Source: Deltaproteobacteria bacterium
Lineage (GTDB): Bacteria; Desulfobacterota; Anaeroferrophillalia; Anaeroferrophillales; Tharpellaceae
Assembly: GCA_030633185.1 (NCBI GenBank)
Contig: DAOVTG010000001.1
Coordinates: 1-61,868 of the forward strand
Reading direction: 5' to 3'
DNA length: 61,868 nucleotides
Shown here: one piece after another, positions 1 to 61,868 of the stretch
How positions within the stretch are numbered: the stretch's first letter is position 1
Layout: each line of letters begins with the position of its first letter
The notes under the pieces: model-generated
What the model saw: the letters and a program-made list of their open reading frames with translations, nothing else
What the model was told of the DNA's origin: nothing
Database searches by the model: none
Program-made: the position numbers and the translations under genes

Positions 1-828
1 ATCAATGAAAAAAAGGTCTACCAACTGATTCAGGAGGGCACCATCCCCTGCACGCGGGTGGTCGGTAAATGGCTCTTTCCCCTTGGTCAAATCAATAGAT
101 GGTTGGAAGAGCAAACAGAACTCTCTAAGAATATTCTAGTGGCAGGCAGCGATGATCCTCTCCTGATCACTCTTATCGAGGAATTTAACCGGCTTCATTT
201 TCCGCAACACTTGGCCTTTCATGCTTCGGTCGGCAGCCAACGGGGGCTGATCTCACTGGCCGCCGGCAAGGCCCAGATTGCCGGAATCCACCTTTTCCAT
301 CCTCCCACCGGTGAATATAATCTCCCCTATGTTAAAAAACATCTCGGCGGGAAAAAGTATGTGGCGGTCAATCTAGCCTATCGACGTCAGGGTTTTCTCA
401 TACTAAAAGGTAATCCTTGCGACATTCATGGGATAGCTGATCTCGAACAAAAAAAGATACGGCTGGTAAATCGTAATCAAGGTTCGGGAACCCGCTATCT
501 ACTCGACTACCTACTCGAAAAGAAGGGACTTTCTCCAGACCGGATAAACGGCTACCATATTGAACGAACAACCCACCTGGAAACCGGTTTGGCAATACTT
601 AGAGGGGATGCCGATGTCGGTCTGGGGATTGAGTACGTAGCCCATCTTTTGAAATTGGACTTCATCCCCTTGGTTGAGGAACGTTTTGATCTGGTAACCA
701 TGAGAGAAGGTTTTGCGGCTCACCCACTTAAGGACTTCTTTGCCTTCCTTGAACCCGAACGGCTCACCTTAAAAACCGAGACCTTCAAAGGTTACGATTT
801 CCGTCGTTGCGGAAGCATCGTTTCATGA
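1..828 (+). CDS. HTH (excisionase/MerR-type) DNA-binding domain fused to a periplasmic-binding-protein-like (molybdate/tungstate-binding-like) domain; 5' end cut by the window edge
   Basis: Frame 1 is open from nt 1 (INEKKVYQLIQEGTIPCTRVVGKW...), so the HTH continues upstream of the tracked M at 58. The rest looks like a PBP-type substrate-binding fold (NRNQGSGTR, GDADVGLG). The TGA at 826-828 overlaps the trkH ATG (ATGA). Confidence 0.6.
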   Translation: MNEKKVYQLIQEGTIPCTRVVGKWLFPLGQINRWLEEQTELSKNILVAGSDDPLLITLIEEFNRLHFPQHLAFHASVGSQRGLISLAAGKAQIAGIHLFHPPTGEYNLPYVKKHLGGKKYVAVNLAYRRQGFLILKGNPCDIHGIADLEQKKIRLVNRNQGSGTRYLLDYLLEKKGLSPDRINGYHIERTTHLETGLAILRGDADVGLGIEYVAHLLKLDFIPLVEERFDLVTMREGFAAHPLKDFFAFLEPERLTLKTETFKGYDFRRCGSIVS

Positions 829-2324
829 TAAAAAAGTTAGCCAACCGCCTGACGGTTTTAAATTATCTGGGTTCACTGCTGTTTATCTTCGGCTTTGCCA
901 TGATGGTTCCGGCTCTGGTTCATATTTTCTTTCCCGGACCGGCGATCTCGGCCCGTATCATTGCCGCCTTTGTTGTGCCCGGCATGCTGATCAGTGCCGG
1001 CGGCATGTTCCTGACCAAACGGCTGCCGGACAAGGTTCCCAGCATCCAGGACAGTATGATTATTACGGCTCTGGCCTGGATCGTGGTCTCTGTTGCTAGT
1101 ACCATTCCTCTATATCTGCTGCTGGATCACTCCTTTATTGACACCTTTTTTGAAGCCACCAGCGGCATTACAGCTTCCGGTTTGACGATCTTCACAGGCC
1201 TCGACGAGATGCCGCCGGCGATACTCTTCTGGCGCTCTTTTACTCAGTGGATCGGTGGCATCGGGATTTTGACTTTTTTTTTGGCCGTCAGTTTTCGCGG
1301 AGGCAGCGCGGCGGCCACCCTCTTTAGTGCCGAAGGCCATAAAATTCAGACCAGCCGGCCGGTACCCGGCATCTTTAATACAGTCAAAATCATCTGGATT
1401 ATTTATGGCAGTATGACTTTGGTTGCCTTCCTGCTCCTCTACATTGAAGGAATGACCCTTTTTGATGCCATAAATCACACTTTGACCCTGGTTTCGACCG
1501 GCGGCTTCTCGACCCATGACGCCTCAATCGCCTATTTCAGCAGTCTCCGCTACGGCGTTCTCATTGAGTACACAATGATCTTTTTCATGCTTATGGGGGG
1601 TACCAATTTTCTGCTGCATTACAAGATCAGCAGCGGCAATTGGCGGGCCCTGTACGAAGATTTTGAAATGCGGCTCTTCTGGTTTATAATTCTTGCTGCC
1701 ATTATTTTAATCGGGGCTGACATTTACATCTCCCATGGTCCTAAACTGATCACCTCATGGTCGACTTTTCATCTCCATTTCCGCACAACTCTTTTTCAGA
1801 CCATATCAGTCATCACCAGTACCGGTTATGCCACCCGCAATCTCAACGACCCTTACTACCCGGCCATGGCAAAACAGATATTTCTGCTCTTGATGTTTAT
1901 TGGCGGCTGTATCGGATCTACGTCAGGCGGCTTCAAGGTGTTGCGTATAGGCGTCCTCTGGCAGACTCTGGTTAGCGAGCTCAAACAACTTTCACTGCCG
2001 CCTAAAGCAATTATTCCCCTGGTTATTCAGAAAAAAATTATCTCACCAAGAGAGATTAAACGCATCTGCGCTTTGCTTTTTGCCTGGATCGGCCTGATCT
2101 GGATCGGCACTGCCCTGACCCTGGTCTGTACCGACCTTGGTGGTTGGCAGGCGCTCTCCGGAATGCTCTCGGCAGTCAGCAATATGGGACCATTCTTCTT
2201 TTCAACTGAAGAGCTGGCCGCCTTTCCGGCGTGCGTCAAACTCAGCTATATCTTCGGGATGCTGGCCGGGCGCCTGGAAGTACTGCCAATTTTTGTCCTT
2301 TTTGGCCGTCTGGGCGGAAGGTAA
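825..2324 (+). CDS. trkH: TrkH/KtrB-family K+ transporter membrane subunit
   Basis: Polytopic membrane protein with repeated selectivity-filter-like TSG/TGG segments (ATSGITASGL, LVSTGGFSTHD, ITSTGYATRN, GSTSGGFKV). The ATG at 825 (MIKKLANR) overlaps the upstream stop; the tracked TTG at 807 is less likely. Confidence 0.85.
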   Translation: MIKKLANRLTVLNYLGSLLFIFGFAMMVPALVHIFFPGPAISARIIAAFVVPGMLISAGGMFLTKRLPDKVPSIQDSMIITALAWIVVSVASTIPLYLLLDHSFIDTFFEATSGITASGLTIFTGLDEMPPAILFWRSFTQWIGGIGILTFFLAVSFRGGSAAATLFSAEGHKIQTSRPVPGIFNTVKIIWIIYGSMTLVAFLLLYIEGMTLFDAINHTLTLVSTGGFSTHDASIAYFSSLRYGVLIEYTMIFFMLMGGTNFLLHYKISSGNWRALYEDFEMRLFWFIILAAIILIGADIYISHGPKLITSWSTFHLHFRTTLFQTISVITSTGYATRNLNDPYYPAMAKQIFLLLMFIGGCIGSTSGGFKVLRIGVLWQTLVSELKQLSLPPKAIIPLVIQKKIISPREIKRICALLFAWIGLIWIGTALTLVCTDLGGWQALSGMLSAVSNMGPFFFSTEELAAFPACVKLSYIFGMLAGRLEVLPIFVLFGRLGGR

Positions 2325-2368
2325 GAATTCATTTAAAGGTGCCCTAAAGTAAACAAAGGAAACAGATT

Positions 2369-3037
2369 ATGTATGTAGTTATTGCCGGAGGCGGTGTCGG
2401 TGGAGCCCATGTCGGGCAAATGCTGGCCAACCGCAAGGACGATGTTGTAATCATTGAACAGGATCAGGCACGTTGCGAAAAGTTATACGCCGAGACCGGC
2501 ATCATCACGATTAACGGTGGCGCCACCGATATTCTGACCTTAAAAGAGGCCGGCATCGAAAAGGCTGATGTCGCCATCGGCACACTTTATAAGGATAGTG
2601 ACAACCTTGCCTTTTCCCTGCTGGCTCACAGTCTCGGGGTTCCCAAGATCATGGCCAAAATGCGTCATCCTGATTATGCCGAGGCCTACAGTTTTGCCGG
2701 AGTCACAACCATCTGCAATATGATTGAACTCTTCCAGAACAAGATACTGATGGAACTCGAAAACCCCAATATCCAGATCATCACTCAACTTAGAGGAGAC
2801 ACCTTGCTGATCATGGCAAAGTATCCCGGCAACGGCCCAACTGAAGGTATCAGCATTGTCGAACTCTCGCAGATCCATGTCTTCTCGCACAATTGCGTCT
2901 TTGCCGGTATTCTTAACGAAAAGGCCGGGAAGATAATTATGCCCCGAGGTCATGACAAAGTCTTTCCCGGCGACAAACTATTTCTAGTCGTCAACCGCCA
3001 GCAGATACCGGGGATATCTCACTACTTACGTGGATAG
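2369..3037 (+). CDS. trkA: TrkA/KtrA-type K+ transport regulatory subunit (TrkA-N Rossmann domain plus TrkA-C)
   Basis: N-terminal VVIAGGGVGGAHVG...VVIIEQD dinucleotide-binding motif, about 220 aa, immediately downstream of trkH. Confidence 0.85.
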   Translation: MYVVIAGGGVGGAHVGQMLANRKDDVVIIEQDQARCEKLYAETGIITINGGATDILTLKEAGIEKADVAIGTLYKDSDNLAFSLLAHSLGVPKIMAKMRHPDYAEAYSFAGVTTICNMIELFQNKILMELENPNIQIITQLRGDTLLIMAKYPGNGPTEGISIVELSQIHVFSHNCVFAGILNEKAGKIIMPRGHDKVFPGDKLFLVVNRQQIPGISHYLRG

Positions 3038-3281
3038 GGGAGTGGTCACTGAAAACCGACCACTGTTTTATCGGATTTACAATAATTTTTCATGTAAATC
3101 AGCTAAATTTGTTGTTTTCGCATCTTTTGGCTTGCAATTTACTTTTTTTTGGAGTATAGGCCGCGTGCTTCTCCGATCCGAGGATCGGTAAATGCCCGGA
3201 CGCTTATGATCTTTTTCGGCCGGCATCCCGTTGACCTTGCAATGAATAATCCATATAAATATAAATTATGGTTGATCAAGT

Positions 3282-3316
3282 CGCCTGCCGTCGCAAGATT
3301 GCAGGCGCTCTTTTTT
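3282..3316 (+). terminator. Rho-independent terminator-like hairpin not attached to any ORF (trkA-fusA spacer)
   Basis: CGCCTGC (3282-3288), 12-nt loop, GCAGGCG (3301-3307), then CTC plus T6 (3311-3316). Confidence 0.6.
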
Positions 3317-3401
3317 ATTGGAATCAAATTACAAATGTGATGATTATGGCCAAGGGCCGATCCACACGACTATCGACAAATAGTAAAAAGGTGAAAAGAA
3401 G

Positions 3402-5492
3402 ATGAGTATTGAATTAAACAAAATACGCAATATCGGAATCAGCGCCCATATCGACTCGGGCAAAACCACCCTGACCGAAAGAATCCTGTTCTACACCCAG
3501 AAGATTCATGCAATCCACGATGTCAAAGGCAAAGATGGCGTCGGTGCCACCATGGACTCCATGGAACTTGAAAAAGAACGGGGCATCACCATCGCCTCAG
3601 CCGCCACTTTCTGCGAATGGGACGAACATGAAATCAACATCATCGACACCCCGGGCCATGTTGACTTCACAATTGAAGTCGAACGTTCCTTAAGGGTTTT
3701 AGATGGTGCAATTTTAGTCTTGTGTTCGGTAGGCGGGGTTCAATCCCAATCAATTACTGTTGACCAGCAGATGAAACGCTACAAAGTCCCCTGTATCGCT
3801 TTTATCAATAAATGCGATCGCAGCGGGGCCAACCCGGAAAGAGTTACCGAACAACTTATAGAAAAGCTGGGCCACAATGCGATTGCCATGCAGATGCCGA
3901 TAGGCCTTGAAGCTGAACATGAAGGAGTCGTTGATCTGGCCTCGATGAAAGCCATCTACTTCGACGGTGACAACGGTGAAGACTTAAGGATCGAGGAGAT
4001 TCCGGCAGAGCTCAAAGATCGGGCTGAAGAGAAACGGGAAGAGCTTATCGAGCAAGCCTCCAACTTCTGCGATGACCTGGCCGAGGCCTTCCTTGAAGAA
4101 CAGGAAATCAGTGCTGAGATGATTTTGAGTGCCATGCGTAAAGGGGTTCTGTCTCGTAAAGTCACCCCGGTATATATGGGCTCAGCCTACAAAAACAAAG
4201 GAGTTCAACCCCTGCTCGACGCCGCGGTTCAACTGCTGCCAGATCCTTCCGACGTCAGCAATTCTGCCCTCGATCTTGACAATGAAGAGACCCCGATTGA
4301 GCTCGGCAGTTCCAGCGAAGATCCGACCGTTGCCTTAGCTTTTAAACTTGAAGATGGTCAGTATGGACAACTCACCTATATCCGGGTTTACCAGGGCACA
4401 ATTACTAAGGGTGACACCCTGATCAATACGAGGAGCGGGAAAAAGATAAAAATCGGCCGCCTGGTACGCATGCATGCCAATCAGATGGAGGATATCGGCA
4501 GCATTCAGGCTGGCTACATTGGCGCTCTTTTCGGTATTGATTGTGCTTCTGGAGACACCTTTGCCGACCCTAAGCTAAACTATTCGATGACCTCAATGTT
4601 TGTCCCCAACCCGGTTATCTCACTGGCCATTATTCCCAAAGACAACAAGGCTCAGATCAATATGTCCAAAGCCTTGAACCGTTTTTCGAAAGAAGACCCG
4701 ACCTTTCGCGCCTTTGTTGATGATGAAACCAACGAAACTATTATCGAAGGCATGGGTGAACTTCACTTAGAAGTCTATGTTGAACGGATGCGCCGTGAAT
4801 ACAATGCCGAAGTCACAACCGGCCAACCTCGGGTCGCCTACCGTGAAACCATTACCAAAAGGGCTGAATTCAACTACACCCATAAAAAGCAGACCGGTGG
4901 TTCCGGACAATACGGCCGCGTCACCGGTTATATGGAACCTTTGAGTGAAGGTGAATTTGAATTTATCAATAAAATTACCGGGGGCGCAATTCCGACCCAG
5001 TTTATCTCATCCTGTGAAAAAGGCTTCAAGTCAAGCCTTGAAAAAGGCGCCCTGATGGAGTTTCCAGTCACCGGCATCCGGGTTGAAATCAATGACGGCG
5101 CGGCCCATAACGTCGACTCCTCGGAGATGGCTTTCCAGGCGGCGGCCAAAGGTGCTTTTCGGGAGGCCTACAATAAGGCCAAACCGGTTATCCATGAACC
5201 GATCATGAAAGTAGTGGTTGAAACTCCGACCGAATTTCAGGGCTCGGTAATGGGAACCATCAACCAGCGTCGCGGCACTATCGTCGGAACCCAGGACGAA
5301 GGCCCAATATGCGTTATCGAGAGCCAGGTTCCACTGGCTGAGATGTTCGGATATTCAACCATTTTACGCTCCAGTACACAGGGCAAGGCCCAATTTACCA
5401 TGGAGTTCGCCAACTACCACAGGGTCCCGCAGAGCATCACTGAAGAACTCCAGAAGAAAAAAGCGGAAGAGGCTAAAAAAGGCGCCGCCTAA
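3402..5492 (+). CDS. fusA: Elongation factor G paralogue (stand-alone, not in an rpsL-rpsG-fusA-tuf context)
   Basis: [10 protein letters not shown]1 motif, DTPGHVDF G3, NKCD G4, full five-domain length (696 aa). RBS AAAAGGTGA upstream of the ATG. Confidence 0.9.
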
Positions 5493-5548
5493 TGAAAACC
5501 CAAACTCGTAGCGCCCAGGTAATCTACCTTAGAGAGAGGAACTTTATA

Positions 5549-6244
5549 ATGTTAAAAAAAGATTTAATGATGCGTAACCCCTTGCGGGCCGTCAGTGACG
5601 AAAATGGATACATCTTGCCTGAAGGTGGTTTAGGAGCCGTTGTGGCCCGAGCCGGAGTCGGCAAAACCGCCCTTTTGGTACAACTTGCTTTAAACTCACT
5701 CCTCAAAGGTGACAACGCCCTCCACATCAGTCTCGGTGACCCGGTCAGAAAAGTCAGCCTCTGGTATAAAGAGGTTTTTAACAATATCGGCGTCCAATAT
5801 CAGATTGAAAAAATCGACGATCTTTGGAATGAACTTTTGCCCCAACGCTTCATTATGACCTTCAACATCGACGGCTTCAGCGTCCCCCGTCTTGATGAAC
5901 GCCTGACCGAACTTGCTGATCAAAATATTTTCCATCCTCAGATGATTTTAATTGACGGCCTGCCTTTCAATGAGCAAACGAAACGCACCGATCTACAAGC
6001 TTTGAAAGAGCTCTCCGAAAAATTTAAATCACACATTTGGTTTACCGTCCGCAGCCATCGCCACGAAGAACCTGACAGCGACGGCATGCCGATTCAGATA
6101 GCTGAGTTCGCCGATCTTCTCGATGTTGTAGTTAAACTCGAACCGCAAGAGAGCGATATCAGACTCAATGTCTTAAAAGGTAGCGGTGCCATCTCTTCAC
6201 AAAATCTCTCACTTGATCCGGCAACCATGCTGATCAAAGAATAA
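5549..6244 (+). CDS. RecA-superfamily (KaiC/DnaB/RadA-like) P-loop ATPase, function unknown
   Basis: Walker A ARAGVGKTALL and Walker B-like QMILIDGL. The ATG at 5549 (MLKKDL) is preferred because of GAGAGGA 9 nt upstream. The tracked ATG at 5492 would overlap the fusA stop (TAATG). Confidence 0.5.
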   Translation: MLKKDLMMRNPLRAVSDENGYILPEGGLGAVVARAGVGKTALLVQLALNSLLKGDNALHISLGDPVRKVSLWYKEVFNNIGVQYQIEKIDDLWNELLPQRFIMTFNIDGFSVPRLDERLTELADQNIFHPQMILIDGLPFNEQTKRTDLQALKELSEKFKSHIWFTVRSHRHEEPDSDGMPIQIAEFADLLDVVVKLEPQESDIRLNVLKGSGAISSQNLSLDPATMLIKE

Positions 6245-6288
6245 CGATTCCAGTAACGATTTACAATAATTTATTTAACAACGTAAAA

Positions 6289-6315
6289 AGACGGATTTAA
6301 CTCCGTCTTTTTTTT
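6289..6315 (+). terminator. Rho-independent terminator after the P-loop ATPase gene
   Basis: AGACGGA (6289-6295), loop TTTAAC, TCCGTCT (6302-6308), T7 run (6309-6315). Confidence 0.65.
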
Positions 6316-6435
6316 GTGCCGTGGGTCTTGTTCGACATAAGAAAAAATTTTTTTCTTGAATTCACTCCTTAAATATGACAGGTTCCATATAGCACTAAAC
6401 CTAAACCTTGCTTTTCACCACCTGGAGCTGTCATC

Positions 6436-6897
6436 ATGAGATGTGTTGCCGATATCATGACCCGTGATCTATTCCCCTTAAAAGCCAATCAAACCCTCAA
6501 TGTTGTGCGTTTACTGATGCGTACCGTGCAAGTCCGCCATGTCCCGATCTTAGATGATGAAGAACACTTTGTCGGACTCTTGAGCCATCGTGACCTCCTG
6601 GCCTACTCGATCTCAAAACTTGCCGACATCAACCCCATAGAACAACGTGAACTTGACCGCCACATCCCGATCAAGGATGTCATGCGCACCGAGATTGCCA
6701 CGACAACGCCGGCCACTGACCTTAAAGAGGCAATCTCCAGCATGCTGGAGAATAAATTCGGTTGTCTGCCGGTAATTGACAACCAAAAAAACTTAGTCGG
6801 CATCATCACCGATGAGGATATCATCAGACTGGCAATCAAGTTGCTGGAGAAAGAGGAGAAGGAAGAAGCTTCAAGTCTGACTCCGGTAGAAAACTAA
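6436..6897 (+). CDS. CBS-pair domain protein
   Basis: Two CBS repeats (IMTRDLFPL...VRHVPILDDEEHFVGLLSHRDLL and VMRTEIATTTP...CLPVIDNQKNLVGIITDEDII). Confidence 0.8.
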   Translation: MRCVADIMTRDLFPLKANQTLNVVRLLMRTVQVRHVPILDDEEHFVGLLSHRDLLAYSISKLADINPIEQRELDRHIPIKDVMRTEIATTTPATDLKEAISSMLENKFGCLPVIDNQKNLVGIITDEDIIRLAIKLLEKEEKEEASSLTPVEN

Positions 6898-6951
6898 GTA
6901 GAAAACTAATAAGAGTAGAAGGGATTGACAAATAACTTTTTCATTAATAAG

Positions 6952-6979
6952 TTGACTGAAACCCTAATCCACTGATAAT
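6952..6979 (+). promoter_or_regulatory. Candidate sigma70-type promoter for the BI-1 family gene
   Basis: TTGACT (6952-6957), 16-nt spacer, GATAAT (6974-6979), 32 nt upstream of the ATG at 7012. Confidence 0.35.
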
Positions 6980-7011
6980 TTTAGCAACCCAAAAGTTTGG
7001 AGAGAATACTT

Positions 7012-7698
7012 ATGCAAAGCGTAAGCCTGCAAAACAACCGCGAGACCACTGCCGTTAATGAATTTATCTATAGCGTTTACAACTGGATGTCTATCGGTCT
7101 GGCATTGACCGGTTTTACCGCCTATTTCGTGGCCAACAGCCAAACTATGTTGGGAATTATCTTCGGCAACAAGCTGGTCTTTTACGGACTCATCTTCGGT
7201 GAGCTGGGACTGGTCTTCACCCTCGCGGCAAGAATCGAAAAACTACAAAGGAGTACGGCTGTCGCCTTGTACATCCTCTATGCGATCCTTAACGGTGCCA
7301 CCCTGTCGGTAATTTTTCTGCTCTATGCCCGCTCAACCATCACCTCAACCTTCTTTATCTGCTCCGGCACCTTCATTGTCTGCAGTGCTTACGGCATGCT
7401 GACCAAGCGTGACCTGACCTCAATGGGCAGTTTCCTCTTCATGGGACTGGTGGGAATAATCATCGCCTCCATCGTCAACATGTTTGTCCAGAGTTCACAA
7501 ATGAGCATGATGATCAGCTATATCGGGGTTCTGGTTTTTGTCGGTTTAACGGTCTACGACACCCAGCGTCTGAAACAGCTGGCTCATACCCAAGGCGCGA
7601 ACGGAAAAGGTGCCATTATGGGTGCCCTGACCCTCTATCTAGACTTTATCAACCTTTTTTTGATGATGCTGCGCATCGTCGGCGGCGGCCGCGACTAA
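7012..7698 (+). CDS. Bax inhibitor-1/YccA family membrane protein
   Basis: Seven hydrophobic segments and the typical C-terminal [16 protein letters not shown] motif. The ATG at 7012 is preferred over the tracked TTG at 6997. Confidence 0.85.
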
Positions 7699-8387
7699 CA
7701 ACGAGCCGGATCTTCCAGAGCCGCCTCGCGAAAAGCATTTTCGCGCAGGCGGCAGCTGTCACAGAGACCGCAGGGCCGCCCGGCCGAATCGGGATCGTAA
7801 CAACTTATCGTCATTCCGTAATCAACCCCGAGCCCCACTCCCCACCTGATAATCTCACTTTTTTTAAGCTTCATCAAAGGGGCCTGCAGACGAAAGTGGT
7901 CGGGCTCTTGAACGCCCTGACGGGTTCCTAAGTTTATAGACCGCTGCATAGCCGCCAAATATTCCGGTCGGCAATCGGGATACCCACTGTAATCAAGTGC
8001 GTTAACGCCAATAAAAATATCGCGAGCCCCAACCACCTCAGCCCAGGAAGCCGCATAGGAGATAAATATAGTATTACGAGCTGGTACATAGGTAACCGGA
8101 ATAACCTCCTCGACATTCAGATTATCCCCTTCTTTAGGAACCTCTATAGCCCTGTCGGTCAGGGCCGAACCACCAATCAGACCCATATCAAGATTGAGTA
8201 CCAGATGTTCACTGGCACCAAAGTAAGTGGCCAGACGCCGGGCCTTATCAACCTCAACCTCCTGCCGCTGTCCATAGCGAAAACTCAGGCAATAGAGAGC
8301 AAAACCCTGTTCCCTGACAATCGCTGCAACCGTTGCCGAATCAAGTCCTCCACTCAAGAGAACAACCGCTTTTTTTTCATCCGACAT
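7695..8387 (-). CDS. queC: 7-cyano-7-deazaguanine synthase
   Basis: [14 protein letters not shown]-loop and the C-terminal zinc cluster [20 protein letters not shown]. The start at MSDEKK (8387) is preferred over the extended ORF start at 8438. Confidence 0.9.
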
Positions 8388-8421
8388 AATTTTATAACCG
8401 ATATCCATCCCTGTACGAGTT

Positions 8422-9891
8422 TTATAATCCGGTATCAAATTCGAGAAGCTCTCCTTTGGCGATGATCAGTTCATCCGACACTAAGAGTGGTTCATCCATT
8501 CCTTGCAGTATGACACTCAATTGATACGAACCGGGGTTAACAATGTAGGGCCGCCACAAAGCCCATCCGTTTCCTTCCTTTTGAACATTTAATATGGTCT
8601 TTTCACCATCAATTGTTTGTAGCTGCCAACCGATTACGGTTGAATCCTGTGCCTCTTTCACTTTGATGCCGGTATCAATAGTTACAACGTATTCACCAGC
8701 TTCCGGGACAGTGCAGGTTTCTGAGACGAACAATGGTGCTACAGGCGTATTATCCCGAGACATTTCAGGGTAAACTGTAAAAATATAACTGCCAGCAAGA
8801 AGAGGTTTCGGCATGTAAAAATAATAGGCATTTCCACTCTTGGCAATAAGGGCAAGGTTGAAATCGGGTTCATCGGTTTTTGTAATGGTTAGTCGGTGAG
8901 CGGGTATCCTTTCCAGGGGTTCGGATATGTTAATTATTAATAGCCCAGGTTTAACCTCGGTAATTTCGCCCCCATTTATTTCGTGAATTCCATAAGATAC
9001 TTCAGAGTCCGGCTGATAATTTGAATTACCAAAACCGGCGACCAATTCATAAGTACCAGCGGGGAAGGGGTAGGTGCTATCATTTTTAATGTTTTTTATC
9101 GTTCTTAAAACTTTATTGTCTTTTTTTCTGATGATTTTGAGTGCATTTAAACTTCGTAATCCCGGTTCCGGAATAACAACTCTAAGTTTACCGAGGCCGG
9201 TACTCTTTTTTTTAACTGTGCTCTTTGCTTTCTCAAATGCGACTTTTTTAACTACTTCTTTTTCAACTGTTTTAAAGGCAGCAAGCAGGGAAGAGTAGTC
9301 AGCAGCACCAAAATACGCGCCCCCTCCAGCCTCAGCCATACAAGAGAGTTGCTCTTTTTGCTTACTGTTAACTCCAAAACCGACAACATGAAGAACAAAT
9401 TTAATGCCGGAATCTTTTAAACTCTTCACTGCCGCACAAGGAGAGTCATGACAAGTCTCTTCACCATCACTGAGCAGAACGATGGTAGTTTCCGTCTCTT
9501 TGTTCTTTAGCTGATTGGCAACATTTTCTATTGCTGCAGCCATGGGAGTCATGCCCTTGGGGCTGAGAGCCATAACTTTTTGCAGTAACCCATTTCGGTC
9601 ATTAGATCCGGGTGGGATCAAGGTTTCTATATCGTTGCAGTCTCCTTTTCGATTATGGCCGTAAGCAGTGAGTCCGACCCGTACTTCTGCAGGAATAGAA
9701 GGAATGATCTCATTCATCACTTGCTTTGCCGCATCCATTCTGGTTTGGGTTTCGGTTCTACTCCACATGGAACCGGAGGCATCAATGATAAACATCATTT
9801 CAGGATATTGGGGTTTAGCCCGTGCTCCGGTTGATGCAAATAAACTTAAAAAGATGATTACAGTTGACAATAAAGATATAAATGATCGCAT
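8422..9891 (-). CDS. Secreted von Willebrand factor A (VWA) domain protein with a beta-rich C-terminal region
   Basis: Signal peptide ([25 protein letters not shown]), MIDAS DASGSMW, typical VWA core ([10 protein letters not shown]). GGGGGA RBS. Confidence 0.8.
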
Positions 9892-9919
9892 GATTCCCCC
9901 TACTAAAATTGTTCAATTT

Positions 9920-10078
9920 ATCAATAGTGATGGCGTCGTAAAAAGTCCGATCTACTGCGCTGTTGTGTTTTTCAGGCACTCGACATACTACATGTATGGT
10001 CTCGCGCCTGAAAAACCACAACATCTTGTATATCGAAATTTTTACTTAGCCATCCCGTGACTTTTCACGAGGGCATCA
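9920..10078 (+). repeat. Intergenic repeat copy A: about 140 nt homologous to the aroG-3'end/pheA-upstream spacer, plus a 33-nt TTAGCCATC...GGGCATCA box
   Basis: By hand alignment it is roughly 85% identical to the reverse complement of 60279-60420. It contains the long hairpin TGTTGTGTTTTTCAGGC...GCCTGAAAAACCACAACA. Confidence 0.7.
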
Positions 10079-10080
10079 TT

Positions 10081-12381
10081 ATGTTGAAGCGATTTATTTT
10101 TATTTTTGCTCTTGTCATTCTGCTTCTTGGGCTCTTTTTTTACCAGGTTCGCCAAGCTGAGATCGAGATTATCAAAGAACGGATAGCCTTGTCTGAAATG
10201 GGTCAGGTCAATTTGCAGGAAAGAGTGCTGACCACTTTTTTTATTGGTCATATCGCCGATGTTGAGATTATCTCCGAGCTTTATGAACTGAAAAAGATCG
10301 CTATGGGAGCCACTGATTACAGCTCTTTAGGGCATGATTTCCTCTCCTTTTCGGGAAAGAGAGGGTGTTATGATCAGATTCGTTACCTTGATAAAAATGG
10401 CTTAGAAAAAATCAGAGTCGATGTAAAGGACGGCAAACCATTATTAGTGGCAAAATTTTTTTTACAGGATAAGTCAGACCGCTACTATTTCGATGCGATC
10501 CTGCAGCTAAAATCCGGGCAAATTTACCTTTCACCTTTAGATCTCAATGTTGAAAAGCTGGAGATTGAGTACCCTTTCAAACCTATGTTGAGAATCGGAA
10601 CTCAGATTGTTGACCAATCTGGCGAATTTCAAGGTGCTTTGATAATCAATTATTTGGCGGCTCCGATGTTGGCGGCTTTCAGGGAATCAAGCCTCGATTC
10701 GTACGGTGAAAACTCCCTCCTCAATTATGAAGGTTTCTGGCTCTCAGCCGAAATCTCAGATGATGAGTGGGGTTTTATGTTGGACGGTTGTCAGACGAAA
10801 AATTTTGCCCGGCGCTATCCATTGGCCTGGAAGGAAATCACCTCCGGGCGGAGTGGTCAACTGGAAAGACCTGCCGGACTCTTTACTTTCTCCACGTTTA
10901 ACCCGGTGGCTTTAAAAAGGGGGGTCTCAACCAGTTACAGCTATCATTTGACGGACGGTTCTCAAGTGGATGAGAGGCATATTTCCTATCCCTGGAAAAT
11001 AGTCTCGCTGGTGACTAAAGCTCGTATGCAAGAGATAATTGCCCAAAAACTAAAAAATAAAGAAGTCCTTTGGCTGGGGCTTTTTGGTTTGCTCTTTCTC
11101 CTTTCAGGGTCTTTGTTGTGGATTTTTCTCAAATACCGGCAAAAAAAGCGGGAGCAGCTGGTGCAGATTGCCCGGATCAATGCCTCCCAGGAAATTGAAA
11201 AAAGTCTTAAAGATGCTAAAGCTGAGGCGGAAAAAAACAGTGCCGCAAAAACCCTCTTCCTCTCGAGTATGAGTCATGAGTTTAGAACCCCGATGAACTC
11301 AATTTTAGGCTTTGCCCAACTCTTGGCCGATGAAGACTCTTTGGGAGCCAGAGAGAGGAATTTTGTCGAAAAGATTCTGGTGTCAGGTGATCACTTAAAG
11401 GTTTTGATCAATGACATTCTCGATTTGGCGAAGATCGAAGCCGGAGCCGTGGAGATCAATCTGGTCGATATCAACCTCTGTTCGACCGTTCATGATCTGG
11501 TCGGTGTGATCGAGTCCCTGGCCAAAGCGCAAGAAATCAAGTTGTTTACCGGAGAACCGGAAACGCGTTATCTGGTCAGAGCTGACTCTTTAAGGTTACA
11601 GCAGATCATCTTGAACCTGCTTGGCAATGCGGTCAAATATAATCGCATTGGCGGTCAGGTGGAACTCTTTTGTACCAAACTTGATGAAGAGTGGGTTCGT
11701 TTTAATGTGGTTGACGATGGCCCCGGGATTGCGCCGGATAAACGTCCTTTTTTGTTTCAGCCTTTTAATCGTTTAGGTGCTGAAACCTCGTCTGTTCAGG
11801 GCTCCGGGATCGGTCTTGTGATCTCTAAAAACCTGACCGAACTGATGGGGTGTCGTCTTGGTTTGCTGGATAAAGATGGTTCTGGATGTCATTTCTATCT
11901 TGATCTGCCAATTGTTGGTGAGGTGCCCTCAGTTGCTCTCAATACTCCGATGCCGGAACTGGAAACCAGCGTTTTTGAATCTTCTGAACTTATGGCAAAA
12001 GAGAACTACTCTTGTACGTTGCTCTATATCGAAGATAATGAGCTTAACCGGATGCTCTTGGCCTCCATCATCGAAAAACGACCCTCTTTTACACTGCTCA
12101 GTGCGGTTGATGGCCGTCAAGGAATTGAGATGGCTTTAAAAGGACTGCCGGATCTTATTTTGGCCGATATCGGGCTGCCTGATATCGATGGTTTTGCGGT
12201 CTTGGATGAACTGCAAAAACACACAGCAACCGGGAAAATTCCGGTTGTCGCTCTAAGTGGTAATGCCTCAAAAGAAGATATCGAGAAAGCCTATGCCGCA
12301 GGTTTTGTCGGCTATCTGACCAAGCCCATCAATGTCGGTCACCTTTTTGAAACGATAGATGAGATTCTACTGAAAACTTAA
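10081..12381 (+). CDS. Hybrid sensor histidine kinase/response regulator (periplasmic sensor, HisKA, HATPase_c, REC)
   Basis: N-terminal TM, about 300-aa extracytoplasmic region, second TM, H-box SHEFRTPMNSILGF, N/G boxes (GNAVKYN, DDGPGI, GSGIGL), C-terminal REC (LLYIEDNELN...LADIGLPDIDG...TKP). The ATG at 10081 (MLKRFIF) is preferred; the tracked GTG at 10057 lies inside the repeat box. Confidence 0.85.
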   Translation: MLKRFIFIFALVILLLGLFFYQVRQAEIEIIKERIALSEMGQVNLQERVLTTFFIGHIADVEIISELYELKKIAMGATDYSSLGHDFLSFSGKRGCYDQIRYLDKNGLEKIRVDVKDGKPLLVAKFFLQDKSDRYYFDAILQLKSGQIYLSPLDLNVEKLEIEYPFKPMLRIGTQIVDQSGEFQGALIINYLAAPMLAAFRESSLDSYGENSLLNYEGFWLSAEISDDEWGFMLDGCQTKNFARRYPLAWKEITSGRSGQLERPAGLFTFSTFNPVALKRGVSTSYSYHLTDGSQVDERHISYPWKIVSLVTKARMQEIIAQKLKNKEVLWLGLFGLLFLLSGSLLWIFLKYRQKKREQLVQIARINASQEIEKSLKDAKAEAEKNSAAKTLFLSSMSHEFRTPMNSILGFAQLLADEDSLGARERNFVEKILVSGDHLKVLINDILDLAKIEAGAVEINLVDINLCSTVHDLVGVIESLAKAQEIKLFTGEPETRYLVRADSLRLQQIILNLLGNAVKYNRIGGQVELFCTKLDEEWVRFNVVDDGPGIAPDKRPFLFQPFNRLGAETSSVQGSGIGLVISKNLTELMGCRLGLLDKDGSGCHFYLDLPIVGEVPSVALNTPMPELETSVFESSELMAKENYSCTLLYIEDNELNRMLLASIIEKRPSFTLLSAVDGRQGIEMALKGLPDLILADIGLPDIDGFAVLDELQKHTATGKIPVVALSGNASKEDIEKAYAAGFVGYLTKPINVGHLFETIDEILLKT

Positions 12382-12399
12382 TTTTTGGAGAGGATTGTA

Positions 12400-13524
12400 A
12401 TGTTTTTACCTGAAGGACTTACTGCTGCCAGAATTCTGATTATCGATGATAATGAATTTAATGTTCAGCTCTTGGAAGCTGTGGTTACCGAGGCGGGTTA
12501 TAGCTCAGTGTTGAGTATTACCGATTCCCGGAAGGCCGAGGATATTTATCGGGCCTATCAACCGGATCTGGTGCTGCTTGATATCAGTATGCCTAACCTT
12601 GACGGTCATCAGGTGATGGAGCAATTCAAAAAAATCGAGAAATCTCCCTACCTTCCGGTTTTGGTTTTAACCGCCTTGCAAGATGATGAAACCCGGCTTA
12701 AAGCCCTGGCGAACGGAGCTCAGGATTTCCTGACCAAACCCTTTAACAGACTTGAAACCCTGACCCGAATAAAAAATATACTGACCGTCAGGCTCCTGCA
12801 CCGGCAGGTAAAAAAACAGAATGAGGAGCTTGAAATAAAGGTCAAAGAGAGAACTAAAGAGTTGCAGGAGACCCGGCTTGAGATTATCCGGCGTTTAGGC
12901 CGGGCTGCAGAATATAAAGATAATGAGACCGGTTTTCATATTATTCGGATGAGCAAGAGCTGCGCTCGCCTCGGTGAACTTGCCGGTTTAAGTGAGGCCG
13001 AGGTCGAGCTCGTTCTTAATACCAGTCCGATGCACGATATCGGTAAAATTGCGATTCCCGATATAATTCTTTTGAAACCGGGGGCGCTTGACCGTAAAGA
13101 GTGGGAGAGAATGAAACAACACCCTCTGACTGGCTACAGCTTACTTGAAGGTCACGACTCAGAACTGATGCTCTCAGCTCGTGAAATTGCGCTGACTCAT
13201 CACGAAAAATGGGATGGTAAAGGTTATCCTCAGAACTTAAAGGGGAGCGAGATTCCTTTCAACGGCCGCCTGGCCGGGATCGCCGATGTTTTCGACGCCT
13301 TGACTTCAAAAAGACCCTATAAAGATCCCTATCCGGTGAGCAAAGTGGTAGAGATTTTCAAATCGGAACGGGAGAAACACTTTGATCCCGAATTAACCGA
13401 TCTTTTCCTCCAGAATATTGATGATTTTGTCACCATAAAAGATACTTTTCCTGAAGTTGAAGCGGAGGTCGAAAACGGATATTTTCAATTAAGTGACAGG
13501 GATAAAAATGAAAAAAAAGAGTAA
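12400..13524 (+). CDS. Response regulator with HD-GYP c-di-GMP phosphodiesterase domain (RpfG-like)
   Basis: REC (ILIIDDNEFN, LLDISMPNLDG, TKP) followed by HDIGKIAIPD and HHEKWDGKGYPQ. Confidence 0.85.
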   Translation: MFLPEGLTAARILIIDDNEFNVQLLEAVVTEAGYSSVLSITDSRKAEDIYRAYQPDLVLLDISMPNLDGHQVMEQFKKIEKSPYLPVLVLTALQDDETRLKALANGAQDFLTKPFNRLETLTRIKNILTVRLLHRQVKKQNEELEIKVKERTKELQETRLEIIRRLGRAAEYKDNETGFHIIRMSKSCARLGELAGLSEAEVELVLNTSPMHDIGKIAIPDIILLKPGALDRKEWERMKQHPLTGYSLLEGHDSELMLSAREIALTHHEKWDGKGYPQNLKGSEIPFNGRLAGIADVFDALTSKRPYKDPYPVSKVVEIFKSEREKHFDPELTDLFLQNIDDFVTIKDTFPEVEAEVENGYFQLSDRDKNEKKE

Positions 13525-16171
13525 CCTTATTTATTTGATACCTGCACTCCTGGTTATTATATTAGGGTTTTGTGGAAGTATTTTATGGTTCATTGGTCAA
13601 CATAAAACCAGTGTCGGGGAGATATCTCTCTATCAGCGTTTTTTAGAAGAGAAGGGCAAAGCTGAACATAATAATTTTCTCCAGATTCAAGGGGTTGTCG
13701 GTCTCTTGGCTGAAAATCGGAAGATTATAGAATTGCTTGATGGAAACCTTCAAAAAACATCGTTAGAAGATGAACTGTTCAAAGAATATCTCAATCAGGA
13801 GTTGCGCGAAATTGCTAATCTCCCACATTTTACAGTGGCTGCGGTTTTTGATCGTAAAGGTACCTGTATTCTTTCAAGCGTAAAAAAAGCCATTGGTAAA
13901 AATTACAGTTTTCGTCCCTATTTTCAGCAGGCACTAAAGCAAGAATATGGCCTTTATGCGGCCATGGGAGTTGCTGATAAAACTCTGGGGATCTACTATT
14001 CCGTGCCGATCCGCAGAAAGGATGAGGTCATGGGGGTGGCGATGGTCAAATTTCGGCCCAGCTTTTTTGGCGCAGACCCGCTAACGGCCTATAAGAGAGT
14101 CAGAAGTGATGCAAATACGCTTACTGTTGGTATCGCTTTGCAGGATGGTGTCTTTTTTTCGACCAAAAATAAAAAACTCTACACCCTCTCCCCCTTGCCC
14201 GCAGAAGAGATCGTCCGCATGGTCGATGAGCGACGTTTTCCTGAAGAGGCTATTAATGCCTTACACTTTCCCGGCCCCAGCTGGCAGAACTTAAAACGGC
14301 AAGGTTTTATTCGCTTAACTGATGATTCAACTAAGAAAACCTATCTTCTTTTTCTTGAATCAATCTTTAATCGGGATCTTTTTTTACTCCATTTGATAGA
14401 AGAGAGCTATTTTAAACGGGCCTATAACTCTTTAAGCCAAAGCCAAAAATATCTGCAGATGATTCTACTTGCGGTTTTGGCATTGCTTTTGGGAGCACTT
14501 ATCTTTAATACTCGACGTCACTTGCAATTTAAACGAGCAACAGAAGATCTTGTCAGAGAGAAAGATAGTCATACCCACTCTATTGTTCGGCAGGAAGAGC
14601 TTTCGCATCTCCTCTACACCGCCCTTGAACAGAGTGCCAGTTCCATTGTTATTACCGATCTCGAAGGGGAAATTGAGTACGTCAACAAAGCAACCTGTTT
14701 GATGACCGGTTATAGTCGCAATGAACTGTTGGGGAAAAACCCCAGGGTTTTAAAATCTGACGAGCATGATCCCGCTTTCTATGCGGATATCTGGGGTACT
14801 ATCACCAGTGGCAAGACTTGGCGCGGTAGAATTTGCAATCGGCGTAAAGATGGCGTTCTCTATTGGGGCGAGGTCTTTATCTCCCCGATTCTCAATCGCA
14901 CCGAGACTATTACTCACTATCTCGCCATTAAAAATGATATTACCGAGCGCTTGGTGATGGAGCATGAGTTGCGAAAAGCTCTTGTCCAGGCTGAAGCTGC
15001 AAACCAGGCAAAATCAGAATTTCTGGCCAATATGAGTCATGAGATTCGCACACCCATGAATGCGGTCATCGGCATGAGCCGCTTGGCGCTTGAGAGCAAG
15101 CTAACCAAAGAGCAAAGTAATTTAATCTCATCTGTTTATAGCTCCGCCGCCGGTTTGTTGGCCTTACTTAATGATATTCTCGATCTTTCAAAGATCGAAG
15201 CGGGCCAATTGACGCTGGAAAACAGCTCTTTTTCACTTTTCTCATTGATCAAACTGCTGCAAGATACGATGCAGCAGTTAGCTGATGAAAAAGGGGTGTC
15301 ATTTCAGGTTATGGCAGAGTACGAGGCTCTGACCGACCATCTTATGGGTGATGAACTCAGGTTGCGTCAAATCCTCATAAATCTGGTCAACAATGCCATA
15401 AAATTTACTGAAAAAGGGTCGGTTAAGTTAGAAGTTATGGCGCTTCATAACGAACTTGATGACACCGTTAAACAGACGCTTAGTTTTTCGGTTACTGATA
15501 CCGGCATCGGTATCTCAGCGGAGAAACTTGACCACATCTTTGACAATTTCAGCCAGGCCGATAATACTACGGCTCGAAAATACGGTGGCAGCGGACTCGG
15601 TTTGGCAATCTCCAAAAAGTTGGTTGAGATGATGGGAGGAAGTTTGGTTGTGACCAGTGAAGTCGGCAGCGGCTCAACCTTCTCTTTTTCTCTTCAAGTG
15701 AAAAAAGGATTAGGCTCCCCTCCGGTTTTAATTGAGAAAGAGGGGCAACTCCACCGCTATCTGCCGGTGTCGGAAAAGAGTGCGGTTGCACCTAAAGCAA
15801 CTCTCTCAACCTCACCTGAAAAGCTCTCTTCAGAAAATGAAAAAGTAGTATCTTCCTTGCCGGAGATAATCTTCCAATACCTAAAAAAAGAGTATCAGTT
15901 AGAAGACGAACAGATAGAGTCGTTAATCGAGGTCTCACGGCAAAATATGCACAAAAATCTGGAGTTATTGCAAAAAGAGTGTGAAACTGAAAATTTCGAC
16001 GCTATTAAACAAAGCGCCCACGCCTTGAAAGGAATTCTTCTGAACATGGGCCTTAAAGTTCAGGCTGAATATGTCCTGAAAGTTGAACGTGAAGCGTTGT
16101 CTGAAAACGCAGCCGGCTGCCGGAAACTGGTGGTTGGTTTGTTGGATGAGCTACAAGGATTTATCCTATGA
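13508..16171 (+). CDS. Sensor histidine kinase with extracytoplasmic Cache/PDC-like domain, PAS, HisKA, HATPase_c and C-terminal Hpt
   Basis: TM, periplasmic region and TM; PAS (SSIVITDLEGEIEYVNKA...); H-box [14 protein letters not shown]; G-boxes; terminal Hpt (QSAHALKGILLNMGL). The start MKKKSNL at 13508 overlaps the HD-GYP gene end. Confidence 0.85.
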   Translation: MKKKSNLIYLIPALLVIILGFCGSILWFIGQHKTSVGEISLYQRFLEEKGKAEHNNFLQIQGVVGLLAENRKIIELLDGNLQKTSLEDELFKEYLNQELREIANLPHFTVAAVFDRKGTCILSSVKKAIGKNYSFRPYFQQALKQEYGLYAAMGVADKTLGIYYSVPIRRKDEVMGVAMVKFRPSFFGADPLTAYKRVRSDANTLTVGIALQDGVFFSTKNKKLYTLSPLPAEEIVRMVDERRFPEEAINALHFPGPSWQNLKRQGFIRLTDDSTKKTYLLFLESIFNRDLFLLHLIEESYFKRAYNSLSQSQKYLQMILLAVLALLLGALIFNTRRHLQFKRATEDLVREKDSHTHSIVRQEELSHLLYTALEQSASSIVITDLEGEIEYVNKATCLMTGYSRNELLGKNPRVLKSDEHDPAFYADIWGTITSGKTWRGRICNRRKDGVLYWGEVFISPILNRTETITHYLAIKNDITERLVMEHELRKALVQAEAANQAKSEFLANMSHEIRTPMNAVIGMSRLALESKLTKEQSNLISSVYSSAAGLLALLNDILDLSKIEAGQLTLENSSFSLFSLIKLLQDTMQQLADEKGVSFQVMAEYEALTDHLMGDELRLRQILINLVNNAIKFTEKGSVKLEVMALHNELDDTVKQTLSFSVTDTGIGISAEKLDHIFDNFSQADNTTARKYGGSGLGLAISKKLVEMMGGSLVVTSEVGSGSTFSFSLQVKKGLGSPPVLIEKEGQLHRYLPVSEKSAVAPKATLSTSPEKLSSENEKVVSSLPEIIFQYLKKEYQLEDEQIESLIEVSRQNMHKNLELLQKECETENFDAIKQSAHALKGILLNMGLKVQAEYVLKVEREALSENAAGCRKLVVGLLDELQGFIL

Positions 16172-17541
16172 TTTTAAATATAAGACTAAAAATTATTTTG
16201 TTATTATGTTTTGTTTTCACTAATATGTTGATATTTGCCCTCACGGAAATCAACGGAAGACAAAGAATTAAATTGGCAATCAATGCCAATTTGCAAGATT
16301 TACAGACACAGTTTGAGGTGATAAATCGATTTCATGAAATAGATGCGAGATCTATATATCTCTCAACCCAAAGCAACCAAAAAGTTCAAGAGATATTATT
16401 ACAGTTAAAGGATGCTGATAAGAAAAAAAAGGATATCCTGAGGGTAGAATTACTTAACCAATTAAAACAAAAATATGAGTACCTGAGATTTAGAGGAGTA
16501 TATCAATATCATTTTGTCATGCCGGATAATACAACTTTCTTGAGAATGCATAACCCTGAAAAATATGATGATTACTTGGGTGAAGTAAGATATTCATTTT
16601 ATAATACCAACAAAACACATAAACCAACGATTGGATTTGAACGGGGGAAAACTGCCCACGCATTTAGAAACACCTACCCTGTCTTTGACAAAGACGGCAA
16701 TTATCTGTGTGCTTTGGATATTGGATATGGTTCTGAAGTTATACAAGACCACCTGACTCAAGTAAGCCATCTTCATACGCATTTTTTAGTACATAAAAAT
16801 GTCTTAAGTGCAAGAATATGGAAAAGAAAATGGCTTAACCTAGATTATATCCAGAGTATCGAAAATGAAAACTATCTGTTTGCAATAACGAAAGAGCATT
16901 CAGAGGCAAAACTGAAAAGAACAAATCAATTTTTAACAGAAGCTCATAAAAAAGATATAAAAGAAAAAATGAACTCAGGAAAAAGTTTTGGCATATATTT
17001 TTTGCAGGATAAAGAATCTATGATAGTGTCTTTTGTGCCAATACTTAACATAAGGGATAAAAAAGTAGTTTCATATTTAGTTTCATACAAGCCCAGCAAA
17101 TTTATTGACAGCACATTATTGTTTATCAACATAGTTAGATCTGTCTTTTTGTTATTATTATTAGTACTCTTTTATTTTATTTATGAAAATGAACTTGCCA
17201 TCATAAAAGAGAGAGATTTTAGCTTTGAGCTTGAACGAAAAGTTGAAAAAAGAACTTATGAACTTGGAATTCAGAAACGCGAAGCAGAAGAGGCACATGA
17301 AAAAATTGACATTCGCAACAAGGAACTTAACGAAGCGTTATCAAAAGTTAAATTACTGAGTGGTATTATCCCAATATGTGCTTCGTGCAAAAAAATACGT
17401 GACGACGATGGTTATTGGAACCAAGTTGAGGCTTATATCAGAGACCGTTCAATGGCAGAGTTTAGCCATGGTATTTGTCCAGAATGTAAAAAAAAGTTGT
17501 ACCCTGAATTTTGTGACAATGAGGTTGATGAACAGAAATGA
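16168..17541 (+). CDS. Membrane sensor: single-Cache-like domain, TM, coiled coil, C-terminal Cys4 (CxxC...H.x.CPxC) module; no recognisable catalytic output
   Basis: Cache-like core (YQYHFVMPDNTTFLRMHNPEKYDDYLGEVR...GFERGKTAHAFRNTYPVF), TM (VFLLLLLVLFYFIY), coiled coil, then IPICASCKKIRDDDGYWNQVEAYIRDRSMAEFSHGICPECKKK. ATGA overlap with the upstream kinase. Visibly AT-rich. Confidence 0.6.
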   Translation: MILNIRLKIILLLCFVFTNMLIFALTEINGRQRIKLAINANLQDLQTQFEVINRFHEIDARSIYLSTQSNQKVQEILLQLKDADKKKKDILRVELLNQLKQKYEYLRFRGVYQYHFVMPDNTTFLRMHNPEKYDDYLGEVRYSFYNTNKTHKPTIGFERGKTAHAFRNTYPVFDKDGNYLCALDIGYGSEVIQDHLTQVSHLHTHFLVHKNVLSARIWKRKWLNLDYIQSIENENYLFAITKEHSEAKLKRTNQFLTEAHKKDIKEKMNSGKSFGIYFLQDKESMIVSFVPILNIRDKKVVSYLVSYKPSKFIDSTLLFINIVRSVFLLLLLVLFYFIYENELAIIKERDFSFELERKVEKRTYELGIQKREAEEAHEKIDIRNKELNEALSKVKLLSGIIPICASCKKIRDDDGYWNQVEAYIRDRSMAEFSHGICPECKKKLYPEFCDNEVDEQK

Positions 17542-17557
17542 TCCAACAAAATGAAAA

Positions 17558-17707
17558 ATGCGGATTTTAATTGTCGATGATGAACCCGCTAACGTCTCTA
17601 TCTTGGGTAATCTTCTTGAGAATGATTATACTGTTATGGTTGCCATGAACGGCAAAATTTTTGACCATCTCTCAGGAGTATCAAGTCAGAAAGGAGAATC
17701 AAAATGA
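17558..17707 (+). pseudogene. Truncated response-regulator receiver remnant (first ~33 aa of a REC domain, then out-of-family tail)
   Basis: MRILIVDDEPANVSILGNLLENDYTVMVAMNGK matches beta1-alpha1-beta2 of REC, then IFDHLSGVSSQKGESK and a stop. The phospho-acceptor Asp region is absent. At 49 codons it is below the track cutoff. Confidence 0.55.
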
Positions 17708-18351
17708 TTAAAAAAGGAGTTGTTTGGGCGATTGTTCTGTTAGCAATCACATTTTCAGTGGCGGCGGCCTCAGATTATGTCCCTTTTGTCAAAAAAAACG
17801 TAACAATTGAGACGCTTAAACAGTTACAGCTTGGTGGTTTTGTGCTTTATTTGCGGCATGGCCCGACCGATACTTCACGTCCTGATCGAGTGCCTCGGGT
17901 CGATCTTGACGATTGTTCGACTCAGAGACCGCTTACCGAGGCGGGGCGGGCTGAGGCTGCGGCCGTGGGTCAAGCCCTGCGCCAAGCCAAGATTCCGATT
18001 GGCGAGGTTCAATCCAGCCCGATGTGCAGAACCAAAGAATCGGCAATCGCAGCTTTTGCCAAAGAACCGGTAATAAACCATGATCTAATGTACACCTCCA
18101 ATCTGACCAGCTCGGAGAAGGTGCCTAAAATTAAGACGCTGCGTCGGCTTCTCTCAACCCCGGTAGCCGCTGGAGCCAACCTGGTATTGGTTGCCCATGC
18201 CCCGAATTTGATGGATGTTATGGGCTATTTTGTTAAACCGGAAGCCACCGTTGTGGTCTTTAAGCCGTTAGGCCAACAGGGTTTTGAATATCTTGGTTCA
18301 ATTGAACCGTCACAATGGCAGGGACTTCTTGAAGACTTAGCCATCTCGTGA
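17704..18351 (+). CDS. Secreted histidine phosphatase superfamily (phosphoglycerate-mutase-like/SixA-like) protein
   Basis: Signal peptide (VWAIVLLAITFSVAAA), catalytic RHG motif (LYLRHGPTD), later VLVAHAPN (the second catalytic His). Confidence 0.75.
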   Translation: MIKKGVVWAIVLLAITFSVAAASDYVPFVKKNVTIETLKQLQLGGFVLYLRHGPTDTSRPDRVPRVDLDDCSTQRPLTEAGRAEAAAVGQALRQAKIPIGEVQSSPMCRTKESAIAAFAKEPVINHDLMYTSNLTSSEKVPKIKTLRRLLSTPVAAGANLVLVAHAPNLMDVMGYFVKPEATVVVFKPLGQQGFEYLGSIEPSQWQGLLEDLAIS

Positions 18352-18369
18352 CTTTTTACGAGGGCATCA
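18337..18369 (+). repeat. 33-nt box TTAGCCATCTCGTGACTTTTTACGAGGGCATCA (copy C)
   Basis: Near-identical to 10046-10078. It spans the stop codon of the phosphatase gene and ends 3 nt before the ATG of the next kinase. Confidence 0.6.
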
Positions 18370-18372
18370 ACC

Positions 18373-20928
18373 ATGACTCTCCACGAAAAATCTGCACAAG
18401 CTTTGCCAAATAAGCCGGGAAATACCATTCTTTGGCTCTTTCTTCTGCCGATAATCATGGTTGCCCTGATCGCGGCCCTGATTAACCTCTGGTCGTTAAA
18501 TACCATGAAAGAGCGCAACCATATCCGGGCTGAAATCACCCATCAGTATTTGGTTCTTCTGCTGGAAATGGCACAACTCGGTCAAGAGATGGCAGATATT
18601 CACCTTCTGGCAACCGACAGTTTGAAAAAGGCCGTCGAGGGGGTAGTTGACGAGGGGGAGCTTTATCAAATCCATTCCATACTGGTTGATGGTTTGGCGG
18701 AGCTTGGGGAGAAAACCAGGATCCTGGCTGTAAGGCCGGAGGTTACAACCTGGGCTCCTGCAGATGCCCAGGTTATGGTTGATGATTTTGCCATTTATCG
18801 AAATTTCATGATCATGGCCACTGATATTGCGGCGATTGAGCCGCAAACGGCAAAATTTCATATCGACAAGGCCCGGGATCTTTTCATGGATATGGTTAAA
18901 CGTCGCCAGGCCATCTCTACAATCCTGACCGAAAATGCCCAGCAACAAAATCGGGTCAGTGAGCGCTCTACGTCTAAGATTTTTAATCAGGTTATGGGGG
19001 TCAGCGGATCGGGCTTGTTGGTGATGTTGCTGGTCTCGATTTTCCTCTCTCAGCTACTAAGTCGATGGATGAGCCGGATCGCTACCGCCCTCCATCTTCT
19101 GGCCCCAACCAGCAAGACCGCAATTGCCTTGCCCGAGATCGAACAGATGCAAAAAAAGGGGGTTGGTGAGTTCAAAAATATGGCTGGGGCGGTACTCGTT
19201 TTTCGCCAGGCGATTCAAGAACGTTATGCCGCGGAAACCGAACTTAAAGCCTATAAAGATAGTCTCGAAGAGTTGGTGAGCGAGCGTACCACGGAATTGA
19301 CTATCACCGCTAAACGGTTACAACAAGTCCAGAAGATCGCCCACTTAGGTAGTTGGGAATGGAATGTCAGCAACAATAAAATGGTCTGGTCAGAGGAAAC
19401 CTATCGTATACACGGATTTAATTCCTACGAAAAAATGATTGATTTTGAAACATTTTTCAGCATGGCCCATCTTGATGATCGCAAAGCGGTCAAGCAGGTT
19501 GTGAAAAAAGCTCTTAATTCCCAGCAGGGGTCTTATAGTATTGATCATCGGATTATTCGGCCTGATGGCAGCTTTCGTTTCGTCCAGGTGCAGGGTGAAA
19601 TGTTTCTTGATGACAGCGGTAATCCATGCAAAATGGTGGGAACAGTTCTGGATATAACGGATCGTAAAGAGATTGAACTAAACTTGATCAAAGCTAAAGA
19701 AGATGCCGAATCGGCAACCCGGGCCAAGGGCGAATTTCTGGCTAATATGAGCCATGAGATCAGAACTCCGATGAATGCCATCACTGGTTTTACTGAACTC
19801 GCCTTAGAGACCGAACTTAGCCCTAAACAGACCGATTATCTCAATAAAATACAGCTTTCCGCCTCATCTCTGTTGGGCATTATTAATGATATTCTCGATT
19901 TCTCCAAGATTGAAGCCGGGGCTTTGCTGATCGAAACAGTCAGTTTCCGTCCCGCCACTCTGGTTAATAATCTCTCCACCATTTTCAGCAGTCTGACTAA
20001 TGATAAAGGGCTGGGTATGATTTTCGATCTTGATGCCGAATTGCCCAAAGCTTTGCGGGGTGATCCCGGTCGACTTAACCAGGTTTTGGTCAATCTCACC
20101 TCAAATGCGATTAAATTTACCGAGCAGGGTGAAGTCGGGATCTCGATTCAAGTGGTTGAGCGAGATAACTCGGCGGTCAAGGTTCGATTTTCGGTTAAAG
20201 ATAGCGGTATCGGCATCGAAAAAGATACGTTGGGAAAAATCTTTACATCTTTCACCCAGGCCGACACCTCGACCACCAGAAAATACGGGGGCACCGGCTT
20301 AGGCCTGACGATCTGCGCTCAACTGGTTGAACTTATGGGCGGCAAGATCACGGTAGAGAGTACCTTAGGCCAGGGTTCTCTATTTTTTTTCACCCTGGAT
20401 ATGACGATCGGGGAAGAGGTCAAAGTCGTAACTGCGACCGACTCTCTCTTGCCGGCTGGAGCTGCGGGCAGTGCTAAAGAGCCAGCCCTTCTAAAGGGCT
20501 GCCGGGTTCTTCTGGTTGAGGACAATTTGATTAATAAGGAAGTGGCCATAGCGAAGCTTGAAAAAATCGGTCTTATAGTCGATCTCGCTGGTAATGGTCG
20601 GGAAGCGGTCAAGGCGGCAGCGGCATTTGACTATGACGCCATTCTTATGGATATCCAGATGCCGATTATGGGTGGTTTAAAAGCTGCAAGCTTAATTCGT
20701 GAAGAGGAAGTTGTGCAACTTGCAAAAGGGGCCGACCGTCGGGTACCGATTATCGCCATGACCGCCAATGCCATGATTGAAGATGAGAAAAAAAGCCTTG
20801 CGGCCGGTATGGATAGTCACATCAGTAAACCGATTGACACCAAACTGCTCTATCAAACCTTGATCAACTGTGTTACCCAAGAACGCGAAAAAAGGGCCAT
20901 CTCCGCTACCACAAAAGGTGATAAATAA
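18373..20928 (+). CDS. Hybrid sensor histidine kinase/response regulator (helical periplasmic sensor, HAMP-like, PAS, HisKA, HATPase_c, REC)
   Basis: Two TMs; PAS (LGSWEWNVSNNKMVWSEETYRIHG); H-box [14 protein letters not shown]; G-boxes; REC (VLLVEDNLINK...LMDIQMPIMGG...SKP). Confidence 0.85.
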   Translation: MTLHEKSAQALPNKPGNTILWLFLLPIIMVALIAALINLWSLNTMKERNHIRAEITHQYLVLLLEMAQLGQEMADIHLLATDSLKKAVEGVVDEGELYQIHSILVDGLAELGEKTRILAVRPEVTTWAPADAQVMVDDFAIYRNFMIMATDIAAIEPQTAKFHIDKARDLFMDMVKRRQAISTILTENAQQQNRVSERSTSKIFNQVMGVSGSGLLVMLLVSIFLSQLLSRWMSRIATALHLLAPTSKTAIALPEIEQMQKKGVGEFKNMAGAVLVFRQAIQERYAAETELKAYKDSLEELVSERTTELTITAKRLQQVQKIAHLGSWEWNVSNNKMVWSEETYRIHGFNSYEKMIDFETFFSMAHLDDRKAVKQVVKKALNSQQGSYSIDHRIIRPDGSFRFVQVQGEMFLDDSGNPCKMVGTVLDITDRKEIELNLIKAKEDAESATRAKGEFLANMSHEIRTPMNAITGFTELALETELSPKQTDYLNKIQLSASSLLGIINDILDFSKIEAGALLIETVSFRPATLVNNLSTIFSSLTNDKGLGMIFDLDAELPKALRGDPGRLNQVLVNLTSNAIKFTEQGEVGISIQVVERDNSAVKVRFSVKDSGIGIEKDTLGKIFTSFTQADTSTTRKYGGTGLGLTICAQLVELMGGKITVESTLGQGSLFFFTLDMTIGEEVKVVTATDSLLPAGAAGSAKEPALLKGCRVLLVEDNLINKEVAIAKLEKIGLIVDLAGNGREAVKAAAAFDYDAILMDIQMPIMGGLKAASLIREEEVVQLAKGADRRVPIIAMTANAMIEDEKKSLAAGMDSHISKPIDTKLLYQTLINCVTQEREKRAISATTKGDK

Positions 20929-21019
20929 GACTGGTTTCCGGATTCTCTGCCGGGGTTGTCTGTGTGAGTCTGTGGCTAAAAAAGTAGTTACTTAGAAGCG
21001 CCCAAGGAAAAAATAGATA

Positions 21020-22555
21020 ATGAAAAGCAAACAAGCCCTTAAACGTGCGACCGGTAGCTTACTTTTTGCTTGGACCCTGTTATTTGTTCTCTTGTTACTG
21101 CTCTCCGGCAGCCATATCAAGCAGACAACCAGAGAGATTGCTCGCTCTGAGGCTCGGGCCCATTTTAATAAAGATGTTGCTTTCAGGCAGTGGACTGCCA
21201 GACATGGCGGTCTCTATGTTCCGGTTAGTGACGACACCCCGCCCAATCCCTATCTCTCCCATATTGTTACTAGAGATATAACCAGTTCCGACGGAACCAG
21301 ATTAACCTTGATGAACCCGGCTTATGCGGTTCGTCAGTTAAATGAGATGTTTACCGAGAACTACGGTATTACTGGCCATATAACCAGCCTTAAATTAATG
21401 CGGCCCGAAAATGGCCCGGATCAATGGGAGGAGGCAGCTCTGCATAAATTTGAAACAGGTGAAAAAGAGATTTCGGAGTTTACCTCAATTGCTGGTGAAC
21501 CATACCTGCGCCTGATTCAACCCCTGATAATTCAACCAGGCTGTTTGAAATGCCACGCTCATCAAGACTATAAGGTTGGGGATGTTAGGGGTGGTATCGG
21601 GGTCTCTCTGCCCATGGCCTCACTTTATAGCAAAGAACAACAGTCTCTACTTTTGTTTACAATTTCATTGGTCAGTCTCTGGTTGCTGGGAGTCAGCCTG
21701 GTCTTGTGGGGCAGTCATAAAATTGGGAAGGTCACTCGGGAACGAGATAATGCCTACGAAAACATGGAGGAATTACTGAACAAACGTACCGCCCATCTCC
21801 GGAAGGCTATGAGCAAAGCCGAGGCCGCAAACCAGGCCAAAAGTGAGTTTTTGGCAACTATGAGTCATGAGATCCGCACTCCAATGAATGCGATTATCGG
21901 TTTTGGTGAGTTGGTTATGGATACCGATCTAACTCCCAAACAGACAGATTATCTGAGTAAAATCCAGATCGCCTCAACTTCTCTACTGCGTATTATTGAC
22001 GACATTCTCGACTTTTCCAAGATTGAGGCGGGAAAACTGCGTATTGAGCAGATTGATTTCACTCTTGTATCTCTTGTTGACAAAATTTCTGCCATCTTCA
22101 GCAGTCCGGCCTCTGATAAAGGTCTGAGATTGATTTTTGATCTGGATCGCCGCTTGCCTCAGGTTTTACAGGGCGATCCCAACCGGCTCAACCAGGTTCT
22201 AACAAACCTGGTCTCCAATGCCGTTAAATTTACCGAAAAAGGCGAAGTCAAAGTGTTGATTGAAGAGTTTGACCGCGATCTGACAACGGTAAAAGTCAAA
22301 TTTTCGGTTGTTGATAGTGGCATCGGCATGGAAAAAGATATCGTGGATAAAATTTTTGCCTCCTTTATCCAGGCCGACAGCTCGACTACCAGAAAATATA
22401 GCGGAACCGGTCTTGGTCTTAGTATCTGCAAACAGTTAATTGAACTTATGGGTGGCACGATTGCGGTTGAAAGTCTGCCCGGTCAAGGATCAAACTTCTC
22501 TTTTATACTTGATTTCTCTATCGGAGATGGGGAACCGGTTTGCAATCCGGTATGA
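21020..22555 (+). CDS. Sensor histidine kinase with DUF3365-type c-type-heme sensor domain (no REC)
   Basis: Signal/TM, DUF3365-like region with the CLKCH heme-c motif and [16 protein letters not shown]-box [14 protein letters not shown], HATPase_c. By eye the kinase core is about 65% identical to the preceding gene. Confidence 0.8.
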
Positions 22556-22576
22556 CGGTTATGAGACTTTTTTACG

Positions 22577-24418
22577 ATGTTCAAATTTACTAAAATTGTA
22601 TTATTTATAATGTCGCATCTTCTATCAGTTCCCTGCCCGGTCTCTGCGGCTGCAATCGAGCATCGGGACAGTATTGTTCAGTATTGGTGTCCGTTGCTTG
22701 TCATTGCATTGATTTTTTTCTTTATCTTATTGTGGAACCGCCTTCTGCATCGTCAGGTGGCTGAGCGCACCGTCCAATTACAACAACATAAACAAGAGCT
22801 TGAAATGAAGGTCGCGGAACGTACTGCAGAGCTGCTACAGAGCCAGGGTCATTCTCAAGCTATACTTAATGCGATGAGCAAGAGTGGGGAAGGTTTGCTT
22901 ATTATTGATTCAGACTACCGGATCAGAGAGATGAATTCGGTGATGATCGACTGGTTCGGTGACCAGACGGGCAAAAATTGTCATCGCTCACTTGGAGGCC
23001 TGGAGCAACCTTGCCCCTGTTGTCAGTTGGAACGTGTTATCCAGCAGGGAGAGACGGTCAACTACCAGCCCACGGCTCCAGATGGCCGTGTCCTGGAAAT
23101 TGTCGCTACTCCGATTAATAACAGTGATGGTAGTACCTCTAAAATGGAGATGATAAGAGATATTAGCGCACGAATAAAAGATCAACAAGATTTAGAGGAT
23201 AGTCGACTTCAACTAAAACTTGCCATGGAGGCAGCGAACCTCGGTTCCTGGGATTGGCGACCGCAGAGCGACGAGCTTTTTACCAATGATATTTTCCTTA
23301 CCATGTTTGGCTATGCTCCTGATGCCTTTCCTGAAACCACCGAACGTTGGGCAGCGTTGGTACATCCTGATGATATGGAATCGATCATGAGGGTTGTGCA
23401 ACCACTTCTTGATGGCGATGACACTCCTTATAATATTGAATATCGTATGCGAAATGCTGATGGCCAATGGTGCTGGGTTCTGGATGTCGGACAGGTGGTT
23501 GAACGTGACGCAGAGAGAAAAGCGGTTCGTTTTATCGGAGTGCATATCGATATTACCGAATATAAACAGGTTGCTGGAAAACAGATAGAAAAGATTGAAG
23601 ATTATGGGTTGCGTGGAGCAAAGATTCTCCTGGTCGAGGATAATGAGTTAAATCAGGAACTGGCAAATGTGTTACTTGATCGTGAAGGAATGTTTGTCAC
23701 CTCGGTTTGGAATGGCCAGGAGGCTCTTGAGATACTGCATACAGAGCGCTTTGACGGGATCTTGATGGATCTGCAAATGCCGGTTATGGACGGCTATGAG
23801 GCAACCCGTGAGATTAGAAAACTCCCTCAATATAAAACCCTTCCCATTATTGCCATAACCGCTAACGTCATGACCGAAGACCGGGAAAAGGCCATGGCGG
23901 CAGGAATGAATGACTACATGGGCAAACCTTTTAAAAAACTTGAGATGTTTCGCACCATGGCTCGTTGGATTACTCCGTCCGAGCCTTGCCTTGGGGAGAA
24001 TGTGCAGGTTGTTGATGAAAAAGAGCAAAAGCCGGAGACCGAAAAACAAGAAAAAATTCTTGTTGGCATTGACATGCAAGAGGGGTTGGAAATCTGTCTT
24101 GACGACCCGAAATTATACCAGAAGATTCTTGGTATGTTTTGCCAATATTATCGTAATTTCGAGCAGGATTTTCTGAAGGCACAACAAGGCGATGAACCCC
24201 AGACCGCCATCCGCCTGGCCCACACCCTCAAAGGTGCTGCCTGTGAAATCGGCGCGACCGATATCCCGCAGTTAGCCCAAAGTTTAGAGACGCTCTGCCA
24301 TGAAGGCGGTTCCCGTCAAGAGATCAGCATCGCGTTGCAGGAGTTGATCAAGGAGCTAAATCCATTAATTGTTTCAGTAGATCGTTTTCTTGCCGAAGTT
24401 ACTAAAAAGAGTTTTTAA
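22577..24418 (+). CDS. PAS-PAS-REC-Hpt phosphorelay protein lacking a kinase core
   Basis: TM, coiled coil, PAS with Cys cluster (NCHRSLGGLEQPCPCC), second PAS (LGSWDWRPQSDELFTND), REC (ILLVEDNELNQ...LMDLQMPVMDG...GKP), Hpt (LAHTLKGAACEIGA). Confidence 0.8.
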   Translation: MFKFTKIVLFIMSHLLSVPCPVSAAAIEHRDSIVQYWCPLLVIALIFFFILLWNRLLHRQVAERTVQLQQHKQELEMKVAERTAELLQSQGHSQAILNAMSKSGEGLLIIDSDYRIREMNSVMIDWFGDQTGKNCHRSLGGLEQPCPCCQLERVIQQGETVNYQPTAPDGRVLEIVATPINNSDGSTSKMEMIRDISARIKDQQDLEDSRLQLKLAMEAANLGSWDWRPQSDELFTNDIFLTMFGYAPDAFPETTERWAALVHPDDMESIMRVVQPLLDGDDTPYNIEYRMRNADGQWCWVLDVGQVVERDAERKAVRFIGVHIDITEYKQVAGKQIEKIEDYGLRGAKILLVEDNELNQELANVLLDREGMFVTSVWNGQEALEILHTERFDGILMDLQMPVMDGYEATREIRKLPQYKTLPIIAITANVMTEDREKAMAAGMNDYMGKPFKKLEMFRTMARWITPSEPCLGENVQVVDEKEQKPETEKQEKILVGIDMQEGLEICLDDPKLYQKILGMFCQYYRNFEQDFLKAQQGDEPQTAIRLAHTLKGAACEIGATDIPQLAQSLETLCHEGGSRQEISIALQELIKELNPLIVSVDRFLAEVTKKSF

Positions 24419-24513
24419 TGGAATTTTTCGAGTGGTTGGACAGTTTTTCATTTCACAATTCCAACGATGAGCGACACTTGTCTTGTTCGGTCTCTGTTTC
24501 GAAAAAGTCTTGA
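24418..24513 (+). pseudogene. Hemerythrin-like gene remnant (first ~17-20 codons only)
   Basis: GAGTTTTTAATGGAATTTTTCGAGTGGTTGGACAGTT... matches 49756-49815 almost base for base ([14 protein letters not shown] vs [14 protein letters not shown]). Similarity is lost after about 24480, with a stop at 24511-24513. Confidence 0.6.
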
Positions 24514-24544
24514 CTATTTCGGAGTTGGGGTCTATATGGTCAGA

Positions 24545-25690
24545 ATGAAAAGAGTACTGATAGATAATATCCGCGCTGATTTGGTCAAAAAAATTGTTCT
24601 GGTTAGCGGGCCTCGCCAGGCAGGTAAAACTACTCTGGCCAAGATGATTGATCCATCTTTTGATTATTTCAATTACGATAGTGCAGAGCATCGTCTGGCC
24701 TTGATGGAGAAGTCCTGGGATCGGACAAAAAAATTGGTGATTTTTGACGAGCTCCACAAGATGAAGGAGTGGAAGTCCTGGTTGAAAGGGGTCTATGACA
24801 CCGAAAAGATACCTCCCTCATTGTTGGTGACCGGGAGTGCCAAGCTTGATAGCTTTCGTAAGGTTGGTGACTCTCTAGCCGGCCGCTTTTTTCGGTACCG
24901 ACTTCATCCCCTTGACCTGAAAGAGATTCAACTGGTCTTGCAGCCCGCAGAGATGGGGGTTGTTCTTGATCAACTTCTGCTGCTCGGGGGATTTCCGGAA
25001 CCTTTTCTTGAGGGCTCAGAGAGGTTCTATAAACGCTGGAAACATTCACACTTAGATATTATCCTCAGGCAGGATCTTATTGATCTTGAAAATATAAGTC
25101 AAATACAGTCAGTTGAAACTTTAATTGAATTGTTGAGAGGTCGGGTCGGCAGCCCGATCTCTTATTCGTCTTTAGCCGGAGATTTACAGTGTTCAGATAA
25201 GACAGTGAAAAAATGGCTGACCATTTTAGAGAATATGTATGTAATATTCAAGGTCACCCCCTATCATAAAAATATTGCCCGCTCGCTGCTTAAAGCACCA
25301 AAATACTATTTTTATGATACCGGTCAGGTTTTGGGAGATCAAGGACTGAAATTAGAAAACCTTACGGCCTGCGCCCTGCTCAAAGAGATCCATCGTCAAA
25401 GTGACTGTTTTGGAGAGATCTTTAAATTGCATTATCTGCGCAGCAAAGAGAAGCATGAAATTGATTTTCTTGTGGTCGGTGATAAAGTTGAGCCACTGCT
25501 GCTTGAAGTAAAGTGGAGTGATGACAAACCGAGTAAGAATTTCAATAAATTTAGTGACTATTTTCCCGGGGCAAAAAAAGTGCAGATCGTAAAAAAACTT
25601 GAGCGGGAAAAAACCTACCCCGACGGAAGCGAAATTCGCAGAGCTCATTCCTGGTTGACTGAGTTCTCTTTGGCCGCAGGCGTAGAGTAA
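24545..25690 (+). CDS. AAA+ ATPase with C-terminal DUF4143 / PD-(D/E)xK-like module (COG1373-type)
   Basis: Walker A GPRQAGKTTLAK, Walker B VIFDELH, C-terminal HEIDFLV...LLLEVKW (D...ExK pattern). The start MKRVLIDN at 24545 is preferred over the tracked 24467. Confidence 0.8.
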   Translation: MKRVLIDNIRADLVKKIVLVSGPRQAGKTTLAKMIDPSFDYFNYDSAEHRLALMEKSWDRTKKLVIFDELHKMKEWKSWLKGVYDTEKIPPSLLVTGSAKLDSFRKVGDSLAGRFFRYRLHPLDLKEIQLVLQPAEMGVVLDQLLLLGGFPEPFLEGSERFYKRWKHSHLDIILRQDLIDLENISQIQSVETLIELLRGRVGSPISYSSLAGDLQCSDKTVKKWLTILENMYVIFKVTPYHKNIARSLLKAPKYYFYDTGQVLGDQGLKLENLTACALLKEIHRQSDCFGEIFKLHYLRSKEKHEIDFLVVGDKVEPLLLEVKWSDDKPSKNFNKFSDYFPGAKKVQIVKKLEREKTYPDGSEIRRAHSWLTEFSLAAGVE

Positions 25691-25822
25691 TATATTGCAA
25701 AATCAAAAATTGAGGTGAATAAATGAAATTTAGTTTAACTGAAGAGATCTGGAAAGAAGCGCTTGACATTAAGATAGTTCAATATTAAAGATTGATTAAT
25801 CTTAATATTGTGGTGCGGCGTA

Positions 25823-26992
25823 ATGTGGATTGATCGGACAATTACAAAAAAAATTTACCGTTCTACAGAATCTAGACCGGTTGTTATGCTGACAGGAGCT
25901 CGGCAAACTGGTAAAAGTTCTTTATTAAAGAGGCTTTTTCCCGAAAGTCGGTATATCACTTTTGATTATATCAGGCAGGTGGAGGCGGCCAAAGAGTCCC
26001 CACAACAATTTCTGAAATACTGTACTGGTCAAACAATCCTTGATGAAATCCAATATGTTCCAGAACTTTTTCGAGAACTCAAAATCCATGTCGACAATGC
26101 CCGTGATGTTTATGGAAAATGGATTATTACCGGTAGTCAACGCTTTGAATTGATGGAGCAAGTTAGCGAAAGTTTAGCCGGTCGTATTAGTGTTATTAAT
26201 CTTGAAACACTTAGTGCGAGAGAACTGCGGGAGAGTAGTTTTGAGTGTGTAGATGATTATCTTTGGCAAGGAGGTTATCCCGAGCTTTGGAGTAATCCGA
26301 GTCTGGATCTGGAAGATTTTTTCGAAAACTACATTAGAACCTATATTGAACGTGACTTAAAACAACTTATTGAGGTGAAAAATCTCAATGATTTTAGGCG
26401 TTTTATAAGAGTGCTTGCGGCTCGGATTGGCCAGCTTTTGAATTATCGAAATATTGCAAATGATGTCGGGGTTACGGATGTTACCGTTAAGCGTTGGTTG
26501 CATGCTTTGGAAATGGGTGGTTTAATCTATCTGTTACCTCCTTTTTTTACAAATATCGGCAAGCGTTTGGTCAAAGCTCCCAAGCTTTACTTTAGTGATC
26601 ATGGTCTGGCTTGTTATCTTCTTGGTATATCAGATGCAGATAAATGGTGTAATCATATGCATCGAGGTAACCTTTGGGAAAATTTTGTTTTACTGGAACT
26701 TATCAAGAACAATAATTTGATACCTGGCAAAGAGTTGTTCTTTTACCGTGACCAAAATGGTGTTGAGATAGACTGTGTTATTGAACAAGGAGACAGGATT
26801 ACACTGTTAGAAGCAAAAGCCGGGGAAAAAATTGATAACCGAAAGTTGAATTTTAATAAAGTTGTTCCTCTTCTCCAGAAAAACTATCAAATTGAGTGCG
26901 TAGTAGCGCACACTCCCGCTGACAACTCAATAGCGCAACTCAAAGACTACAAATCATTCAATCCACTTAGGGTCAATTTTACTCCGAAATAA
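25823..26992 (+). CDS. AAA+ ATPase with C-terminal DUF4143 / PD-(D/E)xK-like module, divergent paralogue of the preceding gene
   Basis: Walker A GARQTGKSSLLK, Walker B TILDEIQ, C-terminal VEIDCVI...TLLEAKAG. The ATG at 25823 (MWIDRTI) is preferred over the TTG at 25808. Confidence 0.8.
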   Translation: MWIDRTITKKIYRSTESRPVVMLTGARQTGKSSLLKRLFPESRYITFDYIRQVEAAKESPQQFLKYCTGQTILDEIQYVPELFRELKIHVDNARDVYGKWIITGSQRFELMEQVSESLAGRISVINLETLSARELRESSFECVDDYLWQGGYPELWSNPSLDLEDFFENYIRTYIERDLKQLIEVKNLNDFRRFIRVLAARIGQLLNYRNIANDVGVTDVTVKRWLHALEMGGLIYLLPPFFTNIGKRLVKAPKLYFSDHGLACYLLGISDADKWCNHMHRGNLWENFVLLELIKNNNLIPGKELFFYRDQNGVEIDCVIEQGDRITLLEAKAGEKIDNRKLNFNKVVPLLQKNYQIECVVAHTPADNSIAQLKDYKSFNPLRVNFTPK

Positions 26993-27078
26993 GAGGAGGC
27001 GTAGACCCACATAGACAATTTTCTCCGGTTGCTGACTCTCAAGGTTGTGTTAGCATTTTTTATTCATTGTATCAGAAC

Positions 27079-29181
27079 TCAAACATAGGTGCTGATATCG
27101 CGGAAATTCAGTACCAGGATAGGTTTTCCGGTACCGACCACGGCGGTTCCGGTGAAGGTCTGGTTGTTTTTTAGAAATTCATGGTCAAATTGGGAGACCA
27201 CGACCTTGACTTTGAATTTAATACCATGAACACCACAGGCCAAGCGGCGTTGTTGTTCATCTTCAACGATAATGATGCGTTCAGATTTTTGCCCGTTAGT
27301 TACACAATTTAAAAACTGACCCATATCTATGAAGGGGAGCAAGGCTCCTCGGTAGTCAAAAAAATTGTTCTCCTGGAAAGATGAGAGGCTGATATCGTCA
27401 ACATTCATGACTTCCACCAGGGAGCAATATTCAATTCCATAGGCCTGGTCGCCGAGTTCAACCAGTTGTACATCTCTGGTTTGATTGCCCATATCCAGAG
27501 GCAAAAAGAGGTCAAGAACGGTACCCTCTCCAAAGGTCGAGGTGAGTTGCAGACGTCCACCGGCTGATTCAATCGTTGTGCGTACCACGTCCATACCGAC
27601 GCCGCGACCGGAAACACTGGTAACCTCTTTGTTGGTAGAAAAACCGGCGGCAAAAATCAATTGGTTTACGGCCTGGTCATCTAGGTTATCATCTGCCGTG
27701 ATCAACCCTTTAGAGATGGCCTTGGCTCTGATTTTGGCCGTATCGAGCCCCTTTCCATCATCTTTGATACTGATTTTCAGCAGATCGTCAGCCCGGCTGG
27801 CCAGGATTAACAACTTTCCCTGAGCTGGCTTGCCGCTGTTTTCCCGTTCCGTTGGGGTTTCGATACCGTGATCCACCGAGTTGCGGACGATATGAACCAG
27901 AGGATCATTAAGGGATTTGACCAGGCTGCGGGGTATTTCAATCTCTTCGCCGCCAAGTTCAACTGCAATATTTTTACCTAACTCCTCGGCAAGCTTGGAG
28001 ACTACCGAAGGCAGACGTTGAAAAACATCTCTCAAGCGGCGATTATTAAGGCTCGAGACTTTGGCTTCAAGATTGTTGACGTTATGATCAAGATCAGTAT
28101 AGCTATCTTTTAGATGTTTACGGTAGGTTGTTGGGATATGTTTGCCCATCTCCTGAACCAGATTTTCCAGGGTATTACGATTTGCCACCAGGGCGCCGAC
28201 ATTATGAGACACCTCTTCTAGGATCTTGCCCGGTACGCGGAAAAATTCCTCTTTTTCCGGTTGTTGTTTAGTCGTAGTTTCAGCTATTGACGAATCCACT
28301 TTTGCTTTGCTTTCGACCTCTTTTTCAGGCTCTTTTTCCTTCCAGGTAATCTCGGCATCTATGGCAATACCTTTTTCCCAAAAATAGGCAAAGGCTTGCT
28401 CTATGACCTCAGGCATGGTGTCATAGACATCAAAGAGGGTCTCCCATTCAAGCATTTTTTCACCATTGGTGAGGTCAGCCTGAAGACTCTTCTGGTCGCT
28501 GAAAAGCGAGACTATATCATATTTGGCAAAGAGATCTGCCGGGCCATTACGAGCCAGATCCTCAAGCACCGTCAGTTGTAGTTGTACCATCTTGGTGACA
28601 TCTTTGCCCGCCAGTATGACTTTTTCCAAATCCTTGAAATTAACTGCCAGTTGTTGTTGATCTGCGCCTGAAAGCTTGACCATTAAGGCTCTTATCTCGG
28701 TAACTGCCGGCAATAGAGTGTCGCTGCCGATTTCATTTTCATCAGTTGTGAGTCTATCCTTAAGTTCCTCTATCAAAGTGATAAAACTTTCCAGAGAGCC
28801 CTCTTCCTGGCGTAAGTCACTTAAGGCCTGCAAAGCTTCGGCATAAGTCGGCAGATGTAGAATGCCGGGATCGTCGGCCTCTTGTACGGCCTCGGTCATA
28901 AGATCCATACTGGTAAGCAGGGCCTCAGTCTCCGGCTGATTAAGACCATCCTTCATCTCCTGCTTGTCCCGGACAAAATCTTCTACTTTATGGACATATT
29001 GGGAAAAATCAAAGAGATCAAGAAAACTACTGGTTCCTTTAAGGGTATGAAGGCAGCGGAAAATGGCGTCAACTCCATTGGCGTCACATTCACCACTTCC
29101 CAACTCATCCCTGGCATCATCGAGCAGGGTGAGTGCTTCTTGCATAAAACCTTCTAGCAGTTGTGGGTCTACCTGGCTCAT
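27079..29181 (-). CDS. cheA: CheA-type histidine kinase, third paralogue (Hpt, long linker, dimerisation, HATPase_c, CheW-like)
   Basis: P1 FRCLHTLKGTSSFLD, P4 LVHIVRNSVDHGIE...GRGVGMDVV, C-terminal CheW-like P5. Confidence 0.8.
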   Translation of the reverse strand: MSQVDPQLLEGFMQEALTLLDDARDELGSGECDANGVDAIFRCLHTLKGTSSFLDLFDFSQYVHKVEDFVRDKQEMKDGLNQPETEALLTSMDLMTEAVQEADDPGILHLPTYAEALQALSDLRQEEGSLESFITLIEELKDRLTTDENEIGSDTLLPAVTEIRALMVKLSGADQQQLAVNFKDLEKVILAGKDVTKMVQLQLTVLEDLARNGPADLFAKYDIVSLFSDQKSLQADLTNGEKMLEWETLFDVYDTMPEVIEQAFAYFWEKGIAIDAEITWKEKEPEKEVESKAKVDSSIAETTTKQQPEKEEFFRVPGKILEEVSHNVGALVANRNTLENLVQEMGKHIPTTYRKHLKDSYTDLDHNVNNLEAKVSSLNNRRLRDVFQRLPSVVSKLAEELGKNIAVELGGEEIEIPRSLVKSLNDPLVHIVRNSVDHGIETPTERENSGKPAQGKLLILASRADDLLKISIKDDGKGLDTAKIRAKAISKGLITADDNLDDQAVNQLIFAAGFSTNKEVTSVSGRGVGMDVVRTTIESAGGRLQLTSTFGEGTVLDLFLPLDMGNQTRDVQLVELGDQAYGIEYCSLVEVMNVDDISLSSFQENNFFDYRGALLPFIDMGQFLNCVTNGQKSERIIIVEDEQQRRLACGVHGIKFKVKVVVSQFDHEFLKNNQTFTGTAVVGTGKPILVLNFRDISTYV

Positions 29182-29666
29182 ATCTTCTCCTCATGGTTGA
29201 ATGTTTGAACCATGTCCAACCAATATCGGTGTCGGCTATACATTGTATTAATGGCCTTGGCCAGCTCACCTGGTTTTATGGGTTTAAGGAAAATATAGGT
29301 TGCTCCACAACGTTGAGAACGGCTGACAACTTCGAGCGTGTTATGGGATGTAACCACGATAAAATAGCAGCTAGGTCGTTTTAGATGGAGTCGCTTGATA
29401 AGTTCAAAGCCATCGATATATGGCATCGAGATATCTGTGATCAGCAGGTGATACGGATTTTTGAGAAAATCCTGCATAGCCAGAACCGGATCGTTAAACG
29501 TTGTACAGGTGAAACCGTGTTTTTTTAAAATTGCTGAGAGCTGTAAAGTAATACTGGGATCGTCATCGACGACCATAATGTTTAATGCAGATTTCGGGTT
29601 ACGAATCTCGGACGGAGTCAACTCTTTTTCTACTTTAGCTGAAGTTGACTTATTAGTTTTTTTCAT
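29178..29666 (-). CDS. Single-domain response regulator (REC) with ~30-aa N-terminal extension
   Basis: IMVVDDDPSI, LLITDISMPYIDG, LKP. ATGA-type overlap with the downstream cheA paralogue. Confidence 0.8.
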   Translation of the reverse strand: MKKTNKSTSAKVEKELTPSEIRNPKSALNIMVVDDDPSITLQLSAILKKHGFTCTTFNDPVLAMQDFLKNPYHLLITDISMPYIDGFELIKRLHLKRPSCYFIVVTSHNTLEVVSRSQRCGATYIFLKPIKPGELAKAINTMYSRHRYWLDMVQTFNHEEKI

Positions 29667-29707
29667 GTTTAATGCCCTCCAAATATGTACAACTTTTTGA
29701 TCCTAAT

Positions 29708-30046
29708 TCAGAAAATATTTTTAAATTCCTCAAAATTTTGGATAAGTTCTGGGATCAGTTTTTCGGCTGTATTATAATCTTCAGTTTTCCCTGACTGTTC
29801 GATAGCTTCAGCGCTATCTCTTAAAGCCAAGGCCCCAGCGTTGGCAGCTCCACCTTTGATGAAATGAGCATGACTTTTTATCTCCGGCCCCATCTTGTCA
29901 ATAATAGCCTGTTGCAGGAGCTCTATTTTTTCTTCAGTGGATTGTAAAAAAACCGGGACAATCTCATTCATTAGATCTTCATCATCCATGCAGCGCTGCA
30001 ATAATCCCTCTCGATCAAAAATTACTGATTCATTTTCACTTTGCAT
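29708..30046 (-). CDS. Stand-alone Hpt phosphotransfer protein
   Basis: 112 aa, all-helical, SHAHFIKGGAANAGA phospho-His motif. Confidence 0.75.
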   Translation of the reverse strand: MQSENESVIFDREGLLQRCMDDEDLMNEIVPVFLQSTEEKIELLQQAIIDKMGPEIKSHAHFIKGGAANAGALALRDSAEAIEQSGKTEDYNTAEKLIPELIQNFEEFKNIF

Positions 30047-30059
30047 TGTTTTTTGCTCC

Positions 30060-30764
30060 TTATAAATTGGGCAAACTTATTTTAAAACACAGCCCTGTGG
30101 AAGAGCGATTTTCCACCTCAAGCTTGCCCTTTAGTCGGGAAACCGCCTGGCGACAGAAGGGCAGGCCCAGACCGACTCCGCGATAACAGCCCAACCTTGA
30201 ACCCTCTTTTTGATAATAGTTATCAAAAATGTAGGGTAACTGTTCCGCTGGTACTCCGGGGCCTTCATCCTCAATCTCCACAATGATACCGCCCTTTATT
30301 TCTATTTCAGTGTTAATCCAGACCCGGCTGCCGGGGCTGGAATATTTGATACTGTTAATTAGTAGATTGTTGAGTATTCGTTGGAATAGCTTTGCATCAG
30401 TTCGGGAAACCAGTTGGCGATTGCTGTTTCCCAACACCAGTTCCACATCCTTTTCCAGGCTGAGAAGCATCGGTATTGCCAACATTTTCGGCAGTGCTTC
30501 TTGCCAATCTATCTCAGTGATTTCCAGCGTAATATCTTGAGATTGCATCTTGCCAAGATCAAGAATATCTTGAAGCATCATCCGGCTAAAATCCAGAGCC
30601 TGATCACAACTGTTAACCAGATTTTGATGAAGTTTATTGGCACCATCATAGCGCCCTCTTTGCAAGAGCCCGACAATGGTTTGAAACGAGGCCAGGGCGG
30701 GTTCCAGGTCATGTACGAGAAAAGCGAGTTCAATTCGCGAATCCACAGCTTGTTGTTTTTTCAC
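30060..30764 (-). CDS. Small cytoplasmic HisKA/HATPase_c histidine kinase
   Basis: H-box LAFLVHDLEPAL, N-box LNNLLINSIKYS, G-boxes EDEGPGV and GVGLGL. The GTG at 30764 (GAGGA 4 nt upstream, 10 nt after the cheV stop) is preferred; the tracked ATG at 30842 would overlap cheV by 68 nt. Confidence 0.7.
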   Translation of the reverse strand: MKKQQAVDSRIELAFLVHDLEPALASFQTIVGLLQRGRYDGANKLHQNLVNSCDQALDFSRMMLQDILDLGKMQSQDITLEITEIDWQEALPKMLAIPMLLSLEKDVELVLGNSNRQLVSRTDAKLFQRILNNLLINSIKYSSPGSRVWINTEIEIKGGIIVEIEDEGPGVPAEQLPYIFDNYYQKEGSRLGCYRGVGLGLPFCRQAVSRLKGKLEVENRSSTGLCFKISLPNL

Positions 30765-30774
30765 ATAGTCCTCT

Positions 30775-31656
30775 TTACAGTATTTTTTCAATTTCACCGA
30801 TGAGCTCTTCAATATCAAGTTTGGAAACATGGGCGTTGGCACCTACTTCACGAGCCCTATCTTTCATGCCAATATCGCCGATTGATGAGTAGACGATTAC
30901 CGGGGTTTTCGGTCTCGCCTCTTTAATTAACTTGGTCAGGCTCAAGCCTTCAAGTTGTGGCATCTCGACATCGGTGATTACCAGAGCCCAATCCTCATGT
31001 TCATGAAAAATGTTCAAGGCCTGTTTGCCGTCTTTGGCCGTAATGATTTCAAAACCCATTTCGGAGAGCTCCACGGCCAGCATATCCCTTACAGCCTGGG
31101 AATCCTCGGCAATAAGTACCTTGCGTCCGGCCCCCGTAATCCGGCAATCCTGGGCTTTATTCAGCTCCTGGGTTCTGATCTCCGGGCTGAGCTCTAAAAT
31201 TATTTTTTCATAATCAAGGAGCAGGATATTGGTCTTGTCATCTGGTCTAACGATGCCAATAACGTAAGGACTGCCCAGGTTACCAAGTACCTCTTCGGCG
31301 TCAAAGACCCGCTCCCAGAGAATAGTGTGCAGGTAGTGAACCTTGTCGATAAAAAAACCGTTTTGCCGACGAAAAAATTCGGTAATCAAGATCCGTCCCC
31401 CTCGGGGTTTATACTCTTGATCGGGATCACGCATTTTCAAGAAAACGGCAAGATCAATAATCGGTACCACTAAACCCTGCTCCTCAATGAGCCCGGACAC
31501 CGCCGGATGGCTGTTAACCACGCCTGTCAACTGCTGCGGGGCACTGATTACCCGGCTGGTTTTGAGTACATTGAGACCAAAATGCAAACCGGCGCTGGAA
31601 AACTCCATTATTTTTAATTCATTGGTGCCTGACTTCAGATATGAACCCGGTTCCAT
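30775..31656 (-). CDS. cheV: CheV-like coupling protein (CheW domain plus REC)
   Basis: N-terminal CheW-like fold (LKIMEFSSAGLHFGLNVLKTSRVI...) and C-terminal REC (VLIAEDSQAVRD...VITDVEMPQLEG...SK). Confidence 0.8.
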   Translation of the reverse strand: MEPGSYLKSGTNELKIMEFSSAGLHFGLNVLKTSRVISAPQQLTGVVNSHPAVSGLIEEQGLVVPIIDLAVFLKMRDPDQEYKPRGGRILITEFFRRQNGFFIDKVHYLHTILWERVFDAEEVLGNLGSPYVIGIVRPDDKTNILLLDYEKIILELSPEIRTQELNKAQDCRITGAGRKVLIAEDSQAVRDMLAVELSEMGFEIITAKDGKQALNIFHEHEDWALVITDVEMPQLEGLSLTKLIKEARPKTPVIVYSSIGDIGMKDRAREVGANAHVSKLDIEELIGEIEKIL

Positions 31657-31717
31657 ATATGCCTCTTTTTGGTGTCTGGTTTAGTATATAAAAATTTCGT
31701 AATTTTTTATGGTGGTT

Positions 31718-32116
31718 TTATGAAATCCCGAGATTATGTAATTCTTGAGTTAATTTCTCATGAAAAATTGGTTTTATCAGATAACCGTCGCATTGTGCAT
31801 CCCTAAAAGAGTGCCTGGCAGTTTTCATATCATCTTGAGCCGTAATCATTAAAATTTTAGATCGATTCTGGGCAAAAATTGCGTGTTCATGTTCGTGTTT
31901 TCTGATTTTTTTTGCCAAGTCCAAACCAGTATCACCTGGAGGCATGGTTATGTCAAGGCAGATAAGAGAAAATGGGCTCTTGTTATCGATTGCCATTTTG
32001 GCAATGATCCAGGCCTCTTTTTCACAAGATGCCAAATAACAATCGCCATAAGGTGAAAGCATTTTGTGTAAAATTAAACGGGTAGCTATTTCATCTTCAG
32101 CTATAAGTATTTTCAT
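31718..32116 (-). CDS. Single-domain response regulator (CheY-like, divergent)
   Basis: MKILIAEDEIATR, LICLDITMPPGDTG, LIKP. Confidence 0.75.
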   Translation of the reverse strand: MKILIAEDEIATRLILHKMLSPYGDCYLASCEKEAWIIAKMAIDNKSPFSLICLDITMPPGDTGLDLAKKIRKHEHEHAIFAQNRSKILMITAQDDMKTARHSFRDAQCDGYLIKPIFHEKLTQELHNLGIS

Positions 32117-32134
32117 GTCAACTCCTGAGCGAAG

Positions 32135-34477
32135 TTATATCAGTTTATGGGTGTTGAGGATTAAAATCAGTCGTCCATTACCAAGGATTGAAACTCCGTT
32201 GAAAACATCAATATCTGCAAGCACAGGAGGTAAGGGTTTCATAACAATTTCCATGTTGCGAACAAATTTATCCACAATGATACCAAATTCGCTATCTTTG
32301 CTTCTGATAATCACCAGAAAAACCTCATCAAGCTCGTTGAGCTGTTGCCGTCTCCGCTGGCAATCTTTTCCTCCGGTTAACAGTGTGCTAACAAATGAGA
32401 CTGGAAGTACTTTATCACGGTAATGGAACAGCATATTTTCACCTGTACCACGAATTGAGGCCGGGTGAATTTTAATTGCCTCCACAACATTTTCAAATGG
32501 AAGCCCATAGTTGAGTCCGCAAATCTCAACTAGCAAAACCGTGCTAATGCCCATTGAGGCCGGAATTGTCAGGGTTAACAGTGAGCCTTTTCCCGGTTCG
32601 GAACTGACCTTTACATCCCCGTCAAGAGCGTCGATGGAGGAACGCACGACATCCATTCCCACGCCGCGACCGGAAAGATCTGTAGATTTGTCCATGGTAG
32701 AGAGCCCGGCTTTGAAGATAAGGGCAAGAATTTCCGGTTCATCCATACTCTCTACATCAATCCCGTCTTTTTTCGCCTTGGCCTTTAGTTTTTTCTGGTT
32801 AATACCAGCGCCGTCATCAATAATCCGAATAACAATATTACCGTTCTCCTGGCTGGCGGCCAGGGTAATAGTACCTTTCTCTGATTTGCCGGCGGCTCTG
32901 CGGACTTCGGGTGTTTCAATTCCATGATCGCAGGAGTTGCGAATAAGATGGATCATGGGGTCGGTAAGAGTGTCGGCCACTTTTTTATCAATTTCAGTCT
33001 CTTCACCCTGGAAAACAAGATCTATCTGTTTCTTCTTTTTTCTGGAAATATCACGAACAATACGGGTGAATTTTTGAAAAATAGTTTTAATCGGTACCAT
33101 CCGCAGATCCATGATGCCATGATGCATATCATTAACCAGCCGGGTAAAGTCGTGGAGGTTATCGCTTAATGCCTTCATCGCATCACCAGCAATTTTATCA
33201 TCAAGTCCGGCGAGCAGATACTCGTAAGAGTTCCTGCTTACCAACATCTCTCCAATCAGGTTCCCGAAGTTTTCAATCTTTGTTTCATCGACTTTCATAG
33301 TACGTATTTGATTGTTTTTTGAAAGAGCTTGCAAGTCTGCCGCTCCGGCTACTTCCATGATTTTTTGTTGTTGTAAAGCCCGGTCAATATCTGCGGGTTC
33401 AACTTTGCCCTGTTCCACCAGGATCTCTCCCAAAGCTTTCTGCTCTCCCAGCGCGGCATCCACATCTGCCCGGCTGATTTTGCCTTCTGCAACCAGTATC
33501 TCTCCAATTGGCTGTGGCCCTTTGACAAGGCCATCGGCAAAGTTAATAATCTCTTGCAAAGTTTCGAGAAAATCGGTTTCACTGATCTTTAGCATATCAT
33601 TTGCCAGATCAATAAGAAGGGCCAGGGTTGGTAATGAGATCTCCGCAAGAGCTGAAGATATATCGACCAAAGCCAGACTGATAATCTTTTGTTGCTCAGC
33701 GGATAAAGGTGAGATGTTGTTTTCAACAATGATGTCTCGTTGCCGGATAAGCGTTTCTATAAATGTTATCCTGACTTCGTACTCTTCCTTCGCCAGCAGG
33801 ACAAGACTTTCCTGGATCACGGGATCAACAAGCTCAGTTTGTACTCCTGAAATTTTAATTGATCGAAGTTTTTCTACGACCTCTGATTCAGGTTTTTTGC
33901 TGGCAAAAAGATCTTGCAAAGAGCTACCATAATTGACAATGGCATCAATGATTTTGTCAATCTCATGTCCGGTGGTCGAGAGATTACTGTTTTCCAGTTT
34001 CTCAATATCTTCATGGAACTCAGTCAAGGCAAGTTTGACACAAGAGTAGAAGATATGATCAAGCTTCAGCTCTTTGGATGATAAAAGTAAATCTTTTTCA
34101 TCTTGTTGATATGTGGCTTTAAACTGTTCAACAAGTTCAAGGTTGACTACCGGCGAATCACCAATGCTGGCTTTTTGGAGCATGTTTACAATGTAATCAT
34201 TACCTGACAGGGTTAAATCAATAATCTGTGAGGTAACGACAATTTTTTTATTGCGTAAAGCATCAAGCATCCCTTCAAGATGATGGGCAAAATCAGAGAC
34301 CGTTGAGAGGCCAAAAAAACCAGCTGTGCCTTTTACAGTGTGAATCCCTCGGAAAATGGCGTCAAGAATGGAGAGTTCCTCCGGGTTATTCTCAATGAGT
34401 AACAGGTCAGATGCAACTTTTTCTAAAATTTCATTTGATTCTTGAATAAATTCAAGTAATTCATTGTCAGGGTTCAT
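32135..34477 (-). CDS. cheA: CheA histidine kinase, second paralogue, with two tandem MshEN-like 24-25-aa repeats before the dimerisation domain
   Basis: P1 FRGIHTVKGTAGFFG; repeats PIGEILVAEGKISRADVDAALGEQ / ALGEILVEQGKVEPADIDRALQQQ; P4 MIHLIRNSCDHGIE...GRGVGMDVV; P5 CheW-like. Confidence 0.9.
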   Translation of the reverse strand: MNPDNELLEFIQESNEILEKVASDLLLIENNPEELSILDAIFRGIHTVKGTAGFFGLSTVSDFAHHLEGMLDALRNKKIVVTSQIIDLTLSGNDYIVNMLQKASIGDSPVVNLELVEQFKATYQQDEKDLLLSSKELKLDHIFYSCVKLALTEFHEDIEKLENSNLSTTGHEIDKIIDAIVNYGSSLQDLFASKKPESEVVEKLRSIKISGVQTELVDPVIQESLVLLAKEEYEVRITFIETLIRQRDIIVENNISPLSAEQQKIISLALVDISSALAEISLPTLALLIDLANDMLKISETDFLETLQEIINFADGLVKGPQPIGEILVAEGKISRADVDAALGEQKALGEILVEQGKVEPADIDRALQQQKIMEVAGAADLQALSKNNQIRTMKVDETKIENFGNLIGEMLVSRNSYEYLLAGLDDKIAGDAMKALSDNLHDFTRLVNDMHHGIMDLRMVPIKTIFQKFTRIVRDISRKKKKQIDLVFQGEETEIDKKVADTLTDPMIHLIRNSCDHGIETPEVRRAAGKSEKGTITLAASQENGNIVIRIIDDGAGINQKKLKAKAKKDGIDVESMDEPEILALIFKAGLSTMDKSTDLSGRGVGMDVVRSSIDALDGDVKVSSEPGKGSLLTLTIPASMGISTVLLVEICGLNYGLPFENVVEAIKIHPASIRGTGENMLFHYRDKVLPVSFVSTLLTGGKDCQRRRQQLNELDEVFLVIIRSKDSEFGIIVDKFVRNMEIVMKPLPPVLADIDVFNGVSILGNGRLILILNTHKLI

Positions 34478-34481
34478 ATTT

Positions 34482-36059
34482 TCATATCCGTTTTTGAATC
34501 TCTTCTTTCAGCATCTCTCGTTTTAGGGGTTTGTTTAAAAAACCATTTGCCCCGGCATCGTTGGCCAGCTCTTTTTGGGACTGTTCCGACTCGGTAGTGG
34601 CCATAATAATAGGTAGATCTGAATATTGCGGGCGCTTACGCACCTCTCTAATCAGTTCAATACCGTCCATGTTCGGCATATTCATGTCCGTGATCAAGAT
34701 ATCTATTTGAACCCCGGAATCAAGTATCTCTAACGCCTTCTTGCCATCTAAGGCAGTGGTGATCTGGAGCCCCATCTCCTTGGCCGCACCCTGATAGAAA
34801 AAAAGCAGCGCCTTGGAGTCATCAGCGACCAGCAGATGGGTATCAGAAAGGTTAGCAGCGCTCAACGATTGCAAACCTTTCAAGTCGGCGGCGGCCCGGG
34901 TTCCAACCAGCTCTTTCAAGATCTGACTAAAGAGTTCTGTGGCCTCCGGGTCGTTACTGTCGAGTAGACGCTCTATGAGGATTTCGCCTTGTTCTTTATC
35001 TCTGTAGACCAATTCCATAAGATTACTTGAGCGGGTATCGATCATGGTTTGGATGATTAGGCTGGCCTGAATCTCATTTTCATTAAGGCAGGTTTGGAGC
35101 AAATCCGCGATACGCTCATCGGCTTGTTGTTCAAGGCCGGTGATTACGGCCATAAGTAACAGGTCATCTGTCTGTTTTAGACCATCTATCAAAGTTACCA
35201 GACTGCGGGAAGCTGAAATTCTTCCCAGAGCTTCGTAGAGGGCAAACTTTAGATTTGGTTCAAGCTTAGTCCGGCGATAGAGTAGACGACAGGTAAGTCC
35301 GGCTCCTTTAACATCGCCAATCATGCCGATGAGGTTAGCCGCCAGGATACGTTCGTCTTTGTCGCCAGTGGCGAGACAGGATTCCAGAGCAGGCAAGCTG
35401 GTTGTGCCGATGGCCAATATCTGTTCATGACAAATCATCCGCAGGCCGGGATTAAGGTGATGAATCTGTTCAATCAGAAAAGCCAAGGAGTCATCATCTG
35501 GAAAATGGTTAAATTGAGCTAAGGCCAGGCCCGATTTTAGCGAGTCGCTGCCGGTTTTGACTTCAGCCCTAACCACCTCCATCATCATATCTCGGCCAGA
35601 AATATTTTGCATACGTCCGACATGCGCCATAACCGTACCGCTGATGGTAAGATCATCATGGTCGAGATAGGGGAGCAGGATGGTGAAAATTTCGGCTTCA
35701 CTCAACATTGTCAGAGAGCGGATAATTGCAGTTAAAATCTCGATATCATCGCGATTATCAGCCAGCATTTTTTTTAAGTGTGAAAGTGAATCTTCGATTC
35801 CGGAGGCTCCGGCCATTTTTATCGAAAGCAACCGCACTCGTCGACTCTTGGCCGAAAGTCCGCTCACGATCTCTTTTTGCTGACCAGGCAAGAGCACTAA
35901 TAGAGCGTGATAGACCATCTTGTCTACCGCTGGATCGGCCAGGGGCTCTTCATAAATTCGCAGTAGTCCCAGCAGAGCCGTAATATCTGCGGTTTCCTGA
36001 ATCGTGGCGAGCAGGTTGATCTGCTCGATCATATCTTTATCTTTAAAATCAGTTAACAT
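34482..36059 (-). CDS. HEAT-repeat protein with C-terminal receiver domain
   Basis: About 400 aa of alpha-solenoid/HEAT-like repeats, then REC (LLVADDSKALL...ILITDMNMPNMDG...NKP). Confidence 0.75.
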   Translation of the reverse strand: MLTDFKDKDMIEQINLLATIQETADITALLGLLRIYEEPLADPAVDKMVYHALLVLLPGQQKEIVSGLSAKSRRVRLLSIKMAGASGIEDSLSHLKKMLADNRDDIEILTAIIRSLTMLSEAEIFTILLPYLDHDDLTISGTVMAHVGRMQNISGRDMMMEVVRAEVKTGSDSLKSGLALAQFNHFPDDDSLAFLIEQIHHLNPGLRMICHEQILAIGTTSLPALESCLATGDKDERILAANLIGMIGDVKGAGLTCRLLYRRTKLEPNLKFALYEALGRISASRSLVTLIDGLKQTDDLLLMAVITGLEQQADERIADLLQTCLNENEIQASLIIQTMIDTRSSNLMELVYRDKEQGEILIERLLDSNDPEATELFSQILKELVGTRAAADLKGLQSLSAANLSDTHLLVADDSKALLFFYQGAAKEMGLQITTALDGKKALEILDSGVQIDILITDMNMPNMDGIELIREVRKRPQYSDLPIIMATTESEQSQKELANDAGANGFLNKPLKREMLKEEIQKRI

Positions 36060-36083
36060 TAAAAGTCACAGAGGATGGCTAAG

Positions 36084-39029
36084 TTACAATTTGGTTGTGT
36101 TTAATAATAAGATCAAGCGACCATCACCCATAATTGAAGCCCCGCTGATCTCTTCTATATGAGCCAGGGTCTGGGGTAGGGGTTTGACTGCTATTTCCAT
36201 GTTGCGGACAAAACGATCGACAATGAAACCGATGGTGGCGTTACCGATTTTAATGATTACCAGAGAAATTTCTTGAGCCGGATTCAGACAATCTCGATCC
36301 CGGTGTTTGTCCCCCGGTTGGGCTAAGCGATTTTCCAAAAAATCAACTTCGATGACCTGGCCCCGGTAATGAAAGATGAGTCCATCCCCTGCCTTACGCA
36401 GTTCGCTGGGCATAATTTTAATGGTTTCTAAGACATGCTCGAAAGGTAGACCGTAAGACTGGCCGCCTGCTTCAATCAGCAGAATCACAATGATTCCCAT
36501 AGTCATAGGGATGGTCATGGTAAGTTTCGTGCCCGTACCCTCCTCCGAACTCAGTTGGATATGACCGTTCAGCGAATCAATCGTCGAGCGCACGACATCC
36601 ATGCCCACTCCGCGACCGGAGATATTGGTGGCCTGATCCATCGTTGAGAGACCGGCATGAAAGATAAGACCAAGAACTGCGGCTTCATCCATGCCGTCAA
36701 CATCAATACCGGAGTTCATGGCTTTAGCTACAAGTTTCTCTTTATTGATTCCGGCCCCATCATCACTGATCTGGATTATAAGGTTACTACCGAGCTGACT
36801 TGCTGAAAGAGTTACCGTGCCTTTTTTCGCTTTGCCTGTCGCCTCGCGCACTGTCGGAGACTCTATACCATGATCGCAGGCGTTACGGATCAAGTGAATT
36901 AAAGGTTCGGATAGGGTGTCGGCCACCTTTTTGTCGACCTCGGTATCCTCGCCTTTAAGGATGAGTTGGATATCTTTTTTCTGTTTACGGGCGACGTCAC
37001 GAACCACCCGGGTATATTTTTGAAAAATCCCTCTGATCGGGATCATCCGCATGGCCATGATACCATGGTGCATATTTTCTACGAGCCGGGTAAAAAGATG
37101 TAGGTTTTCTTTTAAGGACTTGGTTTGAGCGGCAAGTTCCTGAGCACCATTTATATTCTCCAGGTTATTAATTAAATACTCATAGGAGTTACGTGCCACC
37201 AGAAGCTCACCAACGAGATTGGAGAACTCCTCGATTTTGAGTTCATCAACCCGCATGGTGTGGGTTTCTTTCTCAATCGCCCTGGGCTTCATGGTCTGGG
37301 CAACCTCCATCAGAACCTGTTTTTTCAGGGCTTGATTAACCTCGGCCTTTGCCAGCTTGCCTTGATCAACCAGGATTTCACCGACGGGTTTCTGTTGGGC
37401 CAGGGCTTGAGAGAGATCCTTTTTGCTGACCTTGCCTTGTTCCACAAGGATTTCTCCCAATGGCTTTTGCTGTTCCAGGGCTTCGCTCAAATCCTGGCCG
37501 CTGATCTTACCGTCGGCTACCAGAATTTCGCCCACCGGTTTGGGTTCGCCGGTCAAACCGTCGATGAAGCTGACAATTTCACCAATGGCAGTTACCAGAG
37601 AGGATTCATCTCTATCGAGTGAGTCATGGGCTCGGAGCAGTAGTTTTTTCATGGTTGGTAGATCCACAAAACTACCGGCCCGCTCAAGACCACTCAAGGA
37701 GCGGGTTATGATCTCTCGATCCTCAGAGGCCAGAGGCGAGTTGCTATGCCTGGCCAAAATATCTTTATGCTGCATAACCTGATCGAGAAAAACCTCACGC
37801 ATATCTTCAGGCAGGTTAGCTAGTTCATCCCCGCCGGCAGGGGTTTCATTTGCAGTGCTGTCACGCTCTCCGGCCATAGCCGCTAATTCCTTATAGCCCG
37901 CCGGAAACTCATGTACGGTTTCTCCCTTGGACAATGAGTTAATAAGAGATTTCAGGCCATCCACACCGACCAATAGGAGGTCTATAATCTCAGCATTTGG
38001 TTTAAGCTCGTTTTTGCGGAGACGTACCAGCAAACTTTCCAGAACATGGCCGAAACGGGTGGTTATTTCAAGCTGGAGGTAATCAGCATCGCCCTTGATG
38101 GTATGAGCTCCGCGAAAGAGCTCATCCAGAGCATCTTGGCAACCACTTTTTTCGTAATTGATAACGGCCCGTTCCATGACTTCAATATGCTCTACGGCAT
38201 CGCTTAAAAAGAGGGCAATATCCTCTTCGTCAATTACCGGCAGCAGCATATCGGTTTCGCTATCATCAGTTTCGGCATCGCTGATGTTCGCAGCTTCCAT
38301 TCCCCCTTTACTAACCGCTATCAGGGTCGAGGATAGATGTTCGAGTTCGGTTTGGAGTTCGGTCAGGGGCAGGTTTTCATGGACATCCAACTGTTTGAGC
38401 CGGGCCAGAGTTTTTTCGAGTTTGGCCCCGGCTGAAACTATGGCGCCCAGATCATAGATCTGGGCGCCAGCCACGATAATATGAATTTCGCTATAAAGAT
38501 CATCAAGCAGATCCTGGTTTTGCGAATCGCTCTCAAGCTGGTCGAGGAACTTTCGGGCGGAGACCAAGGCGTCACTGGCCTCACTTATGAACTCTGTCGG
38601 GACGGCAGTTTTTTCACTCTCCTCTTTTTGGGGATTGGGAAAAGAGTTGCTACTTGGTGTTTTCTGGTAGGCGTCACGAAATTGAGTCACTAATTCATCG
38701 TCGCCGACCGGTTCCTCGTCATTTTCAAAAGCCTTAAGCATCAGGCTGATGCGATCAATTCCGGCCAAAATCAGATCTGCAATTTCAGGTTCCAGTTCGA
38801 CCTGATCTTTGCGCAAAGCATCGAGCAGACCTTCAAGGTGATGAGCAAAGCCGGAGACCGCATTTACCTCGAAAGTTCCGGCATTACCCTTGATGGTATG
38901 GATAGAACGAAAGATGGAGTGCATAACATCTTTGTCATCCGGGTTGGCCTCGGCCTGGAGGATATCATCGCTGGCTTTTTCCAGCAACTCTCGCGCCTCC
39001 TCTAAAAATTCTTTTTTAAAATCGTCCAT
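36084..39029 (-). CDS. cheA: CheA histidine kinase, first paralogue, with two Hpt domains and three tandem MshEN-like repeats
   Basis: Hpt1 FRSIHTIKGNAGTF and Hpt2 FRGAHTIKGDADYL; three 25-aa repeats P[VL]GEILVxxGKxxxxxxxxALxxQ; P4 LIHLIRNACDHGIE...GRGVGMDVV; P5. The ATG at 39029 (MDDFKKEF) is 2 nt after the cheY stop; the tracked TTG at 39038 is the alternative. Confidence 0.9.
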   Translation of the reverse strand: MDDFKKEFLEEARELLEKASDDILQAEANPDDKDVMHSIFRSIHTIKGNAGTFEVNAVSGFAHHLEGLLDALRKDQVELEPEIADLILAGIDRISLMLKAFENDEEPVGDDELVTQFRDAYQKTPSSNSFPNPQKEESEKTAVPTEFISEASDALVSARKFLDQLESDSQNQDLLDDLYSEIHIIVAGAQIYDLGAIVSAGAKLEKTLARLKQLDVHENLPLTELQTELEHLSSTLIAVSKGGMEAANISDAETDDSETDMLLPVIDEEDIALFLSDAVEHIEVMERAVINYEKSGCQDALDELFRGAHTIKGDADYLQLEITTRFGHVLESLLVRLRKNELKPNAEIIDLLLVGVDGLKSLINSLSKGETVHEFPAGYKELAAMAGERDSTANETPAGGDELANLPEDMREVFLDQVMQHKDILARHSNSPLASEDREIITRSLSGLERAGSFVDLPTMKKLLLRAHDSLDRDESSLVTAIGEIVSFIDGLTGEPKPVGEILVADGKISGQDLSEALEQQKPLGEILVEQGKVSKKDLSQALAQQKPVGEILVDQGKLAKAEVNQALKKQVLMEVAQTMKPRAIEKETHTMRVDELKIEEFSNLVGELLVARNSYEYLINNLENINGAQELAAQTKSLKENLHLFTRLVENMHHGIMAMRMIPIRGIFQKYTRVVRDVARKQKKDIQLILKGEDTEVDKKVADTLSEPLIHLIRNACDHGIESPTVREATGKAKKGTVTLSASQLGSNLIIQISDDGAGINKEKLVAKAMNSGIDVDGMDEAAVLGLIFHAGLSTMDQATNISGRGVGMDVVRSTIDSLNGHIQLSSEEGTGTKLTMTIPMTMGIIVILLIEAGGQSYGLPFEHVLETIKIMPSELRKAGDGLIFHYRGQVIEVDFLENRLAQPGDKHRDRDCLNPAQEISLVIIKIGNATIGFIVDRFVRNMEIAVKPLPQTLAHIEEISGASIMGDGRLILLLNTTKL

Positions 39030-39030
39030 C

Positions 39031-39387
39031 TCAACCAACCAGCATCTTTACATGTAAAACCAGGGTATTAGGTTTAACCGGCTTGACGATATAAAGATTG
39101 GCTCCGGCCAGGATAGCTTTCTCCTTGTTGGCGGCCTCGGCCTGGGTCGAGATCATGATGATTGGCGTCTCATTATCACTTTGTCGATATTTCTCGACAA
39201 AAACAATACCATCCATATTGGGCATATTGATATCCGAGAGGATAAGATCGTACTTATTGCTCAGGGCTTTTTCCAGAGCTTCGACCCCGTCCATGGCTCC
39301 ATCCGCTTTAAAACCGGCAGCTTTAAGCAAATTTGTATGAAAATTCCTGACAAAACGGGAATCGTCAACTACGAGTACTTTTTTCAT
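39031..39387 (-). CDS. cheY: Chemotaxis response regulator CheY
   Basis: 118 aa, VLVVDDSRFVR, LILSDINMPNMDG, VKP. Confidence 0.9.
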   Translation of the reverse strand: MKKVLVVDDSRFVRNFHTNLLKAAGFKADGAMDGVEALEKALSNKYDLILSDINMPNMDGIVFVEKYRQSDNETPIIMISTQAEAANKEKAILAGANLYIVKPVKPNTLVLHVKMLVG

Positions 39388-39405
39388 AATAAATAGCTCC
39401 GCACA

Positions 39406-39442
39406 GGGTAGAAAGGGTGAAGTGTGAAGGGTGAAGGGTGAA
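39406..39442. repeat. Tandem heptamer array (GGGTGAA-like, about 5 units) in the cheR-cheY spacer
   Basis: GGGTAGAA AGGGTGAA GTGTGAA GGGTGAA GGGTGAA on the plus strand (TTCACCC units on the coding strand), ending 19 nt upstream of the cheY ATG. Confidence 0.6.
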
Positions 39443-39480
39443 AAAATATCCTTTTGTCAAGTTATTGCTGAACTCGCAAG

Positions 39481-40317
39481 TCACTCTTTATAATAGACCA
39501 TGTGGTTGGCAGATTTTTTTATTTTGAAAGCCGGATTAATCCTGGAGGGTGATTCGCTGGAGCCCAGAAAAATAAAACCGCCATTATTTAGAGCCAGATA
39601 ATAGTGATCGACCACCTTTTTTCGGGAAATATTGTCAAAATAGATCAGGACATTACGGCAAAAAATGAAGTCAAAATCACGGCAGGGCCGAAGCTGTTTC
39701 CGATCACTGAGATTGATATGTTTAAACGTCACCATATCTTTGATCTCATCCGTGACTTTGAAGATCCCGGCCTTTTGGGTGAAATAGCGAGTTAGATATT
39801 CTTGGGGTACATCTTTGACACTGCGTCGCATATAGGCACCCTGTTGGGCTTTTTCGAGAATATTCAGATCAATGTCTGAAGCCATAATCTCGACATCCCA
39901 ACGTTGGAGATTCTCTAACATCTCCTTGACGATGATCGCTATAGTGTAGGGTTCCTCGCCACTTGAGCAACCGGCCGACCAGATGCGCAGGGTTTGGTCT
40001 CCAGCTCTCTTTTTTTGTTCGACAATCTTGTCCAGACCAAATTCGGCAAATGAGAGTAGTTGGTTAAAGTCACGGAAGAAATAGGTCTCATTTATCGTCA
40101 GTAAATTGAGGAGTTCCTGGAGTTCATGACCTTGATGATCGTGAAACTTGAGGTGGCGCAGATACTCATCGGTATTGGTTAGATCTAAAGCCACAACTCT
40201 TTTTTCCAGCCGTTTGGCCACATAATAGATCTTTTTTTGTTCGAAACGAATGCCGGCTTTTTGGTAAATCAGGTCGGCAAGTCGTTCAAATTCATCAACA
40301 TCAAGTTCAAATCGCAT
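39481..40317 (-). CDS. cheR: Chemotaxis protein methyltransferase CheR
   Basis: N-terminal helical CheR_N and the SAM-binding core (RIWSAGCSSGEEPYTIA, IFCRNVLIYF). Confidence 0.9.
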   Translation of the reverse strand: MRFELDVDEFERLADLIYQKAGIRFEQKKIYYVAKRLEKRVVALDLTNTDEYLRHLKFHDHQGHELQELLNLLTINETYFFRDFNQLLSFAEFGLDKIVEQKKRAGDQTLRIWSAGCSSGEEPYTIAIIVKEMLENLQRWDVEIMASDIDLNILEKAQQGAYMRRSVKDVPQEYLTRYFTQKAGIFKVTDEIKDMVTFKHINLSDRKQLRPCRDFDFIFCRNVLIYFDNISRKKVVDHYYLALNNGGFIFLGSSESPSRINPAFKIKKSANHMVYYKE

Positions 40318-40337
40318 AGCTTAAAGCTCCACTATAT

Positions 40338-41405
40338 TTACAGTAATTCCTTACAAAGTTCTCGTAAATCTTCATCTTTACTATCTTCCATGATCTTTAG
40401 AATCTGGTCTCGTTCGCCGGCAGCAGCTAAGAGACGAACACCCGGCAGGGCCATGGCCGGATCGTTGTTGGAGATTAAGAGTTGGCCCAATTCATTTAAG
40501 AGTGCAATTTTTAGTTTACTTCCGGCTCCCGATTGGCCCAGGAGTAAGCTCTCTACAGCTTGATAACGGGCCTCGTTTCCGGCTTCCGGGTTACGGATAA
40601 TATCAATGAGCAATTTGAGAATTGTCTCTTCGGCCAGAAGGTCGGGAAAACGTTTTAAGGCATCAGTTAACATATTGCTTACCTCCTCACCATAGAGATC
40701 AAGATCGGTGATTGAGGTGGCGAGCCGGATGATGGCTTCTCGTTCTCCGGCTTTGGCGGTAAGCTCAGTTAGCGGGGCCAGGTAGATGGGGTCAATTTCA
40801 GCACTACCGCCCTCCGGGATCAAGGTTGTGAGAATCTTAGTGATGGCATTGGCATCGGCTACCATCGTCATGGTTTCGAGGATGGCCGCCCGCAGCATCG
40901 GCTCATCACTCTCTTTAAAGAGGGTGACCATGTCGGCGACACCTTCGCTATCGGCCATACAGCCCAGATACTCGACCGCAGTGATCTGGACATTGGGCGA
41001 TTCGTCAAAGAGCCCGGCTCGTATCACCAGCAGGGTTTCATCCGAGCCGATCAAATACATTGCATCAAGCACCAGCTTGCGTACCTCCCGGTCACTGTGA
41101 TCAAGTTTGGAGGTCAGAAAAGCTACTGCATCTTCACCCCCTTCACCGAATATAATCACTGCCCCATTGCGTAAAAAGGCGTCAGTCGACATGAAAAATT
41201 CAAAAATCTGATCATGTACTTGAGTGATGTCAAGTCTCTGCAAGCCTGAAATAATGGCATTTTTCACCGCCACCGATTCCTCTTTGGCCAATTGATAGAC
41301 CAGCGGTACCGCCGCCTCAGCCCGGCCCAGATCAGCCAGATCTTCGGCCGCATAGAGTCGGGTAGCCTCATCCGGGCTTTTAAAATCTTTAATTAACTCT
41401 TCCAT
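40338..41405 (-). CDS. HEAT-repeat protein (PBS-lyase-HEAT-like)
   Basis: Repeated ~30-aa helical units (DEATRLYAAEDLADLG, DAFLRNGAVIIFGEGG, DREVRKLVLDAM, SPNVQITAVEYLG, EPMLRAAILETM). Confidence 0.7.
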   Translation of the reverse strand: MEELIKDFKSPDEATRLYAAEDLADLGRAEAAVPLVYQLAKEESVAVKNAIISGLQRLDITQVHDQIFEFFMSTDAFLRNGAVIIFGEGGEDAVAFLTSKLDHSDREVRKLVLDAMYLIGSDETLLVIRAGLFDESPNVQITAVEYLGCMADSEGVADMVTLFKESDEPMLRAAILETMTMVADANAITKILTTLIPEGGSAEIDPIYLAPLTELTAKAGEREAIIRLATSITDLDLYGEEVSNMLTDALKRFPDLLAEETILKLLIDIIRNPEAGNEARYQAVESLLLGQSGAGSKLKIALLNELGQLLISNNDPAMALPGVRLLAAAGERDQILKIMEDSKDEDLRELCKELL

Positions 41406-41427
41406 TAAAACCTCCTAGTAGAACCTT

Positions 41428-42495
41428 CTAGCCTACTGCACTAATAATCTCATCAGCGATATCCCAACTTGGTGCCACCACGTCAGCTCCGCCTCGTTCG
41501 ATAGCCTCTTTGGGCATGCCGAAGACGATGGCAGTTTCGTCGGATTCGGCGATCGTGCGACCGCCAAGTTCTCTGATTCGAACCATGGCATCGGCACCAT
41601 CATCACCCATGCCGGTCATCAGAACGCCGACGGTATCATCTCCAAATATCTCCATAACCGAGTCCATCATCACCTCTACCGATGGGACAAAGAGATGTTT
41701 GGGACGTACCGGAGTCCGGATAACTAGTTTGTGGCCCGGTCTTCTAAACAGGGTCAGGTGACGTCCGCCAGCAGCTAGATAGATGGTGCCGGGTTTTAGC
41801 TCCATACCGGTCTCGGCATGAACACAGTTCATGGGACAGGCTTGATCTAAACGTTGAGCAAAAGAGGCGGTAAAAGCGGCCGGCATATGTTGAACCATGA
41901 TAATCGCGGCATTAAGATCGGCCGGAATAAAAGGCAATACGTCAAAAATCGTCTTTGGGCCGCCAGTTGATATACCAATAACTATAGCTTTAAAACCTAA
42001 TCCTCTGGTTTTGCCTGCGACCGGTTTGCGGCTTGGCCTGAAGCGTTGTCCGGGGCTACGTTTAGGATCGGTTCGGTGGGGGCGTAATTTGTCCAGGGTG
42101 CCCTGGCTGGTGGCCGCTTTAAGTTTGGCAATAAGTTCTCGGGCGACCTCCTCCATATTAACCGAGACGGTGCCGCCGGGTTTGGCGATATAGTCAAAGG
42201 CACCCAGAGCCATTGACTCAAAAGTGGCCTCAGCTCCCTCCTCGGTCAGGGAAGATACCATAAGAACCGGAGCAATCTTCTCTTCAACAATGATCTGCAT
42301 GGCGCTGATACCATCCAGACCCGGCATATTGATATCCATGGTAATGACATCGGGCCGCAGCTCGCGGGCCTTGGCCACGGCGTCATTACCATCTCGGGCC
42401 GCAGAGATAACTTTGAAACCGCGATCCGATTCAATTATTTTCTTTAAACTCCGCCGCATCAGGGCGGAGTCATCACAAATTAGTACCTTTTTCAT
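41428..42495 (-). CDS. cheB: Chemotaxis protein-glutamate methylesterase CheB (REC plus CheB_methylest)
   Basis: REC (VLICDDSALMRR, VITMDINMPGLDG) and esterase core (IGISTGGP, MVQHMP, MTGMGDDGA). Confidence 0.9.
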   Translation of the reverse strand: MKKVLICDDSALMRRSLKKIIESDRGFKVISAARDGNDAVAKARELRPDVITMDINMPGLDGISAMQIIVEEKIAPVLMVSSLTEEGAEATFESMALGAFDYIAKPGGTVSVNMEEVARELIAKLKAATSQGTLDKLRPHRTDPKRSPGQRFRPSRKPVAGKTRGLGFKAIVIGISTGGPKTIFDVLPFIPADLNAAIIMVQHMPAAFTASFAQRLDQACPMNCVHAETGMELKPGTIYLAAGGRHLTLFRRPGHKLVIRTPVRPKHLFVPSVEVMMDSVMEIFGDDTVGVLMTGMGDDGADAMVRIRELGGRTIAESDETAIVFGMPKEAIERGGADVVAPSWDIADEIISAVG

Positions 42496-42529
42496 TTGAG
42501 TGTCTCATAACGTATAATATATACTATAA

Positions 42530-42538
42530 ATTATAGCA
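42530..42538 (-). promoter_or_regulatory. Candidate extended -10 promoter (TGCTATAAT) upstream of cheB
   Basis: The coding-strand sequence TTTGCTATAATTTATAG lies about 35 nt upstream of the cheB ATG. No good -35 was seen. Confidence 0.3.
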
Positions 42539-42551
42539 AATGGTGTGAATA

Positions 42552-42718
42552 TCGCTTTGCCCTGCTTCGCAAGGGGACACCGCTCAGATCGGCGATGGGC
42601 TTTCAGCCCGCGCCTGGAGCAATGTCCCCGTTCTGGGGCAGGTCGGGGACATTGCTCCAAGGCAGGGCGCCAGCCCAAGACGGTCTGAGCGGTGTCCCCT
42701 TTTAAGAGGGCGAAGCGA
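42552..42718. repeat. 167-nt GC-rich nested palindrome (long imperfect hairpin) between the triple-CheW gene and cheB
   Basis: Outer arms TCGCTTTGCCCT / AGGGCGAAGCGA; GGGGACACCGCTCAGA (42573-42588) / TCTGAGCGGTGTCCCC (42684-42699); inner GGAGCAATGTCCCC (42616-42629) / GGGGACATTGCTCC (42645-42658). Confidence 0.75.
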
Positions 42719-42756
42719 ATTTCGATGATTTTCGATGTAACTTAAGCCCCCCCCCT

Positions 42757-44715
42757 CTATTCATCTATCTTCATCTTTTTAACTGGTTTTTTTTGGGGTG
42801 CGGTTTTGGCCCGGGGTTTGACCTTTTTCTTCTCCATCGCCGCTATCTCTTTTTTATCATTGGTACTGAGTATCTCATTAATATCAAGCAGGAGAACCAT
42901 GCGTTTGCCTTGGTTGAGTTGACAAACTCCTTCTATAAAGCGGTTTTCGGTGTCACCGGTGACAATGCCTGGAGTCGGGGCGATATCGGCCTTGGGCAGG
43001 CGTAGAACTTCATTGACCTTGTCGACCCGCAGTCCGGTGCGACGGCCTTCAATATCAACGATGATAATTCGGGTGGAGTCATCTTGGTCACGAGATTCGA
43101 GACCAAACAAAGTTCGGATATTAAGCACCGGGATGACATTGCCGCGCAGGTTGGTGACCCCGTCAATAAAGGCCGGAGATTTTGGTACCTGAGTGATCTC
43201 TTCTAAGCGATTAATCTCTTGGACCTGCATGATCCGGACACCATACTCCTCTTTGTCAACAATAAAGGTGACCAGTTGTTCTTCATCCATATCTTTTTGG
43301 GCCAGGCTGATCTCATTTTCAGTTTCGGCATCAGCAGTTTTTTTTACAGCTTCACTCATCTTGCCAAGCTCTTCACTCTCCTCATGGCTGATCAATGATG
43401 ACTCTTCCATGATCATAATCAAGCGTTTGCCATTGTCGAGTTTGGCGACCCCTTTCAACTCTTTTTTGGCTGAGGAAGCAGCCCAGGGGGGGGCATCGAT
43501 AGTCGATTTTGGGATTCGCAAAACCTCGTTTACCGAGTCGACAATGAAACCGACATGAATATCACCCGTCTCCACTACCAGAATGCGCTGGAACTCATTG
43601 ATATTTTTTGCCAGCTTATTCTTGATTGCGATAAATTCTGAGAGGAGAATTTTTTCCAGAGGGGTAATATGCTCTTCGAGATAGAGGACGGCTTCGTCCT
43701 GAGAATGGCTGCGGAGTTTCAGGGCCTCGGCCCCAAACTCATGAAAATTGATGTGGGGGATTCTGATATCATTTATCAGGTCACCGACATCGCCAGAGCG
43801 ATCCTTGGTCAACCATTGACCTAAGGCACATTTAGTCGGATCCAGAGCCCCGTTAAACGGGGCGTTGCTCTGCAAAGACTGTTTAAGATCCTTGAGCCAT
43901 TGTTCATGGATAACCATTATCTCATTGATCTCGTTATGGAACTGTTCTATCAGGGAGGTGTTGCCCAACATGGTCCGCAGATCGAGAATCGGCAGGAGTT
44001 GGTTGCGAATGGTGAGTAGCCCTCGAACATAGTTTGCGGCATTGGGTACTTCGGTAATCTCCCCCACCCGAAGGATCTCCCGCACCCGGTTTATATCGAA
44101 AGCGTACTCCTCGTCTGCGACCTTAAAGGATATAAGTTGTTCTTCATCGATGTTTTTTTCAACCGCATTTATTGCCGTTTTCCCAGCCTGTAGAGCCGCT
44201 TGCTTTTGATCTGACTTAACCTCTTTCGTTTGAACCTGCACAACTTCATCGAGATCCAGGATGAGAATGAGACGAGCCCCATCGTTCATCTTGACTACGC
44301 CGGAGAGGAACTCTCGATCTACCCCTTTGCAAACTGCCGGCGGTTCTTCCATCTGCTCTTTTTTGGTATGCAGTACCTCGCGGACATCATCGACAATCAG
44401 GCCGGTGGCTGTGGTACCAGTTTCAATTACTAATAGTCGGGTGCTGTCATCGGCCTCTTTATGTTCCAGACCAAAACGTTGCCGGCTATTTATGGCGGGC
44501 AACACCGAACCTCGCAAGTTACAGATCCCGGCGACATAGTCGGGGCTCTGGGGAATCGGGGTAATATCCGGTACCCGGACAATCTCCCGCACCGTATTGA
44601 TATCTACGCCAAACTCCTCATCAGCCAGGGCAAAAACCACGAGTTGGCCTTCGGCTGAATCGAGAGATTGGGCGGTTTCCATATTTTCAGACATAATTAA
44701 CTCCGTTTTAATCAT
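42757..44715 (-). CDS. Triple CheW-domain scaffold with a CZB (chemoreceptor zinc-binding) domain inserted in the middle CheW domain
   Basis: Three CheW-like units (QLVVFALADEEFGVDINTVREI, QLISFKVADEEYAFDINRVREI, QLVTFIVDKEEYGVRIMQVQEI). CZB signature H270xxW...C296ALGQW...H321INFH325. An alternative start is the ATG at 44694 (GGAG RBS). Confidence 0.85.
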   Translation of the reverse strand: MIKTELIMSENMETAQSLDSAEGQLVVFALADEEFGVDINTVREIVRVPDITPIPQSPDYVAGICNLRGSVLPAINSRQRFGLEHKEADDSTRLLVIETGTTATGLIVDDVREVLHTKKEQMEEPPAVCKGVDREFLSGVVKMNDGARLILILDLDEVVQVQTKEVKSDQKQAALQAGKTAINAVEKNIDEEQLISFKVADEEYAFDINRVREILRVGEITEVPNAANYVRGLLTIRNQLLPILDLRTMLGNTSLIEQFHNEINEIMVIHEQWLKDLKQSLQSNAPFNGALDPTKCALGQWLTKDRSGDVGDLINDIRIPHINFHEFGAEALKLRSHSQDEAVLYLEEHITPLEKILLSEFIAIKNKLAKNINEFQRILVVETGDIHVGFIVDSVNEVLRIPKSTIDAPPWAASSAKKELKGVAKLDNGKRLIMIMEESSLISHEESEELGKMSEAVKKTADAETENEISLAQKDMDEEQLVTFIVDKEEYGVRIMQVQEINRLEEITQVPKSPAFIDGVTNLRGNVIPVLNIRTLFGLESRDQDDSTRIIIVDIEGRRTGLRVDKVNEVLRLPKADIAPTPGIVTGDTENRFIEGVCQLNQGKRMVLLLDINEILSTNDKKEIAAMEKKKVKPRAKTAPQKKPVKKMKIDE

Positions 44716-44718
44716 TCT

Positions 44719-46644
44719 TTATACATTCTGCATCTCGTCAGCTTGACTGGCGATCTCTTCGATGGCTTCGGCGATATTTTCCATGCCTTTATTGCCTTGA
44801 GTTGCTGCCGTGGAGGCCTCACTTGCGGCCTTAGTCGCAAATTCCGCCGCCTCGGCAATCTCAGCTACCGCCTTATTGACCTGAGCCACAGCTCCCAAGG
44901 CCTGTTTGGCGGTACCATTGATATCCTCAATGCTGGTCTGAACGACATCGGTCTCTTTTTCAATTCGCTCCAGGTTGGAGGAGGATTCTTTGGCATTTTC
45001 CACATCTTGAAGCGAAGTCTTGCCCGCTAGATCAATATCTGCAGCAACAGTGGTGATCTGATCTCGCATCTGGCGTACCATGTCTTTGATCTTGTCAGCA
45101 TTAGTAGATGAATCATCAGCCAAAGTGCGGATATCAGCGGCAACTACAGAAAAGCCGCGGCCAAATTCACCGGCGCGCGCCGCTTCGATGGAGCCGTTAA
45201 CAGCCAACATATTGGTTTGCAATGTAACGTTAACGATTTGATCGACAATTTTGTCAATACGGTTGGTGCGATCCTGAAGGTTTTGGATGTTTCGAGATGA
45301 ATCCAGGGAGGCATTGGCGGCCTTGGAGATGTTGGCGATCAGATTGCCGACATTAACCTTATTGGCGGCCAAAATTTTCTTCAAAGTTTCAATTTTTTCA
45401 GCCGCATCCGTGGACTCTACATCGACATTTTTGGCTCCCTCTTCGACGCGAGATCCCATCTCTATGCATTTTTCAGAAATTTTTGTCTGGTTCTCAGCCG
45501 ATTTGGCGATCTGCTCGATAGCCGCCATAATCTGGCCTGCCGAAGTTGTTGATTCTTCGATGTTGGCGGAGAGCTCTTCGGCGGCCGCAGCCACCTCTTC
45601 CGCCGATTTCTGGGTGTCGGTGGCATTTTTCAGGGAATCGGAGAGTTCTGCGAGCCCTTCGGCAGCGGTCTGCATCTCGGCAAACGCTTTGTTTTGCTCA
45701 TCTAAAGACTTATTGGACTCCTCGCAGGCACTGGCTTGTTCATTGGTTGATCGGCCAATCTCCTCTGCGGCCTTAAAGAACTCGTTGGCACCGTCCAGAA
45801 CCTCCGCAGCTCCTTGATCCACCTTTTTGCTGCCGGTATTTATGGCCAAAAAGATCTCGCTTATCTGATTTAAGTCCTCAGTGATCTGTTTGGATTTTTC
45901 CATCTCTTCACGGCCGGCATTGCCGGAGGCATCCACATCATTAACGACCTGTTGAACCTGTTCTTTGATCTCATCGACCACGTTACGAATGTTACGGGCT
46001 GAGCTTTCTGAAATTTCGGCCAGGTTGCGCACCTCATCCGCAACTACGGCAAAACCGCGGCCATGCTCTCCGGCTCGGGCTGCTTCAATTGCCGCATTTA
46101 AGGCTAGTAAGTTGGTCTGGTCGGCAATGCGGACAACGGTGCCGACAATTTCACCGATCTCTTCAGAATTTTGTTCCAGAACCTTGATCATCTTGGTTGA
46201 CTCAAGATTGCCTTCAACCGATTTTTTAACTCCGGAGATCAAGGTGTCGATGTTTTTATTAATGGAGTCGATCAACTCCTGTAGAGTTGCGATTTTTTCC
46301 AGGTTGGCCTTGCTTAAACCTAAACAGTTCTCGCTGGCCTCCAGGATCTGTTCAATTTCAGTTTTGGAGTTTTCGGCTGCCGAGGCCGCATGTTCAGATT
46401 TGACGGAGATATCTTCCATGTTGCCTGTCAACTCTTCCGAGGAGGCACCAGCTTGTTCCAGAGAAGCCGACATCTCCTCGACTGCCGTTGCCATACGCTC
46501 GGCTAAGGCCTGAGTTCGGGCCAAAGTTCGGGCTTGAGTTTTGGCCTGGGCCTGTTTTTTTGCTGCCGAACGCTTGGCGGCGAGATCTTCGTGGTCTTCG
46601 TTTTTACCGGTAATGCCTGTGGGACGCGCTAGTTTTCTTGCCAT
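44719..46644 (-). CDS. Soluble methyl-accepting chemotaxis protein with two tandem MCP-signal (MA) domains and a basic N-terminus
   Basis: No TM segment. Two complete hairpin tips, [34 protein letters not shown] and [34 protein letters not shown], lie exactly 300 aa apart. The start MARKLARP at 46644 has AAAGGAG upstream. Confidence 0.85.
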
Positions 46645-46754
46645 TTTAAACTCCTTTTTACTCTTTAGATTACGGAAAAGAGGTGGGGGCAATCCCGCCA
46701 TTTTCCTTAAGTTATCGAACTTTTACAAACTGAATAGTTACTTTTTGTTATCTT

Positions 46755-48242
46755 TTACAATATCTGGATACCGCATTCTGCATTGGCTTTACCGCTATCC
46801 AGATCTACGGCGTTGACGGAGAGAACTCCATTGGGGTCGATACTGAAAGTGACATCAATATTGGGCTCTCCTTGGGCTTTCTCTGCGTCCATTTCCAACT
46901 GAAACACACCCAGCGAAGTGAACTCTTCTGACCCTTCATGGCCTCTATCCTGCATGACATGAATAGCGACTTCCGGTTGGTTGTTAGCGGTTGTCGTAAA
47001 AAGTCTGGTCTCAGCGCAAGGGTAGGGGGTGCCTGCGGCGATCAAGGGGATAAAAATGCCTTGATCATCCTCCAAACCAAGATTGTGAGAGGTGATATCG
47101 TGAAATTCCATGCCTGCAATTTCATCGTTCAAAATGCCTGCCAGAATCCCGGCCCCTCGGGCCACCGCTTCATCAGGGTTGACTTGGCGTTTAAAAAGTC
47201 GCTCACGGGTTTCAGCCATGGTCTCCGGATCGGGGCTTAAAAAGCGGCATACCATCTCTTCTACCGCCGGAATCCGGGTGGCACCGCCGACCAGTATGAC
47301 TGAATCCACCCAGTTCGGTTCAAGCTCTGCTCGGGCAAACGTCTCGATTAGATATTTTTCAATATCATGGATAATATCTTTGCTGATCTCGCTGAATTTA
47401 TCCCGACTCAAACTTTGATTCAGATGGATGGGGCCCTCGTCGCTTACAGCAATATAAGGAATCATGACGGTGGTCTCGGTAGAGGAGGAGAGGTCGATTT
47501 TGGTCTTTTCGGCATAAATCACGAGTTGCTGAAAGGCGATCGGGTCGTTACGCAGGTCATAGGGCGAATTAAGGTCGAAAGTTTCAAGGGTATGCTCAAT
47601 AATTTGTCGGTCAAAATTTATGCCGCCAACCGTGGTTGCTCCACCCACCCCACGAACTCTGAAAACTTTGTCGCTGTATTCCATCAAGGTTATATCCAGA
47701 GTGCCGCCGCCCAGATCCAGCACCAAAAGTCGAGCTTGCTCTTGAGTACTGCCCAGGCCATAAGTGAGAGCTGCAGCCGTGGGCTCATTGAGTAATTTGT
47801 GAACTTTGATGCCAGCTATAGTGGCGGCCCGCAGAGTGGCTTGACGTTGATTGTCATTAAAGTAGGCCGGTACCGTGATTACCGCATCGGTGATCTCTTG
47901 CTGCAGGTACTGCTCAGCGCAGTTCTTGAGATGGCTGAGAATTAAAGCTGAAATCTCTTCCGGCAGCAAACTCCGGTCGCCAATTGTATAGGGCTCCGTT
48001 GTCCCCATCATAAGTTTGACATTGCTGACTGTGGAGTCGGCATTGAGTACGGCCTGATTTAGAGCCATTTCGCCGACAATAATCTCCTGTTCAGATTTGA
48101 AACAAACCACTGATGGTGTCGTCCGGCTGCCACGTTCATTCGGGATGATTCGCGGTTGTCCATTTTTGATAAATGAGATCAGGGAATTGGTGGTGCCAAG
48201 ATCGATCCCGACAATTCTTGGCTTCGTCGTTGGTTTAGTCAT
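46755..48242 (-). CDS. Hsp70/DnaK-family protein lacking the C-terminal helical lid
   Basis: IVGIDLGTTNS phosphate-1 motif, VLDLGGGTLDITL, ILVGGATRIP, followed by a beta-sandwich-like region only (about 495 aa). Confidence 0.8.
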   Translation of the reverse strand: MTKPTTKPRIVGIDLGTTNSLISFIKNGQPRIIPNERGSRTTPSVVCFKSEQEIIVGEMALNQAVLNADSTVSNVKLMMGTTEPYTIGDRSLLPEEISALILSHLKNCAEQYLQQEITDAVITVPAYFNDNQRQATLRAATIAGIKVHKLLNEPTAAALTYGLGSTQEQARLLVLDLGGGTLDITLMEYSDKVFRVRGVGGATTVGGINFDRQIIEHTLETFDLNSPYDLRNDPIAFQQLVIYAEKTKIDLSSSTETTVMIPYIAVSDEGPIHLNQSLSRDKFSEISKDIIHDIEKYLIETFARAELEPNWVDSVILVGGATRIPAVEEMVCRFLSPDPETMAETRERLFKRQVNPDEAVARGAGILAGILNDEIAGMEFHDITSHNLGLEDDQGIFIPLIAAGTPYPCAETRLFTTTANNQPEVAIHVMQDRGHEGSEEFTSLGVFQLEMDAEKAQGEPNIDVTFSIDPNGVLSVNAVDLDSGKANAECGIQIL

Positions 48243-48279
48243 TTTAATCAATCAATCCATTATCCAGCTATTCACTAAT

Positions 48280-48669
48280 TTACCAATTTAAAACTGCAAG
48301 ATTTTCCGCAGCTCTCTCATTTTCCGAGTCAATTTTCAGTACCTGTTCAAACATCGCTATGGCTTTTTCTTTGAAACCCAATTCGAAATAGACCAGGCCC
48401 AGGTTGTTCATGGCCTTGATGTTGTTTGGTTGTTGATAATGTACGGCTTGTAAAAAGCCCATGGCATCAATGTAGTTCTCTTTGTTCAAGCAGACCAGCG
48501 CCTGTTGGAACAGATTTTGGATCTGCTGGTCACTTTTTTGTTCTAACTCTTCAATGCGGTGGCGTAAACTTGAAATCTCTTGACTGTTTTCCGGACGCGT
48601 ATCAACTAAGGGCTGGACGCCTTTTTCAAACAGCAACTCTCGAAGAGATATTTTTGCTTTTGCACTCAT
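48280..48669 (-). CDS. Small TPR-repeat protein
   Basis: Coiled N-terminus, then TPR-like units (YIDAMGFLQAVHYQQPNNIKAMNNLGLVYFELGFKEKAIAMFEQVLKIDSEN). The ATG overlaps the parA-like stop (ATGA). Confidence 0.7.
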   Translation of the reverse strand: MSAKAKISLRELLFEKGVQPLVDTRPENSQEISSLRHRIEELEQKSDQQIQNLFQQALVCLNKENYIDAMGFLQAVHYQQPNNIKAMNNLGLVYFELGFKEKAIAMFEQVLKIDSENERAAENLAVLNW

Positions 48670-49424
48670 AATATCTCAATCTTCTGAGTCAGTTTTGCGT
48701 AATCAGAAGCGCCGATACTCTTTTCGTCGTATTCGAAAATTGTTTGACCATGGGCCGGGGCTTCGGCCAAAGTGATATTGGTACGGATGGGAGGTAACAG
48801 TTTGTCCGGGCCAAAAGTTTTCGTGATCTCTTTACCAATCTCCTTGGCCAGTTTGGTGTTTTTATTGTAAAGGGTGGGAATGATGCCGGCCATGCGAAGT
48901 TTCGGATTATAGCTGGCGTTCAACTTGTAAATAACCTGCATCATTTCGGCCAAGCCTTCCATGGCAAGAAAATGCAAAGGCATAGGGATGTAGACCTCGC
49001 GGGCTGCAATAAGGCCGGAAATCATCAATAGCCCCAAGGTCGGCGGCGGATCGATAATAATAAAATCATAATTAACCAACTGGTCGTTCAAATGCTCGGC
49101 CAGTATTATCTCGCTATCTTCCCGGCCGGTATTTTCGAGCTCAAAACCACCCAGTTCACGGGATGCCGGTAAGAGCGAGAGGCCAGCAATATGGCTGGCT
49201 AAAATCACTTCCCCTATGGGCACTCGGTCTAAAAGGACATCGGCCAGGCTGCTTTTGACCATGCCCGGCTTAAAACCCAGACCAATCGTGGTATGGGATT
49301 GGGGGTCGATGTCAACCAATAAGACCCGATGTCCCCGAATGACCAGGCCATGGGCAACATTGACGGCTGTAGTAGATTTCCCACAACCACCTTTACGGTT
49401 GGCAAAGATACAGATTCTGGTCAT
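48666..49424 (-). CDS. ParA/MinD-family deviant Walker-A ATPase at the head of the chemosensory cluster
   Basis: ANRKGGCGKSTTAVNVA (KGGxGKS/T), IIIDPPP Walker B-like. The start MTRICIF at 49424 has GGAGA upstream. Confidence 0.85.
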   Translation of the reverse strand: MTRICIFANRKGGCGKSTTAVNVAHGLVIRGHRVLLVDIDPQSHTTIGLGFKPGMVKSSLADVLLDRVPIGEVILASHIAGLSLLPASRELGGFELENTGREDSEIILAEHLNDQLVNYDFIIIDPPPTLGLLMISGLIAAREVYIPMPLHFLAMEGLAEMMQVIYKLNASYNPKLRMAGIIPTLYNKNTKLAKEIGKEITKTFGPDKLLPPIRTNITLAEAPAHGQTIFEYDEKSIGASDYAKLTQKIEIL

Positions 49425-49652
49425 TTTTTTTCTCCGCAGGTTGACTACAATTTCCGTAAACACTCAGCCTACCTAATGCGTCTGAAATTTCTCGCAAGAG
49501 AACAAACATAATCCTTATTTTACAACATTTTGTGTTGTAATATAAGTAAAAAAAAAGACTAAAATACAACGATAAAACATCTATTAAAACTAGAGGTTTA
49601 AAGAGGGAGAGAGAAAAAGGTTGTTTCATGTTTACTTTTAGAGGTTAGTATG

Positions 49653-49685
49653 TTAGCCATCCTATTACTTTTTACGAGTTCATCA
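49653..49685 (+). repeat. Degenerate copy D of the TTAGCCATC...CATCA box
   Basis: TTAGCCATCCTATTACTTTTTACGAGTTCATCA versus TTAGCCATCCCGTGACTTTTCACGAGGGCATCA at 10046-10078. Confidence 0.45.
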
Positions 49686-49768
49686 GGTGAATGATATATA
49701 GTTATGGGATCTTTTTACCTGTCGACTTGCCGTCGACTTGTCTTGGCTCAGAGAGTAAGGAGTTTTTA

Positions 49769-50185
49769 ATGGAATTTTTCGAGTGGTTGGACAGTTATTC
49801 AATTCATAATCCCAATATTGATGCTGAGCATCAAATTTTTATCAAGTTGATTAACAGGTTGATTTCCGCAAATAATGATGGCCTGGACGACTATTACAAA
49901 GAACGTCTGAGTCTGGAAATTCAAAAATATGCCGAGTTTCATTTTGTCAGTGAAGAAAATTTTATGATTGATATCGACTATCCTTTACTGGAGGAACACC
50001 AACAACAGCATACTTTAATTCTGGAAAAGTTTAATGTTGAGATGAATTATATTGAGCTCGGCCAAAAGAGTTATGCGGAATTTATAACCTTTTTGGTTGA
50101 TTGGCTTACAGAACATACGCTTACGCAGGACAAAAAAATCGGTGATTTTGTTAAAGAGAGCAGTGACCCGAATGGTAGTCGGTAA
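49769..50185 (+). CDS. Hemerythrin-like (bacteriohemerythrin) metal-binding protein
   Basis: [22 protein letters not shown]...FHFVSEE...HQQQH...[10 protein letters not shown] gives the His/Glu/Asp ligand pattern. AAGGAG RBS. The stop overlaps the next ATG (TAATG). Confidence 0.8.
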
Positions 50186-51804
50186 TGAACGATAATTTTC
50201 CTTGTAAAACTTTGCTGATTTTAAGTGATCATCCTGAAAATATGGAGCTTTTAGGAGATGCTTTAAAGGATGAATATTGCATTGTTAAAGAGGAACTCGA
50301 CCGTAATGGTCTAAAGAATCCTTCCCCCTTGGCGAAGGCGGATTTAATTCTTTTAGACACCAATTTGATGGGCCGTAATGGTTTAGATCTTCACTGCTGG
50401 TTGCAGGAAGTTCCGGGAATAGAGCAGGTTCCGGTTATGATTCTCTCGGCTCTTAATCACGAGGAGGATATTGTTGCGGGTTTTGCGGCCGGGGCGGTTG
50501 ATTACATAGCCAAGCCTTATAAGCTTTCAATTATGAGAGCCCGGGTCAAAACTCAGTTTAAACTTTTGCACGCCTTAGAGATTGCCGAGCAGGCCAATCA
50601 GGCAAAAAGCGAATTTTTGGCCAATATGAGTCATGAAATACGGACTCCGCTCAATGCCATAATCGGTATGAACCATTGTGCTCTGGAGTCGTCGCCTCCG
50701 GACAATGTCAGGAGTTTTTTAGAAAATGTAAAAATCTCGGCTGATTCGCTTCTCGCGGTTGTCAATGATGTTCTCGATTTTTCCAAGATAGAAGCGGGTC
50801 GGCTTGAGTTGTTAGAGAGGCCGTTTGATTTGGCCTGCTTAATAGAAGAACTTCTGGAAACATACTCGGTTGGCGCGAAAGAGAGAGGCAACCAGATTGT
50901 CCAGGAGGTCGACAGCCACATCTTTCAGGCATTGATCGGCGATGACCACAGATTGCGCCAGGTTCTGGTTAATCTGATCAGTAATGCGGTAAAATTTACT
51001 GAAAACGGTAAAATTATTCTTGGGGTTTTTATCAAACAGGAATCCGAGACTGAGATTCTACTGCAATTTAAAGTCTCTGATACCGGTATAGGTATACCTC
51101 TTGAGGTTCAGAACAGTATATTCAAGAGCTTTACTCAGGCTGATTCGACGATCACCAGGCGCTACGGTGGTACTGGTCTGGGGTTGGCAATTTGTCAACA
51201 GTTGGTTCAGTTGATGGGAGGTAGTATCGGGCTTGAAAGTCGTTCCGGGGTTGGCAGTACCTTCTCTTTTACGGCTCAATTTAAGAAAGCTCTCCCGGAA
51301 ACGTGCCCGGCTGAAGTTGAAGGATCTCTTGACGAGTCGGTGTTTCTAACTCCCTTACGCATCCTTGTGGTTGAAGATAACCAGTTCAATCGGGAATTGG
51401 TCCAGTTTCTTCTTGAAAAAGAGGGGCACCAGGTAACGACGGTTGAAGATGGGCTTAAAGCGTTGGAAAGCCTGATGCTGGATAGTTTTGACGCTGTTTT
51501 AATGGATGTCCAGATGCCGGAGATGGATGGAATTACGGCCACGAAATTTATCCGGGATTGTGAAAAAAGTAGTCTCGATGATCGTTCTCCTCATCAGAAA
51601 ATTGGGGCTCGGCTTACGACAAAAATTAAAGGGGGTCGCATCCCGGTTATCGCGATGACCGCCCATGCCATGTCCGGTGATCGTGATAAATGTTTAGAGG
51701 CCGGTATGGATGACTATATTACCAAACCTTACCAGCCGGATGAGATTTTCAAAGTACTCAGACGAGTTTTAGCATGCGAGGTACAAAATGGGAAATCTGA
51801 TTGA
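50185..51804 (+). CDS. Hybrid histidine kinase (REC-HisKA-HATPase_c-REC)
   Basis: N-terminal REC ([13 protein letters not shown]...AKP), H-box [15 protein letters not shown]-boxes, C-terminal REC ([11 protein letters not shown]...[11 protein letters not shown]...TKP). Confidence 0.85.
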
Positions 51805-53074
51805 TGATGGCCATGCGGTCATGAAAAAAATCCTTTTGGTTGAAGATAACCGTTTCTTCGGAGCGATGTTGATCCGGAAATTTGCCAAAGAGAGTGATCT
51901 GGAGATTGTCTGGGCGCAAAGTTTGAGCGAAAGCCGCGATATTTTGGCTTCCGGTGAGCATGTTTTTTTTGCGGCGATTCTCGATTTCAATCTTCCTGAT
52001 GCTCCTCGGGGTGAGGTTATTGTAGAGGTTATAGCTCATAGTATACCGGTTCTTGTCTTTACTGCCAGCAGTGATGCCGTAGTTCGGGATAAGGTTTGGT
52101 CTTACAATGTTGTCGACTATGTTTTCAAAGATGATGCTCAAAGTCTTGAGTATCTAATCTATTTGATCCGTCGTCTTGAGAAGAACCAACAAACCAAGGT
52201 TATGGTGGTTGATGATTCATCTTTTTTCCGCAAGGTTTTGGTCGATCTTTTAGAGACTCATCAATTCCAAGTTCTATCTGCCTCGGACGGAAAGGCGGCT
52301 CTTGCCTTGTTTGAAGAGCACCCTGATATTAAGTTGGTACTGACCGATTTTGAGATGCCTGAATTGACTGGTCTTGAGTTGACCCGGAAACTACGGCAAC
52401 GCTATCGTCGTGACGAATTGGTGATTATCGGTATTTCTGCGGCCGGAGACCAGATGGTGGCGGCCAGTTTTATAAAAAACGGGGCTAATGATTTTATTGT
52501 CAAGCAGACCTTTATGACCGAAGAGTTCTACAGTCGGATTACGCAAAATATTGAGAATGTTGAACGCGCCCAGATGATCCTTGAGATGTCGATCAAAGAT
52601 CATCTGACCGGACTCTATAATCGTCGTTATCTCTTTGAGGCCGGGATTCAGTTTTTTGACCGGGCGCGGCGGCAGAAAACGACGATTGTTTGTGCTATGC
52701 TTGACATCGACCATTTCAAAAGGGTCAACGACAATTATGGTCACGATGTCGGCGATTTGGTTTTGCGTCGGTTAGGGGAGGTTTTGCAGGATAATTTTCG
52801 CACCACCGATATCGTTGCCCGCTTCGGCGGGGAAGAGTTTTGTGTTCTGGCAGTTGATCTTGATGAGAGTGGTGCGGTTAAACTTTTTGAGAGGTTGCGA
52901 GAGAAAGTTAAGCACCAAACTTTTACAACCGCAAAGGGTGAAAACCTTTCCGTTACCATTAGCATCGGAATTTGCACGGAACTCAAAGACAATCTGGAGC
53001 AGATGATCAAAACGGCGGATGAACGACTCTATGAAGCAAAAGAGGGTGGTCGTAACCGGGTTGTGGCGGAATGA
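51788..53074 (+). CDS. PleD-like response regulator diguanylate cyclase (REC-REC-GGDEF)
   Basis: Two receiver domains and a GGDEF domain with GGEEF active site and [16 protein letters not shown] before the ATG at 51788. Confidence 0.85.
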
Positions 53075-53094
53075 CGGGATCTACTTTTCATGAA

Positions 53095-53123
53095 TTGACA
53101 AACAGACTCTGTTTGACTAAAAA
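53095..53123 (+). promoter_or_regulatory. Candidate sigma70-type promoter for pgpA-recA, overlapped by a 17-bp perfect palindrome
   Basis: TTGACA (53095-53100), 17-nt spacer, TAAAAA (53118-53123). The palindrome CAAACAGA-C-TCTGTTTG is at 53099-53115. Confidence 0.35.
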
Positions 53124-53176
53124 GAAGATTGTTTGTTATTTTGTTTGTCCGAGAGCTGCTGAATTAAGAGGATTGG

Positions 53177-53638
53177 GTGGTGGAAAGATTAAAAAAAGAA
53201 GATTGGGTCTTGTTTCTGGCCTCGGGTTGTGGACTTGGAGCCCTGCCTAAAGCCCCTGGTACCTGGGGATCTTTAGGGGCTTTGCCTTTATGGTTTCTTT
53301 TTTCCTGGTTGAGTAATAGCTGGTATCTGCTGCTGGTATTGGTTATTGCCGTTATGGCAATTTTTATTGCCGACGAAGCGGGAAAATATTTAGAGGTTAC
53401 CGATAGCCCGGTGATTGTTATTGATGAAGTTGCCGGTCTGTTGTTGGCTTTGACCGGTGTACCTTTTGATTTTGTTAACTTTCTGACGGCATTTCTTCTC
53501 TTTCGTTTTTTTGATATATTTAAACCTTTTCCGGCAAATTGGTGTGAAGAGAATCTGACGGGTGGCCTGGGCGTAGTTGCTGATGATCTGGTTGCCGGCA
53601 TCATGACCTGGGTGGTGATGCATCTTCTGTTTGTCTAA
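53177..53638 (+). CDS. pgpA: Phosphatidylglycerophosphatase A
   Basis: GLGALPKAPGTWGSL, VIDEVAG and FRFFDIFKPFP motifs. GTG start. Confidence 0.85.
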   Translation: MVERLKKEDWVLFLASGCGLGALPKAPGTWGSLGALPLWFLFSWLSNSWYLLLVLVIAVMAIFIADEAGKYLEVTDSPVIVIDEVAGLLLALTGVPFDFVNFLTAFLLFRFFDIFKPFPANWCEENLTGGLGVVADDLVAGIMTWVVMHLLFV

Positions 53639-53676
53639 TTTTTTTGTTTGACTATATGTTGAAATAGGAGTCTTTC

Positions 53677-54714
53677 ATGGATAAAAATCGTCAACGGGCG
53701 ATGGATATGGCGGTTAGTCATATCGAAAAAGAGTTTGGTAAGGGTTCAATCATGCGGCTTGGTGATGAGTCCCGGGCTGATAGTATCGATGTTATTTCAA
53801 CCGGCTCATTGAGTCTTGACATTGCTCTCGGAGTCGGCGGTGTCCCGCGCGGCCGAGTGATCGAGATCTACGGCCCGGAATCTTCGGGTAAGACCACTTT
53901 GGCTTTAAGTATCGTTGCCGAAGCCCAAAAGATCGGCGGGGCCGCGGCTTTTGTCGATGCCGAACACGCACTTGATGTGATCTATGCCCGTAAACTTGGG
54001 GTCAACGTTGACGATCTTCTGGTTTCGCAGCCCGATACCGGAGAGCAGGCTCTGGAGATAACCGAGATTCTGGTGCGCAGCGGAGCCCTTGATGTTGTCG
54101 TTGTTGATTCGGTGGCCGCTTTAGTGCCGAGAGCCGAGATTGAGGGTGAAATGGGGGACTCCCATATGGGTCTGCAGGCTCGACTTATGTCACAGGCCTT
54201 GCGTAAACTGGTGGCGGCGATCAGTAAATCGAAAACCACAGTTATCTTTATCAATCAGATCCGCATGAAAATCGGGGTTATGTTTGGTAATCCGGAAACC
54301 ACTACCGGCGGTAATGCGTTAAAATTTTATGCCACTGTGCGTCTCGAGATTCGTCGAACCGGTGCGATCAAAAAGGGTGAGGATATCCTTGGGAATGCGA
54401 CTCGGGTCAAGGTTGTGAAAAATAAGGTCGCTCCGCCTTTCAAAGAGGCTCGCTTCGATATCCTTTTTGGTGAGGGGATCTCCAAGGCCGGTGATGTTCT
54501 TGACTTGGCGGTTGATTGCGGGGTCGCGGAAAAAAGCGGTTCCTGGTACTCTTATGAAGGTGAACGTTTAGGTCAGGGGCGTGATTTTGTCCGTAGTCAT
54601 CTCAAAGAGAATCCTGATATCCTTGATGGTATGGAGCTGAAAGTTCGGGAATTCTACTCGATTCCGGCAGTCGGCGGTCAAAAGCAGGAGAAACCGGTAG
54701 CAGATAAAGAGTAG
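53677..54714 (+). CDS. recA: Recombinase RecA
   Basis: GPESSGKTT Walker [10 protein letters not shown], full-length canonical RecA. Confidence 0.95.
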
Positions 54715-54720
54715 ATATCA

Positions 54721-55905
54721 ATGGAACTTTTTCACAATATTCTCAAGACGGCACTTAAGTTTAAGGCTTCCGATATTCATTTAAAGGTAGGATCCCCGCC
54801 GATTGTCCGGGTTGACGGCAGCCTTTATCCTTTCAAGGATTTTCCTCGTTTAAGTGTTGGTAATCTTGAAGAGATGTCCGAGGCCATGATGGGCCCAACC
54901 CAAAAAGAGTATCTGCGTGATTTTCATGAGGTTGATCTCGGTTACGGGGTTCCCGAAATCGGGCGTTTTCGGGTTAATGTCTATCAGCAGAGGGGTTCTT
55001 TGGTAATCGCTATGCGGACCATATCTTTCGAAATTCTCGATCTGGTCACGTTGAACATGCCGTCGATTGTTGAAAAACTGATTGATGAGCAACGGCGTGG
55101 TTTGATTCTTGTGACCGGAACCACCGGCAGCGGCAAGAGCACGACCCTGGCGGCAATGATTGACTATATTAACCAGCATCGTAGTGAAAATATTATTACG
55201 ATTGAGGATCCCATAGAGTATCTGCACCGTGATAATTTAAGTCTTATCAACCAGCGTGAAGTAGGCTTTGATACAACCTCTTTTGCTTTGGCTCTGCGAG
55301 CTGCCCTGCGGCAGGATCCGGATGTTCTGCTGGTTGGTGAGATGCGCGATCTTGAAACTGTTGAGATTGCCATGACTGCCGCTGAAACCGGTCACCTGGT
55401 GCTTAGTACCCTGCATACCGTCGATGCCGTCGAGACTATTAACCGGATTATTTCGGTTTTTCCGCCTCATCAGCAAGCTCAGGTGCGCCTCCAGTTAGCC
55501 AGTATTCTGCGCGGCGTTATCTCGCAACGTCTGATTGAGCGTTGCGACGGAAAGGGCCGGGTACCGGCCATTGAGGTGTTGATCAATACACCGATGGTTC
55601 GTGAATGTATCGCCGATCCCGATAAGACCCTGGAAATAAAAGATGCAATTATGAAGGGGCATTCGATCTACGGCATGCAGTCGTTTGATCAATCGATATT
55701 AAGCCACTATCGAAATGGTTATATCTCTTATGACGAGGCCTTGAAGCAGAGTAGTAATCCTGATGATTTTCTACTCAAGATCCAAGGGGTCAGCTCCAGT
55801 TCCGATACGAGTTGGGACGCTTTTGATGGATCCGGTGAAGAGGCGGATGAAACTCCGGTTAAACCTGCTGATGACGAGATGGATATCGAAAGATTTGCCA
55901 AATGA
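54721..55905 (+). CDS. pilT: Type IV pilus retraction ATPase PilT family
   Basis: ASDIHL, GTTGSGKST Walker A, Asp box, LVGEMRD Walker B, His box TGHLVLSTLHT. Confidence 0.9.
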   Translation: MELFHNILKTALKFKASDIHLKVGSPPIVRVDGSLYPFKDFPRLSVGNLEEMSEAMMGPTQKEYLRDFHEVDLGYGVPEIGRFRVNVYQQRGSLVIAMRTISFEILDLVTLNMPSIVEKLIDEQRRGLILVTGTTGSGKSTTLAAMIDYINQHRSENIITIEDPIEYLHRDNLSLINQREVGFDTTSFALALRAALRQDPDVLLVGEMRDLETVEIAMTAAETGHLVLSTLHTVDAVETINRIISVFPPHQQAQVRLQLASILRGVISQRLIERCDGKGRVPAIEVLINTPMVRECIADPDKTLEIKDAIMKGHSIYGMQSFDQSILSHYRNGYISYDEALKQSSNPDDFLLKIQGVSSSSDTSWDAFDGSGEEADETPVKPADDEMDIERFAK

Positions 55906-56357
55906 GCCGGGCTCCGGTTTCAGCCTGGTGGAAAGCACAAGAACTTCTTGCCCGCCGGGCGCATGGTTCGCAGGAGCTCATCAATAAACTTAAAATTCGC
56001 GACTATCCGGCGGCCGAAATCGAGGACGCCGCACGGCGCCTGTTCGAGGCCGGGCTTCTTGATGACGAGGCCTTCGCTCAGAGCTTGGCTAAAGAACTCT
56101 TTTTTCGCCGGGGTTATGGCTTTTATGTCGTCAAGATGCGTCTGCGTCAAAAAGGTCTGGCCGCGGAGATATGTGAACGGGTTACCAGGCAATTTTTCGG
56201 CGAGCTTAACGATGATGAATTATTAACGGTGATGCTCAAACTTATCGAACGTCGCCGGGCTCAAGAAAAAGATAAAAATCGACTTTTTGCCTGGCTCAAA
56301 AGACGCGGTTTTCGCAGTGATGAAATCTCCCGAGCCCTGCAAAATCTTAGAATTTAA
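55902..56357 (+). CDS. recX: RecA regulator RecX
   Basis: About 150-aa helical-repeat protein (LLARRAHGSQELINKL...). ATGA overlap with the pilT stop. Confidence 0.85.
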   Translation: MSRAPVSAWWKAQELLARRAHGSQELINKLKIRDYPAAEIEDAARRLFEAGLLDDEAFAQSLAKELFFRRGYGFYVVKMRLRQKGLAAEICERVTRQFFGELNDDELLTVMLKLIERRRAQEKDKNRLFAWLKRRGFRSDEISRALQNLRI

Positions 56358-56529
56358 TCCGGCAGAGTCGGAGTTAAACAGGTTTTCCCGAAAAGACGCA
56401 AAGGCGCAAAGAGTTCAAAGGCAAACCCACTTCATGCTTTTTCTCTGCGTCTTGGCGTCTTTGCGGGATATAAAAGAACTTTTCGTGTTCTTTTGCATCT
56501 AAATATTTAACTAGGAGAGAGAGAAATTG

Positions 56530-59193
56530 ATGACCGGGAATGAGATTCGCAAGCAGTTTTTGGACTATTTTTGCGGGCAGGAACATGCCGAAGTTTCGAG
56601 TTCCAGTCTTGTACCGGCCAACGATCCAACCCTGCTCTTTACCAATGCTGGCATGAATCAGTTTAAGGATACCTTCTTAGGTCTTGAAGAGCGCGGCTAC
56701 AAGCGGGCTACCTCCTCACAGAAATGTGTACGGGCTGGCGGCAAACATAACGATCTTGAGAATGTTGGTCGTACCGCCCGTCACCATACTTTTTTTGAGA
56801 TGTTGGGTAATTTCTCCTTTGGTGACTATTTCAAGCAAGAGGCCATTGAGTATGCCTGGGATTTCCTGACCCGGGTAATGGGGCTTGATGGGGAAAAATT
56901 GTGGGCTACCGTCTTTCTTGATGATGATGAAGCCTATGATCTTTGGAAAACCGTGATCGGGGTACCGGAAGAGCGCATTGTCCGGCTTGGCGAAAAGGAT
57001 AATTTTTGGGCCATGGGCGATACCGGTCCCTGCGGGCCTTGTTCCGAAATTCTTTACGACCAAGGCGAGAGCATGAGTTGCGGCCCCGATTGTGGCATCG
57101 GTATTTGTGATTGTGACCGTTACTTAGAGATCTGGAATCTGGTTTTCATGCAGTTTAATCGGGATGCGGAAGGCACTATGAATCCGCTGCCCAAGCCCAG
57201 TATCGATACTGGTATGGGGCTTGAACGTCTGGCGGCCGTGGTTCAGGGCGTACAGAGCAATTATGATACTGATCTCCTGCGTCAGGTTATTGCGGCCGGT
57301 GAAAAAATCTCCGGTAAAGTCTACGGCGACGATAACGAAAATGATGTCTCTTTGCGGGTTTTGGCCGATCACAGCCGGGCCGCGACCTTCCTGATTGCCG
57401 ACGGTATTCTGCCAGCCAATGAGGGGCGTGGTTATGTTTTGCGCCGGATTATGCGGCGTGCCTCTCGTCACGGCAAGATGCTGGGGCTTAACGATCCTTT
57501 TCTTTATCAATTGGCCGAAGCTGTAGCCCAGGTGATGCAACAACCCTATCCTGAACTTAAAAAGTCATTACCCTTCATCACTAGAGTGATTAAAAGCGAA
57601 GAGGAGCGTTTTGGTGAAACCCTCGACCGTGGACTCAAAATTCTCGATGAAGAAATTGAGAAGTTGAAAGTTTCCGGATCCACCACCCTCTCAGGTGAAT
57701 TTACGTTTAAACTTTATGACACATTTGGTTTTCCCGTCGATTTAACCGCTGATATTATTGAAAAAGATGGTTTTGCAGTTGATCATGAGGGCTTTTCCGA
57801 ACAGATGCAAAAACAACAGGAGCTCTCCCGCAAAGCCTGGAAGGGTTCGGGTGAAGACGCGGTTGATGAGATTTACAAAAGCTTGCTCAATGAAGGACTG
57901 AAAAGTGAGTTCGTCGGCTATGAAAACTTTTCCGCCCAGGGAAAAGTTATCGCCCTGTTGCATGATGGAGGGCCGGTGTCACTGGCCGAAAAAGGTCAAG
58001 AGGTCGAAATTCTTTTCGATCGTACCCCTTTCTATGGTGAGTCCGGTGGCCAGGCCGGTGATCAGGGGCGAGGGCGGATCGAGAGAAATGGTGAAGAGAG
58101 TGCAGCCTTTGAAATTATGACAACGACAAAACCTCTTGATGGTCTGATTCTGCACCGGGCTCGAATTACCGATGGTCAATTGCGGCTTAATGATGAGTGT
58201 CAGCTTGTCGTCGCCCGAGAAGAACGCCTGGCTACAGCCCGACATCACTCGGCAACCCATCTTCTCCAGGCTAAATTGCAAGAAGTTCTCGGAGATCATG
58301 TTAAACAGGCTGGATCTCTGGTGACACCGGAACGTTTACGTTTTGACTTCAGTCATTTTTCTCCGTTAACTGAAGCCGAACTTGAAGAGATTGAACTGCT
58401 CGTCAACCGCGAAATTATGGCCAATCGCTCGGTTTACACTGAAGAGACAAGTATGGATGAAGCCATAAAAAAAGGCGCGATGGCGATCTTTGGCGAAAAA
58501 TATGGCACTAAAGTGCGGATGGTGAGCATGGGGGAGGCCAGCCTTGAACTCTGTGGCGGAACCCACGTTGAATCAACCGGTGACATCGGTTTTTGTAAAA
58601 TTATCAGCGAAACCGGAATCGCCGCCGGGGTGCGCCGCCTTGAAGCTCTGACCGGGGTTGCGGCCTGGAATTACATCAATAAGCGGGGAAAAATCATGCG
58701 GCAGGCGGCAACCTGTCTCAAAGGAATTCCCGAAGAGTTGGTCGAGCGGGTTGAACGTTTGCAGGAGCAAAACAAAGATCAGCAAAAAGAGATCAGCTCG
58801 TTGAAGGAGAAACTGGTTAGTGCCAGCGTTGGTGGGGGAGGTGTCGGTAATGCGGTTCCTATTGAAGAGATCAATGGGGTTCCGGTTTTGGTGAAACGGG
58901 TCGAGTGTGATGATCCTAAAGAGATGCGCCAAGTTATGGATGCTTACAAACAGAAAAACAGCGACGGTATTACCCTTTTAGGGGCGACTCATGCGGGCAA
59001 AGCGATTCTCATTGTTCATGTCGCTAAAGCCTGGCAGAAAAAGTATCCGGCCGGCACCCTGATTCGTGAACTTGCTGCAAAAGTCGGCGGCAAAGGCGGC
59101 GGCAAACCCGAACTCGCCCAAGCCGGCGGCCCGAAGGGCGACCAGCTTGATGCTGCTTTAGAGCATTTGAGAGCTCTGTTACAAACTTCATGA
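56530..59193 (+). CDS. alaS: Alanine--tRNA ligase
   Basis: FTNAGMNQFK, class II core, editing-domain HxxxH/CGGTH motifs, C-terminal DHHA1-like region. The ATG at 56530 follows the tracked TTG at 56527. Confidence 0.95.
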   Translation: MTGNEIRKQFLDYFCGQEHAEVSSSSLVPANDPTLLFTNAGMNQFKDTFLGLEERGYKRATSSQKCVRAGGKHNDLENVGRTARHHTFFEMLGNFSFGDYFKQEAIEYAWDFLTRVMGLDGEKLWATVFLDDDEAYDLWKTVIGVPEERIVRLGEKDNFWAMGDTGPCGPCSEILYDQGESMSCGPDCGIGICDCDRYLEIWNLVFMQFNRDAEGTMNPLPKPSIDTGMGLERLAAVVQGVQSNYDTDLLRQVIAAGEKISGKVYGDDNENDVSLRVLADHSRAATFLIADGILPANEGRGYVLRRIMRRASRHGKMLGLNDPFLYQLAEAVAQVMQQPYPELKKSLPFITRVIKSEEERFGETLDRGLKILDEEIEKLKVSGSTTLSGEFTFKLYDTFGFPVDLTADIIEKDGFAVDHEGFSEQMQKQQELSRKAWKGSGEDAVDEIYKSLLNEGLKSEFVGYENFSAQGKVIALLHDGGPVSLAEKGQEVEILFDRTPFYGESGGQAGDQGRGRIERNGEESAAFEIMTTTKPLDGLILHRARITDGQLRLNDECQLVVAREERLATARHHSATHLLQAKLQEVLGDHVKQAGSLVTPERLRFDFSHFSPLTEAELEEIELLVNREIMANRSVYTEETSMDEAIKKGAMAIFGEKYGTKVRMVSMGEASLELCGGTHVESTGDIGFCKIISETGIAAGVRRLEALTGVAAWNYINKRGKIMRQAATCLKGIPEELVERVERLQEQNKDQQKEISSLKEKLVSASVGGGGVGNAVPIEEINGVPVLVKRVECDDPKEMRQVMDAYKQKNSDGITLLGATHAGKAILIVHVAKAWQKKYPAGTLIRELAAKVGGKGGGKPELAQAGGPKGDQLDAALEHLRALLQTS

Positions 59194-60261
59194 AAAACGG
59201 GGATATGAGCCCAACACTTTCATGTAGAGGCAGATCTCTTTGGTGACTTTGAGCATGGCTGCAACTTTTTCATCCTCACGGTGACCTTCGAAATCGGCAA
59301 TAAAGAAGTAGCTCCATTTTTCGTTACGGGTTGGCCGAGACTCCAGTTTAACCATATTCACACCATATTCAGCCATTGGCGTCAAGACGTGGTGCAGGGC
59401 GCCAGGCAGATGCGGGGTGACAAAAAGAATTGAGGTTTTGTCCTGGCCTGAAGGAGGGCTGTCCTCTTTGCCGAGTACCAGAAAACGAGTTGTGTTGCCG
59501 GGTAAATCTTCAATTTTAGGGGCAATAACCTTGAGATTATAGAGATCAGCTGCGGCGGAACCGGCAATTGCGGCGGTTTGGCCGCGTTGCGTGGCGGCCC
59601 GTCTTGCAGCCTCAGCCGTGCTACCACATTCGGTCAATACGGCACCGGGCAAATGACGTCTGAGCCATTGTCGACATTGAGCAAATGCTTGGGCGTGCGA
59701 GTAGATTGTACGGATACTCTCAAATGGTATATCGCCAGCGGCCAGCAGGTCATGTGAAATCGTCTGATAGCGTTCGGCGCAGATTTTCAGCTCTGAAGTA
59801 AAAAAGAGATCCAGGGTATGGTTAACTGGACCTTCGATGGAGTTTTCCACGGGAACCATACCGTAGTGGCATTGTCCTTTTTCCACCGCCTGAAAAACCT
59901 CGGCAACGTTGGTTTGGGGTACCATTATAGAGCAGCCGCCGAAATGGCCTAAGGCGGCCAAGTGGGTAAAAGAGGCTTCAGGCCCCAAGAAGGCAATTTT
60001 ATGCTGACTCTGGAGTTCGCGGGCGGCGGCCATGATCTCTTTGAAAATCAGGTGCAAAGCGGTTTGCGTTAAAGGTCCATGATTGAGCTTTTTAAGGTGT
60101 TGTAGAACCAGGCTTTCGCGAGCGTTATTGAGCGTAGTAAGGCCCTGGCCCTGTTTTTCCCGGCCAATTTTTCGAGCCAGTTCGAGACGACGATTAATAA
60201 GCTCTAAAACATTGCTGTCCAGATTATCGATCTCTTTGCGTAAAATATCAAGTTCGGACAT
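59188..60261 (-). CDS. pheA: Bifunctional chorismate mutase / prephenate dehydratase (P-protein) with ACT domain
   Basis: N-terminal CM_2 (LRKEIDNLDSNVLELINRR), PDT core (IAFLGPEASFTH...TRF), and ACT with ESRP. Confidence 0.9.
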   Translation of the reverse strand: MSELDILRKEIDNLDSNVLELINRRLELARKIGREKQGQGLTTLNNARESLVLQHLKKLNHGPLTQTALHLIFKEIMAAARELQSQHKIAFLGPEASFTHLAALGHFGGCSIMVPQTNVAEVFQAVEKGQCHYGMVPVENSIEGPVNHTLDLFFTSELKICAERYQTISHDLLAAGDIPFESIRTIYSHAQAFAQCRQWLRRHLPGAVLTECGSTAEAARRAATQRGQTAAIAGSAAADLYNLKVIAPKIEDLPGNTTRFLVLGKEDSPPSGQDKTSILFVTPHLPGALHHVLTPMAEYGVNMVKLESRPTRNEKWSYFFIADFEGHREDEKVAAMLKVTKEICLYMKVLGSYPRFS

Positions 60262-60278
60262 TGTTTTTCTCTCCTAAA

Positions 60279-60420
60279 ACGGGATGGCTAAGTAAAAATT
60301 TCGATAGGCAAGTTGTTGTGCTTTTTCAGGTGCGAGACCATACAGTTAGTATGTCGAGTGCCTGAAAAAGCACAACAACGCAGAATATCGGAACTTTTTA
60401 CGCCGCCATCAGAGATTGAT
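60279..60420 (-). repeat. Intergenic repeat copy B (aroG 3' end to pheA RBS) with a 19-bp perfect stem
   Basis: Coding-strand GTTGTTGTGCTTTTTCAGG...CCTGAAAAAGCACAACAAC. Homologous to 9920-10058. Confidence 0.7.
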
Positions 60421-61462
60421 TTTTCATCCGTTTGTGGGCACAACGCAGCAATTTCTCGGTGGTTTCCCAGGAGATGCACTCGTCGGTTACTGAAACCCCA
60501 TAGGCCAACTCCTCGATATTTTTACTGCAAGGCTGATTGCCTTCGTAGAGATTACTCTCCAACATCATGCCGACCAGGGCCTGATTACCATCCCGGCGCT
60601 GACCGATAATGTCTTTTAAAACCCGCTCCTGACCTTGATGTTTTTTGCGCGAATTACCATGTGAACAATCGACGACAATAGTCTCTTTAAGCCCCTCGTT
60701 GGCTAATTTTTGACAAGCTTCTTCGATGCTGACGGAATCATAGTTGGGGCGTTGCCCGCCTCGTAAAACCATATGGGTCCAGGGATTTCCCGTGGTTGAA
60801 ACAATGCAGGTTTTACCGTCGGGATCGACGCCGATGAAACTTTGCGGAGCCTGGGCCGCAATCATGGCGTGGATCGCTTTACTTAAACTTCCGTCGGTGC
60901 AGTTTTTGAAGCCGACCGGCATTGAGAGTCCGCTGGCCATTTCACGATGGGTTTGAGATTCGGTGGTGCGCGCGCCGATAGCCGACCAGCAAACCAGTCC
61001 GGCCAGATATTGCGGGGTAATCGGATCGAGCATCTCGGTGGCCGTCGGCATCCCCATCCCGGTTATTTTCATAAGAATCCGTCGAGCCCGGCGCAAGCCT
61101 TCACCCATATCACAGCTGCCGTTCATGTGAGGATCGTTGAGGAGGCCTTTCCAACCGACCGTCGTCCGGGGTTTTTCAAAATAGACCCGCATTACCAGGA
61201 GCATGGTGTCAGCAACTTCAGCTTGTAGTTTTACCAGTCGTTCAGCATATTCTAAGGCTCCTTTTTCATCATGGATCGAACAGGGGCCGACGATCATCAG
61301 TAAACGCTGGTCACGATGAGCCAGAATATCTTCGATTTGACGCCGTCCTTCAATCACGGTTTTTCGGCTGGCCGGGGTCAATGGCAACTCCTTTTTGAAG
61401 GTGTTAGGGTCAATCAATGGTTCGAAACTTTTGATATTAATGTCATGGGTGCTGGTAGTCAT
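60398..61462 (-). CDS. aroG: 3-deoxy-7-phosphoheptulonate (DAHP) synthase, class I-alpha (AroG/F/H type; isozyme specificity not determinable here)
   Basis: LLMIVGPCSIHD, KPRTTVGWKGL, and VDCSHGNS motifs, about 354 aa. AGGAG RBS. Confidence 0.9.
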   Translation of the reverse strand: MTTSTHDINIKSFEPLIDPNTFKKELPLTPASRKTVIEGRRQIEDILAHRDQRLLMIVGPCSIHDEKGALEYAERLVKLQAEVADTMLLVMRVYFEKPRTTVGWKGLLNDPHMNGSCDMGEGLRRARRILMKITGMGMPTATEMLDPITPQYLAGLVCWSAIGARTTESQTHREMASGLSMPVGFKNCTDGSLSKAIHAMIAAQAPQSFIGVDPDGKTCIVSTTGNPWTHMVLRGGQRPNYDSVSIEEACQKLANEGLKETIVVDCSHGNSRKKHQGQERVLKDIIGQRRDGNQALVGMMLESNLYEGNQPCSKNIEELAYGVSVTDECISWETTEKLLRCAHKRMKNQSLMAA

Positions 61463-61483
61463 GGTTAAATCTCCTGTTTAAAT

Positions 61484-61518
61484 AAAAAAAGGGCCGTGAG
61501 GATTGTCCCCCACGGCCC
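61484..61518 (-). terminator. Attenuator/terminator hairpin 2, 21 nt upstream of the aroG ATG
   Basis: Coding strand GGGCCGUG, 12-nt loop, CACGGCCC, then U7. Confidence 0.65.
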
Positions 61519-61525
61519 TTAAAAG

Positions 61526-61558
61526 AAAAAAGCCGGGGGTTGGTTTACCCTCGGCTTT
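61526..61558 (-). terminator. Attenuator/terminator hairpin 1
   Basis: Coding strand AGCCGAGGG, 8-nt loop, CCCCCGGCU (one A/C mismatch), then U6. Confidence 0.55.
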
Positions 61559-61583
61559 ATTAATTTATATGAGTTTAGAACTC

Positions 61584-61664
61584 TTAAATGCCCCAGGCAA
61601 ACCTATCCTTATCTCTGCTAAAATAAAACCAAAAAAAGAGAAGGGCGGAAATGGGGCGGATCAT
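61584..61664 (-). CDS. Candidate aromatic-amino-acid leader peptide (26 aa)
   Basis: ATG at 61664, TAA at 61586-61584: MIRPISALLFFWFYFSRDKDRFAWGI. It has six consecutive aromatic codons, an AGGA 11 nt upstream, and is followed by the two U-tract hairpins and then aroG. Confidence 0.55.
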   Translation of the reverse strand: MIRPISALLFFWFYFSRDKDRFAWGI

Positions 61665-61868
61665 TTAAATCTAATTCCTGATTGATTTATAGTTGGTTGG
61701 CGAGCCTTCACACTATTTGTGTTCGTTAATGGTGGCCTACTAAATCAATTTATTGCTTATGTCAAGCTATATTATCAGGAGAGGCTATAAGCAAAAGCTG
61801 GTTTTTCATTCCTGTTTGTGATATTTCTTAGCAGATTCCAATTCAAAATTTGAAAACTCTATTTCATC

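Follow-up and report, generated by a model that had tools for sequence, protein, structure and literature searches.

A compact three-unit MshEN_N-type module as a candidate c-di-GMP receptor within a double-Hpt CheA

A double-Hpt CheA with three tandem units before its dimerisation domain

The window analysed here, a stretch of 61,868 nucleotides from a Deltaproteobacteria bacterium, contains a che operon in which genes for CheY, CheR, CheB, CheW and an MCP lie near the gene for a CheA that we call CheA paralogue 1 (36084..39038). This gene and all of its features described below are on the minus strand. Its 984-aa open reading frame, to which our residue numbers refer, starts from a TTG at 39038; judged by start-codon context, an ATG at 39029 (981 aa) is the more likely start, and the NCBI gene call is 967 aa long. 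The protein matches NCBIfam CheA models with an E value of 1e-122, and the P1 HxxKG motif and the P3, P4 and P5 domains are all present (Pfam Hpt, H-kinase_dim, HATPase_c and CheW). There are two Hpt (P1) domains, each with a canonical HTIKG: Hpt 1 at aa 9–97 (38748..39014; PF01627, E 4.2e-15), with H47 as the phospho-acceptor, and Hpt 2 at aa 275–362 (37953..38216; PF01627, E 2.1e-13), with H312. The C-terminal part comprises the P3 dimerisation domain (aa 593–663, 37050..37262; PF02895), the P4 kinase domain (aa 711–846, 36501..36908; PF02518) and the P5 CheW-like domain (aa 852–984, 36087..36485; PF01584). The P2 CheY-binding domain (PF07194) was not found in the protein by the Pfam scan, and aa 141–270 and aa 401–500, scanned separately, gave no Pfam match.

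Immediately upstream lies a gene for a CheY-like receiver (39031..39387, minus strand; Pfam Response_reg), whose stop overlaps or abuts the start of the CheA gene. This receiver is the likely phosphotransfer partner of CheA paralogue 1; a CheY homologue adjoins 73 of 80 related CheAs. HEAT-repeat proteins are also conserved neighbours.

The minus-strand translation of 37317..37538 is exactly PVGEILVADGKISGQDLSEALEQQ-K-PLGEILVEQGKVSKKDLSQALAQQ-K-PVGEILVDQGKLAKAEVNQALKKQ (aa 501–574); the plus-strand translation is nonsense, and the original prediction had named no strand. Three MshEN_N-type motifs, supported by the translation, NCBIfam and conservation among orthologues, occupy aa 501–524 (motif 1, 37467..37538), aa 526–549 (motif 2, 37392..37463) and aa 551–574 (motif 3, 37317..37388), and the translation leaves only Lys525 (37464..37466) and Lys550 (37389..37391) as single-residue spacers between them. 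The original prediction, that three 24-residue units joined by single Lys residues precede the dimerisation domain of a double-Hpt CheA, thus holds to the residue, as does its observation that a one-residue spacer replaces the five residues of MshE. It had also placed the units between Hpt 2 and the dimerisation domain; this order is right, but about 110 residues (aa 385–497), helical and without a Pfam match, separate Hpt 2 from the repeats. On the other side, the gap between the end of motif 3 and H-kinase_dim is only 18 residues, formed by a conserved connector, VLMEVAQTMKPRAIEKETHT (aa 575–592, 37263..37316), which is supported by alignment A1 and AF2. In A1, 'x[LI]M' is kept after Gln24 of the motif and 'TMRVDE' stands where P3 begins.

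The three units are kept in 11 distinct CheA orthologues with identities down to about 51%, and Gly3, Leu6, Gly10, Ala20 and Gln24 are invariant in each repeat of these proteins. The units themselves are 57–65% identical in DNA, and TRF found no tandem repeat at the DNA level. These two results rule out a recent duplication or an assembly artefact as the origin of the repeat and indicate that it is old and has been maintained at the protein level. Scores of the units against motifs I and II of the two-motif orthologues do not tell which unit is the extra one, and the MAFFT gap for the extra unit falls at different positions in alignments A1 and A3.

Homology to the c-di-GMP-binding subdomain of MshEN

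HMM and profile comparisons identify the units as homologues of MshEN_N, the N-subdomain with which MshEN binds c-di-GMP. The NCBIfam model NF053729 ('c-di-GMP_motif, MshE-related'), with a curated cutoff of 38 bits, gave 69.1 bits with the full protein and 84.9 bits (E 2.4e-24) with the segment. With the segment as query, phmmer matched Thermus thermophilus PilF (E 1.1e-12), entries named 'c-di-GMP binding domain of PilF' and MshE (5HTL). A profile of the CheA modules, searched against the PDB, matched PilF (E 4.1e-23), PilB (E 8e-8) and MshE 5HTL (E 1.5e-6), the last over exactly residues 5–61, the 53-residue binding domain. By hhalign against MshEN proteins annotated with PF05157, the probability was 98.7% (E 3e-16), and the sole gap was one of 4 residues in the spacer. 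A protein search with the A1 profile matched small MshEN proteins and no CheAs, and is of use for homology alone; the 78-aa segment as a protein-homologue query gave no match, with one candidate that shared words.

PF05157 (MshEN/T2SSE_N) itself did not match CheA paralogue 1 even at E<=10, a result that had been put forward in advance as one that would speak against the homology. This test proved invalid: PF05157 covers residues 61–140 of canonical proteins, that is, the C-subdomain only, and also misses the canonical two-motif N-subdomain, so that its absence is uninformative. By the same comparisons, the CheA module is an N-subdomain only, the MshEN_C alpha/beta subdomain being absent after the motifs. 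MshEN_N alone, without the C-subdomain, binds c-di-GMP at 0.35 uM.

The residues that contact c-di-GMP in MshEN_N are Gly3, the hydrophobic residues at positions 2 and 17/21, and Gln24, together with the Gly10 turn (Wang et al. 2016, PMC5013675). In units 1, 2 and 3 of CheA paralogue 1, position 2 is V, L and V and position 17 is L, L and V; positions 3, 10, 21 and 24 are G, G, L and Q throughout. All six positions are invariant or conservatively replaced in the 11 three-motif and 96 two-motif CheA modules. The original prediction had each unit fitting the motif except for the leading Arg. Homology was confirmed by NF053729, phmmer, hhalign and the profile search, but position 11 deviates as well. 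Each unit has Pro, preceded by Lys, at position 1, and Lys in place of the consensus I/F/L/V at position 11; the latter is the one position at which the units fail the relaxed search pattern of Wang et al. In MshEN_N, Arg at position 1 stacks on guanine and the hydrophobic residue at position 11 belongs to the bundle core. Lys at position 11 aligns with I19 of MshE, and I19R is among the changes listed for the non-binder XpsE.

Vibrio cholerae MshE (PDB 5HTL; Wang et al. 2016, PMC5013675) has the same tandem 24-residue motif, the same Gly3, hydrophobic 2/17/21, Gly10 and Gln24, and a helix-turn-helix per motif, which is predicted for the CheA units too. It differs in having two motifs in a 53-residue domain with a 5-residue spacer, Arg at position 1 and Ile/Phe at position 11, as against three motifs, single-Lys spacers, Pro and Lys. 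MshE also carries MshEN_C and a secretion ATPase; CheA paralogue 1 has neither, and its putative receptor module lies within a kinase. The best PDB sequence match, GSPII-C of T. thermophilus PilF (Neissner et al. 2024, PMC11731258; cryo-EM 6F8L), has three consecutive motifs, of which motif II starts with Pro (P335, KPLGEILVELG) and motifs I and III have Lys11. GSPII-C binds c-di-GMP with a KD of 500 nM, an affinity similar to that of MshEN, and PilF GSPII-B, which lacks both Arg residues (K167/L196), binds at 6 nM (PMC11731258). The deviations of the CheA units therefore have precedent in proven binders, and Arg1 is not strictly defining for MshEN_N. GSPII-C nevertheless differs in its 4–6-residue spacers, its C-terminal subdomain, its place in a type IV pilus ATPase and its retention of Arg1 in motifs I and III. 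Moreover, PilF GSPII-A does not bind c-di-GMP despite consensus motifs (PMC12002112), and such motifs are hence not sufficient.

The AF2 model of aa 488–600 was of low confidence (pLDDT 57.6, pTM 0.40) and gave no meaningful Foldseek match. That of aa 497–582, built on a broader alignment, had a mean pLDDT of 81.4 and a pTM of 0.43 and showed helix-turn-helix three times, the expected six helices; Foldseek ranked MshE (5htl_A) first, non-significantly (E 2.4, TM 0.31, rmsd 11 A). Neither model confirmed the four-helix bundle. A helix at residues 68–85 of the 86-aa model suggests that the first part of the connector continues the last motif helix.

Distribution of the compact form

That a CheA can carry such a module is not new, although the original prediction had considered the architecture possibly undescribed. 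Wang et al. 2016 (PMC5013675) catalogued CheA-MshEN_N proteins, including Aeromonas veronii CheA, in a bioinformatic listing; we found no experimental c-di-GMP-binding test of any CheA MshEN_N module in the open-access literature. In those CheAs, too, the module stands between the P1/P2 region and H-kinase_dim, immediately 5' of the dimerisation domain. They have one Hpt, a P2 and two motifs with 6–23-residue spacers and 'G-A/S/T-h' turns; CheA paralogue 1 has a second Hpt, a third motif and spacers of one residue, and no P2 was detected in it. Representative Wang-type CheAs scored 27.7 and 36.6 bits with NF053729, both below the cutoff. The two-motif form is common to many proteobacterial CheAs of about 720 aa among the homologues.

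A two-motif module of the compact kind is found in the same cluster as CheA paralogue 1. CheA paralogue 2 (gene 32135..34477) carries PIGEILVAEGKISRADVDAALGEQ-K-ALGEILVEQGKVEPADIDRALQQQ at 33365..33511 (minus strand), identified by a regex scan, with the Lys spacer confirmed in alignment A3; NF053729 matches it at aa 323–371 with 47 bits, above the cutoff. All 11 three-motif CheAs have K or R as the spacer residue, and 94 of the 96 two-motif modules have K. In the top 150 of 1373 HMMER matches, the 5-residue spacer is dominant (199 junctions), and the 17 junctions with a 1-residue spacer all belong to CheA or fragments of it. Wherever the 1-residue form was seen, it was in a CheA, a CheA fragment or a CheA-like P2/P3 piece, and always just 5' of a P3-type dimerisation helix.

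The phylogenetic survey that had been suggested placed the compact form in many phyla, with register and invariant Gly and Gln kept, and the three-unit form in a small Desulfobacterota clade. Cultured carriers of the compact variant are Thermodesulfobacterium hydrogeniphilum, Desulfobacter latus, Deferribacter abyssi and Syntrophomonas wolfei, and it is also present in the complete genome of 'Candidatus Nitrospira defluvii'. Three features appear to be unreported: the compact 1-residue Lys spacer followed by Pro, almost confined to CheA across many phyla; the triplication of the compact unit in the Desulfobacterota clade; and the second CheA of the same cluster with the two-motif compact form.

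The window also encodes an intact REC-REC-GGDEF diguanylate cyclase with GGEEF and an RxxD I-site (51788..53074, plus strand) and an intact REC-HD-GYP phosphodiesterase with HD and GYP motifs (12385..13524, plus strand). Judged by these motifs, the genes show that the organism makes c-di-GMP and turns it over. They had been cited as context for the module, and both are indeed intact; however, they lie outside the che operon, 13–24 kb from it, and within +/-6 kb of related CheAs a GGDEF gene occurs in 5 of 80 genomes and an HD-GYP gene in 2 of 80. Given this distance and rare linkage, the context argument has little weight, and we rejected gene neighbourhood as support for c-di-GMP.

Candidate mechanism, alternatives and significance

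On balance, we regard the segment as probably a compact MshEN_N c-di-GMP receptor module, directly N-terminal to the P3 helix of CheA. Each 24-residue unit would form a short helix (x-h-G-E-I-L-V), a Gly-Lys turn and a longer helix (xxD-h-xxA-L-xxQ), and paired units may clamp one extended c-di-GMP, much as MshE and PilF do. The free backbone NH groups of Gly3/Glu4 would bind guanine O6/N7, residue 2 of one unit with residues 17 and 21 of its partner would form a hydrophobic platform, and Gln24 would contact ribose and phosphate. The almost invariant Lys-Pro junction replaces both the 5-residue spacer and the leading Arg; its Pro would end the preceding helix and start the next, and its Lys may take over the role of Arg. 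The third unit could serve as a reserve or alternative partner in pairing, on the model of PilF GSPII-C, or provide extra sites in the CheA dimer. Since the last motif helix is predicted to run towards P3, ligand would be expected to rigidify or reorient the segment that tethers the Hpt (P1) domains to the P3/P4 core; this could change the access of P1 to ATP-bound P4 or to CheY, such that cellular c-di-GMP would modulate kinase output on top of chemoreceptor input. The analysis establishes the homology of the module, its position and the conservation of its contact residues; c-di-GMP binding, its stoichiometry and the direction of any effect on the kinase we infer.

A possible but doubtful alternative is that the module derives from MshEN_N but no longer binds a nucleotide, in which it would be like PilF GSPII-A or XpsE, and that it acts between the Hpt domains and P3 as a rigid helical spacer or as a pad on which, for instance, CheY, another CheA or a HEAT-repeat partner docks. 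These two close sequence relatives are non-binders, GSPII-A having been proposed as a 'landing pad', and the shortened spacer, Lys11 and the bundle that AF2 did not reproduce are all in keeping with such a role. The conserved HEAT-repeat neighbours would be candidate partners, and with P2, the usual CheY-docking domain, undetected in CheA paralogue 1, a docking role is vacant; other CheAs, however, have a P2-like domain and the module together, so that it is not simply a P2 substitute. Against this alternative, the residues invariant over more than 100 diverged modules extend beyond the core to those that contact ligand (Gly3, Gln24 and hydrophobic 2/17/21), several of which are lost in known non-binders. 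Retuning of specificity by the compact spacing towards another cyclic dinucleotide, such as 3'3'-cGAMP, or another ligand seems highly unlikely. The MshEN paper does have among its results a section headed 'MshEN can also bind cGAMP', and the Lys-Pro junction and Lys11 both recur throughout the family as systematic changes close to the predicted site; but no positive evidence for another ligand emerged, the guanine-recognising elements (Gly3/x4 amides and Leu platform) are unchanged, and the window encodes GGDEF and HD-GYP proteins, with no cGAMP synthase noticed there.

We give almost no credence to the idea that the repeats are a generic helical linker, low-complexity or coiled, or that the resemblance is due to chance, with no specific function. 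Pfam by itself offers only weak matches to unrelated families (DUF4388/PATAN, FumaraseC_C and others), identities that we rejected, as canonical MshEN_N segments give the same sub-threshold matches. The matches by curated HMM, by profile against the PDB and by profile–profile comparison are without exception highly significant. Together with the conservation across phyla of the register and of the invariant Gly and Gln residues, they effectively refute this reading, which the original prediction had kept in view.

We also consider, as an unlikely reading, that the Lys-Pro array with its 25-residue period is a distinct, largely CheA-specific receptor in which c-di-GMP is clamped between units of two protomers or in alternative registers, because adjacent units are too tightly linked for canonical intramolecular pairing. 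If so, c-di-GMP would be a reversible cross-link above the P3 dimer that gates trans-autophosphorylation, and three units per chain would allow graded or cooperative occupancy by up to three ligands per dimer. Kinases would then be controlled by a new mechanism that gives chemotaxis a direct, array-independent input and that is shared by Desulfobacterota, Nitrospirota, Deferribacterota, Spirochaetota and other phyla.

Whether a bacterium swims or settles is decided mainly by two systems, chemotaxis and c-di-GMP signalling, and the known links between them pass through adaptors, namely PilZ proteins that act on the motor, on CheR or CheX, or on receptors. Among kinases, CckA is a further example of modulation by c-di-GMP. 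A like logic operates in the PilZ-based chemoreceptor Cbp1 (PMC6454048), whose output is modulated by the c-di-GMP level, in the c-di-GMP inputs to chemotaxis through MapZ-CheR1 (PMC6370697) and PlzC-CheX (PMC12799141), and in the two-component output of the hybrid kinase ShkA (PMC6969517). These routes, including that of CckA, use PilZ adaptors or pseudo-receiver/catalytic-domain sites, and none has MshEN_N inside CheA; a receptor module within CheA paralogue 1, by contrast, would place the messenger at the central kinase itself. This link between CheA and c-di-GMP was predicted from sequence in 2016, and the window adds to it a clearly defined compact form, made of two or three units with an almost invariant Lys-Pro at the junction. 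Because PF05157 leaves out the binding subdomain, censuses of c-di-GMP receptors that rely on Pfam overlook this compact class. With both forms side by side, one gene cluster offers a natural comparison between a two-unit and a three-unit kinase.

Organization of CheA1 and its three units

Minus-strand translation of positions 37317-37538 gave exactly the sequence claimed in the original prediction, namely three 24-residue units separated by single Lys residues; plus-strand translation of the same stretch, whose strand had not been specified, was meaningless. The units occupy residues 501-574 of CheA paralogue 1 (CheA1; 36084..39038 (-), a 984-aa ORF). Pfam delimits two Hpt domains in this protein, each with a canonical HTIKG phospho-acceptor (Hpt 1, aa 9-97, H47; Hpt 2, aa 275-362, H312), followed by H-kinase_dim (aa 593-663), HATPase_c (aa 711-846) and CheW (aa 852-984). 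The units indeed lie between the second Hpt and the dimerization domain, except that ~110 helical residues intervene after Hpt 2. The Pfam scan detected no P2 (CheY-binding) domain in CheA1, and aa 141-270 and 401-500 had no match of their own. Two helical stretches, aa 386-500 (37539-37883 (-)) and aa 141-270 (38229-38618 (-)), look like degenerate Hpt-like bundles, in which sequences such as 'HIIVAGA' and 'SLSGLERAGSF' replace HxxKG.

In the stretch 39027-39038 (-), the TTG start of the longest ORF (at 39038) overlaps the stop codon of the upstream cheY (39031..39387; TGA at 39033-39031), and the true start is more likely the ATG at 39029 (MDDFKKEF...). The public gene call of 967 aa has its start 17 codons downstream and would truncate the helix that opens Hpt 1. 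Since the units are 57-65% identical in DNA and TRF reported no tandem repeat in this segment, the repeat is an old one that has been kept at the protein level.

Relationship of the units to the c-di-GMP-binding subdomain of MshEN

The Pfam MshEN/T2SSE_N check proposed in the original prediction yielded no match even at E<=10, and the scan of the repeat segment returned just sub-threshold DUF4388 and FumaraseC_C matches. The missing match is, however, uninformative about homology, because PF05157 covers the C-terminal subdomain of MshEN and not the 53-residue motif pair. In canonical small MshEN proteins (P0286, P0292 and P0270), it aligns, for example, to residues 61-140, after both motifs, and the canonical two-motif N-subdomain (MshEN_N) alone gives no PF05157 match. 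We also rejected DUF4388 and FumaraseC_C as evidence against MshEN_N homology, as the canonical segment gives equally weak matches to both. As far as we can tell, this blindness of PF05157 to the binding subdomain has not been described.

By contrast with Pfam, the models that cover the binding subdomain agree with one another. The 53-position NCBIfam model NF053729 ('cyclic di-GMP-binding domain-containing protein, MshE-related'; cutoff 38 bits) gave the segment 84.9 bits (E 2.4e-24) and the protein 69.1, in support of the proposed motif match. A phmmer search of PDB sequences with the segment retrieved Thermus thermophilus PilF (E 1.1e-12), as well as 'c-di-GMP binding domain of PilF' entries, MshE (5HTL) and PilB proteins. 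A profile of 24 CheA modules matched PilF at 4.1e-23 and MshE at 1.5e-6, in the latter case over chain residues 5-61, which are precisely its 53-residue c-di-GMP-binding domain. The same profile recovered PF05157-annotated proteins from a set of 5.8 billion proteins (E down to 1e-25) and, in hhalign, aligned with an alignment of PF05157-annotated proteins at 98.7% probability (E 3e-16), the sole indel being a gap of 4 residues in the spacer between motifs. On these comparisons, the units are unambiguously homologous to MshEN_N.

AlphaFold2 modeling of aa 488-600 from 24 sequences gave a pLDDT of 57.6, and Foldseek found nothing meaningful with that model. For aa 497-582, with the alignment supplemented by canonical MshEN_N sequences, pLDDT was 81.4 and pTM 0.43. 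In the latter model, six helices follow the expected alternation of short helix, turn and long helix, the last of them running ~10 residues past Gln24 towards P3. The predicted secondary structure thus agrees with MshEN_N. The top Foldseek match was the MshE–c-di-GMP complex (5htl_A), yet with E 2.4, TM 0.31 and rmsd 11 Å. The units may pack as the four-helix bundle, or the short linker may force another arrangement.

Distribution of the compact Lys-Pro variant

As the original prediction noted, the spacer in CheA1 is one residue, a single Lys, as opposed to the five of MshE. Among 120 CheA homologs, the closest six (51-99% identity), one of them annotated 'Candidatus Desulfofervidaceae', likewise carry three units spaced by one residue. 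After them come ~20 double-Hpt CheAs with two units and a 1-residue spacer, typically 'RLGEILV...Q-K-P[LIV]GE...KKQ' (Desulfobacter latus, Desulfamplus, Thermodesulfovibrionales and others). Most of the ~720-aa proteobacterial CheAs (Shewanella, Ideonella, Comamonadaceae) carry two units 6-23 residues apart, and representatives scored 27.7 and 36.6 bits on NF053729, both below the cutoff.

An exhaustive HMMER search, with the 78-aa segment as query against 1.84 billion representatives, retrieved 1373 proteins at E<=1e-3. In the best 150 of these, spacer lengths peak at five residues (199 junctions), zinc-ribbon proteins have 2-residue spacers, and arrays reach 12 copies in GT2/NfrB-like and other proteins. 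One-residue spacers occur there in 14 proteins; every one of these is a CheA or a fragment of one, and in each the array sits shortly before H-kinase_dim. Spacer length appears to be specific to each architecture. The P0121, P0122-P0129 and P0139 group includes GT2/NfrB-like and ~1160-aa proteins with 10-12 motif copies and a 394-aa protein with 11, in which spacers of 5 and 4 residues alternate.

Scanning 185,579 species-representative genomes for the junction pattern QK[PK][ILV]G[EKQ][ILM]L[VIM][ED] gave 429 confirmed loci, of which 80 were kept; 73 of the kept ORFs matched the CheA P3-P5 core. These 73 come from Desulfobacterota, Nitrospirota (including Ca. Nitrospira defluvii), Thermodesulfobacterium, Deferribacterota, Leptospiraceae, other Spirochaetota, Syntrophomonas, Acidobacteriota, Actinomycetota, Nitrospinota, Zixibacteria and SAR324. 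The three-unit CheA was present in only four species representatives among the kept 80 (L001-L004), all Desulfobacterota-type MAGs, and the HEAT-CheR-CheY-CheA gene order is kept in all four. Three other loci (L044, about 6001-6303; L050; L061) are ~275-aa ORFs in Ignavibacteriales, 'Deltaproteobacteria' and Clostridiales MAGs. Each combines a P2-like domain with three motifs joined by single Lys residues (position 1 being Lys or Arg) and a P3-like helix, and has no P1, P4 or P5. They add an independent case of the compact three-unit array and could be one part of a CheA that has been split.

Across 11 distinct three-unit CheAs, Gly3, Leu6, Gly10, Ala20 and Gln24 are invariant in every repeat (11/11), so no unit is decaying. 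In 96 distinct two-unit modules, Gly3 is present in both motifs of all 96, and Gln24 and the spacer Lys in 95 and 94, respectively. Judged from these alignments, the signature of the compact variant is its near-invariant Lys-Pro junction.

CheA1 as a candidate c-di-GMP receptor

The roles of the MshEN motif residues were defined by Wang et al. 2016 (PMC5013675). Guanine is contacted by Arg1 through stacking and, at O6/N7, by the backbone NH groups of Gly3 and residue 4; the hydrophobic platform is built from Leu2 of one motif and Leu17/Leu21 of its partner. The turn is at Gly10, ribose and phosphate are bound by Gln24, and the core consists of residues 6, 7, 11 and 12. All three CheA1 units have Pro1, Gly3, Leu6-Val7, Gly10, Lys11, Leu21 and Gln24; units 1/2/3 have V/L/V at position 2, I/V/L at position 12 and L/L/V at position 17. 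The original prediction of a fit apart from the leading Arg was right as to Arg1, replaced by Pro that is always preceded by Lys, but missed a second systematic deviation, Lys at the hydrophobic position 11. Homology, position and conservation of the contact residues are established for the module. On the best-supported reading, which is somewhat more likely than not, the segment is a receptor module for c-di-GMP that has been joined to the N-terminus of P3; binding itself, its stoichiometry and the sign of its effect on the kinase are inferred.

A non-binding structural or docking derivative of the GSPII-A/XpsE type is a possible but clearly less likely alternative. XpsE does not bind, and I19R, at position 11, is among its listed changes. 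PilF GSPII-A does not bind even after its consensus motifs are restored, its site being blocked by contacts between the subdomains and by a capped, extended helix alpha1 (PMC12002112); Pro1 should prevent an N-terminal helix extension of this kind in the CheA module. Both deviations of CheA1 have, by alignment, a counterpart in a proven binder, the three-motif PilF GSPII-C, whose motif II starts KPLGEILVELG (P335) and whose motifs I and III have Lys11. GSPII-C binds c-di-GMP with an affinity similar to that of MshEN (KD = 500 nM), and GSPII-B lacks both Arg residues and binds at 6 nM (PMC11731258). Retuning of the module to another cyclic dinucleotide seems improbable, and a generic linker or chance resemblance, set against the agreement of the MshEN_N models, is effectively excluded.

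If CheA1 is a receptor, one extended c-di-GMP could be clamped by a pair of units in the manner of MshE/PilF. As the final motif helix would head for the dimerization bundle and both Hpt domains would be suspended from the module, the ligand would affect the reach of P1, altering the freedom or geometry of its access to P4 or CheY.

CheA1 lies in a 20-kb chemosensory cluster (27079-46701 (-)) in the order MCP, 4xCheW+CZB protein, CheB, HEAT-repeat protein, CheR, CheY, CheA1, HEAT-REC protein, CheA2, REC, CheW-REC, HATPase-only kinase, stand-alone Hpt, REC and CheA3. With three CheAs, two HEAT-repeat proteins (one REC-fused) and several single REC proteins, this is a very large supercluster. 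CheA2 (32135..34477; 780 aa, single Hpt) has a two-unit module with a 1-residue spacer (33365-33511 (-); NF053729 47 bits, cutoff 38), and CheA3 (27079-29181) showed neither an MshEN_N-type module nor a Pfam H-kinase_dim match. The 652-aa protein at 42757-44715 (-), with four CheW domains and a chemoreceptor zinc-binding (CZB) domain, is an unusual scaffold flanked by CheB and the MCP (44719-46701; two MCPsignal stretches). The cluster is directly preceded by a truncated Hsp70/DnaK-like gene (46755-48251). The REC-HD-GYP (12385..13524; HD and GYP motifs) and REC-REC-GGDEF (51788..53074; GGEEF and RxxD I-site) genes put forward as context are present and intact, but lie on the opposite strand 13-24 kb off; they indicate c-di-GMP use by the organism and nothing more. 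Within +/-6 kb of related CheAs, GGDEF occurs in 5/80 genomes and HD-GYP in 2/80.

As to whether this CheA architecture had been described, CheA-MshEN_N fusions were already published as a bioinformatic observation (Wang et al. 2016), and the link will not surprise specialists familiar with that catalog. We found no experimental test of c-di-GMP binding by any CheA in the searchable literature corpus. As far as can be told, the widely spread Lys-Pro variant of 25-residue period, seen almost only in CheA, and the three-unit CheA form have not been described; nor has the failure of the units on the relaxed search pattern of Wang et al. at position 11, owing to which they may have been overlooked in the 2016 census. 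Because PF05157 aligns to the C-terminal subdomain, Pfam-based receptor censuses will likewise miss N-subdomain-only modules such as those in CheA, zinc-ribbon and GT2 proteins. The CheA1 module offers a clean, testable hypothesis in which c-di-GMP would be linked directly to a chemotaxis kinase.

Follow-up and report, generated by a model that had tools for sequence, protein, structure and literature searches.

F9 chemosensory arrays are cytoplasmic assemblies described from Vibrio cholerae cluster I and its relatives, and neither their signal nor their function is known (PMC9321776, PMC7534058). They are defined by a double-signalling-domain receptor of the DosM type adjoining a triple-CheW protein, CheW3 (PMC9321776, PMC7534058). 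In V. cholerae this pair consists, according to published descriptions, of VC1402, with three concatenated CheW domains, and of the sensor-less receptor DosM, VC1403 (Briegel 2016 via PMC7534058; PMC9321776). Sensors are absent in 98% of DosM homologues (PMC9321776), so that the arrays, in the words of that paper, "need additional chemoreceptors or sensory proteins". Among 78 DosM homologues, 2 have a sensory domain and CZB is the only kind found (PMC9321776 S6 Table). It is located at the C-terminus of the receptor, as in Geovibrio thiophilus. CZB thus serves as a sensory module in other F9 systems too, which implies that it was recruited to F9 independently.

CheW and CZB have also been observed together within one polypeptide. 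According to Perkins et al. (2021, mBio, PMC8262984), this CheW-CZB class represents 1.4% of CZB proteins and is most abundant in Clostridia. It is listed as a known architecture by Muok et al. (2023, PMC10653840). The words "insertion" and "inserted" do not occur in the available main text of PMC8262984 and its available supplementary text includes no CheW entries. Neither a link to F9 or CheW3 nor an experiment on a CheW-CZB protein is found in the accessible parts of the two papers. Sensing by a CheW scaffold has a precedent in Treponema denticola CheWS, in which a CheR-like SAM sensor is carried by CheW and input would enter via the baseplate (PMC10653840).

The window, i.e. the whole stretch of 61,868 nucleotides analysed here, includes a gene for a CheW3 protein that carries a CZB domain nested within its middle CheW domain (CheW3-CZB, Table 1). 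Like VC1402, it is composed of three concatenated CheW domains and is encoded beside a sensor-less double-signalling-domain receptor. MCPsignal is the only Pfam domain of the receptor, where it matches two stretches, and the hairpin-tip motif EAARAGExGRGF occurs twice in its sequence, at aa 206 and 506. Segments resembling TM helices are absent from both proteins, consistent with the double-layered cytoplasmic arrays of this class. The gene order, DosM-W3-B-.-R-Y-A, agrees with those listed for F9 systems (PMC9321776 S6 Table) and is kept in dozens of related loci. By its receptor/CheW3 pair and its gene order, the cluster is assigned to the F9 class. The trio of genes upstream of DosM is found, whole or partial, in most related loci whose contig reaches that far. 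The F9 cluster context and the catalogued CheW-CZB class (PMC8262984, PMC10653840) had both been missed in the first-pass annotation.

Table 1. Location of the CheW3-CZB gene, of its domains and of the neighboring genes in the window
Feature	Position	Strand	Basis
CheW3-CZB gene, 652 aa	42757..44715	-	ORF list; Pfam CheW x3 + CZB
CheW domain 1, aa 22-160, intact	44236..44652	-	Pfam CheW profile 1-135; translation checked
CheW domain 2, N-terminal half, aa 191-252, end ...PILDLRTMLGN	43960..44145	-	Pfam CheW profile 1-60
Nested helical insert, aa 253-375, CZB-fold bundle (predicted)	43591..43959	-	AlphaFold2; Foldseek best match 3T9O
Pfam CZB core, aa 270-332	43720..43908	-	PF13682
Zinc-ligand codon H270	43906-43908	-	Codon position verified
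Zinc-ligand codon C296	43828-43830	-	Codon position verified
Zinc-ligand codon H321	43753-43755	-	Codon position verified
Zinc-ligand codon H325	43741-43743	-	Codon position verified
CheW domain 2, C-terminal half, aa 376-445, begins QRILVVETGD...	43381..43590	-	Pfam CheW profile 69-137
CheW domain 3, aa 478-617, intact	42865..43284	-	Pfam CheW profile 1-135
DosM-like soluble receptor, directly upstream of CheW3; two signalling domains, no sensor domain	44719..46701	-	Pfam
Conserved upstream trio: ParA-like ATPase, TPR protein, truncated Hsp70-like protein	46755..49463	-	Pfam
Downstream chemosensory genes: CheB, HEAT, CheR, CheY, CheA (984 aa, 36084-39038), HEAT-REC, CheA (780 aa), REC, CheV, HATPase, Hpt, REC, CheA-like (700 aa)	27079..42495	-	Pfam

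The first-pass annotation had described a protein with three CheW-like domains, the second of which is interrupted after its first half by a helical CZB segment of about 120 aa, placed at 43606-43962 (aa 252-370 of the ORF), and then resumes. This architecture is confirmed in every detail. Pfam identifies CheW in four stretches (350 bits), and scans of fragments assign profile positions 1-60 to aa 193-252 and positions 69-137 to aa 376-445, which fixes the boundaries of the interruption. The CZB motif has exactly one match in the protein: H270-EQ-W273, 22 residues, C296-ALGQ-W301, 19 residues, H321-INF-H325. The insert also exceeds the Pfam gathering cut-off for CZB and is predicted to form a helical bundle around which the split CheW domain still folds. 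The database entry for this protein is slightly shorter (645 aa, starting at M8). The gene product has 913 homologues at E<=1e-10.

The match to PF13682 covers the complete profile (1-64/64, 40.4 bits for a gathering cut-off of 29.4, E 3.8e-10) and reaches 44.3 bits when the insert is scanned alone. All four zinc ligands (3His/1Cys) are present and align with those of the CZB domains of E. coli DgcZ (3T9O) and H. pylori TlpD, as does the alpha-3 motif Cx[LF]GxW, although sequence identity to these domains is only about 18%. In CheW3-CZB the motif reads C-A-L-G-Q-W, with the alanine at position 2 reported for the CheW-CZB subgroup (PMC8262984). A search of the PDB sequences with the single insert sequence gave no meaningful match; a profile of 16 ligand-complete inserts retrieved the DgcZ CZB crystal sequence 3T9O (E 7.9e-6) with the four ligands aligned. 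The insert is modelled with helices at 255-283, 297-303, 310-337 and 339-370. For the AlphaFold2 model of the insert alone (pLDDT 87, pTM 0.79), the best PDB match in Foldseek is 3T9O_B (TM 0.68/0.72, rmsd 3.2 Å, prob 1.0) with a weak E-value of 0.019, suggesting that both share a helical-bundle fold (TM about 0.7). The insert is modelled with similar confidence in the full-length protein (pLDDT 86-93). These data support the view that the middle CheW domain harbors a genuine, ligand-complete CZB, whose zinc site is probably real.

Removal of the insert in silico restores a single CheW match over profile 1-137 (112.9 bits). In the full-length AlphaFold2 model, the strand pattern on either side of the insert (191-245 and 377-436) mirrors that of CheW domains 1 and 3. 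The best PDB matches of this model in Foldseek are CheW structures (2QDL, E 1.2e-14); it retrieves only CheW and P5 structures, the insert itself giving weak four-helix-bundle matches. The two-barrel CheW fold is therefore predicted to be retained around the insert. The N-terminal half of domain 2 aligns with residues 17-76 of E. coli CheW, where R237, which is invariant, corresponds to R62 and L250 to F75. The C-terminal half aligns with residues 83-157, Q376, R377 and I378 corresponding to T86, V87 and V88. The insert replaces the loop formed by residues 77-82, whose neighbors are receptor-contact residues; F75, N85, T86, V87 and V88 are interface residues of CheW (PMC13098124). The junctions are tight in the model, with a short coil (250-254) leading into the first helix (255-283), and a last helix that extends to 375 and is followed by a strand from 377.

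An insert at the identical loop is present in hundreds of homologues of about 650 aa, mainly from Desulfobacterota, which also provide the closest named relatives, including hydrothermal-vent (HyVt) genome bins. The insert is about 120-125 aa long in most members and reaches about 158 aa at most. It evolves faster than the rest of the protein, with a mean pairwise identity of 31% vs 64-70% for the CheW domains. A protein homologue search with the insert profile (word-index method) matched one fragment. The plain W-W-W architecture is found in 92 of 150 cluster representatives and a plain loop of 8 aa occupies the insert site in about 100. Inserts devoid of ligands are also observed in the third CheW domain of some relatives, at the same loop.

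The zinc site itself is all-or-none. Among 119 relatives, 27 possess the four ligands, 57 have none and 32 a single one, while three or two ligands are retained in only 1 and 2 cases, respectively. In most relatives the ligands are replaced by the consensus E/D-T/S-R-Y. The non-ligand core is kept whether ligands are present or not (W273 in 114/121, G299 in 110/121 and W301 in 118/121). The complete site persists across deep branches of a neighbour-joining tree of the CheW domains alone which, as all our trees, carries no support values and is used qualitatively. Joint retention or loss of the ligands over such deep divergence points to selection on the zinc site. Since the ligands are lost but the insert is kept in roughly 3 out of 4 close relatives, the role conserved family-wide cannot be zinc sensing and the insert has a zinc-independent role. 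Zinc sensing can apply only to the ligand-complete subset, which includes CheW3-CZB. Both versions occur in the same gene context, so that a sensing subset cannot be recognized by its neighboring genes. Ligand-complete carriers include "Desulfobacterota bacterium M19" and Ca. Electrothrix, whereas Desulfonema magnum has a ligand-less insert and Methylosinus trichosporium OB3b no insert. One model of this history is a single gain of the insert with a complete zinc site, followed by repeated loss.

The reading that we favor, with a probability of roughly 0.55, is that CheW3-CZB is the CheW3 of an F9 array and that its nested bundle provides a zinc or redox input at the level of the scaffold. The bundle would bind one Zn2+ via H270, C296, H321 and H325, and zinc loss or oxidation of the Cys-Zn bond would rearrange it, as in TlpD and DgcZ. 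Disruption of zinc ligation in TlpD moves about 45 residues by 4-5 Å (bioRxiv 10.64898/2026.01.16.699579). Because the bundle ends would enter, almost without linker, CheW strands adjoining both the surface that contacts the receptor (N85, T86, V87 and V88 equivalents) and a ring-contact residue (F75 equivalent), such a rearrangement may alter the hold of the middle CheW domain on the receptor tip or on its ring neighbors and, in turn, change kinase coupling or lattice cooperativity. Zinc or redox input would then be supplied to the array by the scaffold itself, since the receptor of the cluster is a sensor-less DosM-like rod. The location of this CheW3 beside such a receptor strengthens the sensing idea, and signalling through the scaffold is plausible, if unproven. 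Several points count against this mechanism: signalling by the CZB domains known so far takes place in homodimers (PMC8262984), the insert evolves faster than the CheW domains, most relatives keep it without the ligands, and both versions share their gene context. The DgcZ and TlpD domains are terminal and act on GGDEF or MCP output in the homodimer, whereas the bundle of CheW3-CZB is anchored at both ends in one CheW. HOCl is an unlikely physiological ligand in these bacteria, whose nearest named relatives belong to the Desulfobacterota, the HyVt bins among them.

It is possible, if somewhat doubtful, that the insert is instead a structural module, acting as a spacer, as a CheW3-CheW3 cross-link or to stiffen the F9 baseplate, with zinc as a mere structural staple. 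The conservation of insert and core with or without ligands argues for this, as do the 89 of 119 relatives with at most one ligand, the identical gene context of the two forms and the inserts without ligands that relatives carry in the corresponding loop of CheW domain 3. Moreover, E/D-T/S-R-Y could fill the metal site by a salt bridge and hydrogen bonds. The coordinated retention or loss of ligands implies selection on the site, but a structural zinc would leave the same trace, and the zinc of CheW3-CZB could be purely structural. Two further points speak against a structural module: all CZB proteins studied so far have a regulatory zinc site (PMC8262984, PMC6715182), and the one kind of sensory domain that DosM has recruited is likewise a CZB. 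At the other extreme, we tentatively consider a stronger and rather unlikely version of the sensing scheme, in which the scaffold rather than the receptor would be the primary F9 sensor in this lineage. Its zinc-thiolate site would respond to the zinc level or redox state of the cytoplasm and directly switch receptor coupling or lattice cooperativity, while the E/D-T/S-R-Y relatives would be evolutionary "locked-state" forms, with a salt bridge in place of the metal.

A docking function, in which the bundle binds a HEAT-repeat, truncated Hsp70-like or ParA-like partner encoded in the cluster to position or chaperone the cytoplasmic array without conveying a signal, appears improbable. ParA-like, TPR, Hsp70-like and HEAT genes do flank DosM-CheW3 in most insert-bearing loci, and Treponema CheWS sets a precedent in that a domain added to CheW acts at the array baseplate, but that domain is a SAM sensor (PMC10653840). 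However, HEAT and ParA genes also accompany the CheW3 of Methylosinus, which has no insert, and insert-less Syntrophomonas loci show ParA-like and Hsp70-like matches, so that these partners are independent of the insert. An artefact (mis-assembly, two genes fused into one or a linker that matches the motif by chance) is almost inconceivable: the Pfam score exceeds the curated cut-off and the AlphaFold2 model is confident. This reading was rejected since the ORF is single and uninterrupted and the architecture recurs in hundreds of independent assemblies, among them complete genomes such as that of Desulfonema magnum.

CheW-CZB and CheW3 have each been named and databases contain many members of the family; the kind of system is not new. 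What is new is the nested topology, the link to F9 and the decay of the ligands. A literature search found no description of nesting, of a CZB in CheW3 or of a link between CheW3 and CheW-CZB, and the available parts of the published F9 descriptions and of their 72-species table (PMC9321776) mention no insert in CheW3, CZB or other. VC1402, compared by its published description, appears to be insert-less. CheW3-CZB differs from the catalogued CheW-CZB proteins in that the second of three CheW domains encloses its CZB, an arrangement mainly found in Desulfobacterota, and from the Geovibrio thiophilus type in that the CZB lies in the scaffold and not on the receptor. It also differs from CheWS, which has been tested experimentally: there the sensor, of another fold and with another ligand, is fused to the C-terminus of a lone CheW, and the array is a membrane-bound one of class F2.

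CheW3 proteins with CZB represent a widespread, unstudied branch of F9 arrays. A zinc/redox sensor domain in the F9 scaffold, beside the surface that contacts the receptor, is a concrete candidate input that can be tested. Should scaffold-level sensing prove true, it would be the first candidate input for F9 systems and the second case of sensing via CheW after the spirochete SAM sensor CheWS, the first nested inside the CheW fold. The family offers natural controls for biochemistry and cryo-tomography in its ligand-complete, ligand-less and insert-less CheW3 and, if the locked-state view holds, sensing and locked forms would constitute a natural comparison series. As a minor observation, the middle domain carries an S/T-L-R-N motif instead of NLRG. 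A connection of this motif with the insert was considered and rejected because insert-less CheW3 share it.

CheW3-CZB, the triple-CheW scaffold protein under study, matches the CheW profile (PF01584, 350 bits) in four stretches and the CZB profile (PF13682) over residues 270-332, covering all 64 profile positions with a score above the curated cut-off of 29.4 bits (40.4 bits, E 3.8e-10). When fragments of the protein are each scanned on their own against Pfam, residues 193-252 take CheW profile positions 1-60, residues 376-445 take positions 69-137, and the insert between them, a helical segment of about 120 aa, scores 44.3 bits for CZB by itself. Removing the insert in silico leaves one CheW match over positions 1-137 (112.9 bits). 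The first-pass annotation had described a middle CheW domain interrupted by a CZB domain and had quoted its signature motif; all elements of this observation are confirmed. The CZB score exceeds the Pfam threshold, the motif matches exactly and only once in the protein, and translation verifies the codons of the four zinc ligands (H270, C296, H321 and H325).

The interrupted domain, whose folding had been left to structure prediction, is predicted to fold. The full-length AlphaFold2 model rests on 78 homologues and has a mean pLDDT of 77, low confidence being limited to the termini and two linkers. Five strands (191-199, 202-207, 211-216, 230-236 and 239-245) and a short helix (246-249) precede the insert and five strands follow it (377-383, 386-392, 394-402, 420-426 and 431-436), a pattern identical to that of domains 1 and 3. 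The helices of the insert span 255-283, 297-303, 310-337 and 339-370 (pLDDT 86-93). Its C-terminal junction is tight, since the last helix ends at 375 and the next strand begins at 377. Foldseek recovers CheW structures with the full-length model (2QDL, E 1.2e-14). [quoted passage not shown] A profile built from 16 ligand-complete inserts matches the sequence of 3T9O (E 7.9e-6), and its H, C, H and H fall on the DgcZ ligands.

Alignment to E. coli CheW (2HO9/6S1K numbering) equates R237, R247, L250, G251, N373, F375, Q376, R377 and I378 with R62, R72, F75, S76, N83, N85, T86, V87 and V88, respectively. The insert therefore takes the place of surface loop 77-82. A 2026 review on array interfaces (PMC13098124) counts F75 as one of a disulfide pair that reports the CheW/CheW ring contact, puts N85 no more than 4 Å from the receptor (structure 8C5V), and assigns T86, V87 and V88 to the receptor interface on genetic or biochemical grounds. 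The bundle thus leaves the middle domain directly next to its receptor-contact surface. Residues 235-238 of this domain read S/T-[LIV]-R-N/G/D, also in CheW3 relatives and whether the insert is present or absent. Since only domains 1 and 3 retain the canonical NLRG, it is the middle domain that has diverged across the F9 scaffold family.

Features of the chemosensory region and its surroundings
Feature	Position	Strand	Remarks
Two-component gene run	10057-24418	+	dense; upstream of the chemosensory cluster
Low-GC stretch	16001-18000		GC 0.365 vs 0.43-0.50 elsewhere in the window
ORF in low-GC stretch	16168-17541	+	457 aa
Three CheA-like kinases, CheV, HEAT-REC, stand-alone Hpt and HATPase ORFs	27079-39038	-	
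CheW3-CZB	42757..44715	-	652 aa; ORF list
Insert, first-pass coordinates	43606-43962	-	residues 252-370
Divergent motif of middle CheW	43999-44013 region		residues 235-238
ParA-like ATPase, small TPR protein, truncated Hsp70-like protein	46755-49463	-	Pfam
Hemerythrin-domain protein, hybrid histidine kinase (multiple receiver stretches), REC-GGDEF diguanylate cyclase	49691-53074	+	divergent operon

CheW3-CZB is the fifth gene of a long minus-strand cluster, which reads (Pfam) ParA-like ATPase, TPR protein, truncated Hsp70-like protein, soluble 660-aa receptor, CheW3-CZB, CheB, HEAT-repeat protein, CheR, CheY, CheA (984 aa), HEAT-REC, CheA (780 aa), REC, CheV, HATPase, Hpt, REC and CheA-like (700 aa). 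Pfam finds two MCP signalling domains in the receptor, whose hairpin-tip motifs lie at aa 206 and 506; no further Pfam domain or membrane segment was found in it, nor a second receptor gene in the 61.9-kb window. A receptor with two signalling domains (DosM) adjoining a concatenated triple CheW is the signature of the F9 class, whose arrays in Vibrio cholerae are cytoplasmic and double-layered (PMC7534058, PMC9321776). The order DosM-W3-B-x-R-Y-A agrees with those tabulated for 72 species (PMC9321776 S6 Table). The published F9 core is far simpler than this cluster with its three CheA-like kinases; the 984-aa kinase has two Hpt stretches, and the 700-aa one gives no dimerisation-domain hit. 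The upstream trio, in which the Hsp70-like protein (498 aa) is without the C-terminal lid region, is kept whole or in part in most related DosM-CheW3 loci whose contig reaches there, and a possible role of its products is in positioning or assembling the cytoplasmic array.

The search returned 913 homologues at E<=1e-10, the best 120 of which are almost all about 650 aa long; the closest (90% identity) is from a Candidatus Desulfofervidaceae genome bin. All 119 non-redundant close relatives have the insert. The zinc site behaves as a selected unit, and the number of ligands kept is bimodal: four in 27 relatives, three in one, two in two, one in 32 and none in 57. The non-ligand core is nearly invariant (W273 in 114/121, G299 in 110/121, W301 in 118/121). 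In ligand-less relatives the most frequent substitutes are E/D270-T/S296-R321-Y/F325, a quartet that may preserve the metal site as a "fossil" held by a salt bridge and hydrogen bonds. A neighbour-joining tree restricted to the CheW domains places ligand-complete proteins at the base as a paraphyletic set; losses are several and independent (including P0004, sister of the clade of the window protein), and one large derived clade is wholly ligand-less. The insert evolves faster than the CheW domains (mean pairwise identity 31% vs 64-70%); the first inter-domain linker is faster still (14%) and the second about equal to the insert (27%).

Of 150 proteins representing 50%-identity clusters, 46 have an insert of 71-137 aa at exactly the same site and about 100 a plain 8-aa loop; 92 have the plain W-W-W architecture. 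Insert-bearers cluster mostly together in a rough tree, and Cys+His+His is intact in 16 of the 46. The complete ligand set is found in Desulfobulbia, Desulfobacterales hydrothermal bins, Desulfobacterota bacterium M19, Ca. Electrothrix (cable bacteria) and a Thermodesulfovibrio bin; inserts without the ligands come from Desulfonema magnum, Desulfobacter latus, Syntrophobacteraceae, Desulfamplus, KSB1, Fibrobacteres and Calditrichaceae. CheW3 is insert-less in Syntrophomonas and on a Methylosinus trichosporium OB3b plasmid; the receptor gene adjoins it in most of these loci, and OB3b has the complete order DosM-W3-B-HEAT-R-Y-A. From sequence comparison the acceptor loop looks like a recurrent site, the equivalent loop being used in other CheW domains. 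In the relative P0125 (768 aa), domain 2 holds a ligand-complete CZB and domain 3 a ligand-less insert; of two further relatives, P0174 (760 aa) has ligand-less inserts in both domains and P0170 (673 aa) a ligand-less one in domain 3 only.

If it behaves like the CZB domains already studied, the bundle would bind one Zn2+, and its helices would rearrange when zinc is lost or the Cys-Zn bond is oxidised. The precedents are DgcZ and TlpD (PMC8262984, PMC6715182); in TlpD, loss of one His-Zn bond moves about 45 residues by 4-5 Å (crystallography preprint, bioRxiv 10.64898/2026.01.16.699579), and a meeting report (PMC12422006) describes Salmonella McpA as sensing redox potential by way of zinc speciation. 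In the model and alignment the bundle is anchored at both ends, almost linker-free, in one CheW domain beside receptor-contact residues, and its rearrangement should affect receptor binding or the packing of the ring, and through these kinase coupling or cooperativity. A scaffold-borne input is attractive because the in-cluster receptor is sensor-less, F9 arrays need additional sensory proteins according to the survey authors (PMC9321776), and CZB is the sole sensory domain seen on any DosM (2/78, PMC9321776 S6 Table). We give a zinc or redox input to the array through CheW3-CZB a probability of about 0.55. The main rival reading, in which the insert is chiefly structural and zinc a staple, seems less likely; it is favoured by the facts that most relatives dispense with the ligands and that ligand-complete and ligand-less forms share their gene context.

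As for the signal that such a sensing scaffold would read, HOCl has been studied for CZB domains in host-associated bacteria. The first-pass annotation had named zinc and oxidants, with HOCl as the example. HOCl is unlikely to be physiological for these bacteria, since the closest named relatives are Desulfobacterota of sediment and hydrothermal samples; oxidants generally, sulfur species or zinc availability would be more plausible.

The available text of Perkins et al. (2021, PMC8262984) lists CheW-CZB as one of seven CZB architecture subgroups (1.4% of 10,140 sequences, Clostridia being richest) with Ala or a poorly conserved residue at motif position 2; "insertion" and "inserted" are absent from its main text. 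CheW-CZB and "3xCheW" stand side by side in a list of known CheW architectures (Muok et al. 2023, PMC10653840). The available text of both papers gives a count or listing and no experiment on a CheW-CZB protein; CheW3-CZB thus belongs to a class that has been catalogued but not studied. The F9 survey (PMC9321776) notes no CZB in CheW3, and no link between CheW-CZB and F9 CheW3 was found in the literature searched. Within that literature, the nesting of CZB in a defined loop of the F9 CheW3 middle domain, the large subfamily centred on Desulfobacterota that it defines, and the decay of the zinc site in most members appear undescribed. To a chemotaxis specialist, CheW3-CZB would be less a surprise than a useful pointer to what F9 arrays take as input.

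The divergent operon adjoining the chemosensory cluster is possibly an O2/iron-sensing c-di-GMP module. The ORF in the low-GC stretch has no Pfam match at E<=1e-5. The two-component run includes PAS hybrid kinases, one with a Tll0287-like domain, a REC-HD-GYP-like protein (HD_5) and a PAS-REC-Hpt protein.

Follow-up and report, generated by a model that had tools for sequence, protein, structure and literature searches.

The window considered here is the whole stretch of DNA that was analysed, 61,868 nucleotides in length, and it carries an operon-like run of chemosensory genes headed by a gene for a soluble chemoreceptor, referred to below as the DosM-type protein (Table 1). All of them lie on the minus strand and follow one another as DosM, CheW3, CheB, HEAT, CheR, CheY, CheA, and the cheW3 reading frame starts 3 nt past the stop codon of the dosM-type gene. 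Farther downstream lie genes for a HEAT-REC protein, a second CheA and a CheV-like CheW-REC protein, while Hsp70-like, TPR and ParA-like ATPase genes are found upstream of the receptor gene. The initial annotation had described a triple-CheW protein and CheAs as neighbours of the receptor, in agreement with the three CheW domains recognised in the cheW3 product and with the presence of two cheA genes. No further receptor tips, as would be expected of a partner MCP, were found in the whole 62-kb window. Consequently, any partner receptors, on which the V. cholerae array depends, must be encoded elsewhere.

Table 1. Features of the dosM-type gene and of the chemosensory genes that follow it, with their positions in the window
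Feature	Position	Strand	Evidence or remark
dosM-type gene	44719..46644	-	ORF, Shine-Dalgarno, two MCPsignal stretches, gapless 588-residue alignment to published DosM WP_111069911.1
N-terminal segment, 43 residues	46516..46644	-	Outside the 300-aa repeat unit; basic, Ala-rich
Signalling domain 1 (aa 44-343)	45616..46515	-	Pfam MCPsignal; half-versus-half alignment; hairpin, arms of ~150 residues
Hairpin tip 1, 12 residues	46051..46086	-	Tip Glu at aa 193; EHG[RK]GF in 28/28 homologues
Mid-rod junction, aa 341-344 (ATDT)	45613..45624	-	DSSP break in the AlphaFold2 model, pLDDT dip to 73
Signalling domain 2 (aa 344-641)	44722..45615	-	Pfam MCPsignal; best PDB match 2ch7 (TM1143), E = 3.4e-18
Hairpin tip 2, 12 residues	45151..45186	-	Tip Glu at aa 493; E[FY]GRGF in 28/28 homologues
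cheW3, triple-CheW adaptor	42757..44715	-	Pfam CheW 350 bits in 4 stretches, CZB 40.4 bits
CZB-type insertion (aa 262-385 of CheW3)	43561..43932	-	~124 aa, splits the middle CheW domain
cheB (REC + methylesterase)	41428..42495	-	
HEAT-repeat gene	40338..41405	-	Corresponds to the '.' between B and R of the canonical F9 order
cheR	39481..40317	-	
cheY-like single-domain response regulator, 118 aa	39031..39387	-	ORF sequence and position
cheA, 984 aa, two Hpt domains	36084..39038	-	33% identity to A. ramasamyi F9 CheA, kinase core
Second cheA, 780 aa	32135..34477	-	34% identity to A. ramasamyi F9 CheA, kinase core; extra relative to canonical F9

Two signalling domains in one chain

The dosM-type product translated from the ATG at 46644 has 641 aa, and its stop codon occupies positions 44719-44721. 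The first ATG of the same minus-strand ORF would give a longer product (44719..46701, 660 aa). The start at 46644 that was chosen in the initial annotation is supported by a Shine-Dalgarno sequence, AAGGAG, located 8 nt 5' of this ATG. The resulting protein is soluble and all-helical, and two MCP signalling domains follow one another along its chain. A Pfam scan of the whole protein returned MCPsignal in two stretches (207 bits in total) with no second family over threshold, and hence no sensor domain. A mean Kyte-Doolittle hydropathy of approximately 1.6 is the conventional mark of a transmembrane helix, and the highest 19-residue mean in this protein is 0.95, indicating that it has no transmembrane segment. 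The C-terminus, which ends in ...QADEMQNV, lacks an NWETF-like pentapeptide tether. These results bear out the original description of a receptor that has neither a membrane anchor, a recognisable sensor nor a pentapeptide. A scan of the protein against NCBIfam matched no DosM-specific model; the matches to ordinary MCP equivalogs were sub-threshold and those to SMC/Rad50 coiled-coil models were judged spurious.

The presence of two complete MCP domains in one chain, the central claim of the initial annotation, was probed by scoring each half of the protein alone. Both halves pass the MCPsignal gathering score of 34.6 bits by a wide margin, with 117.8 bits for half 1 (residues 1-343) and 104.7 bits for half 2 (residues 344-641), and both are intact on profile alignment. 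Each half forms a hairpin with arms of equal length (~150 residues, ~21 heptads each), and across 28 aligned homologues the C-terminal arm measures 148-150 residues. The two tip-region strings noted at the outset occupy residues 201-228 and 501-528 (660-aa numbering), exactly 300 residues apart as described. Their nucleotide positions are 46018-46101 and 45118-45201, so that the upper bounds first given for them (46119 and 45219) are each 18 nt too high. The short junction between the halves lies 150 residues from either tip.

Comparison of the halves with one another provides further insight into their origin. Residues 44-340 and 344-640 align over 297 residues with 0 gaps and 30% identity, and the alignment score of 413 compares with 78 +/- 11 for 200 shuffles (z ~29). 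Both repeat units open with 'TQ'. The 43 residues that precede the first unit include 11 Lys or Arg and 10 Ala; residues 1-18 are predicted to be disordered, the helix begins at residue 18, and positions A32, K35 and T40 are invariant among homologues.

A tandem layout of this kind can be mimicked when two adjacent or collapsed MCP genes are joined into one ORF by misassembly or fusion, but nothing in the data spoke for such an origin. The degree of divergence between the halves speaks against this, as does the DNA itself, in which the longest direct repeats within the gene are imperfect and span 19-23 nt. Taken together, the 30% identity and the lack of a long DNA repeat exclude a collapsed or duplicated assembly repeat. 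The same layout recurs in more than 100 full-length homologues of 640-690 aa from separate assemblies and isolates, with identical tip spacing in all 28 that were aligned. The chance that the gene is an artefact, which the initial annotation had raised as a concern, is consequently vanishingly small. Since the tip spacing and the tip-specific motifs are constant in homologues, the sequence comparisons indicate that the two-domain layout is the product of an ancient duplication, after which the tips diverged and were then conserved separately.

Homologues and the class of the gene cluster

The initial annotation suggested a search for the same architecture in other genomes, and it is readily found there. 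A protein search with the DosM-type query returned more than 7,700 matches, the best 120 of which are nearly all full-length (~640-690 aa) with a few partial sequences. Among these 120 are the more than 100 full-length homologues mentioned above, which come from separate assemblies as well as isolate genomes, including the isolates Desulfonema magnum, Desulfosporosinus hippei and Heliomicrobium undosum and MAGs of Syntrophobacteraceae and Bryobacteraceae. One relative, on a short contig of a MAG labelled 'Pseudomonadota', shares 97% identity in its best segment, and relatives in Syntrophobacteraceae and other deltaproteobacterial MAGs share 54-59%. The window probably derives from an anaerobe of the Desulfobacterota type. 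The tips are 300 residues apart in 28 of 28 aligned homologues, which include members of the Desulfobacterota, Firmicutes and Acidobacteria.

The connection to proteins already named DosM was made by querying annotated plasmids and chromids with tblastn. Double-domain MCPs were recovered from Azospirillum, Novosphingobium, Methylobacterium and Sphaerotilus, among others. The match in Azospirillum ramasamyi is WP_111069911.1 and that in Novosphingobium resinovorum SA1 is WP_069710031.1 (E = 1e-27), both of which are listed as DosM by Mo et al. 2022 (Table S6, PMC9321776). BLASTP aligned the window protein with WP_111069911.1 in a single stretch of 588 residues, without a gap and at 38% identity (E = 3e-85). 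The absence of gaps in this alignment indicates that the 300-residue spacing is common to different phyla. The A. ramasamyi and N. resinovorum proteins are from a different phylum than the window protein and differ from it in the length of their N-terminal extensions, and they share with it the neighbourhood DosM, CheW3, CheB, (HEAT), CheR, CheY, CheA.

Class F9 chemosensory systems are defined by the gene order MWB...RYA together with 'MCP_signal:MCP_signal' and 'CheW:CheW:CheW' proteins (PMC9321776 Table S1), and their typical order is [DosM W3 B. R Y A] (PMC9321776 Table S6). Full F9 clusters occur in 64 of 2,781 complete genomes (~2%), and 98% of DosM homologues contain only two signalling domains (PMC9321776). 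The window cluster follows this order and agrees with each point of the definition, and a HEAT-repeat annotation is also found at the equivalent position of the A. ramasamyi F9 cluster. The closest MAG, Desulfosporosinus and a MAG of the Bryobacteraceae likewise have the order double-MCP, long CheW, CheB, HEAT, CheR, CheY, (STAS) and CheA. At the Desulfonema magnum locus the run from DosM to HEAT to CheA is kept, no CheR was called, and CheY follows CheA. Class F4 was also considered on account of the two Hpt domains in the first CheA (HPT[2]:CheA in Table S1 of PMC9321776); however, F4 has neither the DosM/CheW3 signature nor the gene order of the window. Class F9 therefore appears to be the better fit by gene order and by the DosM and CheW3 signature, with the CheA identities being suggestive only.

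Comparison with Vibrio cholerae, in which the F9 system is encoded by cluster I (Briegel et al. 2016, summarised in PMC7534058 and PMC9321776), reveals both shared and distinct features. Likened by its architecture and through other DosM sequences, V. cholerae DosM (VC1403) resembles the window protein in being soluble, in having two tandem MCP domains and no sensor, and in an arm length compatible with 44H. In both clusters dosM lies directly upstream of the triple-CheW gene, followed by cheB, a hypothetical or HEAT gene, cheR, cheY and cheA. In contrast to V. cholerae F9, the downstream part of the window cluster has a second CheA, a HEAT-REC and a CheV-like gene in addition, its upstream side has ParA-like, TPR and Hsp70-like genes, and its CheW3 contains a CZB insertion. 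Furthermore, V. cholerae has a PAS-type partner MCP, VC1406, nearby, whereas the window has none. As judged from sequence and gene order, the gene is a DosM orthologue and its neighbours form an expanded F9 cluster.

The CheW3 adaptor and its CZB-type insertion

The CheW3 adaptor differs from those of A. ramasamyi and N. resinovorum, which have 553 and 465 aa, respectively, and no CZB-type insertion; the Desulfosporosinus CheW3 is likewise without one. The insertion in the window protein scores 40.4 bits against Pfam PF13682, above the gathering threshold of 29.4. It contains the zinc-ligand motif HxxW..CxLGxW..HxxxH at aa 270-325 (nt 43741-43908), and the 3His/1Cys pattern is complete, with H270, C296, H321 and H325 as the putative zinc ligands predicted from the sequence. 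The four Pfam CheW stretches might be read as four CheW domains; this count was rejected, as there are three domains in the alignment, of which the middle one is split. The split middle domain may explain why some F9 adaptors have been scored as 'W4'.

The insertion itself is widely kept, being present in 119 of the 120 nearest CheW3 homologues, and all four ligands are found in 27. The CheW3 of a Candidatus Desulfofervidaceae MAG shares 90% identity with the window protein, and in the CheW3 of the closest MAG and of Desulfonema the insertion is degenerate. In approximately 77% of related CheW3 proteins the insertion is kept and the ligands are lost, most commonly in favour of E-T-R-Y, a pattern that would suggest that a sensor has decayed into a structural spacer. 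'CheW-CZB' is a listed architecture that accounts for 1.4% of CZB proteins (PMC8262984) and is a known CheW fusion (PMC10653840), and the F9 survey mentions CZB in two DosM homologues only (PMC9321776). The literature consulted gave no description of a nested CZB insertion in an F9 CheW3, although the CheW-CZB architecture itself is catalogued. The CZB-bearing CheW3 is thus a modest variant and a mildly unusual feature of this lineage. The complete ligand set in the window protein raises the tentative idea, at present rather doubtful, that sensing in this Desulfobacterota-type F9 lineage is built into the baseplate instead of the receptor, with the CZB of CheW3 coupling Zn2+, redox or HOCl to kinase control and the ParA-like, TPR and Hsp70-like genes perhaps serving to position or partition the array.

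Structure and proposed role in the array

The initial annotation had pointed out that a tandem receptor would be relevant to the building of sandwich-like cytoplasmic arrays, and the literature on DosM (VC1403) in F9 reports the same. It had also implied that the layout was new, which does not hold, as the architecture, the role in the array and the distribution have all been published. The double-tip receptor is already known as the DosM of class F9 and poses no new structural question. In V. cholerae, DosM forms an extended rod that reaches from one baseplate to the other, and the cytoplasmic array requires it; DosM fills every other trimer-of-dimers, and such receptors are found in other F9-bearing genomes (PMC7534058). 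The function of F9 systems is still unknown, V. cholerae included (PMC7534058, PMC9321776).

The structure of the window protein was modelled with AlphaFold2 from a 28-sequence alignment. The model has a mean pLDDT of 88.6. Helix extends over residues 18 to 640, with lower confidence at both tips and a single interruption, the four residues at 341-344. Proline is absent from aa 44-641. In a Foldseek comparison, one hairpin of the model aligned with PDB entry 2ch7 over 298 columns with a target-normalised TM score of 0.64. The same entry is the best phmmer match of each half among solved structures (E = 1e-23 and 3e-18). This structure is of TM1143, a 44H MCP of Thermotoga maritima, which differs from the window protein in being transmembrane and in having one hairpin per chain. 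No solved double-domain receptor structure was found among the structure or sequence matches. VC1403 is classed as 44H (supplement of PMC7534058), and the arm length of the window signalling domains, as read from the sequence, is compatible with this class.

Based on this evidence, the protein is very probably a DosM-type receptor that has no sensor and serves as a scaffold in a chemosensory system of class F9, working there as a baseplate-spanning strut. Homology to V. cholerae DosM suggests that a pair of chains would form a continuous four-helix rod of approximately 44 nm whose ends carry one tip each. Both tips would then join trimers-of-dimers and bind CheW3 and CheA. The rod would thereby link the baseplates of a flat, sandwich-type cytoplasmic array and set the distance between them, with the invariant 300-residue tip-to-tip distance acting as a ruler. 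A double baseplate with hexagonally packed trimers-of-dimers, as proposed for F9, has also been described for arrays of soluble receptors with a single signalling domain, namely Rhodobacter sphaeroides TlpC/TlpT and, in vitro, cytoplasmic fragments of Tar (PMC3964821). In contrast to F9, in which a single covalent chain spans both layers, the layers of these arrays are held only by membrane-distal receptor contacts.

The length of the proposed rod can be compared with known array dimensions. At 0.148 nm per residue, 300 residues correspond to a tip-to-tip length of approximately 44 nm. Tar is a 36H receptor, and two Tar hairpins would measure approximately 37 nm from tip to tip. Baseplates have been reported to lie 35 nm apart in V. 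cholerae, and the spacing in sandwiches of the E. coli Tar cytoplasmic fragment is 31 nm (PMC3964821). The 44-nm estimate exceeds the 35-nm V. cholerae spacing, and some offset or overlap is assumed. The rod would fit if the baseplate layer sits a few nanometres inside each tip; applying the offset between the Tar hairpins and their 31-nm spacing would bring the 44 nm to approximately 38 nm, fairly near the 35 nm of V. cholerae.

The break at the midpoint of the model also invites a different geometry, one of the two that the initial annotation had put forward alongside bridging, in which the chain folds back at aa 341-344 and places its hairpins side by side as an intramolecular pseudo-dimer. 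Such a four-helix bundle would measure approximately 22 nm and carry both tips at the same end, and the monomer would resemble a normal receptor dimer of a single-layer array. This arrangement draws on the four-residue break with the lowest pLDDT lying exactly at the midpoint, on a junction rich in cap-like Thr, Asp and Ser, and on four equal arms of ~150 residues that make a fold-back sterically possible. However, subtomogram averaging places the density of V. cholerae DosM across both baseplates (PMC7534058), so that the published cryo-ET would, by analogy, favour the bridging geometry over the pseudo-dimer. Furthermore, the separate conservation of EHG at one tip and E[FY]G at the other is easier to account for if each tip meets a different environment, and the strict 300-residue spacing suits a ruler between baseplates. 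The fold-back is consequently an improbable reading of the protein.

As the DosM-type protein has no sensor, signal input would have to come from partner receptors, and the CZB domain of CheW3 is a possible extra input. The protein could nevertheless be a signalling receptor in its own right, with both halves methylated and demethylated and the rod coupling the kinase activity of the two baseplates. Ten-residue motifs similar to the methylation consensus occur at corresponding places in the two halves, 130 residues ahead of the tip, and both halves contain EE/EQ motifs resembling those of methylation helices. EE pairs are invariant in the family (E349/E350, E356 and E363), and F9 clusters conserve both cheB and cheR. 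It is thus plausible from the sequence that the CheR and CheB of the cluster modify both halves, in which case they would probably act on the EE/EQ motifs. On the other hand, the motif matches are sequence patterns only, the protein is without a sensor domain, and the F9 literature treats DosM as structural (PMC7534058, PMC9321776). A signalling role of this kind is possible, if less probable than not having one, and it is compatible with the scaffold explanation and does not exclude it.

With DosM already described, the value of this locus lies in its correct annotation as a DosM orthologue in an expanded F9 cluster. A point of specialist interest is the invariant 300-residue spacing across phyla, with each tip retaining its own signature (EHG or E[FY]G). 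Well-defined F9 clusters, especially those from anaerobic sulfate-reducer lineages, help comparative work on the role of F9 systems.

Additional signalling genes and the nested domain of CheW3

The chemosensory cluster in the window is an expanded version of the canonical F9 set, with the additional signalling genes located at 30775-36059 on the minus strand (table below). A published F9 CheA is about equally similar to the two CheA proteins encoded here (33-34%). GC content is markedly reduced in a 2 kb stretch of the window at 16001-18000 (0.365 vs 0.43-0.50 elsewhere in the window).

In the triple-CheW adaptor CheW3, a CZB domain is embedded in the middle one of the three CheW domains, and all four of its predicted ligands (His270, Cys296, His321, and His325) are present in the CheW3 sequence. 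This insertion is found in 119 of the 120 nearest CheW3 homologues, while the ligands are kept in only 27 of those 120. Because the middle domain is split by the insertion, CheW3 contains four stretches matching the Pfam CheW model, and a split domain of this kind may be the reason for the 'W4' labels given to some F9 adaptors in the literature.

Features of the chemosensory cluster and its flanking genes
Feature	Position	Strand	Remark
CheW-REC (CheV-like) protein gene	30775-31656	-	Extra vs canonical F9
Second CheA gene (780 aa)	32135-34477	-	Extra vs canonical F9
HEAT-REC protein gene	34482-36059	-	Extra vs canonical F9
First CheA gene	36084-39038	-	Two Hpt domains
CZB zinc-binding domain in cheW3 (42757-44715)	43561-43932	-	Within middle CheW domain
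DosM extreme C-terminus	44722-44760	-	Conserved in homologues
DosM N-terminal segment (basic, Ala-rich)	46516-46644	-	Conserved in homologues
Hsp70/DnaK-like gene (498 aa)	46755-48251	-	Between TPR gene and dosM
Small TPR protein gene	48280-48669	-	Upstream of cluster
ParA/MinD-like ATPase gene	48666-49463	-	Upstream of cluster

Termini of the DosM receptor

Conservation among DosM homologues extends to both ends of the protein, with Ala32, Lys35, and Thr40 invariant in the N-terminal segment and Ala635, Asp636, Glu637, and Gln639 invariant at the extreme C-terminus. Judging from the arm lengths, we speculate that an extended-rod DosM would place both termini at the central junction, and that the N-terminal helix (residues 18-43) could serve as a splint overlapping the second half.

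Genes upstream of dosM

The score of the Hsp70/DnaK-like protein falls far short of the cutoffs of the DnaK equivalog models. Its match to DnaK models extends only to approximately position 490 of roughly 600-625, so that the protein seems to lack the C-terminal lid region. The gene is common only to the window and the closest MAG, and is therefore not a general F9 component.

The chemotaxis cluster is directly preceded by genes for a ParA/MinD-like ATPase and a small TPR protein. This pair is also found upstream of dosM in Desulfonema magnum and the closest MAG, and is absent from that position in the Desulfosporosinus and Bryobacteraceae loci. Cytoplasmic chemoreceptor clusters in Rhodobacter sphaeroides are partitioned by the ParA-like protein PpfA, and the ParA-like/TPR pair recalls, by analogy, partitioning of this type.

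Follow-up and report, generated by a model that had tools for sequence, protein, structure and literature searches.

What do a ParA-like ATPase, a small TPR protein and an Hsp70 without its helical lid, encoded side by side as the first genes of a chemosensory cluster, do for the chemoreceptors encoded next to them? We addressed this question for a 61,868-nucleotide stretch of Deltaproteobacteria bacterium DNA (contig DAOVTG010000001.1), referred to below as the window. An initial annotation had described the three genes as a deviant Walker-A ParA, a 129-aa TPR protein coupled to it by an ATGA overlap and a lidless Hsp70 of about 495 aa, and Pfam searches, the overlap itself and AlphaFold2 models agree with all three identities. 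The features of the locus are as follows.

48666-49424, minus strand: ParA-like ATPase gene (ATG start at 49424; the ORF reaches a GTG at 49463)
48280-48669, minus strand: gene of the TPR protein, the probable adaptor, 129 aa (Pfam TPR_2, TPR_1, TPR_8)
48619-48660, minus strand: ParB-like N-terminal peptide of the adaptor, KAKISLRELLFEKG (motif comparison with homologues and ParB)
46755-48242, minus strand: lidless Hsp70 gene, 495 aa (ATG at 48242; ORF 46755-48251)
44719-46644, minus strand: DosM-type soluble chemoreceptor, 641 aa (Pfam MCPsignal, two stretches)
46603-46644, minus strand: two-part N-terminal tag of DosM, MARKLARP + TGITGK (alignment of relatives)
42757-44715, minus strand: multi-CheW scaffold of the CheW3 type, 652 aa (Pfam CheW and CZB)
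36084-42495, minus strand: remainder of the F9 core, CheB to CheA (ORFs; Pfam for the HEAT protein and CheA)
41428-42495, minus strand: CheB (ORF and sequence)
40338-41405, minus strand: HEAT-repeat protein (ORF, Pfam)
39481-40317, minus strand: CheR (ORF and sequence)
39031-39387, minus strand: CheY (ORF and sequence)
36084-39038, minus strand: CheA (ORF, Pfam)

The gene that follows the trio encodes, as had been assumed, a soluble MCP: homologues place its start at 46644, no transmembrane or hydrophobic segment was found in the protein (maximum Kyte-Doolittle value of 0.95 in a 19-residue window), and two tandem signalling domains are present (Pfam MCPsignal 2.4e-61, two stretches), with two hairpin-tip motifs visible, as in DosM (defined in PMC9321776 and PMC7534058). 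Directly downstream lies a CheW3-type protein with four matched CheW stretches (Pfam 5.9e-106) and an inserted CZB zinc-binding domain at residues 270-332 (Pfam 3.8e-10), and the cluster order DosM-W3-B-(HEAT)-R-Y-A is the published F9 order (PMC9321776, S6 table). Because the two-signalling-domain receptor, the multi-CheW protein and the CheB-HEAT-CheR-CheY-CheA order fit the published definition, the cluster is an F9-class chemosensory system by domain content and gene order; the initial annotation had correctly seen a che cluster but had not recognised this known class, with its DosM and CheW3. In Vibrio cholerae, the F9 class forms two-layered cytoplasmic arrays that DosM holds together, and cluster I of that species (DosM, triple CheW, CheA1) has in common with the window the tandem-signalling soluble receptor, the concatenated multi-CheW protein and the order from CheB to CheA, whereas the window has an additional CZB domain in its CheW protein and two extra CheA genes relative to known F9 systems. 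Published F9 gene orders begin at dosM, without any named gene for ParA, a TPR protein or Hsp70; in the S6 table of PMC9321776, the module appears as three unnamed dots in the cheA-dosM interval of Syntrophomonas wolfei and Syntrophothermus lipocalidus.

Searching 185,579 species genomes with the DosM N-terminus as seed returned 77 loci, about 37 of which carry the full module directly upstream of dosM (Desulfobacterota, Syntrophomonadaceae). The contexts of ten Hsp70 homologues (48-63% identity) all read ParA, small TPR, Hsp70, DosM, CheW3, CheB, and in Firmicutes the trio lies within the cluster, flanked by cheA and dosM. The order ParA, adaptor, Hsp70, DosM is conserved across two phyla, and the link between the trio and che genes drawn in the initial annotation is thereby borne out in relatives. 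In Syntrophomonadaceae MAGs, one module accompanies up to 7-8 tagged DosM paralogues. The view of the trio as a fixed three-gene unit needs qualification: the full trio is common, but some loci keep ParA and the TPR protein without Hsp70. In a ParA tree, the Hsp70-less loci L021, L025 and L083 form one clade nested among Hsp70-bearing loci, with two probable further members on truncated contigs, while L077 stands separately. Hsp70 is an optional layer, lost in one three-locus clade and one further locus; the genomes concerned could carry this Hsp70 elsewhere.

The ATPase comprises 252 aa from the ATG at 49424 (MTRICIFANRKGGCGKST), a start backed by homologues and identical to the end coordinate given in the initial annotation, and displays the ParA/MinD hallmarks, namely a deviant Walker A (NRKGGCGKST), a Walker A' (VDIDPQ) and a Walker B (FIIIDPPP) motif; the signature lysine and the Walker motifs are kept among 44 module ParAs. 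It matched Pfam AAA_31 (2.7e-45) and CbiA (3.9e-21), among solved structures it comes closest to chromosomal Soj/ParA proteins (E about 1e-44), and a membrane-targeting helix is lacking at its C-terminus. Nonspecific DNA binding by HpSoj depends on a basic patch of K199, K227, K230 and K247, and the DNA-binding loop of Soj, IPRNVRL, is matched by an arginine-containing stretch of the module ParAs (PMC6393308). The arginine of this stretch, P[IV]R[NMT][DN]I[KST]LAEAP, adjoins the K227 position and is present in 43 of the 44 module ParAs; at the K230 position, 28 of the 44 have a basic residue (Lys/Arg) and the window protein has Thr, and the K247 position varies within the same set. Judged by these alignments, the DNA-binding patch of Soj is kept in part only. 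A ParABS partition system was considered and rejected: the neighbouring protein gave TPR matches only, with neither the HTH nor the CTPase of ParB, and its ParB likeness is confined to a short N-terminal peptide. Scores against the NCBIfam partition models were far under their cut-offs.

The start codon of the TPR gene overlaps the ParA stop codon (ATGA; ...TTATGA...), as read directly from the DNA, and nearly all related loci have a gene for a small TPR protein in the interval from parA to hsp70. The window protein matched TPR_2 (2.7e-09), TPR_1 (8.5e-08) and TPR_8, with no CheW match in the same Pfam search. Its AlphaFold2 model (pLDDT 86.6) shows a disordered N-terminus, a long helix at residues 26-62, and two TPR repeats with a capping helix at residues 66-128. 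Foldseek matched it to consensus TPRs of a generic kind (79 columns, rmsd about 1 A) and gave no specific ligand clue. The disordered N-terminus contains a peptide in which close homologues never vary at K6, S8, L9, L13 and K16; KAKISLRELLFEKG is the Desulfobacterota form, Firmicute orthologues read MAKNKKLGMGLDLLL or MAANKHLGKGLDILL, and SLGTGLDELL, IGTGLDELL and LGTKLEDLL are intermediate forms. Proteins that partner ParA/MinD ATPases generally work via a short basic extension at the N-terminus, joined to an interaction domain (PMC7993993), and residues 1-10 of HpParB, MAKNKVLGRG, have been crystallised on HpParA (PMC11229316). The adaptor N-terminus resembles this peptide, MAKNKKLGMGLDLLL being the form to compare with that of HpParB, and is a putative ParA-binding and ATPase-activating motif like the N-terminal activator peptides of ParB, McdB and PomX. 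With a ParB-like peptide at its N-terminus, the TPR protein is therefore probably the activating adaptor of ParA, and its peptide-on-interaction-domain build would be that of the activators in ParA-ParB, McdA-McdB and PomZ-PomX (PMC7993993). Unlike ParB, it has no HTH, CTPase or parS-binding part, its interaction domain is a two-repeat TPR, and the cargo predicted for the module is a protein lattice. The peptide is not always an N-terminal extension, since in Desulfobulbia loci it lies inside a REC-NMT1_2-TPR fusion, about 470 residues from the start.

Read from the ATG at 48242, the Hsp70 (Pfam HSP70 3.4e-137) has 495 aa, the length of a database protein with 97% identity, and consists of a complete nucleotide-binding domain, an interdomain linker and a beta-sandwich substrate-binding domain, ending in ...AECGIQIL. 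NCBIfam DnaK profiles were matched only to positions 488-489 of 596-625, the score is below every NCBIfam DnaK and HscA cut-off, and an alignment with Geobacillus DnaK ends at residue 489 of the 498-aa ORF. In the AlphaFold2 model (pLDDT 93.3, pTM 0.92), only beta strands (379-490) are found past residue 371, followed by five disordered residues; no helix, and with it no helical lid (SBD-alpha), is present after residue 371. Among 119 family members, the catalytic motifs DLGTTNS, NEPTAAAL and DLGGGT and the Lys70 equivalent are invariant or nearly so. The family also keeps the substrate-pocket equivalents of F426, V436 and I438, while A429 has become V/T and the arch is changed, with Met404 replaced by Asp, His or Asn and Leu397 by His in 115 of the 119. 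The kept motifs and the altered arch suggest a protein that is catalytically competent and specialised in its cleft.

Hsp70s dedicated to one client are familiar: HscA serves IscU through the LPPVK motif, and Hsc70 uncoats clathrin. Both have lids and dedicated J-proteins (HscB and auxilin, respectively). The module Hsp70 is like the HscA/IscU pair in being a paralogue encoded beside one client, in the short conserved motif in that client's disordered tail and in its altered cleft; it differs from HscA and Hsc70 in having no lid and no nearby J-protein gene, and the motif binding is here a prediction. Neither a J-domain protein nor a nucleotide-exchange factor was found among the Pfam-scanned cluster proteins or in ten related loci. 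The initial annotation had also described StkA of Myxococcus xanthus, correctly, as a DnaK homologue (540 aa) acting upstream of Dif (PMC4319316). Compared by description, StkA is, like the module Hsp70, a short DnaK homologue genetically tied to a chemosensory-like pathway; however, stkA is encoded with stkB and stkC outside any che cluster, regulates exopolysaccharide production and has no known ParA, TPR or DosM partner.

The putative client motif belongs to a two-part tag at the DosM N-terminus, MA[KR]KLx[KR]P followed by TG[IL][TAV]xK, which are directly joined in the window DosM and separated by 0-14 variable residues in relatives. Most of the DosM N-termini recovered from the 77 loci of the scan carry the tag, including all module-adjacent ones apart from frameshifted or variant cases, and so do four more divergent loci; within the 62-kb window, the tag occurs only in DosM. 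No tag was found in the DosM proteins of Methylosinus, Sphaerotilus and Eleftheria, whose common part is the helix start RKRARTLAKQQ, and these three proteobacterial F9 clusters are without TPR and Hsp70 genes. Scan loci L023 and L056 likewise combine a tagless DosM with the absence of the module. The basic stretch opens the helical bundle, and its core is common to all DosM proteins examined. The strongly basic receptor N-terminus noted in the initial annotation is therefore real but mostly generic to DosM, and the module-specific part, by sequence comparison, is only the first 14 or so residues.

The two halves of the tag behaved differently among the loci. TG[IL] or a near variant was found in the DosM tail of 43 of the 44 Hsp70-bearing loci and in none of the five that have ParA and TPR but no Hsp70, where MAKKLxKP is kept. 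This association (P = 3e-6, Fisher's test) carries no correction for phylogeny, and the co-variation corresponds to about two independent loss events. As shown by this comparison of tail sequences, the second motif goes with the Hsp70 gene; locus L019, which lacks any module, still has TGIAVK.

We propose, at what we judge to be an even chance of being right, that ParA and the adaptor position the F9 array and that the Hsp70 is a dedicated chaperone of the DosM tail, and we infer the binding assignments from motif resemblance, gene order and co-variation. The ATPase would dimerise with ATP and bind a surface, most likely the nucleoid because it is Soj-like and without a membrane helix. The ParB-like N-terminal peptide of the adaptor would bind ParA and stimulate its ATPase activity, while the TPR domain would grip the cargo, for which the MA[KR]KLx[KR]P tail of DosM is the simplest choice; spacing and inheritance of the array would thereby resemble those of a plasmid or a carboxysome. 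The lidless Hsp70 would serve a single client, much as HscA serves IscU and Hsc70 serves clathrin; it would bind TG[IL][TAV]xK in the same disordered tail and either keep DosM assembly-competent or loosen the lattice. Arrays might in this way be built, split and disassembled on demand through the action of Hsp70 on DosM.

Known array-positioning systems resemble parts of this scheme. The ParA precedents cited in the initial annotation are genuine (PMC2829493, PMC7993993), PpfA homologues being present in the che operons of 37% of the species surveyed (PMC2829493). ParC-ParP of Vibrio has the same two-part design of an ATPase and a dedicated array-linking adaptor (PMC5706961, PMC7534058), but ParP carries a CheW-like array-integration (AIF) domain and serves polar membrane arrays via HubP, whereas the window adaptor has TPRs and no CheW-like domain, and the arrays of the module are predicted to be cytoplasmic. 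PpfA-TlpT of Rhodobacter sphaeroides, compared by description, places a ParA-family ATPase in a che operon beside a cytoplasmic receptor with a basic N-terminus, as here, although it belongs to another chemosensory class and has no Hsp70.

The R. sphaeroides precedent allows a different division of labour, in which the basic DosM tail activates ParA directly and the TPR protein and Hsp70 serve solely as co-chaperone and chaperone in folding or assembly of the coiled-coil receptor. TlpT, which has been suggested to activate PpfA, bears a basic extension at its N-terminus (PMC7993993), and MA[KR]KLx[KR]P is basic, nearly invariant, at the extreme N-terminus of DosM and kept wherever ParA is kept, Hsp70-less loci included. 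TPR proteins are also classic Hsp70 co-chaperones, and the natural Foldseek matches of the adaptor include the TPR domains of HOP, SGT and CHIP (generic three-helix-pair TPRs). We nevertheless consider this arrangement rather unlikely. The TPR gene stays with ParA in L021, L025, L077 and L083, where Hsp70 has been lost, and co-chaperoning Hsp70 is therefore not the main role of its product; an EEVD-type tail is absent from the Hsp70, whose C-terminus differs among family members. For R. sphaeroides the activator has been proposed to be the receptor, whereas in the window a separate TPR protein bears the ParB-like peptide, and the adaptor N-terminus is closer than the DosM tail to the ParA-binding peptide of ParB (PMC11229316). 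The initial annotation had favoured the receptor N-terminus as the partner of ParA, and a basic tag does exist there, but the adaptor peptide is at least as good a candidate; the DosM tail could still be the ParA activator, as suggested for TlpT, and the TPR domain of the adaptor would then lack an assigned ligand.

Improbable in our view is a tether of the FrzCD kind, in which the basic DosM tail would fasten the array to the nucleoid and ParA, adaptor and Hsp70 would only regulate or release it. FrzCD does use a positively charged N-terminal tail to bind the nucleoid, where it recruits signalling complexes (PMC5716589), and DosM has four Lys/Arg and no acidic residue at positions 1-14 and six basic residues and one acidic at 26-50; the tag, however, is not a general basic tail but a short, sequence-specific motif pair with a conserved Pro and TGIT, followed by the acidic stretch NEDHEDL, and the basic helix start also occurs in DosM of module-less clusters. 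The positional conservation of the tag fits protein recognition better than electrostatic DNA binding. We give a similarly small chance to the idea that Hsp70 clamped on TGIT is itself an ATP-regulated coupler between array and ParA, with the TPR protein as a second activator or regulator. This route would apply to about half of the family, through a ParB-peptide-like C-terminal tail, [KR]RGxxLx-hydrophobic-hydrophobic: a hydrophobic-x-hydrophobic-hydrophobic C-terminus, typically ARRGKGLTVL and similar to the adaptor motif LGKGLDLLL, ends 74 of 147 members, and PomZ already shows that a ParA/MinD ATPase can have two activators (PMC7993993). The tail motif is missing or degenerate in many Desulfobacterota, however, the window sequence AECGIQIL has no basic residue, and a hydrophobic C-terminus might just as well act as a pseudo-substrate, bending back into the binding cleft of the Hsp70 itself. 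Hardly credible, finally, is an unrelated partition/chaperone cassette that happens to lie beside the che cluster: ParA and Hsp70 are very common families and the trio is at the cluster edge in the window, but the trio is internal to the cluster in Firmicutes, all ten Hsp70-seeded contexts were positive, and the receptor tag co-varies with the module. Because the four-gene order recurs in two phyla, chance adjacency can effectively be excluded.

Neither F9 arrays nor the presence of parA genes in che operons is new. Our literature search returned no description of the adaptor, the dedicated Hsp70, the DosM tag or the module as such, which agrees with the novelty that the initial annotation had suggested for the combination. 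Collectively, the conserved module and the matching tag on the receptor beside it suggest an undescribed way of positioning and remodelling cytoplasmic receptor arrays.

The head of the chemosensory cluster consists of three genes, followed by a receptor gene, all on the minus strand.

49463-48666, minus strand: open reading frame of a ParA-like ATPase, with a homologue-supported start at the ATG at 49424.
48669-48280, minus strand: TPR protein of 129 aa (Pfam TPR_2, 2.7e-09).
48251-46755, minus strand: open reading frame of an Hsp70 of 495 aa from the ATG at 48242 (Pfam HSP70, 3.4e-137).
46644, minus strand: start, as set by homologues, of a DosM-type MCP.

Open reading frames, Pfam matches, homologue starts and modelling confirmed in every particular the three genes and the soluble MCP following them as described in the initial annotation. 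The ATG at 49424, with which that annotation ended, was taken as the ParA start because homologues begin MTR/MSR...FANRKGG. The protein carries the deviant Walker A motif NRKGGCGKST, matches AAA_31 (2.7e-45) and CbiA (3.9e-21) in Pfam, has chromosomal Soj/ParA proteins as its best solved relatives (E about 1e-44), and possesses a full set of ATPase motifs without a membrane-targeting helix. In the loop corresponding to the Soj DNA-binding element IPRNVRL the Arg is conserved in the module ParA proteins, and the remaining Soj basic patch is only partially conserved (PMC6393308). The ATG of the TPR gene overlaps the parA stop (TTATGA), and a promoter and terminator scan of 46600-49800 yielded counts not above shuffled expectation.

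The window MCP has two signalling domains and lacks any hydrophobic segment. Downstream of it come a multi-CheW protein of 652 aa into which a CZB domain is inserted, then CheB, a HEAT-repeat protein, CheR, CheY and a CheA of 984 aa, with more Che-like genes, two of them CheA, further on. The F9 chemosensory class is defined by a two-signalling-domain receptor (DosM), a triple CheW (CheW3) and the order DosM-W3-B-.-R-Y-A (PMC9321776), and in Vibrio cholerae it forms two-layered, DosM-stabilised cytoplasmic arrays (PMC9321776, PMC7534058). By its receptor, its CheW protein and its gene order, the window cluster belongs to this class. Its CZB (chemoreceptor zinc-binding) domain lies between CheW domains (42757-44715, minus strand, residues 270-332), as it also does at L002 (L-numbers denote loci from our genome scan or related contexts). 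It is uncommon for a baseplate scaffold to contain a sensory-type domain of this sort; in the published F9 survey CZB is recorded in two DosM homologues only. The co-directional genes at 27079-39038 (minus strand) include three CheA genes (984, 780 and 700 aa), a HEAT-REC protein, a CheW-REC (CheV-like) protein, a stand-alone histidine kinase, an Hpt protein and several receiver proteins, a set far exceeding canonical F9. Divergent from the module, 49691-51804 (plus strand) encodes a 164-aa protein with a hemerythrin domain and a hybrid histidine kinase carrying receiver domains at either end, both of which might regulate the cluster in an oxygen- or iron-linked manner. At its other end the che cluster is flanked, on the opposite strand, by an AAA_14/DUF4143 ATPase gene (25808-26992, plus strand).

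The best 120 Hsp70 homologues were nearly all of ~500 aa and came from Desulfobacterota and Syntrophomonadaceae. Among the contexts retrieved with Hsp70 at 48-63% identity, all ten showed ParA, a small (TPR) protein, Hsp70, a ~645-aa MCP, multi-CheW and CheB. In Firmicutes the trio is internal to the cluster, between cheA and dosM, a position that agrees with the order published for Syntrophomonas wolfei and Syntrophothermus lipocalidus, [RYA...DosMW3BYXX], in which three dots stand unnamed at that place (PMC9321776). We then scanned 185,579 species genomes with the conserved DosM N-terminal region (alignment A1), rather than with the Hsp70, MCP or CheW core, because these contain conserved stretches common to every DnaK or MCP, and sorted the resulting 77 loci by tblastn; since the seed is the tag-bearing DosM region, these counts cannot give the module fraction among all F9 systems. 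The closest match, with 96% identity over the query, was a 4.8-kb MAG contig (L008). The full module lay directly upstream of dosM at about 37 of the 77 loci (L017 and L039 included), ParA and TPR without Hsp70 at four (L021, L025, L077, L083) and probably at two more (L022, L064); too little upstream sequence was available at about 12, and about 22 had no module upstream. These module-less loci are mostly extra DosM paralogues of Syntrophomonadaceae MAGs with a single full locus at another place, and four are from Desulfobacterota (L019, L020, L023, L035), of which L019, L020 and L035 encode a tagged DosM. This neighbourhood survey rules out that the trio and the che genes are chance neighbours, and upholds the initial assignment of the trio to the chemosensory cluster. 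At L017 (1541-8419) an insertion of ~7 kb separates the adaptor gene from hsp70, and at L068 (9783-9926) only the last ~48 hsp70 codons are left upstream of dosM; both look like intermediates of decay or rearrangement. Of the plasmid matches, one in Deferribacter (H5) was set aside as a non-F9 che locus, and one in Acetoanaerobium (H8) was left out as an unannotated record.

The small TPR proteins from all these loci, hereafter adaptors, share an N-terminal ParB-like motif. It reads [KR]x(0-2)LG[MIKT]GLD[LV]LL in Firmicutes (for example MAKNKKLGMGLDLLL and MAANKHLGKGLDILL) and G[TS]xLx[DE]LLxQKG[VI] in Desulfobacterota (in the window, KAKISLRELLFEKG), with SLGTGLDELL, IGTGLDELL and LGTKLEDLL as intermediates. 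HpParA has been crystallised with residues 1-10 of HpParB (MAKNKVLGRG) bound to it, and the ParA ATPase is stimulated by basic residues in that N-terminal tail (PMC11229316). In the adaptor model (pLDDT 86.6), residues 1-25 are of low confidence with a short helix over the motif, followed by a long helix (26-62), two TPR repeats and a cap, which fits a predicted build of peptide plus TPR domain; Foldseek returned generic or designed TPR matches only, giving no clue to the ligand. At four Desulfobulbia loci REC and NMT1_2 domains precede the adaptor in a single fused protein, which makes the peptide internal there. Searching 1.84 billion representative proteins with a profile of the adaptor alignment gave 50,285 matches, swamped by generic multi-repeat TPR proteins; the top 150 contained only ~11 small proteins of the adaptor type, from which a family size is not derivable; a word-indexed homologue search gave nine proteins, which suffices for a shallow alignment, not a survey.

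Receiver domains recur at the module head across several loci, as the REC-NMT1_2-adaptor fusions of Desulfobulbia (L002, 8073-9956; L009, L011, L012), as a separate REC-NMT1_2 gene upstream of parA (L093, 4260-6029), or as small genes for REC or HTH-REC proteins that immediately precede parA (L090, 6499-6861; L091, 6475-6837; L092, 5735-6175; L001, 8230-8787), a possible sign that positioning is under phosphorylation control. In the window, no receiver domain occupies this position. A tblastn search with the window CheY for receiver domains upstream of parA returned nothing and was discarded as too insensitive, the annotated cases at L001 and L090-L092 having been missed.

The absence of a lid from the Hsp70 was consistently observed. 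Matches to NCBIfam DnaK profiles end at positions 488-489 of 596-625, the protein scores below the cut-offs of all DnaK and HscA models, its alignment with Geobacillus DnaK stops at the last beta strand, and its AlphaFold2 model (62 homologues; pLDDT 93.3, pTM 0.92) has no helix past residue 371. Across 119 family members DLGTTNS, the Lys70 equivalent, NEPTAAAL and DLGGGT are conserved, and the pocket retains the equivalents of DnaK F426, V436 and I438; in the cleft, the arch Met404 is replaced by Asp, His or Asn, Ala429 by Val or Thr, and Leu397 by His in 115 of the 119. This pattern of residues indicates a functional ATPase whose cleft has been re-shaped. Compared with DnaK, the protein has 11 additional residues around ETMAETRERLF (residues 339-349; window 47196-47228, minus strand), which are modelled as an extra helix of the nucleotide-binding domain and are only moderately conserved in the clade. 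Tails beyond the last strand are variable, and an EEVD-like C-terminus was accordingly rejected. The C-terminus is hydrophobic-x-hydrophobic-hydrophobic in 74 of 147 sequences, typically ARRGKGLTVL, with [KR]RGxxLx-hydrophobic-hydrophobic found for example in homologues P0049-P0099 and at loci L005-L007, L090 and L091; the window protein ends in AECGIQIL (46755-46780). This C-terminal motif is similar to the LGxGLDxLL peptide of the adaptor and could be a docking site for ParA or TPR, or a pseudo-substrate. No J-protein or exchange factor gene was found near the trio.

In this lineage DosM begins with a two-part tag, MA[KR]KLx[KR]P and, after 0-14 variable residues, TG[IL][TAV]xK (the TGIT motif), followed by an acidic stretch and the helix start ...ARTLA[KR]QQAxAER. 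We read three proteobacterial F9 clusters outside the lineage, in Methylosinus, Sphaerotilus and Eleftheria, whose DosM proteins (starting MTIVKKY, MALVTKH and MSLVRKA, respectively) have the helix start alone in common, and which contain no TPR or Hsp70 gene. The larger part of the receptor stretch initially annotated as strongly basic is generic to DosM, and only the first ~14 residues are module-specific. The Methylosinus cluster has a ParA downstream of cheA with 33% identity to the window ParA; proteobacterial F9 clusters carry a conserved hypothetical gene of ~78-80 aa directly after cheA (L085, 16159-17308; L087, 15641-15877; L088, 14886-15128), which in Methylosinus is followed by this ParA family gene, so that other F9 lineages may arrange ParA differently. 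The tag was found in no other window protein, and is kept in all orphan DosM paralogues of Syntrophomonadaceae, which is what a single module serving several receptors would predict. Up to 7-8 tagged paralogues occur per Syntrophomonadaceae MAG, mostly without an adjacent module (L024, L029, L048, L061, L067, L072 and L080 in one MAG; L027, L042, L058, L076, L078, L081 and L084 in another), and at L039 the trio is followed by three tandem DosM-CheW3 pairs.

The second part of the tag co-varies with Hsp70. At 43 of 44 loci with Hsp70 the DosM tail carries TG[IL] or a sequence close to it (for example TRITVK or TGIVAH), the exception being L060 (GDIAVK). Five ParA and TPR loci without Hsp70 at the locus keep MAKKLxKP and have TGKAVDK, KKGTTKV, EGKPNVK, KPGKAAEK or nothing comparable in the second position (Fisher P = 3e-6, a statistic that ignores relatedness). 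In the ParA tree, the Hsp70-less L021, L025 and L083 form one clade nested among Hsp70-bearing loci and L077 is separate, which comes to roughly two independent events; L022, whose contig ends before parA, is outside the tree. Desulfonema limicola has the Hsp70, and Desulfonema magnum (L025) and Desulfatirhabdium lack it at their loci, absence being scored per locus, with the gene possibly elsewhere in the genome.

Sequence, gene order and co-variation together suggest a mechanism to which we give an even chance of being correct as a whole; that the trio is a positioning module of F9 arrays is held with more confidence, and the individual binding assignments with less. ATP-bound ParA would sit on the nucleoid and be bound and activated by the N-terminal peptide of the adaptor, whose TPR domain would hold the MA[KR]KLx[KR]P tail of DosM, and arrays would therefore be spaced and inherited like other ParA cargos. 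The lidless Hsp70 would bind the neighbouring TGIT motif, and either keep DosM assembly-competent or loosen the lattice for splitting and turnover. Alternatively, ParA could be activated by the DosM tail rather than by the adaptor, as suggested for TlpT and PpfA; this tail has a module-specific basic start, and the ParB-like peptide lies in the adaptor. The DosM tail could also bind DNA directly, as FrzCD does (PMC5716589), or the Hsp70 could bridge the array to ParA via its own C-terminal motif, which is present in part of the family; the feature that varies with Hsp70 is the TGIT motif of DosM. Returning to an adaptor that links ParA to DosM, we offer only tentatively the wider proposal that the lidless Hsp70 was recruited into a dedicated role in remodelling or loading the chemoreceptor lattice, recognising TG[IL][TAV]xK in the DosM tail, and forms with ParA and the ParB-peptide/TPR adaptor an ATP-driven machine that assembles, splits, positions and dismantles cytoplasmic F9 arrays. 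If true, it would be a first on two counts: a system that turns over otherwise ultrastable chemosensory arrays with the help of a chaperone, and an Hsp70 tied to a ParA positioning system.

F9 arrays and the PpfA-TlpT and ParC-ParP pairs are already established, and ParA homologues are common in che operons (37% of species, PMC2829493). The Myxococcus StkA, a short DnaK homologue upstream of Dif, is as the initial annotation described it, and is not encoded in a che cluster (PMC4319316). In the literature searched we found no TPR adaptor with a ParB-like peptide, no lidless Hsp70 clade in F9 clusters (F9 in all ten contexts here) and no two-part DosM tag, and the only paper tabulating these gene orders gives the three genes no name (PMC9321776). 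The structure of F9 arrays is well imaged, and their nucleation, positioning, inheritance, removal and purpose are poorly understood (PMC7534058, PMC9321776); for the first four of these, the module provides concrete candidates with short peptide motifs. The rule by which ParA partners graft a basic N-terminal peptide onto an interaction domain would gain a TPR adaptor type and a new cargo, and, if the proposed role of the Hsp70 holds, it would be the second client-dedicated bacterial Hsp70 besides HscA, naturally lidless and acting on a signalling lattice.
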